64,000 nucleotides of DNA from the human T2T-CHM13v2.0 reference genome, Homo sapiens. The DNA lies in assembly GCF_009914755.1 (NCBI RefSeq), contig NC_060933.1; one strand, given 5' to 3'. The translations under genes and the position numbers were made by a program. This document shows positions 1 through 64,000 of this stretch, piece after piece. Each line of letters opens with the position of its first letter. The first letter of the stretch is position 1. The notes below the pieces were generated by a model. It was not told the origin of the DNA. It saw only the letters and a list, made by a program, of their open reading frames with translations, and searched no databases.

Positions 1-2749
1 GAATGGAATCAACTGAATGGAGTGGAATGGAATGGAATGGAATGGAATGGAATGGAATAGAATCCACCCGAATGGAATGGTACAGAATGGAACGCAATCG
101 ATTGGAATGGAATGGAATGGAATGGAATGGAATGGAATCAACCCGAATGGAATTAAACGTAATGGAATGCAGTGGAATTTAATCAACCCGATTGAAAAGG
201 AATGGAATGGAAAGGAGTGGAATGGAATGGAGACTAATGTAATGGAATGGAATGGAATGGAGGTGAATGGAACAGAATGGAATGGAGTCTACTCGAGTGG
301 AATGGAATGGAATGGAATGGAATGGAATGGAATGGAATGAAACCAACTCGTGTGGAATGGAATGGAATGCAATTGAATGGAAAAGAATCAACCCTAGTGG
401 AATGGAATGGAATAGAATGGAATGGAATGGAATGAACAAAATGAAATGTAATGGATTCAACTTGCATGGAATGGAATGGGATGGAATGGAATGGAATGGA
501 ATGGAATGGAATGGAATGGAATGGAGTGGAGTGGAATGGAATGGAATGGAATGGAGTGGAGTGGAATGGAATGGAATGGAATGGAGCGGAATGGAATGGA
601 ATGGAATGGGGTGGAATGGAATTGAATGGATCAACATGCATGCAATGGAATGGAATGGAATGGAATGGAATGGAATCAATCCGTGTTGAATGGAATGGAA
701 TGGAATGGATTGGAATGGAATGGAATGGAATGGAATGGAATCTACCCGAATGCAATGGAATGGAAACAACACGAGTGGAATGGAATGGAATGGAAAGGAA
801 TGGAATGCAACTGAATGGAATATACGCGAATGGAATGGAATGGAATGGAATGGAATGGAATGGAATGGAATCTACCCAAATGGAATGGAAGGGAATCGAA
901 TGGAGTGGAATGGAATGAAATGGAATGGAATGGAATGCAATGAACCCGATTGGAATGGAAGGAAATGAAATTGAATGGAACGGAAAGGAATCAACACGAG
1001 TGGAAAGGAATGAAATGGAATGGAAGGGAACGGAAAGGAATGGAATCAACCAGAGTGGAATGGAAGGGAATAGAATGGAATGGAATGGAATGGAATAGAA
1101 TTGAATGAAATGGAATTCACTGAATGGAATAGAAAAAATGGAATGGAATCAACCAGTGTGGAGTGGAATGGAATGGAAAGCAATGGAATGGAATGGAGTG
1201 CAATGGAATGGAATGGAACCAACTGAATGGAATGGAATGGAATGGAATGGAATGGAATGGAGTGGAATGGAATGCAATCGATTGGAATGGAATGGAATCT
1301 ACCCGAATGGAATGGAATGGAATGGAATGGAATGGAATGGAATGGAATGGAATGGAATGCAATCGATTTGAATGGAATGGAATCTACCCGAATGGAATGG
1401 AATGGAATGGAATTGAATGGAATGGAATGGAATGGAATCTACCAAAATGGAATGGAATGGAATCGAATGGAGTGGAATGGAATGAAATGGAATGGAATGA
1501 ACCCGATTGCAATGGAAGGAAATGAAATTGAATGGAATGGAAAGGAATCAACATGAGTGGAAAGGAATGAAATGGAATTGAAGGGAACGGAAAGGAATGG
1601 AATCAACCAGAGTGGAACGGAAGGGAATAGAGTGGGATGGAATGGAATGGCATAGAATGGAATGGAATGGAATAAACTGAACGGAATAGAAAAAATGGAA
1701 TAGAATCAACCAGAGTGGAGTGGAATGGAATGGAAGGCAATGGAATGGAATGGAGTGGAATGGAATGGAGTGGAATTGAATGGAATGGAATCAACTGAAT
1801 GGAATGGAATGGAATGGAATGGAATGGAATGGAATGGAATGCAATCAAGCCTAATGGAATGGTGTGGAATGGAATGCAATCGATTGGAATGGAATGGAAT
1901 GAAATAGTATGGAATGGAATGGAATAAACACGAGTGGAATTGAATGGAATGGAATGGAATGGAATGGAATGGAATGGAATGGAATGGAATGGGATGGAAT
2001 GGAATGGAATGCAATCAACCCGAATGGAATGGAATGGAATGGAATGCAATGGAATTTAATTATCCCGATTGGAATGGAATGGAACGGAATGGAAAGAAAT
2101 GGAATGAAATATAATGGAATGGAATAGAATGGAATGGAATCGAATGGAATGGAATGGAATGGAATGGAAACTTCTCGATTTTAATGGAATGGAATGGAAT
2201 GGAATTGAATGGAATGCAATGGAATCTACCAGAATGGAATGGAATGGAATCAAGCAGAGTGGAGTGGAATGGAATGGAATGCAATGGAATGCAATGGAGT
2301 GGAATGCAATGGAATGGAATCAACTGAATGGAATGGAATGGAATGGAATGGAATAGAATGGAATGGAATAGAATCAACCCGAATGGAATGGTACAGAATG
2401 GAATGCAATGGAATTTAAACAACCCGATTGAAAAGGAATGGAATGGAAAGGAGTGGAATGGAATGGAATGGAATGGATTCCACCCGAATGGAATGGAATG
2501 GAATCGAATGGAGTGGAATGGAATGGAATGGAATGGAATGGAATGGAATGGAATGGAATCAACTCGTGTGGAATGGAATGGAATGCAATTGAATGGAATG
2601 CAATCAATGCTAGTGGAATGGAATGCAATGGAAAGCAATGGAATGAACGAAATGAAATGGAATGGAATCAACATGCATGGAATGGAATGGAATGGAATGG
2701 AATGGAATGGAGTGGAATGGAATGGAATGAAATGGGGTGGAATGGAATG

Positions 2750-5700
2750 GAATGGAATGGAATGGAATGGAGTGGAATGGAATGGAATGGAATGGGATGG
2801 AATGGAATTGAATGGATCAATATGCATGCAATGGAATGGAAAGGAATGGAATCAAATCGAATCAACTCGAGTGGAATGGAATGGAGTGGAATGGAATGGA
2901 ATGGATTGGAATGGAATGCAATGGAATGGAATGGAATGGCATCAACAAGATTGGAATGGAAGAGAATGGAATGGAATGAAATGGAAAAGAATGGAATTAA
3001 CTGGAGTGGAATGGAAAGGAATGGAATGGAATGGAATGGAATGGAATGGAATGGAATGGAATGGGGTGGAATGGAATTGAATGGATCAACATGCATGCAA
3101 TGGAATGGAATGGAATGGAATGGAATAGAATGGAATGGAATTGAATCGAATCAACACGAGTGGAATGGAATATAATGGAATTGAATGGAATGGATTGGAA
3201 TGGAATGGAATATAATGGAATGGAATGGAATGGAATCAACCCGAGTGGAATGGAATGGAATGGAATGGAATGGAATGGAATGGAATGGAATGCATTGGAA
3301 AGTATGGAATTAACAGGAGTGGAATGGAAAGGAATGGAATGGAATGGAATGGAATGGAATTGAATGAACCCAAGTGGAATGGAATGAATTGGAATGGAAT
3401 GGAATGGAATTGAATGGAATGGAATCAACTAGAATGGAGTGGAATGGAAAGGAATGGAATCAACCCGAGTCGAGTGGAATGGAATGGAATGGAATCCACC
3501 CGAGTAGAATGTAATGGAATGGAATGGAATACAATATAATTGAATGGAGTGGAACGGAATCATAGCGAGATGAATGGAATGGAATAGAACGGAATGCAAT
3601 GGAATGGAATGGAATGGAATGGAATGAAATGGAATGGAATGGAATGGAATGGAATGGAATCAACCCGACTGGAATGGAAACGAATGGAATGGAATGGAAA
3701 GGAATGCGATGGAATGAACGCGAGTGGAATGGAATACAGCGGAATGGAAAGGAATGGCATGGAATGCAATAGAATGGAATGAAATGGAATGGAACAAAAC
3801 CTAGTGGAACGGAATAGAATGGAAAGGAATGGAATGGAAACCAAGGGAATGCCATGGAATCACCCCGAGTGGAATGGAATGGAATGGAATGGGATGATCT
3901 ACATGAAAGGAATGGAAAGGAGTGCAATGGAATGGAATGGAATGGAATGGAATCAACAAGAGTGGAATGGAATGGAATGGAATGTAAAGGAATGGAATGG
4001 AATCAACTGCAATGGAATGGAATGGAATGAAATGGATTGGAATAAACCGCAGTGGAACGGAATGGAATGGAAAGAAACGGAATGGAATGGAATCAAACTG
4101 AATCGCATGGAATGGAATGGAATGCAATGAAGTCGAGTGGAATGGAATGTAATGGAATGGAATTGAATGGAATGGAATGGAATGGAATGGAATGGAATGG
4201 AAAGGAATGGAATGGAATGGAATGGAATCAAACAGAGTGGAATGGAATGGAATGGAATGGAATGGAATGGAATAAACTGGAATGGAATGCAATGGAATGG
4301 AATGGAATCAACCCGAGTGGAATGGAATGGAATGGAATGGACTGGAATGGAATGGAATGGAATGCAATGGAATGGAACGGAATGGAATGGAATCCAACAG
4401 AAAGGAATGGTATGGAATGGAATGGAGTGAAATGGAATGGAAAGGAATGGAATGGAATGGAACAGGATGGAATCAACACGAGAGGAATGATATGTAACGG
4501 AATGGAATGGAATGGAATGGAATGGAATGGAATGGAATGGAATGGAATGGAATGGAATGCAAAGGAATGGAATGGAATGGATTGGAGTGAAACGAAGCGG
4601 AAAGGAATGGAATGGAATGGAATGGAAAGGAATCCATTGGAATGGAATGGAAGCAACCCGACTGGAATGGAATGGAATGGAATTTAAATGGATTGGATTG
4701 GAATCGAATTGAATGAAATGGAATGGAACCAACCCAAGTGGAATGGAATGGAATTGAATAGAATGGAATGGAATAGAATCAACCCATGGGCAATGGAAAG
4801 GAATGGAATGGAATGGAATGGATTGGAATGGAATAGAATCAACAGTAATGCAAAGGAATGGAATGGAATGGAATGGCATGGAATGGAATGCAATGGAATG
4901 GAAAGGAATGGAATCAACCCGAGTGGAATGGAATGGAGTGGAATGAAAGGGAATGGAATGGAATCAAGTTGAATGCAATGGAATGGAATGGAATGGAATA
5001 GAATGGAATGGAATTGAATCGAATCAACTCGAGTGGAATGGAATGGAATGGAACGGATTGGAATGGAATGGAATGGAATGGAATGGAAACAACCCGAGTG
5101 GAATGGAATGGAATGGAATGGAATGGATTGGAAAGGAATGCAATTAACCGGAGTGGAATGGAAAGGAATAGAAAGGAATGGAATGGAATGGAATGGGTTG
5201 GAATGCAATTATATGGATCAACATGCATGCAATGGAATCGAATGGAATGCAATGGAATAGAATGGAATGGAATGGAATTAATCAACTCGAGTGGAATGGA
5301 ATGGAATGGAATGGATTGGAATGGAATGGAATGGAATGGAATGCAATGGAATGGATTGGAATGGAATGGAATGGAATGGAATGGAATGGAATGGAATCAA
5401 CCCGAGTTGAATGGAAGGGAATGGAATGGAATTGAATGGAAAGGAATGGAATTAACCAGAGTGGAATGGAAAGGAATGGAATGGAATGGAATAGAATGGA
5501 ATGGAATGGAATGGAATGGAATGGAATGGAATGGAGTTTAATGGAATGGAATGGAGTGGAATGGAATGGAATGGAATGGGGTGGAATGGAATGGAATGGA
5601 ATGGAATGGAATGGAATGGAGTGGAATGGAGTGGAATTGAGTATAATGGAATGGAATGCAATGGGATGGAATGGAATTGAATGGAGCAACATACATGCAA

Positions 5701-8490
5701 TGGAATGGAAAGGAATGGAATCAAATCAAATCAACTCGAGTGGAATGGAATGGAATGGAATGGAATGGAATGGAATGGAATGGAATGGAATGGATTGGTA
5801 TGGAATGCAATGGAATGGAATGGAATGGAATCAACAAGATTGGAATGGAAGAGAATGGAATGGAATGAAATGGAAAAGAATGGAATTAACCGGAGTGGAA
5901 TGGAAAGGAATGGAATGGAATGGAATGGAATGGGGTGGAATGGAATTGAATGGATCAACATGCATGCAATGGAATTGAATGGAATGGAATGGAATAGAAA
6001 GGAATGGAATTGAATCGAATCAACTCGAGTGGAATGGAATGGAATGGAATTGAATGGAATGGATTGGAATGGAATGGAATGAAATGGAATGGAATGGAAT
6101 CAACCCGAGTGGAATGGAATGGAATGGAATGGAATGGAATGGAATGGAATGGAATGGAATGGATTGGAAAGGTATGGAATTAACAGGAGTTGAATGGAAA
6201 GGAATGGAATGGAATGCAATGGAATGGAATGAACCCAAGTGGAATGGAATGAATTGGAATGGAATGGAATGGAATGGAATGGAATGGAATCAACTAGAAT
6301 GGATTGGAATGGAAAGGAATGGAATCAACCCGAGTTGAAAGGAATGGAATGGAATGGAATGGAATGGAATGGAATGGAATGGAATCCCCCCGAGTAGAAT
6401 GGAATGGAATGGAATGGAATACAATAGAATTGAAAGGAGTGGAACGGAATCATTGCGAGATGAATGGAATGGAATAGAACGGAATGCAATGGAATGGAAT
6501 GGAATGTAATGAAATGGAATGGAATGGAACTGAATGGAATGGAATCAACCCGACTGGAATGGAAACGAATGGAATGGAATGGAAAGGAATGCGATGGAAT
6601 GGAATGAACGCGAGTGGAATGGAATACAGCAGAATGGATAGGAATGGCATGGAATTCAATAGAATGGAATGAAATGGAATGGAACAAAATCTAGTGGAAC
6701 GGAATAGAATGGAAAGGAATGGAATGGAAACCAAGGGAATGCCATGGAATCACCCCGAGTGGAATGGAATGGAATGAATGGGATGATCTACATGAATGGA
6801 ATGGAAAGGAGTGCAATGGAATGGAACGGAATGGAATGGAATCAACAAGAGTGGAATGGAATGGAATGGAATGTAAAGGAATGGAATGGAATCAACTGCA
6901 ATGGAATGGAATGGAATGAAATGGACTGGAATAAACCGCAGTGGAACGGAAAGGAATGGAAAGAAACGGAATGGAATGGAATCAAACTGAATCGAATGGA
7001 ATTGAATGGAATGCAATGAAGCCGAGTGGAATGGAATGTAATGGAATAGAATTGAATGGAATGGAATGGAATGGAACGGAATGTAAAGGAATGGAATGGA
7101 ATGGAATGGAATGAAATGGAATGGAATGGAATCAAACAGAGTGGAATGGAATGGAATGGAATGGAATGGAATCAAACAGAGTGGAATGGAATGGAATGGA
7201 ATGGAATGGAATGGAATGGAATAAACTGGAATGGAATGCAATGGAATGGAATGGAATCAACCCGAGTGGAATGGAATGGAATGGAATGCAATGGAATGGA
7301 ATGGAATGGAATGCAATGGAATGGAACCGAATGGAATGGAATCCAACAGAATGGAATGGTATGGAATGGAATGGAATGAAATGGAATGGAAAGGAATGGA
7401 ATGGAATGGAACAGGATGGAATCAACACGAGAGGAATGATATGTAACGGAATGGAATGGAATGGAATGGAATGGAATGGAATGGATTCGAATCGAATCGA
7501 ATGGAATGGAATCTTCCCGAGTGGATTGGAATGGAATGGAATGGAATGGAATGGAATGGAATGGAATGGAATGCAAAGGAATGGAATGGAATGGAATGGA
7601 GTGAAACAAAGTGGAAAGGAATGGAATGGAATGGAATGGAATGGAAAGGAATGGAATGGAATGGAATGAAATCAACCCGACTGGAATGGAATGGAATTTA
7701 AATGGAAAGGATTGGAATCGAATTGAATGCAATGGAATGTAATCAACCCAAGTGGAATGGAATGGAATTGAATAGAATGGAATGGAATGGAATCAACCCA
7801 AGGGCAATGGAAAGGAATGGAATGGAATGGAATGGAATCAACACGAATGCAATGGAATGGAATGGAATGGAATGGCAAGGAATGGAATGCAATGGAATGG
7901 AATGGAATGGAATGAACCCGAGTGGAATGGAATGGAATGAAATGGAAGGGAATGGAATGTAATCAACTTGAATGCAATGGAATGGAATGGAATGGAATGG
8001 AATGGAAAACAATGGAATGGAATTGAATCGAATCAACTTGAGTGGAATGGAATGGAATGGAATGGATTGGAATGGAATGGAATGGAATGGAAACAACCCG
8101 AGTGGAATGGAATGGAATGGAATGGAATGGATTGGAAAGGAATGGAATTAACCGGACTGGAATGGAAAGGAATGGAAAGGAATGGAATGGAATGGGTTGG
8201 AATGGAATTGTATGGATCAACATGCATGCAATGGGATCGAATGGAATGGAATGGAATAGAATGGAATGGAATGGAATCTAATCAACTCGAGTGGCATGGA
8301 ATGGAATGGAATGGATTGGAATGGAATGGAATGGAATGGAATGGAATGGAATGGAATGGAATGGAATGGATTGGAATGGAATGGAATGGAATGGAATTGA
8401 ATGGAATCAACCCGAGTGGAATGGAAGGGAATGGAATGGAATTGAATGGAAAGGAATGGAATTAACCAGAGTGGAATGGAAAGGAATGGA
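2750..8490 (+). repeat. ~2.9-3.0 kb tandem duplication (two copies) within the left array
   Basis: Rare variant strings recur in the same order: CAT(A/T)GCGAGATGAATGG 3561/6451; CCAAGGGAATGCCATGGAATCACCCCGAGT 3841/6731; GGGATGATCTACATGAA 3891/6780; ATTAACCAGAGTGG 5451/8461. Boundaries are approximate. Confidence 0.85.
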
Positions 8491-9539
8491 ATGCAATGGA
8501 ATGGAATCAACTGGAATGGAATGGAATGGAATGGAATGGAATTGAATGGAATCAACTGGAATGGAATGAATGAGAATGGAATGGAATGCAAGGGAATGGA
8601 ATGGAATAGAATGGAATGGAATGGAATGGAATCAACCCGAGTGGAATGGAATGCAATGGAATGATATGGAATTTACTGAAATGGAATCTAATTAAATAGA
8701 ATGGAGTGGAATCAACCCGAGTGGAATAGAAAGGAATGGAATGGGATGGAACGGAATGGATTGGAATCAACTGGAATGGAATGGAATGGAATCAACAGGA
8801 ATAGAATGCAATGGAATGGAATGGAATGGAATGGAATCAACTGGAATCGAATGGAATGAAATTAAATAGAATGGAATGGAATATAATGGAATGGAATCAA
8901 CCCGAGTCTAATGGAATGGAATGGAATGGAATGGAATGGAATGGAATGGAATGGAATGGAATGGAATCAGCACGTGCTGAATGGAATGGAATGGAATGGA
9001 ATGGAATTGAATGGAATGGAATGGAATGGAATGGAATGGAATGGAATGGAATGGAATCCACACGAATGGAATGGAATGGAATCGAATGGAGTGGAATGGA
9101 ATGAAATGGAATTGAATGGAATAGAATCTACCCGCGTGGAATGGTATGGAATGGAATGGAATAGAATGGAATGGAATGGAATGGAATCAACACGAGTGGA
9201 ATGGAATGGAATGGAATGTAAAGGAATGGAATGGAATCAACTGCAATTTAATGGAATGGAATGAAATGGATTGGAATAAACCGCAGTGGAACGGAATGGA
9301 ATGGAAAGAAACGGAATGGAATGGAATCAAACTGAATCGAACGGAATTGAATGGAATGCAATGAAGCTGAGTGGAATGGAATGTAATGGAATGGAATTGA
9401 ATGGAATGGAGTGGAACGGAATCACCCCAAGTGGAATGGAATGAAATGGAATGGAATGGAATGGAAAGGAATGGAAACGAATGGAATGGAATGGAATGGA
9501 ATCAAACAGAGTGGAATGGAATGGAATGGAATGAAATGG

Positions 9540-10600
9540 AATGGAATGGAATGGAATGGAATAAACTGGAAAGGAATGCAATGGAATGGAATGGAATCAA
9601 CCCGAGTGGAATGGAATGGAATGGAATGTAATAGAATGCAATGGAATGTAACGGAATGGAATGGAATCCACCAGAATGGAATGGTATGGAATGGAATGGA
9701 ATGAAATGGAATGGAAAGGAATGTAATAGAATGGAACAGGATGGAATCAACACGAGAGGAATGATATGTAAAGGAATGGAATGGAATGGAATGGAATGGA
9801 ATGGAATGGAATGGAATCGAAAGGAATGGAATCTTCCCGAGTCGAATGGAATGGAATGGAATGGAATGGAATGGAATGGAATGGAATGAAATGGAATGGA
9901 ATGGAATGGAATGGAATAAACTGGAAAGGAATGCAATGGAATGGAATGGAATCAACCCGAGTGGAATGGAATGGAATGTAATAGAATGCAATGGAATGTA
10001 ACGGAATGGAATGGAATCCACCAGAATGGAATGGTATGGAATGGAATGGAATGAAATGGAATGGAAAGGAATGGAATAGAATGGAACAGGATGGAATCAA
10101 CACGAGAGGAATGATATGTAAAGGAATGGAATGGAATGGAATGGAATGGAATGCAATGGAATGGAATCGAAAGGAATCTAATCTTCCCGAGTCGAATGGA
10201 ATGGAATGGAATGGAATGGAATGGAATGAAATGGAATGGAATGGAATGGAATGGAATAAACTGGAAAGGAATGCAATGGAATGGAATGGAATCAACCCGA
10301 GTGGAATGGAATGGAATGGAATGGAATGGAATAGAATGCAATGGAATGTAACGGAATGGAATGGAATCCACCAGAATGGAATGGTATGGAATGGAATGGA
10401 ATGAAATGGAATGGAAAGGAATGGAATAGAATGGAACAGGATGGAATCAACACGAGAGGAATGATATGTAAAGGAATGGAACGGAATGGAATGGAATGGA
10501 ATGGAATGGAATGGAATGGAATGGAATCGAAAGGAACGGAATCTTCCCGAGTCGAATGGAATGGAATGGAATGGAATGGAATGGAATGGAATGGAATGGA
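9540..10600 (+). repeat. ~350-bp unit, three tandem copies
   Basis: ATGGAACAGGATGGAATCAACACGAGAGGAATGATATGTAAAGG at 9731, 10081 and 10431. CCAGAATGGAATGGTATGG at 9671, 10021 and 10371. Confidence 0.9.
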
Positions 10601-11329
10601 GTGGAATAGAATGGAATGGAATGGAATGGAAACAACTCGTGTGGAATGGAATGGAATGCAATTGAATGGAATGCAATCAACCCTAGTGGAATGGAATGGA
10701 ATGGAATAGAATGGAATGGAAAGCAATGGAATGATCGAAATGAAATGGAATGTAATCAACATGCATGGAATGGAATGGAATGGAATGGAATGGAGTGGAA
10801 TGGAATGGAATGGGGTGGAATGGAATGGAATGGAATGGAATTTAATGGAGTGGAATGGAATTGAAAGGAATGGGGTGGAATGGAATTGAATGGATCAACA
10901 TGCATGCAACTTAATGGAATGGAATGGAATCGAATCGAATCAACTCGAGTGGAATGGAATGGAATGGAATGGAATGGATTGGAATGGAATGCAATGGAAT
11001 GGAATGGAATGGAATCAACCTGAGTGGAATGGAATGGAATGAAATGGAAAGGAATGGAATTAACCGGAGTGGAACGGAAAAGAATGGAATGGAATGGAAT
11101 GGAATGGAATGGAATGGGGTGGAATGGAATTGAATGGATCAACATGCATGCAATGGAATGGAATGGAATGGAATGGAGTGGAATGGAATGGAATGGAATC
11201 CACAGGAGTATAATGGAATGGAATGGAATGGAATGGAAACAACTGGAGTGGAACTTAATGGAAAGGAATGGAATGGAATGGAATGGAATGGAGTGGAATC
11301 GAATGGAATGGAGTGGAATGGAATGGAAT

Positions 11330-12190
11330 GGAATCCACAGGAGTAGAATTGAATGGAATGGAATGGAGTGGAATGGAATGGAATGGAAACAACCGGTGTG
11401 GAACTGAATGGAAAGGAAAGGAATGGAATGGAATGGAATGGAATGGAATGGAATGGAATCAACCCGAGTGGAATGGAAGGGAATGGAATGCAATGGAAGG
11501 AAATGGAATCAACCCGAGTGGCGTGGAGTGGAATGGAATCGAATGGAATTTAATGGAAAGCAATGAAATGGAATTGAATGGAATGGATTGGAATGTAATG
11601 GAATGGAATCAAACCTAGTGCAATGGAATGGAACGGAATGGAATGGAATGGAATGGAATGGAATCAACCCGAGTGCAATGGAATGGAATGGAATGGAATG
11701 GAGTCTACCAGAATGGAATGGAATGGAAAGGAATGGAATGGAATGGAATGGAATGGAATGGAATGGAATGGAATGGAATCAACCCGAGTGCAATGGAATG
11801 GAATGGAATGGAATGGAATCTACCAGAATGGAATGGAATGGAATGGAATGGAATGGAATGGAATTCACAGGAGTAGAATGGAATGGAATGGAATGGAATG
11901 GAATGGAATGGAATGGAATGGAATGGAAACAAAAGGAGTGGAACTGAATGGAAAGGAATGGAATGGAATGGAATGGAATGGAATGGAATGGAATGGAATC
12001 AACCCGAGTGGAATGGAAGGGAATGGAATGCAATGGAAGGAAATGGAATCAACCCGAGCGGCGCGAAGTGGAATGGAATCGAATGGAATTTAATGGAAAG
12101 CAATGAAATGGAATTGAATGGAATGGATTGGAATGTAATGGAATGGAATCAAACCTAGTGCAATGGAATGGAACGGAATGGAATGGAATG
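11330..12190 (+). repeat. Duplicated ~300-bp block at 540-bp spacing
   Basis: GAACTGAATGGAAAGG 11401/11941; TAATGGAAAGCAATGAAATG 11551/12091; AAACCTAGTGCAATGG 11611/12151. Confidence 0.85.
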
Positions 12191-13145
12191 GAATGGAATG
12201 GAATGGAATGGAATGGAATCAACCCGAGTGGAAAGGAATGGAAAGCAGTAGGATGGAATGGAATGGCAAGAACCCGAGTGGAATGGAATGGAATGGAATG
12301 GAACTCAATGGAATGGAATCAACTGGATTGGAATGGAAAGGAATGGAATCGAATGAAATCGAGTGAACCTGATTGGAATGGAATGGAATGGAATGGAATG
12401 GAATGGAATGGAATGGAATGGAATGGAAACTACCAGAATGGAATGGAATGGAATGGGATCGAATGGAGTGGAGTGGAATGAAATGGATTGGGACGGAATG
12501 GAATCAATTCCTCTGGAATGGAATGGAATGAAATGCAATGCAATGGAATGGAATGGAATGAAATTGAATGGAATGGAATGGTATGAAATTGTATGGAATG
12601 GAATGGAATGGAAAGGAATGGAATGGAATGGAATGGAATTGAATGGAATGGAATCCACACGAGTGAAATGGAATGGAATGGAATGGAATTAGATGGATTT
12701 GGTTGGAACGCAATGCAATGGAATGGAATAGAAATGAATGGAAAGGAATGGAAAGCAGTGGAATGGAATGGAATGGAATGGAATGAAATGGAATGGAATG
12801 GAATCCACACGAATGGAATGGAATGGAATGGAATGGAGTTAAACGGATTGGATTGGAATGCAATGGAATGGAATGGAATGGAATGGAATAGAATGGAATG
12901 CAATGTAATGGAAAACAGTGGAATGGAATGTAATCAACTGGATAGGAATGGAATGGAATGGATTGGAATGGAATCCACGTGAGTTGAATGGAATGGAAAG
13001 GAATTGAATGAAATGGAATGGAATTGAATAGAAGGGAATCATATCAACCCTAGTGGAACGGAAAGGGATGGAATGATATGGAATTGAATTGAATCAACAG
13101 GAGTGGTATGGAGTGGAAATGAATGGAGTGGAATGGAATGGGAAG

Positions 13146-13205
13146 GAACCAGAACACGAAATCGAACCCGAACCTGAACCCAAACCCTAACCCTAACCCT
13201 AACCC
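13146..13205 (-). repeat. Short interstitial telomeric sequence (canonical plus variant hexamers) at the array strand switch
   Basis: + strand reads GAACCA GAACAC GAAATC GAACCC GAACCT GAACCC AAACCC TAACCC TAACCC TAACCC (ten hexamers). The - strand reads GGGTTA x3, GGGTTT, GGGTTC and then degenerate units. It is the only 6-bp-period sequence seen in the window. Confidence 0.9.
13179..13205 (-). other. Potential telomeric G-quadruplex (five GGG tracts)
   Basis: The - strand reads GGGTTAGGGTTAGGGTTAGGGTTTGGG. This includes the 21-mer GGG(TTAGGG)3 (13185-13205), the core of the well-characterised human telomeric G4. Folding in vivo is not shown by the sequence. Confidence 0.7.
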
Positions 13206-13989
13206 ATTTGACTCGGTTTGATTCCATTGCATTCCATTCCTTTCCATTCCATTCCATTCCACTGGGGTTGATTCCATTCCATTCCATTCCATTCCATTCC
13301 CCTCATGTGTATTCCATTCCATTCCATTCCATTGCATTCCATTCCATTCCATTCCATTCCATTCCATTCCATTCTATTACATTCTGGTTGATTCCATTGC
13401 ATTCCATTCCATTCCATTCCATTCCATTCCATTCCCTTCCATTCCATTCCTTTCCACTAGTGTTGATTCCATTGCATTCCATTGCATTCCACTCCATGCA
13501 GGTTGATTCCATTCCATTCCAATCCATTCCATTCCAAATGGGTTGATTCCATTCGATTCCTTTCCATTCCATTCAATTCCGTTCCATTCCATTCCATTTC
13601 ATTCCATTTTTTCCATTCCATTTCATTCCATTTCTTTCCATTCCATTCCATTCAATTTCATTCAGGTTGATTAAATTCCATTGCATTCCATTCCGTTCCA
13701 TTCCATTCGGTTTGATTCCATTCCATTCCGTTCCATTCCGTTCCACTCAGGTTGATGCCATTCCATTCCATTCCTTTCCATTCCATTCCATTCCATTCCA
13801 TTCCATTCCATTCCATTCCATTCCATACCTTTGCATTCCATTTCATTCCATTCCATTCCATTCCATTCCACTCGGGTTAATTCCATTCCATTCCATTCCA
13901 TTGCATTCCCGTCCATTCCCTTCCATTCCACACGTGTTGATACCATGCCATAGCATTCCATTTCATTCCATTCCACTCCATTCGATTCC

Positions 13990-14920
13990 ATTCCATTCCA
14001 TTACACTCGGGTTGATTCCATTCCATTCCATTCCATTCGAATCCACTTGATTCCATTCTATTCCATTCCATTCCATTCCATTCCATTCAACTCCTTTCCA
14101 TTGCATTCCACTCGGGTTGATTCTATTCCAATCCAATCCATTCCATTCCGTTCCATTCCATTCCATTACATTCCATTCCACTCGGGAAGATTCCATTCCA
14201 TTCGATTCCATTCATTTACATTCCATTCCACTCTCGTTGATTCCATTCCAATTCCAATGCATTCCGTTTCATTCCATTTCATTACATTTCATTCCATTCA
14301 ATTCTATTCCTTTCGGATTGATTACATTCCATTGCATTCCATTCCGTTCCATTCCATTCGGATTGATTCCATAACATTCCATTCCATTGCTTTCCATTCC
14401 ATTCCATTCCATTCCATTCCATTCCATTCCATTCCATACTATTCCATTCTATTCCATTCCATTCCATTACACTCGGGTTGATTCCATTCCATTCCATTCC
14501 ATTCGAATCCACTTGATTCCATTCTATTCCATTCCATTCCATTCCATTCCATTCAACTCCTTTCCATTGCATTCCACTCGGGTTGATTCTATTCCAATCC
14601 AATCCATTCCATTCCGTTACATTCCATTCCATTACATTCCATTCCACTCGGGAAGATTCCATTCCATTCGATTCCATTCATTTACATTCCATTTCACTCT
14701 CGTTGATTCCATTCCAATTCCAATGCATTCCGTTTCATTCCATTTCATTACATTTCATTCCTTTCAATTCTATTCCTTTCGGATTGATTACATTCCATTG
14801 CATTCCATTCCATTCCATTCCATTCGGGTTGATTCCATAACATTCCATTCCATTGCTTTCCATTCCATTCCATTCCATTCCATTCCATTCCATTCCATTC
14901 CATTCCATTCCATACTATTC
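13990..14920 (-). repeat. 466-bp near-identical tandem duplication
   Basis: TTACACTCGGGTTG...TTCGAATCCACTTGA at 14001 and 14467. The ORF track gives near-identical translations at 14117 and 14583 (offset 466). Confidence 0.9.
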
Positions 14921-17900
14921 CATTCTATTCCTGTCCATTCCATTCCACTCGGGTTGATTCCATTCCATTCTGTTCCTTTCCATTCCATTCCATTCCATTC
15001 CATTCCATTCCATTCCTCTCGTGTTGATTCCATTCAATTCCATTCCATTCCATTGAATTCCACTCCGATCCATTCCATTCCACTCGGGTTCTTGCCATTC
15101 CATTCCATTCCATTCCATTCCTTTTCTTTCCATTCCACTCGGATTGATTCCATTCCATTCCATTCCATTCCATTCCATTCCATTCCAGTCCATTGCACTG
15201 GGTTTGATTCCATTCAATTCAATTCCAAACCATTCCATTCAATTCCATTTGATTGCTTTTCATTGCATTCCATTCCATTCCATTCCACTCCACTCCACTC
15301 GGGTAGATTCCATTACCTTGCATTCCATTCCATTCCCTTCCATTCCACTCGGGGTGATTCCATTCCATTGCATTCCATTCCATTCCTTTCCATTCCATTC
15401 CACTCGTGTTGATTCCATTCCATTCCATTCCATTCCATTCCATTCCTTTCCATTCCATTCCCATTCATTCCACTGGGGTTGATTCCATTCCATTCCATTC
15501 CATTCCATTGCATTCCATTCCATTCCATTCTAAACCATTCCATTCCATTCCATTACATTCCACACGGGTTGATTCCATTCTATTCCATTCCATTACTTTC
15601 CATTCCATTCCACTCGGGTTGATTCCATTCCTTTCCATTCTACTCCATTACATTCCCTGCTATTCCACTCGGAATGACTCCATTCCATTCTATTCCATTG
15701 CAATCCATTCCATTGCATTCAATTCCACTCGAGATGATTCCATTCCATTCCATTCCATTCCATTTCATTACATTCCATTCCAATCCATTCCATTCGGGAT
15801 GATTCTATTCAATTCCTTTCCACTCTATTCGATTCCATTCCATTCCACACCATTCCATACCCTTCCATTCCAATCTGGTTGACTCCATTACATTGAATTC
15901 CATTCCTTTCCATTTCTTTCCATTCCATTGCATTCCATTCCATTCCATTCCATTCCATTCCATTCCATTCCATTCCATTCTATTCCTTTACATTCCACTC
16001 TGTTTGATTCAGTTCCATTCCATTCCATTCCACGCGAGTTGATTCCATTCCATTCTATTCCATTTCATTCCATTCCACTCCATTCGATTCCATTCCATTC
16101 AGTTCCATTTGGGTAGATTCCATTCCTTTTCATTCCATTCCATTCCATTCCATTCTGGTAGATTCCATTCCATTCCATTCCATTCCATTGCACTCGGGTT
16201 GATTCCATTCCATTCCATTCCATTCCATTCTTTTCCATTCCATTCCACTCGGGGTGATTCCATTTCATTCCATTCCATTCCATTCCATTCCATTCCATTC
16301 CATTCCATTCCCTTCCATTCCACTCGGATTGATAACATTCCTTTCCATTCCACTCGATTACATTCCCTTCTATTCTACTCGGAATGATTCCATTCCATTC
16401 CATTCCATTCCATTGCAATCCATTCCATTGCATTCCATTCCATTAAATTGAATTCCATTGCAATACATTCCATTCCATTCCATTCCATTCGGTTCCATTC
16501 CATTCCTTTCCATTCGAGTTGATTCTATTCAATTCGTTTACACACCATTCCATTCCATTCCATTCCACACAATTCCATTCGATTCCATTCCATTCCAATC
16601 GGGTTGAATCCATTCCATTCCATTTCACTCCATTCCATTCTATTCCATTCCATTCCAGTACATTTCATTCCCTTCCATTCAACTCGGGTTCAATCAATTC
16701 CATTCAATTCCTTTCCATTCCATTTAATTTTATTCCATTCCATTCCATTCCAGTTGATTCCATTCCATTCCATTCCATTCCATTACACTCGGGTTGATTC
16801 CATTCCATTCCATTTCAGTATTTTCCATTCCAGTAAATTCTATTCCATTAAGTTCCATTCCACTCGGGTTGTTTACATTCCATTCCATTCCATTCCATTC
16901 CATTCCATTCCATTCCCATTCATTCCACTGGTGTTGAGTCCATTCCATTCCATTCCAATCCATTCCATTCCAGTTTATTCCATTCCATTCCATTCCATTC
17001 CATACCAATCCATTCCATTCTACTGCATTCCACACTGGTTGATTCCATTCCATTCAATTCCCTTCCTTTCCATTCCATTCCACTCGGATTGATTCCATTC
17101 TTTTCCATTCCATCTATTACTTTACCTGCTCTTCCACTCTTAATGATTCCATTCCATTTCATTCCATTCCATTCCAACCCATTCCTTTCCATTCCATTCC
17201 ACTCGAGTTGATTCCATTCCATTCCGTTGATTCCATTCCATTCCATTCCATTCCAATCCATTCCATTAGTCTTGATTCTATTCAATTCCTTTCCACTCCA
17301 TTCCATTCAATTCCATTCCACTCTGTCTGATTCAGTTCCATTCCATTCCATTCCACGTGAGTTGATTACATTCCATTCTATTCCGTTTCATTCCATTCCA
17401 CTCCATTCGTTTCCATACCATTCCATTCCATTTGGGGAGATTCCTTTACATTCCATTACATTCCATTTCATTCCATTCGTGTATATTCCATTCCATTCCA
17501 TTCCATTTCATTCCACTCCACTCCATTGCACTCGGGTTGATTCCATTCCCTTCCATTCAATTCCATTCCAGTCCTCTCGGGTTGATTCCGTTCCATTCCG
17601 TTCCATTTCATTCCATTCCACTCCATTCGATTCCATTCAATTCCATTGCATTGGGGTAGATTCCATTCCATTCCATTCCATTCCATTCCATTCCACTCGG
17701 GTTGATTCCATTCCATTCCTTTCCATTCATTTCCATTCCATTCCACTTGATTCCATTCCATTGTATTCCATTCCACTGTATTCCATTCCATTCCATTCCG
17801 TTCCATTCCATTCCATTCCATTCCATTCCATTCCATTCCATTCCATTCCATTCCATTCCACTCGGGTTGATTCCATTCCATTCCATTCCATTCCATTCCA

Positions 17901-20900
17901 TTCCATTCCATTCCATTCCACTCGGGTTGATTCCATTCCATTCAATTCCATTCCATTCCACTCCTTTCCATTCCATTCCACTCAGATTCATTCCATTCCA
18001 TTCTATTCCATTCCACACCATTCCATTCCCTTCCATTCCAATCAGGATGATTCCATTCCATTCAATTCCATTCCATTCCATTTCTTTCCATTCCATTCTA
18101 TTCCATTCCAATCCATTCCATTCCATTCCATTCCACTCTGTTTAATTCAGTTCCATTCAATTCCATTCCGAACGATTTGATTCCATTCCATTATATTCCG
18201 TTTCATTCCATTCTACTCCATTCGATTCGATTCCATTCCATTCCATTCGGGTAGATTCCATTCCATTCCATTCCATTCTATTGCATTCCATTACATTACC
18301 TTCCACTCGGGTTTATTCTATTCCATTCCACTCCATTCCATTCCATTCCGTTATATTCCATTCCACTCGAGTTGATTCCATTGCATTACATTCCATTCCA
18401 CTGCATTCCATTCAATTCCATTCTATTCCATTCGTTTAGATTCCATTCCATTCCATTCCATTCCATTCCTTTCCATTCCATTACACTCGGCTTCATTCAA
18501 TTCCATTCCATTCAATTATATTCCACTGCATTCCTTTCCATTCCATTCTACTCGGGGTGATTCCATTGCATTCCATTCTATTCCATTCCACTCCATTCCA
18601 TTCCACTTTGTTTCACTCCATTCCATTCCATTCCATTCCATTCCATTCCATTCCATTCCATTCCATTGCATTCCATTCCAATCCATTCCATTCCATTCCA
18701 ATTCGGTTGAATCCATTCCATTCCATTTCGTTCCATTCCATTCTATTCCGTAGCATTCCATTCCATTCCATTCCATTCCATTCCATGCTATTCCACTCGG
18801 TTTGTTTCCTTTCCATTCAATTCCATTCGGGTTGATTATATTCCATTCCATTCCATTCCATTCCATTCCATTCCATTCCATTCCATTGCACTCGGGTTGA
18901 TTCCATTCCATTCCACTACATTCCATTCCATTCCATTCCATTCCATTCCATTCCACTCCATTCCATTCGGGATGATTCCATTCCATTCCATTTCATTCCA
19001 TTCCATTCCATTCCATTCCATTCCATTTCATTCCATTCCATTCCATTCCATTCCATTCGATTCCTCTCGAGTTGATTCCATTTCATTCCTTTCCATTCCA
19101 TTCCATTCCCTTCCATTCCACTCGGGTTGATTCCATTCCTTTCCATTCCATTGGATTACATTCCCTTCCATTCCACTCGGAATGATTCCATTCCATTCCA
19201 TTGCAATCCATTCCAATCCATTCCATTCCATTCCATTCCACTCGAGTTGATTCCATTCCATTCCATTCCATTCCATTCCATTCCGTTCCATTCCAATTGG
19301 GTTGAATCAATTTCTTTCAATTTCGTTCCATTCCATTAGATTCCGAACCATTCAGTTGCATTCCATTCCCTTCCTTTCCATGCCATTCCACTCGGGTTGA
19401 TTCCACTTCATTCCATTCTATTCGGGTTGGTTCCATTCCATTGCACTCGAGTTGATTCCATTTCATTCCATTGCATTCCATTCCATTCCATTCCATTCCT
19501 TTCCATTCCATTCCACTCGAGTTGATTCCATTCTATACTTTTCCATTTCCTTCCATTCCCTTCCATTCCACTCGGGGTGATTCCATTCCTTTCCATTCCA
19601 CTCGAATACATTCCCTTCTATTCAACTCGGAATGATTCCATTCCATTCCATTCCATTCCATTCCATTCCATTCCATTCCATTCCATTTCGTTGCATTCCA
19701 TTCTATTCCATACCATTCCATTCCATTCCATTCCATTGCATTCCATTCCATTCCATGCCATTCCACTCGGGTTGATTCCATTCCTTTCCACTCCATTCGG
19801 GTTGAATCCATTTCATTCCATTCCATTCCATTCAATTGCACTCGGGTTGATTCCATTCCATTCCATTCCATTTCATTCCATTCCATTCCATTCCATTCCA
19901 TTCCACTCCATTCCATTCGGGTTGATTCCATTCCATTCCATTCCATTCCATTCAACTCTGTTTGATTGAGTTCCACTCCATTCCATTCCATGCGATTTGA
20001 TTCCATTCCATTCTATTCCGTTTCATTCCATTCCACGCCATACTATTCCATTACATTCCATTCCACTTGGGTACATTCCATTCCATTCCATTGCATTCCA
20101 TTCCCTTCCATTCCACTCGGGTTGATTCCATTCCTTTCCATTGCACTCGATTACATTCCCTTCCATTCCACTCGTAATGATTCCTTTCCATTCCATTGCA
20201 CTCCATTCCATTCCATTCCATTCCATTCCACTCGAGTTGATTCTATTCCATTCCATTGCATTCCATTCTGTTCCATTCCATTCCTTTCCATTCCATTCCA
20301 TTCCATTCCATTCGGGTTGATTCTATTCAATTCCTTTACACTCCTTTCCATTCCATTCTATTCCACACAATTCCATTCCAATCCATTCCATTCCAATTGG
20401 GTTGAATCAATTTCATTCCACTTCGTTCCATTCCTTTCTATTCCGTACCATTCCATTCCATTCCATTTCCTTTCCATTCCATGCCATTCCACTCAGGTTG
20501 ATTCCATTTCATTCCATTCTATTCGGGTTGCTTCCATTCCATTCCATTCCATTCCATTCCATTCCATTGCACTCGAGTTGATTCCATTCCATTCCATTCC
20601 ATACCATTTTATTCCTTTCCATTCCATTCCACTGCGGTTCATTCCATTCCATTCCTTTCCATTCCATTCCCTTCCATTCCACTCGGGTTGATTCCATTCC
20701 TTTCCATTCCACTCGATTCCATTCCCTTCCATTCCACTCGGAATGATTCCCTTCCAGTCCATTCCCTTCCATTCCCTTCCCTTGCATTCCATTCCAATGC
20801 ATTCCATTCCATTCCATTCCACTCGAGTTGATTCCATTCCATTCCATTCCATTCCATTCCATTCCGTTCCGTTCCATTCAATTCCATTCCATTCAGGTTG

Positions 20901-23900
20901 ATTCTATTCAATTCTTTACACTCCATTCCATTCTCTTCAATTCCACACAATTTCATTTCATTCCATTCCATTCCATTCCATTCCAATCGGGTTGAATCCA
21001 TTCCATTGCATTTCGTTCTATTCCATTCTATTCAATACCATTCCATTCCATTCCATTCCTTTCCATTCCATGCCATTCCACTCGGGTTGATTCCATTTCA
21101 TTCCATTCTATTCGGGTTGATTCCATTCCATTCCATTCCTTTCCATTCCATTCCTTTGCACTCGAGATGATTCCATTCCATTCCATTCCATTACATTCCT
21201 TTCGATTCCACTCCACTCGGGTTGATTCCATTCTATTCCTTGCCATTCCAATCCATTCCCTTCCATTCCACTGGGGATGATTCCATTCCTTTCCATTCCA
21301 CTCGAATACATTCCCGTCTATTCCACTCGGAAAGATTCCATTCCATTCCATTCCATTCCATTCCATTCCATTCCATTCCATTCCTTTTCGTTCCATTCCA
21401 TTCTATTCAGTACCATTCCATTCCATTCCATTCCATTGCCTTCCATTCCATTCTTTTCGATAACATTCTATTGCACTCGTGTTGATTCCGTTCCATTCCA
21501 TTCCATTCCATTGCATTCCACTCCATTCCACTCTGTTTGATTCCGTTGCATTCCATTCAATTCCACGCGATTTGATTCCATTCCATTCTATTCCGTTTCA
21601 TTCCATTCCACGCCATACGATTCCATTACATTACATTCCACTCGGATACATTCCATTCCGTTCCATTCCATTCCATTCCATTCCATTCTGGTAGATTCCA
21701 TTCCATTCCATTCTATTGCATTCCATTCCATTCCATTCCATTCCACTCGGGTTGATTCCATTCCTTTCCATTCCACTCGATTACATTCCCTTCCATTCCA
21801 CTCGGAATGATTGCATTCCATTCCATTCCATTCCATTCCATTCCATTACATTACATTACATTACATTGCACTTGGGTTGATTCCATTCCTTTCCATTCCA
21901 CTCGATTACATTCCCTTCCATTCCACTCGGAGTGATCCCACTCCATTCCATTGCATTTCATTGGAATCCATTCCAATCCATTCCATTCCATTCCATTCCA
22001 ATTGTGTTGAATACATTCCATTCCATTTCGTCCCATTCCATTCTATTCCGTACCATTCTGTTCCATTCCATTCCATTCCATTCCATGCCACTGCACTCGG
22101 GTTGATTCCTTTCCCTTCCATTCCATTCGGGTTGATTATATTCCACTCCATTCCATTCCATTCCATTCCATTCCATTCGATTGCACTCGGGTTGATTCCA
22201 TTCCATTCCTTTCCGTTCCATTCCATTCCTTTCCATTCTATTGGACTCGAGTTGATTCCATTCCATTCCATTCCATTCCATTCCATTCCATTCCATTCCA
22301 TTCCTTTCCACTCGGGTTGATTCTATTCCATTACTTTCCATTCCATTCCATTCCATTCCATACCCCTCGTGTTGATTCCATTCCTTTCCATTCCATTCGA
22401 TTACATTCCCTTCCATTCCACTCGGAATGATTCCATTCCATTACATCACATTCAATTCCAACCCTTTCCCTTCCATTCCATTCCACACGAGTTGATTCCA
22501 TTCCATTCCACTCCATTGCATTCCATTCCATTCCATTCCATTCCTTTCCATTCAATTCCACTCTGGTTGATTCCATTCTATTCTTTTCCATTCCATTTCG
22601 TTTCCTTCCATTCAACTCGGGTTGATTCCATTCCTTTCCGTTCCACTCGAATACATTACCTTCTATTCCACTCGGAATTATTCCACTCCATTCCATTTCA
22701 TTCCATTCCATTCCATTCCATTTCGTTCCATTCCATTCTATTCCGTACCATTCCATTCCATTCCTTTCCATTCTATTGCATTCCATGCCATTCCACTCGG
22801 GTTGATTCCATTCCTTTCCATTCCATTCGGGTTGAATCCATTCCTTTCCATTCCATTCCATTCGATTCCATTCCATTGCACTCGGGTTGATTCCATTCCA
22901 TTCCATTCCATTCCATTCCATTCCATTCCATTCCATTCCATTCCATTCCGCTCCGCTCCATTCCATTCGGGATGATTCCATTCCATTCCATTCCATTCCA
23001 TTCCATTCCATTCCACTCTGTTTGATTCAGTTCCATTCCATTCTATTACAAGCGATTTGATTCCATTCCATTCTATTCCGTTTCATTCCATTCCACGCCA
23101 TAAGATTCCATTCCATTCCACTCCATTCGGGTAAATTCCATTCCATTCCATTACATTCCATTCCATTACATTGCATTCCATTCCATTCTGGTAGATTCCA
23201 TTCCATTCCATCCCATTCCATTCCATTCCATTCCATTCCATTGCATTCCATTCCATTCCTTTGCACTCGGGTTGATTCCTTTCCTTTCCATTCCACTCGA
23301 TTACATTCCCTTCCATTCCACTCGGAATGATTCCAGTCCATTAGATTCCTTTCCATTGCATTCCATTCCAATCCATTCCATTCCACTAGAGTTGATTCCA
23401 TTCCATTCCATTCTATTCCATTCCGTTCCTTTCCATTCCATTCCATTCCATTCCGTTCCATTCGGGTTGATTCTATTCAATTCCTTTACAATCTATTCCA
23501 TTCCATTCCATTCCATTTCATTCGGGTTGATTCTATTCAATTCCTTAACAATCTATTCCATTCCATTCCATTCCATTCAATTCCATTCCATTCCATTCCA
23601 CTGCAATTGTGTTGAATCCATTTCATTCCATTTCGTTCCATTCCATTCTATTCTGTACAATTCCATTCCATTCATTTCCTTAAAATTCCATGCCATTCCA
23701 ATCGGGTTGATTCCATTTCATTCCATTCTATTCGGGTTCATTCCATTCCATTCCATTCCATTCCATTCCATTCCCATCCGCTCCGTTTCATTCCATCACA
23801 TTCCATTCGGATTGATTCTATTCAATTCCGTTACACTCCATTCCATTCCATTCCATTCCACACAATTCCATTCCATTCCATTCCATTCCAAGTGGGTTGA

Positions 23901-26599
23901 ATGCATTCTATTCCATTTCGTTCCATTCATTTCTATTCCAATCCTTTCCATTCCATTACATGCGATTCCATTCCATGCCTTTCTACTCGGGTTGATTCCA
24001 TTCCATTCCATTCCATTCCATTCCATTCCATTCCATTCCATTCCTTTCCATTCCTCTCGGGTTGATTCCATTCCATTCCTTTCCATTCCATTCCATTCCC
24101 TTACATTCCACTTGGGTTGATTCCATCCATTTCCATTCCACTCGATTACATTCCCTTCCATTCCACTCGGAATGATTCCATTCCGTTCCATTGCATTCCA
24201 TTCCAATCCTTTCCATACCATTCCATTCCACTCGAGTTGATTCCATTTCATTCCATTCGATTACATTCCTTTCCATTCCATTCCATTACATTACATTCTA
24301 TTCCATTCCATTCGGGTTGATTCTATTCAATTGTTTACACTCCATTCCATTCCACTCCATTCCACACAATTCCATTCCATTACATTCCATTCCATTCCAT
24401 TTGGGTTGAATCCATTCCATTCCATTTCATTCCATTCCATTCTGTTCCGTATCATTCCATTCCATTCCATTCCATTCCATTCCATTCCATTCCATTCCAT
24501 TCCACTGCATTCCGTTCCATTCCATTCCATTCCTTTCCTTTCCATTCCATGCCATTCCACTTGGGTTGATTTCATTCAATTCCATTCTATTCTGGTTGTT
24601 TCCATTCCATTCCATTCCATTCCATTCCGTTGCACTTCATTTGATTCCGTTCCATTCCATTCCATACCATTCCATTCCACTCGAGTTGATTCCATTCCAT
24701 TCCATTCCATTGCATTCCATTCCATTCAATTCCATTCCATTCCATTCGGGTTGATTCTATTCAATTCTTTACACTCCATTCCATTCCATTCCATTCCACA
24801 AAATTCCATTCCATTCCATTCCAATTGGGTTGAATCAATTCCATTCCATTTCGTTCCATTCCATTCTATTCCGTACCATTCCATTCCATTCCATTACATT
24901 GCATTCCTTTCCATTCCATTCCATTCGGGTTGATTCTATTCAATTACTTTACACTGCATTCCATTCCATTCCTTTGCACACAATTCCATTGCTTTCCATT
25001 CCATTCCAATTGGGTTGAATCCATTCCGTTCCTTTTCGTTCCATTCCACTCTATTCCGTACCATTCCATTCCATTCCATTCGTTTCCATTCCATGCCATT
25101 CCACTCGGGTTGATTCCATTCCATACCGTTCCATTCCATTCCATTCCATTCTATTCGCGTTAATTCCATTCAATTTCATTCCATTACCTTCCATTGCAAT
25201 CGAGTTGATTCCATTCCATTCCATTCCATTCTATTCAATTCAACTCCTTTCCATTCCATTCCACTCGTGTTGATTCCATTTTATTGGTTTCCATTCCATT
25301 CCATTCCCTTCCATTCCACTCGGGTTGATTCCATTCCTTTCCATTCCACTCGAATACATTCAATTCTGTTCCACTCGGAGTGATTCCATTCCATTCCATT
25401 CCATTCCAATTGGGTTGAATGCATTCCATTCCATTTCGTTCCAATCCATTCTATTCCGTACCATTCCATTCCTATCCATTTCATTCCATTCCATGCCATT
25501 CCACTCGGGAAGATTCCATTCCACTCCATTCCACTCGGGTTGATTCCATTCCATTCCATTCCATACAATTGCTCTCGGGTTGATTCCGTTACATTCTATT
25601 CCATTCCATTCCATTCCATTCCACTCCTTTCAATTCCTTTCCGTTTCATTCCACTCGGGTTGATTCCATTCCATTCCATTCCATTCCATTCCCTTCAATT
25701 CTCTTCCATTGCTTTCCATTCCAATCCATTCCATTCCATTCCATTCCACTCTAGTTGATTCCATTCCATTCCATTCCATTCCATTCCATTCCATTCCATT
25801 CCATTCCATTCCTTTCCATTCCACTCCACTCTGCTTGATTCCATTCTATTCTTTTCCATTCCTTTCCGTTCCCTTCCATTCCACTCGGGTTGATTCCATT
25901 CCTTTCCATTCCACTCGAATACATTCCCTTCTATTCCACTCGGAATTATTCCACTCCATTTCATTCCATTCCATTCCATTCCATTCCATTCCATTCCATT
26001 CCATTTCGTTCCATTCCATTCTATTCCGTACCATTCCATTCCTTTACTTTCCATTCTATTCCATTCCATGCCATTTCAATCGGTTTGATTCCATTCCTTT
26101 CCATTCCATTCGGGTTCAATCCATTCCATTCCATTCCATTCCATTCCATTCCATTCCATTCCATTCCATTCCATTGCACTCGCGTTGATTCCATTCCATT
26201 CCATTCCATACCATTCCATTCCATTCCATTCCATTCTGCTCCATTCCATTCGGTATGATGCCATTCCGTTCCATTCCATTCCATTCCATTCCATTTCATT
26301 CTGATAGATTCCATTCCATTCCATTCCATTCCATTCCATTGCACTAGGTTTGATTCCATTCCTTTCCATTACACTCGATTTCATTCCCTTCCTTTCCACT
26401 CGGAATGATTCCACTCCATTCCATTCCATTCCATTCCATTCCATTCCATTCCATTCCATTGCATTCCATTTCTTTCCATTCCATTCTATTCCGTACCATT
26501 CCATTCCATTCCTTTCCATTCCCTGCCATTCCACTCGGGTTGATTCCATTCCATTCCATTCCGTTCTATTCGGGTTGATTCCATTCCATTCCATTCCAT

Positions 26600-29500
26600 T
26601 CCATTCCATTCCATTCCATTCCGTTCCATTCCATTCCATTCCATTCGGGTTGAATCTATTCAATTCTTTACCCTCCATTCCTTTCCATTCCATTCCACAT
26701 AATTCCATTCCATTCCATTCCATTTCAATTGGGTTGAATCCATTCCATTCCATTTCGTTCCAATCCATTCTATTCCGTACCGTTCCTTTCCTTTCCATTC
26801 CATTCCATTCCATTCCACTGGGGTTGATTCCATTCCACTCCATTCCATTAGGGTTGATTCCATTCCATTCCATTCCGTTGCACTCCGGTTGATTCCATTC
26901 CATTCCATTCCATTCCATTCCTTTCCATTCCATTCCATTCCATTCTATTCCACTCCATTCCATTCGGGGTGATTCCATTCCATTCCATTCCATTCCATTC
27001 CATTCCATTCCATTCCACTCTGTTTGATTCAGTTCCATTCCATTCCATTCCACACGTTTTGATTCCATTCCATTCTATTCCGTTTCATTCCATTCCAAGC
27101 CATACGATTAAATTACATTCCATTCCATTCCACTCGGGTACAGTCCATTCCATTCCATTCCATTCCATTCCATTCCATTCCATTCCACTCCATTCCACTC
27201 TGTTTGATTCAGTTCCATTCCATTCCATTCCACACGTTTTGATTCCATTCCATTCTATTCCGTTTCATTCCATTCCAAGCCATACGATTACATTACATTC
27301 CATTCCACTCGGGTACAGTCCATTCCATTCCATTCCATTCCATTCCATTCCATTCCATTTCGTTCCATTCCATTCTATTCCATACCATTCCATTCCATTC
27401 CTTTCTATTGCATTCCATTCCATTCCATTCCATGCCATTCCACTCCATTAGTGTTGAATCCATTCCATTCCATTCCATTCCATTCCATTACACTCGAGTT
27501 GATTCCATTCCATTCCATTCCATTCCATTCCATTCCATTCCATTCCACTCCATTCCATTCGGGTGATTCCATTCCATTCCATTCAATTCTATTCCCATCC
27601 GCTCCGTTCCATTCCATCGCATTCCATTCTGGTTGATTCTATTCAATTCCTTTACACTCCATTCCATTCCATTCCATTCCACACAATTCCATTCCATTCC
27701 ATTCCACTCCAACTGGGTTGAATCCATTTCATTACATTTCGATCCATTCCATTCTATTCCGTACCATTCCTTTCCACTCCATTCCATTGTATTCCGTTCC
27801 ATTCCATTCCATTCGGGTTGATTCTATTCAATTCCTTTACACTGCATTCCATTCCATTCCGTTCCACACACTTCCGTTCCATTCCATTCCACTCCAATTG
27901 TGTTGAATCCATTTCATTCCATTTCGTTCCATTCCATTCTATTCCGTACCATTCCATTCCATTCATTTCCTTAGCATTCCATGCCATTCCCATCGGGTTG
28001 ATTCCATTTCATTCCTTACTATTCGGGCTGATTCCATTCCATTCCATTCCATTCCATTCCATTCCATTCCATTCCATTCCATTCCATTCCTATCCGCTCC
28101 GTTCCATTCCATCCCATTCCATTCGGGTTGACTCTATTCAATTCCTTTACACTCCATTCCATTCCATTCCATTCCACACAATTCCATTCCATTCCATTCC
28201 ATTCCAAGTGGGTTGAATACATTCTATTCCTTTTCGTTCCATTCATTTCTATTCTGTACCATTCCATTCCATTACATTCTATTCCATTCCATGCCATTCT
28301 ACCCGGGTTGATTCCATTCCATTCCATTCCATTACATTACATTCCATTCCATTCCACTCGGGTTGATTCCATTCCATTCCTTTCCATTCCATTGCATTCC
28401 ATTCCATTCCACTCGGGTTGATTCCATTCCATTCCATTCCATTCCATTCCATTCCATTCCATTCCATTCCATTCCATTACACCCGACTTGATTCCATTCC
28501 ATTCCATTCCATTCCATTCCATTCCATTCCATTCCGTTCCATTCCATTCCATTCAATTCGGGTTGATTCTATTCAATTCCTTTACACTCCATTCCATTCT
28601 ATTGCATTCCACACAATTCCATTCCATTCCATACCATACCATTCCAATTCGGTTGAATCCATTCCATTTCATTTCGTTCCATTCCATTCTATTCCGTACC
28701 ATTCCACTCCTTTCCATTCCATGCCATTCCACTCGGGTTGATTCCATTCCACTCCATTCCATTCGGGTTGATTCCATTCCATTCCATTCCATTCCATTCC
28801 ATTGCTCTCGTGTTGATTCCATTCCATTCCCTTCCATTCCACTCGTGTTGATTCCATTTCCATTCCACTCGATTACATTCCCTTCCATTCCACTCGGAAT
28901 GATTCCATTCCATTCCATTCCCTTCCATTCGCTTCCATTTCATTCCATTCCAATTCATTCCATTCCATTCCATTCCTCTCGAGTTGATTTCATTCCATTC
29001 CATTCCATTCCGTTCCATTCCATTCCATTCATTTACATTCCATTCCACTCTGATTGATTCCATTCTATTATTTTCCATACCGTTCCATTCCATTCCATTC
29101 CATTCCATTCCATTCCATTCCATTCCATTCCATTCATTTCCATTCCATTCCACTCTGGTTGATTCCATTCTATTCTTTTCCATACCATTCTATTCCCTTC
29201 CATTCCACTCGGGTTGATTCCATTCCTTTCCATTCCACTCGAAGACATTCCCTTCTATTCCACTCAGAATGAATCCACTCCATTGCATTCCATTCCATTC
29301 CATTCCATTCCATTCCATTCCATTCCATTCCATTTCGGTCCATTCCATTCTATTCCATATCATTCCATTCCATTCCATTCCTTTCCATTCTATTCCATTC
29401 CATGCCATTCCACTCGGGTTGATTCCATTCCTTTCCATTCCATTCGGGTTGAATCCATTCCATTCCATTCCATTCCATTCCATTCCATTCCATTGCACTC

Positions 29501-32500
29501 GGGTTGATTCCGTTCCATTCCATTCCATTCGGGTTGATTCTATTCAATTCCTTTACACTCCATTCCATTCCATTCCACACAATTCCATTCCATTACATTC
29601 CATTCCATTCCAATTGGTTTGAATCCATTCCATTTCGTTTCTTTCCATTCCATTCTATTCCATAACATTCCATTCCATTCCATTCCTTTCCATTCCATTC
29701 CATTGCATTCCATTCCATTCTATTCCATTCGGGTTGATTCTATTCAATTCCTTTACCCTCCATTCCATTCCATTCCACATAATTCCATTCCATTCCATTC
29801 CATTCCAATTGGGTTGAATCCATTCCTTTCCATTTCGTTCCATTCCATTCTATTCCGTACCATTCCATTCCATTCCATTCCTTTCCATTCCATGCCATTC
29901 CACTCTGGTTGATTCCATTCCATTCCATTCCATTCCTTTCTATTCGGGTTGATTCCATTCCATTCCATTCCATTCCATTCCATTCCATTCCATTCCATAC
30001 CATTCCGTTGCACTCGAGTTGATTCCGTTCCATTCCATTCCATTCCATTCCATTCGGGTTGATTGCATTCTATTTCTTTCCATTCCATTCCATACCATTC
30101 CATTCCACTCGGGTTGATACCATTCCTTTCCATTCCACTCGAATACTTTCCCTTCTATTCCACTCGGAATGATTCCATTCCATTCCATTCTATTCCAATT
30201 TGGTTGAATCCATTCAATTCCATTTCGTTCCATTCCATTCTATTCCGTACCATTCCATTCCTTTCCATTCCATTCCATTCCATTCCATGCCATTCCACTC
30301 GGGTTGATTCCATTCCACTATATTCCATTCGGGTTGATTCCATTGCATTCCATTCCATTCCATTCCATTCCATTCCATTCCATTCCAATCCATTCCATTC
30401 AATTTTACTCTGTTTGATTCTGTTCCATTCCATTCCGTTCCACGCGATTTGATTCCATTCCATTCTATTCTGTTTCATTCCATTCCACGCCATACGATTC
30501 CATTCCATTCCATTCGGGTACATTCCATTCCATTCCATTCCATTCCATTCCATTCCATTCCATTGCACTCGGGTTCATTCCATTCCTTTCTATTCCACTC
30601 GATTACGTTCCCTTCCATTCCCCTCGATTACATTCCCTTCCATTCCACTCGTAATGATTCCATTCCATTCCATTCCCTTCCATTCCATTGCATTCCATTC
30701 CAATCCATTCCATTCCATTCCATTCCACCCGAGTTGATTTCATTCCATTCCATTCCATTCCATTCCATTCCATTCCATTCCATTCCATTCCGTTCCATTC
30801 CATTCCATTCCATTCGGGTTGAATTTATTCAATTCCTTTACCCTCCATTCCATTCCATTCCATTCCACATAATTCCATTCGATTCCATTCCATTTCAACT
30901 GGGTTGAATCCATTCCATTCCATTTTGTTCCAATCCATTCTAATCCGTACCGTTCCTTTCCTTTCCATTCCATTCCATTCCATGCCACTCCACTCGGGTT
31001 GATTCCATTCCACTCCATTCCATTCGGGTTGATTCTATTCCATTCCATTCCATTGCACTCCGGTTGTTTCCATTCCATTCCATTCCATTCCATTCCTTTC
31101 CATTCCATTCCATTCCATTCTCTTCCACTCCATTCCATTCGGGGTGATTCCATTCCATTCCATTCCATTCCATTCCATTCCATTCCATTCCATTCCATTC
31201 CATTCCACTCTGTTTGATTCAGTTCCATTCCATTCCATTCCACACGTTTTGATTCCATTCCTTTCTATTCCGTTTCATTCCATTCCAAGCCATACGATTA
31301 CATTACATTCCATTCCACTCGGGTACAGTCCATTCCATTCCATTCCATTCCATTCCATTTCGTTCCATTCCATTCTATTCCATACCATTCCATTCCATTC
31401 CATTCTATTGCATTCCATTCCATTCCATTCCATGCCATTCCACTCCATTAATGTTGAATCCATTCCATTCCATTCCATTCCATTACACTCGAGTTGATTC
31501 CATTCCATTCCATTCCATTCCATTCCATTCCATTCCACTCCATTCCATTCGGGTGATTCCATTCCATTCCATTCCATTCCATTCCATTCCATTCCATTCT
31601 ATTCCATTCCATTCCCATCCGCTCCGTTCCATTCCATCGCATTCCATTCTGGTTGATTCTATTCAATTCCTTTACAGTCCATTCCATTCCATTCCATTCC
31701 ACACAATTCCATTCCATTCCATTCCACTCCAATTGGGTTGAGTCGATTTCATTACATTTCGATCCATTCCATTCTATTCCGTACCATTCCTTTCCACTCC
31801 ATTCCATTGTATTCCGTTCCATTCCATTCCATTCGGGTTGATTCTATTCAATTCCTTTACACTGCATTCCATTCTATTCCGTTCCACACACTTCCATTCC
31901 ATTCCATTCCACTCCAATTGGGTTGAATCCATTTCATTCCATTTCGTTCCATTCCATTCTATTCCGTACCATTCCATTCCATTCATTTCCTTAGCATTCC
32001 ATGCCATTCCAATCGGGTTGATTCCATTTCATTCCTTTCTATTCGGGCTGATTCCATTCCATTCCATTCCATTCCATTCCATTCCATTCCATTCCATTCC
32101 CATCCGCTCCGTTCCATTCCATCCCATTCCGTTCGGGTTGACTCTATTCAATTCCTTTACACTCCATTCCATTCCATTCCATTCCACACAATTCCATTCC
32201 ATTCCATTCCATTCCAAGTGGGTTGAATGCATTCTATTCCATTTCGTTCCATTCATTTCTATTCTGTACCATTCCATTCCATTACATTCTATTCCATTCC
32301 ATGCCATTCTACCCGGGTTGATTCCATTCCATTCCATTCCATTCCATTCCATTCCATTCCATTCCATTCCACTCGGGTTGATTCCATTCCATTCCTTTCC
32401 ATTCCATTGCATTCCATTCCATTCCACTCGGGTTGATTCCATTCCATTCCATTCCATTCCATTCCATTCCATTCCATTCCATTCCATTCCATTACACCCG

Positions 32501-35500
32501 ACTTGATTCCATTCCATTCCATTCCATTCCATTCCATTCCATTCCATTCCGTTCCATTCCATTCCATTCAATTCGGGATGATTCTATTCAATTCGTTTAC
32601 ACTCCATTCCATTCTATTGCATTCCACAAAATTCCATTCCATTCCATAGCATACCGTTCCAATTCAGTTGAATCCATTCCATTTCATTTCGTTCCATTCC
32701 ATTCTATTCCGTACCATTCCACTCCTTTCCATTCCATGCCATTCCACTCGGGTTGATTCCATTCCACTCCATTCCATTCGGGTTGATTCCATTCCATTCC
32801 ATTCCATTCCATTCCATTCCATTCCATTCCATTACTCTCGGGTTGATTCCATTCCATTCCATTCCATTCCATTCGTTTCCATTCCATTCCACTCGTGTTG
32901 ATTCCATTCCATTCCTTTCCATTCCATTCCATTCCATTCCCTTCCATTCCACTCATGTTGATTCCATTTCCATTCCACTCGATTACATTCCCTTCCATTC
33001 CACTCGGAATGATTCCATTCCATTCCATTCCCTTCCATTCGCTTCCATTTCATTCCATTCCAATTCATTCCATTCCATTCCATTCCCCTCGAGTTGATTT
33101 CATTCCATTCCATTCCATTCCGTTCCATTCCATTCCATTCATTTACATTCCATTCCACTCTGATTGATTCCATTCTATTATTTTCCATACCATTCCATTC
33201 CATTCCATTCCATTCTATTCCATTCCATTCCATTCCATTCATTTCCATTCCATTCCACTCTGGTTGATTCCATTCTATTCTTTTCCACACCATTCTATTC
33301 CCTTCCATTCCACTCGGGTTGATTCCACTCCTATCCATTCCACTCGAATACATTCCCTTCTATTCCACTCAGAATGAATCCACTCCATTGCATTCCATTC
33401 CATTCCATTCCATTTCGGTCCATTCCATTCTATTCCATATCATTCCATTCCATTCCATTCCTTTCCATTCTATTCCATTCCATGCCATTCCACTCGGGTT
33501 GATTCCATTCCTTTCCATTCCATTCGGGATGAATCCATTCCATTCCATTCCATTCCATTCCATCGCACTCGGCTTGATTCCGTTCCAATCCATTCCATTC
33601 GGGTTGATTCTATTCAATTCCTTTACACTCCATTCCATTCCATTCCACACAATTCCATTCCATTCCATTCCATTCCATTCCAATTGGTTTGAATCCATTC
33701 CATTCCATTTCTTTCCATTCCATTCTATTCCATACCATTCCATTCCATTCCTTTCCATTCCATTCCATTGCATTCCGTTCCATTCCATTCCATTCGGGTT
33801 GATTCTATTCAATTCCTTTACCCTCCATTCCATTCCATTCCACACAATTCCATTCCATTCCATTCCATTCCAATTGGGTTGAATCCATTCCGTTCCATTT
33901 CGTTCCATTCCATTCTATTCCGCACCATTCCATTCCATTCCGTACCATTCCATTCCATTCCATTCCTTTCCATTCCATGCCATTCCACTCTGGTTGATTC
34001 CATTCCATTCCATTCCATTCCATTCTATTCGGGTTGATTCCATTCCATTCCATTCCATTCCATTCCATTCCATACCATTCCGTTGCACTCGAGGTGATTC
34101 CGTTCCATTCCATTCCATTCCATTCCATTCCATTCCATTCCACTCGGGTTGATTGCATTCTATTTCTTTCCATTCCATTCCATATCCTTCCATTCCACTC
34201 GGGTTGATTCCATTCCTTTCCATTCCACTCGAATACTTTCCCTTCTATTCCACTCGGAATGATTCCATTCCATTCCATTCCATTCCAATTGGGTTGAATC
34301 CATTCAATTCCATTTCGTTCCATTCCATTCTATTCCGTACCATTCCATTCCTTTCCATTCCATTCCATTCCATGCCATTCCACTCGGGTTGATTCCATTC
34401 CACTCCTTTCCATTCGGGTTGATTCCATTCCATTCCGTTCCATTCCATTCCAATCCATTCCATTCAATTTCACTGTGTTTGTTTCAGTTCCATTCCATTT
34501 CGTTCCACGCGATTTGATTCCATTCCATTCTATTCTGTTTCATTCCATTCCACGCCGTACGATTCCATTCCATTCCATTCGGGTACATTCCATTCCATTC
34601 CATTCCATTCCATTCCATTCCATTCCATTGCACTCGGGTTCATTCCATTCCTTTCTATTCCACTCGATTACATTCCCTTCCATTCCCCTCGATTACATTC
34701 CCTTCCATTCCACTCGGAATGATTCCATTCCATTCCATTCCATTGCATTCCATTCCAATCCATTCCATTCCATTCCATTCCACCCGAGTTGATTTCATTA
34801 AATTCCATTCCATTCCATTCCATTCCATTCCATTCCATTCCCTTCCATTCCAGTCCATTCCATTCGTGTTGAATCTATTCAATTCCTTTACCCTCCATTC
34901 CATTCCATTCCATTCCACATAATTCCATTCCATTCCATTCCATTTCAATTGGGTTGAATCCATTCCATTCCATTTCGTTCCAATCCATTCTAATCCGTAC
35001 CGTTCCTTTCCTTTCCATTCCATTCCATTCCATACCACTCCACTCGGGTTGATTCCATTCCACTCCATTCCATTCGGGTTGATTCCATTCCATTCCATTC
35101 CGTTGCACTCCGGTTGATTCCATTCCATTCCATTCCATTCCATTCCTTTCCATTCCATTCCATTCCATTCCATTCCTTTCCATTCCATTCCATTCCATTC
35201 TATTCCACTCCATTCCATTCGGGGTGATTCCATTCCATTCCTTTCCATTCCATTCCATTCCATTCCATTCCATTCCATTCCATTCCATTCCTTTCCACTC
35301 TGTTTGATTCAGTTCCATTCCATTCCATTCCACACGTTTTGATTCCATTCCATTCTATTCCGTTTCATTACATTCCAAGCCATACGATTCAATTACATTC
35401 CATTCCACTCGGGTACAGTCCATTCCATTCCATTCCATTCCATTCCATTCCATTCCATTCCATTTCGTTCTATTCCATTCTATTCCATACCATTCCATTC

Positions 35501-37700
35501 CATTCCATTCTATTGCATTCCATTCCATTCCATTCCATGCCATTCCACTCCATTAGTGTTGAATCCATTCCATTCCATTCCATTCCATTCCATTACACTC
35601 GAGTTGATTCCATTCCATTCCATTCCATTCCATTCCACTCCATTCCACTCCATTCCATTCGGGTGATTCCATTCCATTCCATTCCATTCCATTCCATTCC
35701 ATTCCATTCTATTCCATTCCATTCCCATCCGCTCCGTTCCATTCCATCGCATTCCATTCTGGTTGATTCTATTCAATTCCTTTACACTCCATTCCATTCC
35801 ATTCCATTCCACACAATTCCATTCCATTCCATTCCACTCCAATTGTGTTGAATCCATTTCATTACATTTCGATCCATTCCATTCTGTTCCGTACCATTCC
35901 TTTCCACTCCATTCCATTGTATTCCGTTCCATTCCATTCCATTCGGGTTGATTCTATTCAATTCCTTTACACTGCATTCCATTCTATTCCGTTCCACACA
36001 ATTCCATTCCATTCCATTCCACTCCAATTGGGTTGAATCCATTTCATTCCATTTCGTTCCATTCCATTCTATTCCGTACCATTCCATTCCATTCATTTCC
36101 TTAGCATTCCATGCCATTCCAATCGGGTTGATTCCATTTCATTCCTTTCTATTCGGGTTGATTCCATTCCATTCCATTCCATTCCATTCCATTCCATTCC
36201 ATTCCCATCCGCTCCGTTCCATTCCATCCCATTCCATTCGGGTTGACTCTATTCAATTCCTTTACACTCCATTCCATTCCATTCCATTCCGCACAATTCC
36301 ATTCCATTCCATTCCATTCCAAGTGGGTTGAATGCATTCTATTCCATTTCGTTCCATTCATTTCTATTCTGTACCATTCCATTCCATTACATTCTATTCC
36401 ATTCCATGCCATTCTACCCGGGTTGATTCCATTCCATTCCATTCCATTACATTCATTCCACTCGGGTTGATTCCATACCATTACTTTCCATTCCATTGCA
36501 TTCCATTCCATTCCACTCGGGTTGATTCCATTCCATTCCATTCCATTCAATTCCATTCCATTCCATTCCATTCCGCCTGACTTGATTCCATTCCATTACA
36601 TTCCATTCCATTCCATTCTATTCCATTCCATTCCATTCCATTCCATTCCGTTCTATTCCATTCCATTCAATTCGGGTTGATTCTATTCAGTTCGTTTACA
36701 CTCCATTCCATTCTATTGCATTCCACACAATTCCATTCCATTCCATACCATACCATTCCAATTCGGTTGAATCCATTCCATTTCATTTCGTTCCATTCCA
36801 TTCTATTCCGTACCATTCCACTCCTTTCCATTCCATGCCATTCCACTCGGGTTGATTTCATTCCACTCCATTCCATTCGGGTTGATTCCATTCAATTCCA
36901 TTCCATTCCATTCCATTGCTCTCGTGTTGATTCCATTCCATTCCATTCGTTTCCATTCCATTCCACTCGTGTTGATTCCAATCCATTCCTTTCCATTCCA
37001 TTCCATTCCCCTCCATTCCACTCGTGTTGATTCCATTTCCATTCCACTCGATTACATTCCCTTCCATTCCACTCGGAATGATTCCCTTCCATTCCATTCC
37101 CTTCCATTCGCTTCCATTTCACTCCATTCCAATTCATTCCATTCCATTCCATTCCTCTCGAGTTGATTTCATTCCATTCCATTCCATTCCGTTCCATTCC
37201 ATTCCATTCATTTACATTCCATTCCACTCTGATTGATTCCATTCTATTATTTTCCATACCATTCCATTCCATTCCATTCCATTCCATTCCATTCATTTCC
37301 ATTCCATTCCATTCTGGTTGATTCCATTCTATTCTTCTCCATACCATTCTATTCCCTTCCATTCCACTCGGGTTGATTCCATTCCTTTCCATTCCACTCG
37401 AATACATTCCCTTCTATTCCACGCAGAATGAATCCTCTCCATTGCATTCCATTCCATTCCATTCCATTCCATTCCATTGCATTCCATTCCATTCCATTCC
37501 ATTCCATTCCATTCCATTCCATTCCATTCCATTTCGGTCCATTCCATTCTATTCCATATCATTCCATTCCATTCCATTCCTTTCCATTCTATTCCATTCC
37601 ATGCCATTCCACTCGGGTTGATTCCATTCCTTTCCATTCCATTCGGGTTGAATCCATTCCATTCCATTCCATTCCATTCCATCGCACTCGGGTTGATTCC
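26600..37700 (-). repeat. ~4.0-4.2 kb higher-order unit, about 2.7 tandem copies
   Basis: GCTCCGTTCCATTCCATCGCATTCCATTCTGG 27601/31621/35731; CCGTACCGTTCCTTTCC 26775/30945/34995; CATTCCAAGCCATACGATT 27271/31281/35371; GAATACTTTCCC 30141/34231. Confidence 0.88.
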
Positions 37701-40700
37701 ATTCCATTCCATTCCATTCCATTCCATTCCATTCCATTCCTCTCCATTCCATTCGGGATGATTCCATTCCATTCTATTCCATTCCATTCCATTCCATTCC
37801 ACTCAGTTTTATTCAGTTCCATTCCATTCCATTCCACGCGATTAGATTCCATTCCCTTCTATTCCGTTTCATTCCATTCCACGCCATATGATTCCATTCC
37901 ATTCCATTCCATTCGGGTACATTCCATTCCATTCCATTCCATTCAATTCCACTCCATTCCATTCCATTGCATTATGGTTGATTCCATTCCATTCCATTCC
38001 ATTCCATTCCATTCCATTCCATTGCACTCGGGTTGATTCCATTCCTTTCCATTCCACACGGTTACATTCACTTCCATTCCACTTGGAATGATTCCATTCC
38101 ATTCCATTGCATTCCATTCCATTCCATTCCATTCCGTTCCGTTCCATTCCATTCCATTCCCCTCGTGTTGATTCCATTCCTTTCCTTTCCATTCCATTCC
38201 ATTCCCTTCCATTCCACTCGTGTTGATTCCATTTACATTCCACTCAATTACATTCCCTTCCATTCCAATCGGAATGAATCCATTCCATTCCATTCCATTC
38301 CATTGCATTCCATTCCAATTCATTCCATTCCATACCATTCCACCCGAGTTGATTCCATTCCATTCCGTTCCATTACATTCCGTTCCGTTCCACTCCATTC
38401 CATTCCATTCGGGTTGATTTTATTCAATTCCTTTACACTCCTTTCCATTCCATTCCATTCCACACAATTCCATTCCATTCCATTCCATTCCAATTGGGTT
38501 GAATCCATTCCAGTGCATTTCGTTCCATTCCATTCTATTCGGTACCATTCCCTTCCAATCCATTCCATTCCATGCCATTGCACTCGGGTTGATTCCACTA
38601 CATTCCATTCCATTCGGGTTGATTCCATTACATTCCTTTCCATTCCATACCATTCCACTCGGGTTGATTCCATTGCATTCCATTCCATTCCATTCCATTC
38701 CATTGCACTCGAGTTGATTCCATTCCATTCCATTCCATTCCATTCCATTCCATTCCATTCCATTCAATTCCTTTCCATTCCATTCCATTCCATTCCACTC
38801 GGAATGATTCCATTCTATTCCATTCCATTCCATTCCATTTCGCTCCATACCATTCCATTCCATGTGTGTTGATACTATTCAATTCCATTCCATTCCATTC
38901 CATTCCATTCCATTCCATCCCATTCCTTTCCATTCCATTCCACTCTGGTTGATTCCATTCTATTCTTTTCCATTCCATTCCGTTCCCTTCCATTCCACTC
39001 GGGTTGATTCCATTCCTTTCCATTCCACTCGAATACATTCCCTTCTATTCCACTCGGAATGATTCCTTTCCATTCCATTCCATTGCAATTGGGTTGAATC
39101 CATTCCATTCCTTTCCATTCCATTCCATTCCATTCCATGCCATTCCACTCGGGTTGATTCCATTCCACTCCATTCCATTCGGGTTGATTCCATTCCATTC
39201 CATTCCATTCCATAGCATTGCTCTCGGTTTGATTCCATTCCATTCCATTCCATTCCATTCCATTCCATTCCATTCCATTCCATTCTTTTCCATTCTATTC
39301 CATTCCATGCCATTCCACTCGGGTTGATTCCATTCCTTTCCATTCCATTCGGGTTGAATCCATTCCATTCCATTCCATTCCATTCCATTCCATCGCACTC
39401 GGGTTGATTCCATTCCATTCCATTCCATTCCATTCCATTCCATTCCATTCCATTCCATTCCTCTCCATTCCATTCGGGATGATTCCATTCCATTCTATTC
39501 CATTCCATTCCATTCCATTCCACTCAGTTTTATTCAGTTCCATTCCATTCCATTCCACGCGATTTGATTCCATTCCCTTCTATTCCGTTTCGTTCCATTC
39601 CACGCCATATGATTCCATTCCATTCCATTCCATTCGGGTACATTCCATTCCATTCCATTCCATTCAATTCCACTCCATTCCATTCCATTGCATTTTGGTT
39701 GATTCCATTCCATTCCATTCCATTCCATTCCATTCCATTCCATTCCATTCCATTGCACTCGGGTTGATTCCATTCCTTTCCATTCCACTCGGTTACATTC
39801 ACTTCCATTCCACTTGGAATGATTCCATTCCATTCCATTGCATTCCATTCCAATCCATTCCATTCCATTCCATTCCATTCCATTCCACCCGGGTTGATTC
39901 CATTCCATTCCATTCCATTCCATTCCATTCCATTCCGTTCCGTTCCATTCCATTCCATTCCCCTCGTGTTGATTCCATTCCATTCCATTCCATTCCATTC
40001 CATTCCATTCCCTTCCATTCCACTCGTGTTGATTCCATTTACATTCCACTCGATTACATTCCCTTCCATTCCACTCGGAATGAATCCATTCCATTCCATT
40101 CCATTCCATTGCATTCCATTCCAATTCATTCCATTCCATACCATTCCACCCGAGTTGATTCCATTCCATTCCATTCCATTCCATTCCGTTCCATTACATT
40201 CCGTTCCGTTCCACTCCATTCCATTCCATTCGGGTTGATTTTATTCAATTCCTTTACACTCCTTTCCATTCCATTCCATTCCACACAATTCCATTCCATT
40301 CCATTCCATTCCAATTGGGTTGAATCCATTCCAGTCCATTTCGTTCCATTCCATTCTATTCGGTACCATTCCCTTCCATTCCATTCCATTCTATGCCATT
40401 GCACTCGGGTTGATTCCACTACATTCCATTCCATTCGGGTTGATTCCATTACATTCCTTTCCATTCCATACCATTCCACTCGGGTTGATTCCATTGCATT
40501 CCATTCCATTCCATTCCATTCCATTGCACTCGAGTTGATTCCATTCCATTCCATTGCATTCCATTGCATTCCATTCCATTCCATTCCATTCAATTCCTTT
40601 CCATTCCATTCCATTCCATTCCACTCGGAATGATTCCATTCTATTCCATTCCATTCCATTCCATTTCGCTCCATACCATTCCATTCCATTTGGGTTGATA

Positions 40701-41130
40701 CTATTCAGTTCCATTCCATTCCATTCCATTCCATTCCATCCCATTCCTTTCCATTCCATTCCACTCTGGTTGATTCCATTCTATTCTTTTCCATTCCATT
40801 CCGTTCCCTTCCATTCCACTCGGGTTGATTCCATTCCTTTCCATTCCACTCGAATACATTCCCCTCTATTCCACTCGGAATGATTCCTTTCCATTCCATT
40901 CCATTGCAATTGGGTTGAATCCATTCCATTCCATTTCGTTCCATTGCATTCTATTCCGTACCGTTCTATTCCTTTCCATTCCATTCCATTCCATTCCATG
41001 CCATTCCACTCGGGTTGATTCCATTCCACTCCATTCCATTCGGGTTGATTCCATTCCACTCCATTCCATTCGGGTTGATTCCATTCCATTCCATTCCATT
41101 CCATAGCATTGCTCTCGGGTTGATTCCATT
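37560..41130 (-). repeat. ~1.7-1.9 kb tandem duplication
   Basis: ACTCAGTTTTATTCAGTTCC 37801/39522; GGTACCATTCCC 38541/40362; CATAGCATTGCTCTCGG 39211/41102. Confidence 0.85.
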
Positions 41131-44100
41131 CCATTCCATTCCATTCCATTCCATTACATTCCATTCCTTTCCATTCCTTTCTACTCCATTCCACTCGGGT
41201 TGATTCCATTCCATTCCTTTCCATTCCATTCCATTCCCTTCCATTCTACTCGGGTTGATTCAATTCCTTTCCATTCCACTCGATTACATTCCCTTCCATT
41301 CCACTCGGAATGATTCCGTTCCATTCCATTCCCTTCCATTCCCTTCCATTGCATTCCATTCCAATCCATTCCATTCCATTCCATTCCACTCTAATTGATT
41401 CCATTCCATTCCATTCCATTCCATTCCATTCCATTCCATTCCGTTCCATTCCATTCCATTCCATTCGGGTTGATTCTTTTCAATTCCTTCACACTCCATT
41501 CCATTCTATTCATTTCCACACAATTCCTTTCCTTTTCATTCCATTCCATTGCACTCGAGTTGATTCCATTCCATTCCATTCCATTCCATTCTATTCCATT
41601 CCTTTCCATTCCATTCCATTCCATTCCATTCCATTCCATTTCGTTCCATTCCATTCTATTCCATACCATTCCATTCCATTCCTTTCCATTCAATTCCATT
41701 CCATGCCATTTCACTCGCGTTGATTCCATTCCTTTCCATTCCATTGGGGTTGAATCCATTGCATTCCATTCCATTCCATTCGATTCCATTCCATTGCACT
41801 CGGGTTGACTGCATTCCATTCCATTCCATTCCATTCCATTCCATTCCATTCCATTCCTTTTCGCTCCATTCAATTCGGGATGATTCCATTCCATTCCATT
41901 CCATTCCATTCCATTCCATTCCATTCCATTCCATTGCACTCGGGTTGATTCCATTCCTTTCCATTCCACTCGATTACATTCCCTTCCATTCCACTCGGAA
42001 TGATTCCACTCCATTCCATTCCATTGCATTCCATTCCATTCCATTCCATTTCGTTCCATTCCATTCTATTCTGTACCATTCCATTCCATTCCTTTCCATT
42101 CTATTCCATTCCATGCCATTCCACTCGGGTTGATTCCATTCCTTTCCATTCCATTCAGGTTGTATCCATTCCATTCCATTGCATTCCATTCCATTCCATT
42201 GCACTCGGGTTGATTCCTTTCCATTCAATTCAATTCCATTCCATTCCATTCCATTCCATTCCATTCTGATCCATTCCATTCCAATCCATTCCATTCGGGA
42301 CGATCCCATTCCATTCCATTCTATTCAATTCCATTCCATTCCACTCTGTTTGATTCAGTTACATTCCATTCCATTTCACGCGATTTGATTCCATTCCATT
42401 CTATTCCGTTTCATTCCATTCCACCCCATACGATTCCATTCCATTGCATTCCATTCGGGTACATTCCATTCCATTCCATTCCACTCTGGTAGATTCCATT
42501 CCATTCCATTCCATTCCATTGCACTCGAGTTGATTCCATTCCATTCCATTCCATACCATTTTATTCCTTTCCATTCCATTCCACTGCGGTTGATTCCATT
42601 CCATTCCTTTCCATTCCATTCCATTCCCTTCCATTCCACTCGGGTTGATTCCATTCCTTTCCATTCCACTCGATTACATTCCCTTCCATTCCACTCGGAA
42701 TGATTCCATTCCGTTACATTCCATTCCATTGCATTCCATTCCAATCCATTCCATTCCACTCGAGTTGATTCCATTCCTTTCCATTCCATTCCATTCCATT
42801 CCATTCCATTGCTTTCCATTCCATTTCATTCCTTTCCATTCGGGTTGATTCTATTCAATTCCTTTACCCTCTATTCCATTCCATTCCATTCCATTCCATT
42901 CCATTCGGGTTGATTCTATTCAATTCCTTTACACTCTATTCCATTCCATTCCATTCCACAGAATTCCATTCCACTCGATTCCTCTCCAATTGGGTTGAAT
43001 CCATTTCATTCCATTTCGTTCCATTCCATTCTATTCCATACCATTCCATTCCTTTCCATTGCATTCCATTCCATGCCATTCCACTCGGGTTGATTCCATT
43101 CCTCTCCATTCAATTCGGGTTGATTCCATTCCATTCCATTCCATTCCATTCCATTCCATTCCTTTCCCATCCGCTCCGTTCCATTCCATCCCATTCCATT
43201 CGGGTTGATTCTATTCAATTCCTTTACACTCCATTACATTCCTTTGAATTCCACAGAATTCCATTCCTTTCCATTCCATTTCATATGGGTTCAATGCATT
43301 CAATTCCATTTCGTTCCATTCATTTCTATTCTGCAGCATTCCATTCCATTACATTCAATAGCATTGCATTCAATTCCAATCCATTCCTTTCCACTCGAGT
43401 TGATTCCATTCCATTCCATTCCATTCCATTCCTTTCCTTTCCATTCCGTTCCATTCCATTCGGGTTGATTCTATTCAATTCCTTTACACTCTATTCCGTT
43501 CCATTGCATTCCACACAATTCCATTCCATTCCATTCCACTCCAATTGGGTTGTATCCATTTCATTCCATTTCGTTGCATTCCATTCTATTCCGTACCATT
43601 CCATTCCACTCCATTCCATTGCATTCCGTTCCATTCCATTCCATTCGGGTTGATTCTATTCAATTCCTTTACACTCCATTCCATTCCATTCCATTCCACA
43701 CAATTCCATTCCATTCCATTCCACTCCAATTGGGTTGAATCCATTTCATTCCATTTCGTTCCATTGCATTCTATTCCGTACCATTCCATTCCATTCATTT
43801 CCTTGACATTCCATGCCATTCCAATCGTGTTGATTCCATTTAATTCCTTTCTATTCGGGTTGATTCCATTCCATTCCATTCCATTCCATTCCATTCCATT
43901 CCATTCCATTCCCATCCGCTCCGTTCCATTCCATCCCATTCCATTCGGGTTGACTCTATTCAATTCCTTTACACTCCATTCCATTCCATTCCATTCCACA
44001 CAATTCCATTCCATTCCATTCCATTCCAAGTGGGTTGAATGCATTCTTTTCCATTTCGTTCCATTCATTTCTATTCTGTACCATTCCATTCCATTACATT

Positions 44101-45059
44101 CTATTCCATTCCATGCCATTCTACCCGGGTTGATTCCATTCCATTCCATTCCATTCCATTCCATTCCATTCCATTCCACTCGGGTTGATTCCATTCCATT
44201 CCTTTCCATTCCATTGCAATCCATTCCATTCCACTCGGGTTGATTCCATTCCATTCCATTCCATTCCATTCCATTCCATTCCATTCCATTCCATTCCATT
44301 CCATTCCATTCCACCCGACTTGATTCCATTCCATTCCATTCCATTCCATTCCATTCCATTCCGTTCCATTCCATTCCATTCAATTCGGGTTGATTCTATT
44401 CAATTCCTTTACACTCCATTCCATTCTATTGCATTCCACACAATTCCATTCCATTCCATACGATACCATTCCAATTCGGTTGAATCCATTCCATTTCATT
44501 TCTTTCCATTCCATTCTATTCTGTACTGTTCCACTCTTTTCCATTCCATGCCATTCCACTCGGGTTGATTCCATTCCACTCCATTCCATTCGGGTTGATT
44601 ACATTCAATTCCATTCCATTCCATTCCATTGCTCTTGGGTTGATTCCATTCCATTCCATTCCATTCCATTCCATTCCATTCGTTTCCATTCCATTCCACT
44701 CGTGTTGATTCCATTCCACTCCTTTCCATTCCATTCCATTCCCTTCCATTCCACTCGTGTTGATTCCATTTCCATTCCACTCGATTACATTCCCTTCCAT
44801 TCCACTCGGAATGATTCCATTCCATTCCATTCCCTTCCATTCGCTTCCATTTCATTCCATTCCAATTCATTCCATTCCATTCCATTCCATTCCATTCCTC
44901 TCGAGTTGATTTCATTCCATTACATTCCATTCCGTTCCATTCCATTCCATTCCATTCGTGTTGATTCTATTCAATTCCTTTACAATCCATTCCATTCTAT
45001 TCAGTTACACACAATTCCATTCCATTCCATTCCATTCCATTCCATTCCATTCCATTCCA

Positions 45060-48000
45060 TTCCAGCCGAGTTGATTCCATTCCAATCCATTCCATTCCAT
45101 TCCATTCCATTCCATTCATTTACATTCCATTCCACTCTGATTGATTCCATTCTATTATTTTCCATACCATTCCATTCCATTCCATTCCATTCCATTCCAT
45201 TCCATTCATTTCCATTCCATTCCATTCCATTCCATTCCATTCCATTCATTTCCATTCCATTCCACTCTGGTTGATTCCATTCTATTCTTTTCCATACCAA
45301 TCTATTCCCTTCCATTCCACTCGGGTTGATTCCATTCCTTTCCATTCCACTCGAATACATTGCCTTCTATTCCACTCAGAATGAATCCACTCCATTTCAT
45401 TCCAATCCATTCCATTCTATTGCATTCCATTCCATTTCGGTCCATTCCATTCTATTCCATACCATTCCATTCTATTCCATTCCTTTCCATTCTATTCCAT
45501 TCCATGCCATTCCACTCGGGTTGATTCCATTCCTTTCCATTCCATTCGGGTTGAATCCATTCCATTCCATTCCATTCCATTCCATTCCATTCCATTCCAT
45601 TGCTCTCGGGTTGATTCCATTCTATTCCATTCCATTCCATTACATTACATTACATTACACTCCATTACATTCCTCTCCATTCCATTCGGGATGATTCCAT
45701 TCCATTGTATTCCATTCCATTCCATTCCATTCCACTCAGTTTGATTCAGTTCCATTCCATTCCATTCCACGCGATTTGATTCCATTCCTTTTTATTCCGT
45801 TTCATTCCATTCCACACCATACGATTCCATTCCATTCCATTCCATTCGGGTACATTACATTCCATTCCATTCCATTCCATTCCATTCCACTCCATTCCAT
45901 TCCATTCCATTCTGGTTGATTCCATTCCATTCCATTCCATTCCATTCCATTCCCTTCCATTGCACTCGTGTTGATTCCATTCCTTTCCATTCCACTCGGT
46001 TACATTCACTTCCATTCCACTTGGAATGATTCCATTCCATTCCATTGCATTCCATTCCAATCCATTCCATTCCATTCCATTCCACCCGGGTTGATTCCAT
46101 TCCATTCCATTCCATTCCATTCCATTCCATTCCGTTCCGTTCTATTCCATTCCATTCCCCTCGTGTTGATTCCATTCCATTCATTTCCATTCCATTCCAT
46201 TCCCTTCCATTCCACTCGTGTTGATTCCATTTACATTCCACTCGATTACATTCTCTTCCATTCCACTCGGAATGAATCCATTCCATTCCATTCCATTCCA
46301 TTGCATTCCATTCCAATTCATTCCATTCCATACCATTCCACCCGAGTTGATTCCATTCCATTCCATTCCATTCCATTCCGTTCCATTCCATTCCGTTCCG
46401 TTCCACTCCATTCCATTCCATTGGGGTTGATTTTATTCAATTCCTTTACACTCCTTTCCATTCCATTCCATTCCACACAATTCCATTCCATTCCATTCCA
46501 TTCCAATTGGGTTGAATCCATTCCAGTGCATTTCGTTCCATTCCATTCTATTCGGTACCATTCCCTTCCATTCCATTCCATTCCATGCCATTCCACTCGG
46601 GTTGATTCCACTCCATTCCATTCCATTCGGGTTGATTCCATTACATTCCTTTCCATTCCATGCCATTCCACTCGGGTTGATTCCATTCCATTCCATTCCT
46701 TTCCATTCCATTCCATTCCATTCCATTGCACTCGAGTTGATTCTATTCCATTCCATTCCATTCCATTCCATTCCATTCCATTCAATTCCTTTCCATTCCA
46801 TTCCATTTCATTCCATTCCATTCCATTCCACTCGGAATGATTCCATTCTATTCCATTCCATTCCATTCCATTTCGCTCCATTCCATTCCATTCCATTCCA
46901 TTTGGGTTGATTCTATTCAATTCCATTCCATTCCATTCCATTCCATTCCATTCCATTCCATTCCATTCCATTCCTTGCCATTCCACTCGGGTTGACTCCC
47001 TTCCTTTCCATTCCATTCGGGTTGAATCCATTCCATTCCATTCCATTCCATTCCAGTGCACTCGGATTGATTCCATTCCATTACATTGCATTCCATTCCA
47101 TTCCATTCCATTCCACTCCATTCCACTCGGGTTGATTCCATTCCATTCCTTTCCATTCCTTTTCATTCCCTTCCATTCCACTCGTGTTGATTCCATTCCT
47201 TTCCGTTCCACTCGATTACATTCCCTTCCATTCCACTCGGAATGTTTCCATTCCATTCCATTGCATTCCATTCCAATGCATTCAATTCCATTCCATTCTA
47301 TTCGAGGTGATTCCATTCCATTCCATTCCATACCATTCCATTCCATTCCATTCCATTCCATTCCATTCCATTCCGTTCCGTTCCATTCCGTTCCATTCCA
47401 TTCCATTCCATTTGGGTTTATTCTATTCAATTCCTTTACACTCCATTCCATTCCACACAATGCTATTCCATGCCATTCCATTCCAAATGGGTTGAATCCA
47501 TTCCATTCCATTTCGTTCCCTTCCATTTCATTGCATTCCATTCCATGCCATTCCACTCGTGTTGATTCCATTCCATTCCATTCCATTCGTGTTGATTCCA
47601 TTCCATTACATTCCATTCCATTCCATTGCATTGCAGTCGGGTTGATTCCATTCCATTCCATTCCATTCCCTTCCCTTCCACTCGGGTTAATTCAATTCCT
47701 TTCCATTCCACACTATTACATTCCCTTCCATTCCACTCAGAATTATTCCATTCCATTCCGTTCCATTGCATTGCATTACATCCCAATCCATTCCATTCCA
47801 TTCTATTCCATTCCATTTCTCTCGAGTTGATTCCATTCCATTCCATTCCATTCCATTCCATTCCATTCCATTCCATTCCTTTCCATTCCCATCCGCTCCT
47901 TTCCATTCCATCCCATTCCATTCGGGTTGATTCTATTGAATTCCTTTACACTCCATTCCATTCCATTCCATTCCATTCCACACAATTCCATTCCATTCCA

Positions 48001-50610
48001 TTCCATTCCAATCCATTCCAATCGGGTTGAATCCATTCCATTCCATTTCGTTCCATTCCATTCTTTTCCATACCATTTTATTCCATTCCATTCCTTTCAA
48101 TTCCAAGCCATTCCACTCGGGTTCATTCCATTTAATTCCATTTTATTCGGGTTGATTCCATTCCATTCCATTCCATTCCATTCCATTGCACTTAAGTTGA
48201 TTCCATTCCATTCCATTCCATTCCATTCTGTTCCATTCCATTCCACCCGAGTTGATTCCATTCCATTCCATTCCATTCCATTCCATTCCATTCCATTCCA
48301 TTCATTTACATTTCATTCCACTCTGATTGATTCCATTCTATTATTTTCCATACCATTCCATTCCATTCCATTCCATTCCATTCATTTCCATTCCATTCCA
48401 CTCTGGTTTATTCCATTCTATTCTTTTCCATACCATTCTATTCCCTTCCATTCCACTCGGGTTGATTCCATTCCTTTCCATTCCACTCGAATACATTCCC
48501 TTCTATTCCACTCAGAATGAATCCACTCCATTCCATTCCATTCCATTCCATTCCATTCCATTCCATTCCATTCCATTCCATTCCATTCCATTTCGGTCCA
48601 TTCCATTCTATTCCATACCATTCCATTCCATTCCATTCCTTTCCATTCTATTCCATTCCATGCCATTCAACTCGGGTTGATTCCATTCCTTTCCATTCCA
48701 TTCGGGTTGAATCCATTCCATTCCATTCCATTCCATTCCATTCCATTCCATTGCACTCGGGTTGATTCCATTCCATTCCATTCCATTCCACTCCATTCCA
48801 TTCCATTCCATTCCTCTCCATTCCATTCGGGATGATTCCATTCCATTCTATTCCAGTCCATTCCATTCCATATCACTCAGTTTGATTCAGTTCCATTCCA
48901 TTCCATTCCACGCGATTTGATTCCATTCCCTTCTATTCCGTTTCATTCCATTCCACGCCATACGATTCCATTTCATTCCATTCAATTCGGGTACATTCCA
49001 TTCCATTCCATTCCATTCCATTCCATTCCATTCCATTCCATTCCATTCTGGTTGATTCCATTGCATTCCATTCCATTCCATTCCAATCCATTCCATTCCA
49101 TTCCATTCCACCTGGGTTGATTCCATTCTATTCCATTCCATTCCATTCCATTCCATTCCATTCCATTCCGTTCCATTCCATTCCATTCCCCTCGTGTTGA
49201 TTCCATTCCATTCATTTCCATTCCAATCCATTCCCTTCCATTCCACTCGTATTGATTCCATTTATATTCCACTCTATTACATTCCCTTCCATTCCACTCG
49301 GAATGATTCCATTGCATTCCATTCCATTGCATTCCATTGCATTCCATTCCAATTCATTCCATTCCATACCATTCCACCCGAGTTGATTCCATTCCATTCC
49401 ATTCCATTCCATTCCATTCCGTTCCATTCCATTCCGTTCCGTTCCACCCCATTCCATTCCATTCGGGTTGATTTTATTCAATTCCTTTACACTCCTTTCC
49501 ATTCCATTCCATTCCACACAATTCCATTCCATTCCATTCCATTGCAATTGGGTTGAATCCATTCCAGTCGATTTCGTTCCATTCCATTCTATTCGGTACC
49601 ATTCCCTTCCATTCCATTCCATTCCATGCCATTCCACTCGGGTTGATTCCATTCCATTCCATTCCATTCCATTCCATTCCATTCCATTGCTCTCGAGTTG
49701 ATTCCATTCCATTCCATTCCATTCCATTCCATTCCATTCCATTCCATTCCATTCCATTCCATTCCTTTCCATTCCATTATATTCCACTCGGAATGATTCC
49801 ATTCTATTCCATTCCATTCCATTCCATTTCGCTCCATTCCATTCCATTTCATTTGGGTTGATTCTATTCAATTCCATTCCATTCCATTCCATTCCATTGC
49901 ATTCCATTCCATTCCATTATATTCCATTCCTTGCCATTCCACTCGGGTTGACTCCCTTCCTTTCCATTCCATTCGGGTTGAATCCATTCCATTCCATTCC
50001 ATTCCATTCCATTCCATTCCATTCCATTCCTTGCCATTCCATTCCATTGCACTCGGATTGATTCCATTCCATTCCATTGCTTTCCATTCCATTCCATTCC
50101 ATTCCACTCCATTCCACTCGGGTTGATTCCATTCCATTCCTTTCCATTCCTTTTCATTCGCTTCCATTCCACTCGTGTTGATTCCATTCCTTTCCGTTCC
50201 ACTCGATTACATTCCCTTCCATTCCACTCGGAATGTTTCCATTCCATTCCATTGCATTCCATTCCAATTCATTCCATTCCATTCCATTCTATTCGAGGTG
50301 ATTCCATTCCATTCCATTCCATTCCATTCCATTCCATTCCGTTCCGTTCCATTCCGTTCCATTCCATTACCTTCCATTTGGGTTTATTCTATACAATTCC
50401 TTTACACTCCATTCCATTCCACACAATTCTATTCCATGCCATTCCATTCCAAATGGTTTGAATCCATTCCATTCCATTTCGTTCCATTCCATTTCATTGC
50501 ATTCCATTCCATGCCATTCCACTCGTGTTGATTCGATTCCATTCCATTCCATTCGGGTTGATTCCATTCCATTCCATTCCATTCCATTGCAGTCGGGTTG
50601 ATTCCATTGC
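45060..50610 (-). repeat. ~3.0-3.2 kb spaced duplication of a composite block
   Basis: CTCTGATTGATTCCATTCTATTATTTTCCATACC at ~45135/48321; TTGACTCCCTTCC at ~46992/49948; TTCGAGGTGA 47301/50292; TTGCAGTCGGGTTGA 47631/50587. Confidence 0.8.
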
Positions 50611-53089
50611 ATTCCATTCCATTCCATTCCATTCCATTCCATTCCATTCCATTCCATTCTATTCCCTTCCATTCCACTCGGGGTGATTCCATTCCTTTCC
50701 ATTCCACTCGAATACATTCCCTTCTATTGAACTGCGAATGATTCCATTCCATTCCATTCCATTCCATTCCATTACATTACATTACATTTCGTTCCATTCC
50801 ATTCTATTCCGTACCATTCCATTCCATTCCATTCCATTGCATTCCATTCCATTCCATGCCATTCCACTCGTGTTGATTCCATTCCTTTCCACTCCATTCG
50901 GGTTGAATCCATTCCATTCCATTCCATTCCATTCCATTCCATTCAATTCCCCTCTGTTTGATTCAGTTCCATTCCATTCCATTCCATAGGATTTGATTCC
51001 ATTCCATTCTATTGCGTTTCATTCCATTCCACGCCATACGATTCCATTACATTCCATTCCACTCGGGTACAGTCCATTCCATTCCATTCCACTCTATTCC
51101 ATTCCATTCCACTCCATTCCATTCCATTTCATTCCATAATGGTAGATTCCATTCCATTCCATTCCATTCCATTCCATTCCATTCCATTCCATTCCATTCC
51201 ATTATAATAGATTGCACTCGGGTTGATTCCATTCCTTTCCATTCCACTCGATTACATTCCCTTCCATTCCACTCGGAATGATTCCATTCCATTACCTTCC
51301 ATTCCATTGCATTCCATTCCAATCCATTCCATTCCACTCGAGTTGATTCCATTCCATTCCATTCCATTCCATTCCATTCCATTCCTTTCCATTCCATTCC
51401 ATTCCATTCCATTCCATTCGGGTTGATTGTATTCAATTCCTTTACACTCTATTCCATTCCATTCCATTCCACACCATTCCATTCCATTCCATTACACTCC
51501 AATTGAGTTGAATCCATTTCATTCCATTTCGTTCCATTCCATTCTATTCCGTACCTTTCCATTCCATTCATTTCCTTACCATTCCATGCCATTCCAATCG
51601 GGTTGATTCCATTTCATTCCATTCTATTCGGGTTGATTCCATTCCATTCCACTCCATTCCATTCCATTCCATTCCATTCCATTCCATTCCATTCCATTCC
51701 CATCCGCTCCATTCCATTCCATCCCATTCCATTCGGGTTAATTCTATTCAATTCCTTTACACTACATTCCATTCCATTCTATTCCACACAATTCCATTCC
51801 ATTTCTTTCCATTTCATGTGGCTTCAATGCATTCTATTCCATTTCGTTCCATTCATTTCTATTCCGTAGCATTCCATTCCATTACATTCTATTCCATTCC
51901 ATGCCATTCTACTCGGGTTGATTCCATTCCATTCCATTCCATTCCATTCCACTCGGGTTGATTCCATTGCATTCCTTTCCATTAAATTCCATTCCCTTCC
52001 ATTCCACTCGGGTTGATTCCATTCCTTTCCATTCCAATCGATTACATTCCCTTCCTTTCCACTCGGAATGATTTCTTTCCATTCCATTGCATTCCATTCC
52101 AATCCATTCCATACCATTCCATTCCACTCGAGTTGATACCATTCCATTCCATTCCATTGCATTCCATTCCATTCCAATCCTTTCCATTCCATTCTATTCC
52201 ATTCCGATTGTGTTGAATCCATTCCATTCCATTTCGTTCCATTACATTCTATTCCGTACCATTCCGTTCCATTCCATTCCATTCCATTCCATTCCATTCC
52301 ATTCCATGCCATTCCACTCGGGTTGATTCCTTTCCATTCAATTCCATTCGGGTTGATTATATTCCATTCCATTCCATTCCATTCCATTGCACTCGGGTTG
52401 ATTCCATTCCATTCCACTACATTCCATTCCATTCCATTCCATTCCACTCCATTCCATTTGGGATGATTCCAATCCATTCCATTCCATTGCATTCCATTCC
52501 ATTCCTCTCGGGTTGATTCTATTCCATTCCTTTCCATTCCATTCTATTCCCTTCCATTCCACTCGTGTTGATTCCATTCCTTTCCATTCCACTGGATTAC
52601 ATTCCCTTCCATTCCACTCGGAATGATTCCATTCAATTCCATTGCATTCCATTCCAATCCATTCCATTCCATTCCATTCCACTCGAGTTGATTCCATTCC
52701 ATTCCATTCCACTCCATTCCATTCCATTCCATTCCTTTCCATTCCATTACTTTCCATTCTATTCGGGTTGATTCTATTCAATTCCTTTACACTCCATTCC
52801 ATTCCATTCCATTCCACACAATTCCATTTCATTCCATTCCATTCCAATTGTGTTGAATCCATTTCATTCCATTTCGTTCAATTCCATTCTATTCTGTAAC
52901 ATTCAATTCCATTCCTTTCCTTTCCATTCCATGCCATTCCACACGGGTTGATTCCACTTTCATTCCATTCTATTTGGGTTGATTCCATTCCATTCCATTC
53001 CATTCCATTCCATTCCATTCCATTGCAATCGAGTTGATTGCATTCCATTCCATTCCATTGAACTCGAGTTGATTCCATTCCATTCCTTT

Positions 53090-56000
53090 CCATTCCAATC
53101 CAGTCGAGTTGATTCCATTCTATTCTTTTCCATTCCATTCCATTCCCTTCCATTCCACTCGGGGTGATTCCATTCCTTTCCATTCCAATCGAATACATTT
53201 CCTTCTATTCAACTCGGAATGATTGCATTCCATTCCTTTCCATTCCATTCCATTCCATTCCATTCCATTCCATTTCTTTCCATTCCATTGTATTCCGTAC
53301 CATTCCATTCCATTCCATTCCATTGCATTCGATTCCATTCCATACCATTCCACTCGGGTTGATTCCATTCCTTTCCACTCCATTCGGTTTCAATCCATTC
53401 CATTCCATTCCATTCTATTCCATTCCATTCAGTTGCACTCTGGTTGATTCCATTCCATTCCATTCCGTTCCATTCCATTCCATTCCATTCCATTCCATTG
53501 CACTCGGGTTGATTCCATTCCATTCCACTACATTCCATTCCATTCCATTCCATTCCACTCCATTCCATTCGGGGTGATTCCATTCCATTCCATTGCATTC
53601 CACTCTGTTTGATTCAGTTCCATTCCATTCCATTCCACGCGATTTGATTCCATTCCATTCTATTCCGTTTCGTTGCATTCCACGCCATACGATTCCATTA
53701 CATTCCATTCCACTCGGGTACATTCCATTCCATTCCATGCCATTCCATTCCATTCCATTCCATTCTGGTAGTTTCCATTCCATTCCATTCCATTGCATTC
53801 CATTCCATTGCACTCGGGTTGATTCCATTCCATTCCATTCCACTCGATTACATTCCCTTCCCTTCCACTTGGAATGATTCCATTCCATTACATTACATTC
53901 CTTTGCATTCCATTCCAATCCATTTCATTCCAATCGAGTTGATTCCATTCCATTCCATTCCATTACATTCCATTCCAATCCATTCCTTTCCATTCCATTC
54001 CATTCGGGTTGATTCTATTCAATTCCTTTACATTCTATTCCGTTCCATTCCATTCCACACAATTCCATTTCATTCCATTCCACTCCAATTGGGTTGAATC
54101 CATTTCATTCCATTTCGTTCCATTCCATTCTATTCCGTACCATTCCATTCCATTCCATTCCATTCCATTCCATTCCATTCCATTCCATTCGGGTTGATTC
54201 TATTCAATTCCTTTACACTGCATTCCATTCCATTCCGTTCCTCACAATTCCATTCCATTCCATTCCATTCCAATTGGGTTGAATCCATTCCGTTCCACTT
54301 CGTTCCACTGCATTCTATTCCGTACCATTCCATTCCATTCCATTCCTTTCCATTCCACTTGGGTTGATTCCATTCCATTCCACTCCATTCCAATCCGTTC
54401 CATTTGAGTCGTGTTGATTCGATTCCATTGCATTCCATTCTATTCCATTCCATTTCATTTCGTTTATTCCATTCCGTTCCATTCCATTGCATTCCACTAG
54501 CGTTGATTCCATACAATTCCATTCCATTCCATTCCATTCCGTTCCATTCCACTAGTGTTGATTCCTTTCCATTCCATTCCATTTCATTCCCTTCCATTCC
54601 ATTCAAGTTGATTCCATTCCATTCAATTCCATTCCATTCAATTTCATTCCATTCCAATTCACGCGAGTTGATTCCATGCCATTCCATTGCTTTCCATTCC
54701 AATGCAGTCGAGTTGATTCCATTCTATTCTTTTCCATTCCATTCCATTCCCTTCCATTCCGCTCGGGGAGATTCCATTCCTTTCCATTCCACTCGAATAC
54801 ATTTCCTTCTATTCAACTCGGAAAGATTGCATTCCATTCCTTTCCATTCCATTCCATTCCATTCCATTCCATTCCATTCCATTCCATTTCTTTCCATTCC
54901 ATTGTATTCCGTACCATTCCATTCCATTCCATTCCATTCCATTGCATTCCATTCCATTCCATACCATTCCACTCGGGTTGATTCCATTCCTTTCCACTCC
55001 ATTCGGTTTCAATCCATTCCATTCCATTCCATTCTATTCCATTCCATTCAGTTGCACTCTGGTTGATTCCATTCCATTCCATTCCATTTCATTCCGTTCC
55101 ATTCCATTCCATTCCATTCCATTCCATTGCACTCGGGTTGATTCCATTCCATTCCACTACATTCCATTCCATTCCATTCCATTCCACTCCATTCCATTCG
55201 GGGTGATTCCATTCCATTCCATTGCATTCCACTCTGTTTGATTCAGTTCCATTCCATTCCATTCCACGCGATTTGATTCCATTCCATTCTATTCCGTTTC
55301 GTTGCATTCCACGCCAAACGATTCCATTACATTACATTCCACTCGGGTACATTCCATTCCATTCCATGCCATTCCATTCCATTCCATTCCATTCTGGTAG
55401 TTTCCATTCCATTCCATTCCATTGCATTCCATTCCATTGCACTCGGGTTGATTCCATTCCATTCCATTCCACTCGATTACATTCCCTTCCCTTCCACTTG
55501 GAATGGTTCCATTCCATTACATTACATTCCTTTGCATTCCATTCCAATCCATTCCGTTCCACTCGAGTTGATTCCATTCCATTCCATTCCATTCCATTCC
55601 ATTCCATTCCATTCCATTCCATTCCATTCCTTTCCATTCCATTCCATTCGGGTTGATTCTATTCAATTCCTTTACATTATATTCCGTTCCATTCCATTCC
55701 ACACAATTCCATTTCATTCCATTCCACTCCAATTGGGTTGAATCCATTTCATTCCATTTCGTTCCATTCCATTCTATTCCGTACAATTCCATTCCATTCC
55801 ATTCCATTCCATTCCATTCGGGTTGATTCTATTCAATTCCTTTACACTCCATTCCATTCCATTCCGTTCCTCACAATTCCATTCCATTCCATTCCATTCC
55901 AATTGGGTTGAATCCATTCCGTTCCACGTCGTTCCACTGCATTCTATTCACTACCATTCCATTCCATTCCATTCCTTTCCATTCCACTTGGGTTGATTCC

Positions 56001-56490
56001 ATTCCATTCCACTCCATTCCATTCCGTTCCATTTGAGTCGTGTTGATTCAATTCCATTGCATTCTATTCTATTCCATTCCATTTCATTCGATTCCATTGC
56101 ATGCGTGTTGATCCATTCAATTCCATTCCACCCCGTTCCACTCCATTCCATTCCACTCCATTCCATTCCATTCCATTCCCATCCATTCCATTCCATTCCA
56201 TTCCATTCCATTCCATTCCATTCCATTCCATTCATGTTGATTCCATTCCATTTCATTTCGTTTATTCCATTCCGTTCCATTCCATTGCATTCCACTAGCG
56301 TTGATTCCATACAATTCCATTCCATTCCATTCCATTCCGTTCCATTCCACTAGTGTTGATTCCTTTCCATTCCATTCCATTTCATTCCCTTCCATTCCAT
56401 TCAAGTTGATTCCATTCCATTCAATTCCATTCCATTCAATTTCATTCCATTCCAATTCACGCGAGTTGATTCCATGCCATTCCATTCCAT
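53090..56490 (-). repeat. ~1.6-1.8 kb tandem duplication
   Basis: CAGTCGAGTTGATTCC 53101/54705; CATTCGGTTTCAATCC 53381/55000; CATTTGAGTCGTGTTGA 54401/56030; ACGCGAGTTGATTCCATGCC 54661/56459. Confidence 0.88.
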
Positions 56491-58289
56491 TTCATTCCAT
56501 TCCACTCCATTCGATTCCATTCCATTCCCTTCCACTCGGGTAGATTCCATTCCATTCCATTCCATTCAATTCCATTCCACTCCATTCCATTCCATTCGGG
56601 TAGATTCCATTACATTCCATTCAATTGCATTCCATCCCATTCCATTCAACTCGGGAAGTGTCCATTCCATTCCATTCCATTCCCTTCCATTTCATTCCAA
56701 TTCTTTCCATTCCATTTCATTCCATAACAATCGGGTTGATTAAATTCCATTGCATTCCATTCCGTTCCATTCCATTCGGGGTGATTCCATTCAATTCCTT
56801 TCCATCCTATTCCATTCCATTCCATTCCACTCGTGTTTATTCCATTCCATTCCATACCATTTCATTCCATTCCATTCCAATCGATTGCATTCCATTCCGT
56901 ACCATTCCATACGGGTTGATTCCATTCCATTCCAATCCATTCCATTTCATTCCATTCAGTTGATTCCATTCCATTCCATTCTACTCCATTCCATTCCATT
57001 GCATTCCACTCCATTCCACTCCACTCTGGTTGATTCCATTGCATTCCATTCTATTCCATTCAGTTGATTCCATTTCATTCCATTCCGTTTCATTCCAGTC
57101 CGCTCCATTCGATTCTATTCCATTCCATTCCATTCCATTTCATTTGGATAGGTTCCATTCCATTCCATTCCGTTCCATTGCACTCAGGTTGATTCCAATC
57201 CATTCCATTCCATTCCATTCCATTGCATTCCATTCCATTCCATTGCATTCCATTCCATTCCATTCCATTCCATTCCATTCCATTCCATTCCATTGCATTC
57301 CATTCCATTCCACTCCATTCCATTCCTTTCTTTTCCTTTCCATTCCACTCTGGTTGATTCAATTACATTCCGTTCCATTCAATTCCTTTCCATTCCATTC
57401 CACTCGGGTTTTTTCCATTCCACTCAATTCCTATCCATTCCATATAATTCCATTCCATTCCATTCCATTCCAGTTCATTCCATTCAATTCCATTCCATTC
57501 CATTCCATTCCATTCCATTCCATTGCATTCCATTCCAATCCATTCTATTCCATTCCATTCCATTCCACTCGGGTTGATTCCACTCCATTCCAATTCATTA
57601 TATTCCATTCCAGTAAATTCCATTGATTCCATTCCATTCTATTCCATTCCACTAGGGTTGATTCCATTCCATTCCAATCCATTCCTTTCCATTCCATTCC
57701 AAGTGTGTTGAATAAATTCCATTTCATTTCGTTCCATTCCATTCTATTCCGTTCCATTCCATTCCATTTCATTCCATTCCATTCCATTCCATGCCATTCC
57801 ATTCCATTCCATGCCATTCCACTCGGGTTGATTCCAATCCATTCCATTCCGTTCCATTTCATTCCATTCCATTCCACAGGAGTTGATTTTATTCCATTCC
57901 AATCCATTTCTTTCCACTCCACTGCATTCGATTCCATTACTTTCCATTCCATTTCATTCCATTCCATTCCACTGGAGTTGATTTTATTCCATTCCAATCC
58001 ATTTCTTTCCAGTCCACTGCTTTCGATTCCATTCCTTTCCATTCCATTCGGTAGTTTCCATTCCATTCCATTCCATTCCATTCTATTCCATTCCATTCCA
58101 TTCCATTCCATTCCACTCAGGTTCACTCGATTCCATTCCATTCCTTTCGTTTCCATTCCAATCCAGTTGATTCCATTCCGTTGAATTCCATTCCATTCCA
58201 TTCCGTTACACTCGGGTTCTTGCCATTCCATTCCATTCCATTCCAATCCATTCCATTCCATTCCATTCCATTCCATTCCATTCCATTCC

Positions 58290-61190
58290 TTTCCATTCCA
58301 TTCCACTCGGGTTGTTTCCATTCCATTCCATTCCATTCCATTCCATTCCATTCCATTCCATGCCAGTCCATTGCGCTTGGTTTGATTCCATTCCATTACA
58401 TTCCAATCCATTTCATTCAATTCCATTTCATTGCTTTCCATTCCATTCCATTCGATTCCATTCCACTCCACTCCACTCCACTCAGTTTGATTCCATTTCC
58501 TTCAATTCCATTCCATTACCTTCCATTCCACTCGGGTTGATTCCATTCCATTCCATTCCATTCCATTCCATTCCATTCCATTCCATTCCATTCGTTATGA
58601 TTCCATTCCATTCCATTCGTTATGATTCCATTCCATTCCATTCCATTCCATTCCATTCCATTCCATTCCATTCCATTCCATTCCATTCCGGATGATTCCA
58701 TTCCATTCCATTCCATTCCATTCCACTCTGTTTGATTCACTTTCATTCAATTCCATTCCACGCGATTTGATTCCATTCCATTCTATTCCGTTTCATTCCA
58801 TTCCACGCCATAGAATTCCTTTCCATTCCATTCCATTCGGGTACTTTCCATTCCATTCCATTCCATTCAATTCCATTCCATTCAATTCCATTCTGGTAGA
58901 TTCCATTCAATTCCATTCCATTCCATTCCATTCCATTGCACTCGGGTTGATTCCATTCCTTTCCATTCAACTCGATTCCATTCCATTCCATTCCATTCCA
59001 TTCCATTGCATTCCATTCCAATCCATTCCATTGCATTCCATTCCAATCCATTCCATTCCATTCCATTCCACTCGTGTTTTTTCCATTCCATTCCATTCCA
59101 TTCCGTTCCGTTCCGTTCCATTCCATTCCATTCCATTCCAATACATTCCCTTCTATTCCACTCAGGTTGATTCCATTCCTTTCCATTCCACTCGATTACA
59201 TTCCCTCCCATTCCACTCGGAATGATTCCATTCCATTCCATTCCATTGCATTCCATTCCAGTACATTCCATTCCATTCCATTCCATGTGAATTGATTCCA
59301 TTCCATTCCATTCCATTCCATTCCATTCCATTCCATTCCATTCCATTCCGTTCCATTGAATTAAATTCCATTCCATTCGGGTTGATTCTATTCAATTCCT
59401 TTACACTCCATTCCATTCCACACAATTCCATTCCATTCCTTTCCATTCCATTCCATTCCATTCCATTCCATGCCATTACATTCGGGTTTATTCCATTCCA
59501 CTCCATTCCACTCGGGTTGGTTCCATTCCAATCCATTCCATTCTAATTCATTCCTTTATACTCGATTCCATTCCATTCCATTTGGGTTGATTCTATTCCG
59601 TTGCGTTCCATTCCATTCCATTTCATTCTATTCCATTCCATTCCATTCCATTCCAATCCTTTCCATTCCTTTCCATTCCATTGCTTTACACTTTGTTTCA
59701 CTCCATTCCATTCCATTCCGTTCCATTCCATTCCATTCCATTCCATTCCATTCCATTCCATTCCATTCCATTCCTTTCCATTACATTCCACTCGGGTTGT
59801 TTCCATTCCATTCCATTCCATTCCATTCCATTCCATTCCATTCCATGCCAGTCCATTGCGCTTGGTTTGATTCCATTCCATTACATTCCAATCCATTTCA
59901 TTCAATTCCATTTCATTGCTTTCCATTCCATTCCATTCGATTCCATTCCACTCCACTCCACTCCACTCAGTTTGATTCCATTTCCTTTAATTCCATTCCA
60001 TTACCTTCCATTCCACTCGGGTTGATTCCATTCCATTCCATTCCATTCGATTCCATTCCATTCCATTCCATTCCATTCCATTCGTTATGATTCCATTCCA
60101 TTCCATTCCATTCCATTCCATTCCATTCCATTCCGGATGATTCCATTCCATTCCATTCCATTCCACTCTGTTTGATTCACTTTCATTCAATTCCATTCCA
60201 CGCGATTTGATTCCATTCCATTCTATTCCGTTTCATTCCATTCCACGCCATAGAATTCCTTTCCATTCCATTCCATTCGGGTACTTTCCATTCCATTCCA
60301 TTCCATTCAATTCTATTCCATTCAATTCCATTCTGGTAGATTCCATTCAATTCCATTCCATTCCATTCCATTCCATTGCACTCGGGTTGATTCCATTCCT
60401 TTCCATTCAACTCGATTCCATTCCATTCCATTCCATTCCATTCCATTGCATTCCATTCCAATCCATTCCATTGCATTCCATTCCAATCCATTCCATTCCA
60501 TTCCATTCCACTCGTGTTTTTTCCATTCCATTCCATTCCATTCCGTTCCGTTCCATTCCATTCCATTCCATTCCATTCCAATACATTCCCTTCTATTCCA
60601 CTCAGGTTGATTCCATTCCTTTCCATTCCACTCGATTACATTCCCTCCCATTCCACTCGGAATGATTCCATTCCATTCCATTCCATTGCATTCCATTCCA
60701 GTCCATTCCATTCCATTCCATTCCATGTGAATTGATTCCATTCCATTCCATTCCATTCCATTCCATTCCATTCCATTCCGTTCCATTGAATTAAATTCCA
60801 TTCCATTCGGGTTGATTCTATTCAATTCCTTTACACTCCATTCCATTCCACACAATTCCATTCCATTCCTTTCCATTCCATTCCATTCCATTCCATTCCA
60901 TTCCATTACATTCGGGTTTATTCCATTCCACTCCATTCCTCTCGGGTTGGTTCCATTCCAATCCATTCCATTCTAATTCATTCCTTTATACTCGATTCCA
61001 TTCCATTCCACTTGGGTTGATTCCATTCCGTTGCGTTCCATTCCATTCCATTTCATTCTATTCCATTCCATTCCATTCCATTCCAATCCTTTCCATTCCT
61101 TTCCATTCCATTGCTTTACACTTTGTTTCACTCCATTCCATTCCATTCCGTTCCATTCCATTCCATTCCATTCCATTCCATTCCATTCCA
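58290..61190 (-). repeat. ~1.44-kb tandem duplication
   Basis: TGCCAGTCCATTGCGCTTGG 58361/59846; TTCCATGTGAATTGA 59281/60721; TTGCTTTACACTTTGTTTCA 59681/61111. Near-identical ORF translations at 58743 and 60183 (offset 1440). Confidence 0.9.
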
Positions 61191-64000
61191 TTCCTCTCGG
61201 GTAGATTCCATTCCATTCGATTCCATTCCATTCCATTCCATTCCATTCCATTCCATTCCATTCCATTCCATTCAATTCCATTTCATTCCTTTTCTTTCCA
61301 TTGCATTCCATTCCATTCCATTCCATTTGGGTTGACTCCATTCGATTCCATTCCGTTGCTTTCCATTCCATTCCATTCCATTCCATTCCATTCCATTCCA
61401 TACAATTCCATTCCATTCCTTTCCATTCTATTGAACTCGGGTTGATTCCATTGCATTTTCTTCCATTCCATTCCATTCCATACCATTCCATTCCATTCCA
61501 CTTGTGTTTATTCCATTCCATTCCAGTTGATTCCATTCCATTCTAATCCATTCCATTCCATGCCATTTCACTCGGGTTGTTTCCATTCCAATACTTTCCC
61601 TTCCATTCCATTCCATTCCACTCACGTTGATTCCATTCCTTTCCATTCCACTCCATTGCATTCCCTTCCATTCCACTCGGAGTCATTCCATTCCATTCCA
61701 TTGCATTCCATTCCAATCCACTTCTTTCCATTCCATTCCACTCGATTTGATTTCATTCCATTCCATTCCATTCCATTCCTTTCAGGTTGATTCTATTGCA
61801 ATTCCTTTCACCACCATTGCACTCCATTCCATTTTACACCTTTCAATTCCATTCCATTCCATTCCAATCGGTTTGATTCCATTTCATTCCATTTCATTCC
61901 ATTCTGTTATTTTCCGTTCCATTCCATTCCATTCCATTCCATTCCATTCCATTCCGTTCCATTCTATGCAATTCCACTCGGGTTGATTCCATTCCATTTC
62001 ATTCCATTCCGTTTCATTCCATTGCATTCCACAGGAGTTAATTCCATTGCATTCCATTCCATATCATTCCCCGCCACTCCTTTCGATTCAATTCCATTCC
62101 ATTCCATTCGGGTAATTTCCATTCCCTTCCATTCCCTTCTATTCCTTTCCACTCAGGTTGACATGATTCCATTCCTTTGCCTTCCATTCCATTACACTTG
62201 CTTGATTCCATTCCATTCTATTCCGTTCCATTCCATTCCATTCCCTTCCATTGCACTCGGGTTGATTCAGTTCCATTCCGTTCCATTCCACGCCAGTTGA
62301 TTCCATTCCATTCCATTCCCTTTCATTCCATTCCACTCCATTCGATTGGATTCCATTCCATTCCATTCAGGTATATTCCATTCCATTCCATTCTATTCCA
62401 TTCCTTTCCATTCGGGTAGATTTCATTCCATTGAATTCCATTCCATTCCCTTCCATTCCACTCGGGTTGTTTCCATTCCATTCAATTCCATTCCACTGCA
62501 TTTAATTCCATTCCGTTCCATTCCTTTCCAGTTGATTCCATTCCATTCAATTCCATTCCAATGCATTCCATTCCATTCCATTCCATTCCATTCCACTCCA
62601 TTCCATTCCATTCCGTTCCGTTCCGTTCCATTCCGTTCCATTCCATTCTATTCCATTCCAATCCATTCCCTTCTATTCCACTCGGGTTGATTCCATTCCT
62701 TTCCATTCCACTCGATTACATTCCCTCCCATTCCACTCGGAATGATTCCATTCCATTCCATTCCATTGTATTCAATTCCAATCCATTCCATTCCATTCCA
62801 TTCCATGTGAATTGATTCCATTCCATTCCATTCCATTCCATTCCATTCCATTCCATTCCGTTCCATTCCACTAAATTCCATTCCATTCGGGTTGATTCTA
62901 TTCAATTCCTTTACACTCCATTCCATTCCACACAATTCCATTCCATTCCATTCCATTCCATTCCATTCTATACCATTCCATGCCATTACATTCGGGTTTA
63001 TTCCATTCCACTCCATTCCACTCGGGTTGGTTCCATTCCAATCAATTCCATTCTAATTCATTCCTTTATACTCGATTCCATTCCATTCCATTTGGGTTGA
63101 TTCCATTCCATTGCGTTCCATTCCATTCCATTTCATTCCATTCCATTCCATTCCATTCCATTCCATTCCATTCCATTCCAATCCTTTCCATTCCTTTCCA
63201 TTCCATTGCTTTACACTTTGTTTCACTCCATTCCATTCCATTCCTTTCCATTCCATTCCAATCCATTCCATTCCATTCCATTCCATTCCTCTCGGGTAGA
63301 TTCCATTCCATTCGATTCCATTCCATTCCATTCCATTCCATTCCATTCCATTCCATTCCATTCAATTCCATTTCATTCCATTTCATTCCTTTTCTTTCCA
63401 TTGCATTCCATTCCATTCCATTCTATTTGGGTTGATTCCATTCGATTCCATTCCATTGCTTTCCATTCCATTCCATTCCATTCCATTCCATTCCATTCCA
63501 TTCCATTCCATACAATTCCATTCCATTCCTTTCCATTCCATTGAACTAGGGTTGATTCCATTGCATTGTCTTCCATTCCATTCCATTCCATACCATTCCA
63601 TTCCATTCCACTCGTGTTTACTCCATTCCATTCCAGTTGATTCCATTCCATTCTAATCCATTCCATTCCATGCCATTTCACTCGGGTTGTTTCCATTCCA
63701 ATACTTTCCCTTCCATTCCATTCCATTCCACTCACGTTGATTCCATTCCTTTCCATTCCACTCCATTGCATTCCCTTCCATTCCACTCGGAGTGATTCCA
63801 CTCCATTCCATTCCATTCCATTGCATTCCATTCCAATCCACTTCTTTCCATTCCATTCCACTCGATTTGATTTCATTCCATTCCGTTCCATTCCATTCCT
63901 TTCAGGTTGATTCTATTCAATTCCTTTCACCACCATTGCACTCCATTCCATTTTACACCTTTCAATTCCATTCCATTCCATTCCAATCGGTTTGATTCCA
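60580..64000 (-). repeat. ~2.1-kb spaced duplication overlapping the 1.44-kb unit
   Basis: TTCCATGTGAATTGA 60721/62801; CTCACGTTGA 61621/63731; CACCACCATTGCACTCC near 61809/63928. The second copy runs off the window end. Confidence 0.85.

What the first reader, a model, noticed from the sequence alone, without database searches (positions are those of the whole stretch)
13146..13205. Telomeric repeats sit exactly at an HSat3 inversion breakpoint: a candidate telomerase-healed or fusion scar
Seen: in 64 kb of pentamer satellite the only foreign sequence is a 60-bp run of ten hexamers ending in (TAACCC)3, and it lies precisely where the array flips from GGAAT to CATTC. On the - strand the right array reads ...GGAATCAAACCGAGTCAAATGG-GTTAGGGTTAGGG, so its GGAAT strand runs 5'->3' straight into TTAGGG repeats with a shared GG at the join. 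That is the polarity telomerase would give when extending a broken 3' end. Established: short interstitial telomeric sequences are thought to be inserted during double-strand-break repair, and large HSat arrays in T2T assemblies contain internal inversions. Inference: a break in HSat3 was extended with (or captured) telomeric DNA and then joined to an oppositely oriented HSat3 end. That would be a mechanistic footprint for how satellite inversions form. I cannot tell from the sequence whether this particular junction has been described.
Basis: partly seen in the sequence, partly recalled or inferred. Interest (0 to 1): 0.85.

Follow-up and report, generated by a model that had tools for sequence, protein, structure and literature searches.

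The report
Telomere repeats at HSat3 inversion junction
A one-off 60-base stretch of telomere-type repeats bridges one point where the chromosome 9 pentamer satellite flips strand; it looks like a scar of break repair, not a general rule for how satellite inversions form.

Summary
The 64-kb window has one strand switch (GGAAT to ATTCC). A 60-bp run of ten hexamers (13146-13205) sits exactly in it, ending in (CCCTAA)3CCC.

The tract is single-copy in this assembly. It is the only interstitial place genome-wide where (CCCTAA)2 lies within 60 nt of an HSat pentamer array. The other satellite hit is the terminal chr13p telomere.

The other six units are TTCGGG-type variants. Clean TTCGGG blocks occur inside real telomeres of this genome. 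CGAACCC occurs nowhere else in 140 kb of HSat3.

Best reading (0.6): telomeric DNA was put in while a break was repaired, and that repair joined two oppositely oriented HSat3 ends. It was either copied or captured from an existing telomere, or added by telomerase. This is a known kind: a short interstitial telomeric sequence, or a telomere-spanning fusion.

It is not a general inversion mechanism. None of the 17 other close head-to-head switch loci has telomeric hexamers, and the main-array switches are amplified copies of a few direct joins.

I could not test read support, presence in other humans or apes, or whether it is a cell-line event (the line is hTERT-immortalised).

The parts
1..13145 (+). 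Left HSat3 block, GGAAT orientation on the + strand. It extends upstream to about window -4210 (17.3 kb in all).
   Evidence: Its best paralogs anywhere in the genome are only 73-78% identical, and most full-length alignments stop at query 789-805, which is window 13138-13154.
13146..13154 (.). Ambiguous overlap zone. It can be read as the last HSat3 pentamers (GGAAC..) or as the first, most degenerate hexamers. It is possible microhomology at the left join.
   Evidence: The TRF hexamer array starts at 13146. HSat3 alignments end at 13148-13154.
13155..13184 (-). Variant hexamer block. In CCCTAA register on the + strand it reads CACGAA, ATCGAA, CCCGAA, CCTGAA, CCCAAA. CCAGAA at 13149-13154 precedes it. 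On the G strand these are TTCGGG-type units, changed at position 3.
   Evidence: CGAACCC occurs once in 139,689 bases of HSat3, at this tract only, against 449 TCAACCCGA. Clean (CCCGAA)n blocks lie inside real telomeres of this genome.
13185..13205 (-). Canonical telomeric repeats, (CCCTAA)3CCC on the + strand. The G strand is on the - strand and runs outward from the right-hand array.
   Evidence: The combination is unique in the genome.
13204..13205 (.). A 2-nt overlap (CC; GG on the - strand) shared by the telomeric tract and the HSat3 motif, in register with the hexamers.
   Evidence: seven chr9 HSat3 copies read ..CCATT then CCATTTGACTCGGG.
13206..64000 (-). Right HSat3 block, ATTCC orientation on the + strand, at least 50.8 kb.
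   Evidence: Long-range identity to main-array copies is about 64-94% per 100 bp, mostly 75-87%.

Best explanation
The tract is a short interstitial telomeric sequence laid down during the repair event that joined two oppositely oriented HSat3 ends, so it marks an inversion junction.

Proposed steps (all inferred):
1. A break left the right-hand array with a G-rich 3' end (...AAATGG on the - strand).
2. That end acquired telomeric repeats in register with its terminal GG.
3. The short tract was then joined to an HSat3 end of opposite orientation, probably through the GAAC-type overlap at 13146-13154.

For step 2 I favour copying or capture of a piece of an existing telomere that held a boundary between pure TTAGGG and a TTCGGG block. 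That could be templated synthesis primed on microhomology, or ligation of a fragment. I put this at about 0.35 of the 0.6. Direct synthesis by telomerase gets about 0.25.

Later point changes may have roughened the variant block. Two of them are CpG transitions: CCCGAA to CCTGAA and to CCCAAA.

The event is a single-copy exception, not the way chr9 HSat3 inversions generally arise.
For: Shown:
- The tract sits exactly at the only strand switch in the window.
- The hexamer periodicity is foreign to the satellite.
- The telomeric repeats are far above chance.
- The 161-bp junction and its 39-nt core are unique in the 3.1-Gb genome, the core at up to 3 mismatches.
- I searched all four orientation combinations of (CCCTAA)2 with an exact pentamer dimer within 60 nt. 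The only hits are this junction, the terminal chr13p telomere, and one chr2 site whose matched string shows no satellite.
- There is a 2-nt in-register overlap at the right join.
- The variant units are not HSat3-like.
- A block of nine CCCGAA flanked by pure CCCTAA lies in the chr1p telomere, and similar blocks lie near many chromosome ends.
- The arms are not mirror images, so this is not a fold-back duplication.
- In the same genome a real telomere caps an HSat3 array directly at chr13p, so HSat3 breaks can acquire telomeric repeats.

From papers:
- Short ITSs are inserted at break sites, with in-register microhomology in about 75-80% of informative loci (PMC2246262, abstract and section 9 read).
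- Short inverted telomere tracts of about 48 bp mark arm fusions in cancer lines (10.1101/2023.11.30.569101, passages read).
- Microhomology was seen at 79% of telomere insertions with canonical repeats at the junction (10.1101/157560, passages read).
Against: - No empty-site ortholog or true paralog exists for either flank. The left flank's best match is 78%. The right flank matches well only over 57 nt and is about 80% beyond that. The overlap and breakpoints therefore rest on the HSat3 consensus, not on an ancestral allele.
- The six variant units are all different, whereas telomere blocks in this genome are clean. That needs later mutation or error-prone synthesis.
- Published short ITSs appear to have been inserted as exact hexamers (PMC2246262 abstract), which this tract is not.
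- With pure repeats next to the array that has the right polarity and variants distal, the order is the reverse of a natural telomere base.
- The timing relative to the inversion is not shown.
- The partner breakpoint was not identified. Junctions A and B upstream are both direct joins, and either could pair with the other.
- The chr9 HSat3 region was excluded from variant-based polishing and SV checks of the assembly (10.1101/2021.07.02.450803, passages read).
Confidence: 0.6

Rival explanations
1. ITS first, inversion later. A short telomeric insertion already sat in an uninverted HSat3 array. It later acted as a fragile site, and one inversion break fell at its edge.
For: The right join has the in-register overlap typical of an ordinary ITS insertion (PMC2246262 section 9). 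The left join is degenerate and could be secondary. That ITSs are break-prone is from general knowledge (recalled).
Against: No other fragment of the tract exists at junctions A or B or anywhere else next to HSat pentamers. No uninverted copy carries it. A break exactly at the ITS edge is required.
Confidence: 0.12
2. Relic of a working neotelomere. The right-hand HSat3 block was once a capped chromosome end, a healed break like chr13p in this genome. Its telomere evolved a TTCGGG block, eroded to about 60 bp, and then fused to another HSat3 end.
For: The polarity is 'standard' towards the right array and 'inverted' towards the left. That is the signature of telomere-spanning fusions (10.1101/2023.11.30.569101, passages read). 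A variant block next to pure repeats is a telomere-array feature. chr13p shows a telomere seated directly on HSat3.
Against: HSat3 matches on this contig run from 48.50 to 76.57 Mb. From memory, not from any call, I place the chr9 centromere to the left of the window. If that holds, in the present orientation the capped end faces the centromere, so the capped piece would be acentric unless later inversions reoriented it (inference). Variants lie distal to the pure repeats, the reverse of the usual telomere base. There is no subtelomeric or long telomeric remnant.
Confidence: 0.1
3. In situ microsatellite. A hexamer seeded by the HSat3 motif CAACCCGA, or by the novel junction sequence, expanded by slippage and resembles telomere repeats by chance.
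For: AACCC is shared by the HSat3 motif and the telomere C strand, and AACCCGA occurs 281 times in the window. The TRF consensus is GAACCC, not TAACCC.
Against: The window holds 21 consecutive bases of perfect telomere repeat against 0.04 expected. CGAACCC occurs nowhere else in 140 kb of HSat3. There is no comparable period-6 array in 94 kb. The position exactly at the switch, and the match to a known telomere variant class, would both be coincidences.
Confidence: 0.06
4. Assembly artefact: a false join of two HSat3 contigs or a chimeric read.
For: The chr9 HSat3 region was excluded from small-variant and SV polishing (10.1101/2021.07.02.450803, passages read). I could not inspect reads.
Against: A misjoin happens at shared sequence and does not create 60 bp of unique hexamers. 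The tract must be present in reads. The flanks have plenty of unique sequence here, with no paralog above 78% on the left.
Confidence: 0.04

Closest known systems
Short interstitial telomeric sequences inserted at double-strand-break repair sites (Nergadze et al. 2007, PMC2246262; the classification into short, subtelomeric and fusion ITSs is recalled, not read here)
   Same: It has a few hexamers, is interstitial, has a single orientation, and has in-register microhomology at the 3' side of the break. Both telomerase and capture have been proposed as sources.
   Different: Published cases are simple insertions between flanks that stay collinear, and they appear to have been inserted as exact hexamers. 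Here the flanks are in opposite orientation, both are satellite, and six of nine full units are position-3 variants.
Telomere-spanning chromosomal arm fusions and ectopic telomere insertions in cancer genomes (10.1101/2023.11.30.569101; 10.1101/157560)
   Same: A short tract of about 50 bp is 'standard' in orientation to one flank and 'inverted' to the other. It lies at a rearrangement breakpoint with microhomology.
   Different: Those are somatic events, and the standard side is a natural subtelomere. Here the standard side is HSat3 and the locus is in a reference assembly. Whether it is germline or a cell-line event was not determined.
Chromosome healing / neotelomere, as at the chr13p end of this same assembly
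   Same: Telomeric repeats are attached directly to HSat3 with a 3-nt overlap and no subtelomere.
   Different: chr13p carries about 2.5 kb of pure terminal repeats, and the ATTCC strand runs into TTAGGG. Here the tract is 60 bp and internal, and the GGAAT strand runs into TTAGGG.
Inversion breakpoints (strand switches) of the chr9 HSat3B5 array (Altemose et al. preprint 10.1101/2021.07.12.452052, section 7 read: 'over 200 inversion breakpoints' in chr9 HSat3B5 and beta satellite arrays)
   Same: It is a head-to-head strand switch inside the chr9 HSat3 block.
   Different: The other junctions seen here are direct joins or carry a few filler bases, and many are amplified copies. This one is single-copy, carries a foreign insert, and lies in a diverged edge part of the block.
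Head-to-head fusion ITS of human 2q13 (recalled)
   Same: Telomeric repeats mark an old joining of two chromosome pieces.
   Different: A fusion ITS has two arrays in opposite orientation. Here only one orientation is present.

Membership tests
Short ITS (break-repair insertion class) | A short run of TTAGGG-type hexamers at an internal site, in one orientation | tested here: met
   ten hexamers, (CCCTAA)3CCC canonical, C strand on + throughout.
Short ITS (break-repair insertion class) | [quoted passage not shown] | tested here: met
   One search shows a 2-nt overlap (GG on the - strand). It is judged against seven HSat3 copies, not against an ancestral empty site.
Short ITS (break-repair insertion class) | Flanks are collinear in an empty ancestral or orthologous locus (a plain insertion) | tested here: not met
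   The flanks are in opposite orientation. No empty-site paralog exists in this genome. Orthologs were not available.
Short ITS (break-repair insertion class) | Inserted as exact hexamers (PMC2246262 abstract) | tested here: inconclusive
   Three and a half units are exact. Six units are variants that share a change at position 3. That is not what independent decay of exact units would give.
Telomere-spanning fusion | A short tract in standard orientation to one flank and inverted to the other | tested here: met
   the - strand of the right array runs 5'->3' into TTAGGG, and the + strand of the left array runs into the C-rich strand.
Telomere-spanning fusion | The standard-side flank is a former chromosome end (subtelomere or proven neotelomere) | not testable with these tools
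   The flank is HSat3. No other assemblies or population data are held.
Head-to-head fusion ITS (2q13 type) | Two telomere arrays in opposite orientation meeting head to head | tested here: not met
   there is no TTAGGG run on the + strand.
Fold-back inversion / inverted duplication | Arms that are mirror copies of each other around the junction | tested here: not met
   No enriched anti-diagonal at the junction. The best anti-diagonal is two consensus-like runs of 55 and 100 bp. The identity profile sits at about the level of unrelated HSat3 copies (compare), mostly 71-92% per 100 bp, with bins down to 50% at the aligned end.
ITS with a co-inserted telomerase-RNA fragment (TERC-ITS, PMC2246262) | Sequence retrotranscribed from telomerase RNA next to the repeats | not tested
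   No telomerase RNA sequence was fetched.
chr9 HSat3 strand switch (inversion breakpoint) | Change of pentamer strand within the chr9 HSat3 block | tested here: met
   HSat3 matches on this contig run from 48.50 to 76.57 Mb.

The most novel reading that the evidence does not exclude
The right-hand HSat3 block once ended in a working telomere. On this reading, chromosome 9 heterochromatin was broken and healed like the chr13p end of this same genome, carried a telomere long enough to evolve a TTCGGG block, and was then re-fused in inverted orientation. The 60 bp would be the only surviving trace of a former chromosome end inside 9q12.
Probability: 0.1. Interest if true: 0.7.

Novelty: new member of a known kind. 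Interest (0 to 1): 0.4.

Why it matters
Breakpoint-level scars inside megabase satellites are almost never interpretable, because the flanks are repeats. Here a unique foreign insert gives one HSat3 strand switch a readable junction with polarity and microhomology. It shows that telomeric DNA can take part in rearranging pericentromeric heterochromatin.

The tract is also a unique 60-bp marker in an otherwise marker-poor region. It can be used to ask whether this inversion is shared among humans and apes.

It does not explain the more than 200 chr9 switches. Those seen here are direct joins, and many have been amplified.

Tried and rejected
- A blastn of the left arm against the right arm timed out. 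I replaced it with k-mer anti-diagonal counts.
- Fold-back or inverted duplication is rejected. The one raised anti-diagonal (centre about 0.8 kb right of the junction) turned out to be two consensus-like runs.
- The left part of the tract as an ordinary HSat3 variant of GGAATCAACCCGA is rejected, because CGAACCC is absent from the rest of 140 kb of HSat3.
- The seven right-flank hits as true 'empty-site' paralogs is rejected. Identity is 95-96% only over 57 nt and about 80% beyond.
- A donor copy of the tract elsewhere in the genome was not found at up to 3 mismatches over 39 nt.
- Pairing junction C with junction A or B could not be decided. Both restorations give in-phase HSat3 (by inspection). 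K-mer spectra only show that A-B resembles B-C (0.93), and that the right block is slightly different (0.80-0.90).
- Wider flanks (140 kb) could not be fetched; 30 kb was fetched instead.
- Paper searches for HSat3 with 'interstitial telomeric', with TTAGGG, and with strand/inversion/chr9/breakpoint, plus passages of the Altemose preprint, gave no description of this junction. bioRxiv supplements, which include the inversion tables S6 and S7, are closed and may list the breakpoint.

Full report
**What is there.** The window is chr9:48732001-48796000 of the assembly held as G000. It is HSat3-type pentamer satellite throughout.
- GC skew is +0.63 to +0.76 in every 1-kb bin up to 13000 and -0.60 to -0.70 from 14001 on.
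- A 200-bp scan finds a single change of orientation. The longest stretch without an exact GGAAT or ATTCC is 13140-13220 (81 nt; the next is 55 nt).
- Between the two orientations lies a run of ten hexamers, 13146-13205. TRF reports period 6, 81% matches, consensus GAACCC.
- In CCCTAA register the run reads CCAGAA, CACGAA, ATCGAA, CCCGAA, CCTGAA, CCCAAA, then CCCTAA three times and CCC.
- CCCTAACCCTAA with up to one mismatch occurs only here. The expected count is 0.04, and 0 of 100 shuffles reached three matches.
- In 94 kb of contiguous satellite no other real period-6 array exists.

**Boundaries.** On the right, seven HSat3 copies elsewhere on chr9 share the motif that starts at 13204, at 95-96% over 57 nt. 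In them it is preceded by ..CCACTCCATT. HSat3 therefore starts at CC (13204-13205), and these two bases are also the end of the last telomeric unit. These copies are not true paralogs, because identity falls to about 80% beyond the motif.

On the left, an 826-base query ending inside the tract finds nothing better than 78% anywhere. Most full-length alignments stop at query 789-805, which is window 13138-13154. So 13146-13154 is an ambiguous overlap: a GGAAC-type pentamer or a degenerate hexamer.

**Is the variant part telomeric?** CGAACCC occurs once in 139,689 bases of HSat3 sampled from this region and from chr7 and chr9 loci, and that one occurrence is in the tract. The normal motif TCAACCCGA occurs 449 times.
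- (CCCGAA)3 with up to one mismatch has 294 matches in the genome (164 forward, 130 reverse). The listed rows (100 of 294, covering C1 to C17) all lie in clusters near the ends of contigs, for example 1.7-3.6 kb from the p-arm termini of C1, 2, 3, 4, 8, 9, 10, 11, 12, 15 and 17.
- In the chr1p telomere a clean block of nine CCCGAA sits between pure CCCTAA runs.
- TTCGGG and TTTGGG are known telomere variant repeats. Position-3 variants rise with telomerase-driven extension (PMC3919612, passages read).
- CCTGAA and CCCAAA are single CpG transitions away from CCCGAA (inference).

The whole 60 bp is best read as three and a half canonical units plus a decayed or error-prone TTCGGG-type block.

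**Uniqueness and association with the switch.** The 161-bp junction has one full-length match in the genome, which is itself. Its 39-nt core has one match at up to 3 mismatches. I searched (CCCTAA)2 against an exact pentamer dimer in all four orientation combinations, with gaps of 0-30 and 30-60 nt.

| Pattern tested | Matches | Matches with a true pentamer dimer |
|---|---|---|
| (CCCTAA)2, gap 0-30, ATTCCATTCC | 1 | this junction |
| (TTAGGG)2, gap 0-30, degenerate pentamer dimer | 33 (controls 29) | none |
| (TTAGGG)2, gap 30-60, degenerate pentamer dimer | 36 | this junction only |
| (CCCTAA)2, gap 0-30, GGAATGGAAT | 5 | all at C13:2507-2555 |
| (CCCTAA)2, gap 30-60, degenerate pentamer dimer | 36 | this junction, chr13p, one chr2 site whose matched string shows no satellite |

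The tool warns that such counts can be lower bounds.

**Other strand switches.** GGAATGGAAT, 0-30 nt, ATTCCATTCC gives 29 forward matches at 17 loci: chr7 (4), chr9 (10), chr10, chr14 and chr17. All are direct joins or carry a few filler bases, and none holds telomeric hexamers.
- With a 62-92 nt gap there are 648 matches, of which only the first rows are listed. Among those, this junction is the only one with a foreign insert. One direct junction type recurs at 51.07, 52.13, 52.35 and 52.55 Mb.
- Tail-to-tail switches give 371 matches, also partly listed. They are dominated by two recurrent junction types, one seen at ten or more places between 52.3 and 54.0 Mb.
- So the many chr9 switches reported in print ('over 200 inversion breakpoints', 10.1101/2021.07.12.452052, section 7 read) are largely amplified copies of a few events. 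They do not involve telomeric DNA.

**Neighbourhood.** Thirty kb fetched upstream shows two more switches:
- A at chr9:48706348, head-to-head, a direct join.
- B at about chr9:48727790 (window about -4210), tail-to-tail, a direct join.

The GGAAT block that ends at the tract is therefore 17.3 kb long. The A-B block holds young 4.2-kb tandem units. The B-C block and the first 17 kb right of the tract show no strong higher-order repeat. K-mer spectra put all local blocks closer to each other (0.80-0.95) than to the main-array samples taken at 54-70 Mb, L002-L008 (0.64-0.70). A-B and B-C are the closest pair (0.93). Which junction is the partner of the telomeric one is unresolved.

**Not a fold-back.** Anti-diagonal k-mer counts show no mirror symmetry around the junction. 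The one raised anti-diagonal is two consensus-like runs of 55 and 100 bp. Identity along it is mostly 71-92% per 100 bp (as low as 50% at the aligned end), about what unrelated HSat3 copies give.

**Mechanism.** The features shown are the tract's position, single orientation, polarity, 2-nt in-register overlap and short length. They match the published class of short interstitial telomeric sequences inserted during double-strand-break repair. In that class, in-register bases were found in about 75-80% of informative loci, against an expectation of 25% or less (PMC2246262, section 9 read).

They also match the orientation logic of telomere-spanning fusions in cancer lines. There, about 48 bp of inverted repeats mark the fusion of an arm with a short telomere to an internal break (10.1101/2023.11.30.569101, passages read).

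I infer that telomeric DNA was added to the right-hand HSat3 end and the product was joined to an inverted HSat3 end. The run of six units sharing a position-3 change is hard to get from stochastic telomerase errors or from independent decay. It resembles the block structure of real telomeres. I therefore favour copying or capture of existing telomeric DNA over fresh telomerase synthesis, but neither is excluded.

The same genome shows that HSat3 breaks can acquire telomeres. At chr13p about 2.5 kb of pure CCCTAA abuts an HSat3 array directly. [quoted passage not shown]

**Caveats.**
- The source line carries an hTERT vector (same paper), so a culture-acquired event cannot be excluded.
- The chr9 HSat3 block was excluded from variant-based polishing and SV checks (10.1101/2021.07.02.450803, passages read).
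- No reads, other human assemblies or ape assemblies are held here, so age, frequency and read support are untested.
- bioRxiv supplements with the inversion tables are closed.

**Verdict.** This is a real, unique and non-random feature. It is a new member of a known kind: a short telomeric insertion at a repair junction, here bridging an HSat3 inversion. It is interesting as a readable breakpoint scar and a unique marker in 9q12. It is not a general mechanism for satellite inversions.

Noticed in passing
L069 (G000:C13:2301-3300), junction at about C13:2543: The chr13 short-arm terminal telomere is pure CCCTAA up to the join and abuts an HSat3 array directly (..CCCTAAC then TCGGAATGGAAT..). 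There is no subtelomere and no variant zone, so it looks like a healed break in HSat3. The genome paper notes that chr13 lost half of the distal inverted satellite duplication and that the line carries an hTERT vector.
   Followed up: partly
G000 chromosome ends, e.g. C1:1869-1922, C2:1923-1964, C8:1928-1987, C9:3584-3625; L059: Clean blocks of (CCCGAA)n (TTCGGG) lie 1.7-3.6 kb from the termini of many arms, at rather similar distances from the ends. This may reflect synchronous synthesis in the telomerase-immortalised line rather than inherited proximal variants. I did not test this.
   Followed up: partly
G000:C9 51.07-54.0 Mb: Strand switches of the main chr9 HSat3 array recur as identical junction strings. 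One tail-to-tail type appears at ten or more listed places, and one head-to-head type at four. So most 'inversion breakpoints' are amplified copies of a few events.
   Followed up: partly
chr9:48706348 and about chr9:48727790 (window about -25650 and -4210; L056-L058): Two further strand switches lie just upstream of the window, and both are direct joins. The 21.4-kb block between them consists of young 4.2-kb tandem units.
   Followed up: partly
window 27706-36704: Diverged motifs in the right-hand array recur at about 4.0-4.1 kb spacing (for example 27706, 31726, 35836, and 30922, 34972). This indicates a local kilobase-scale repeat unit in part of the array.
   Followed up: no
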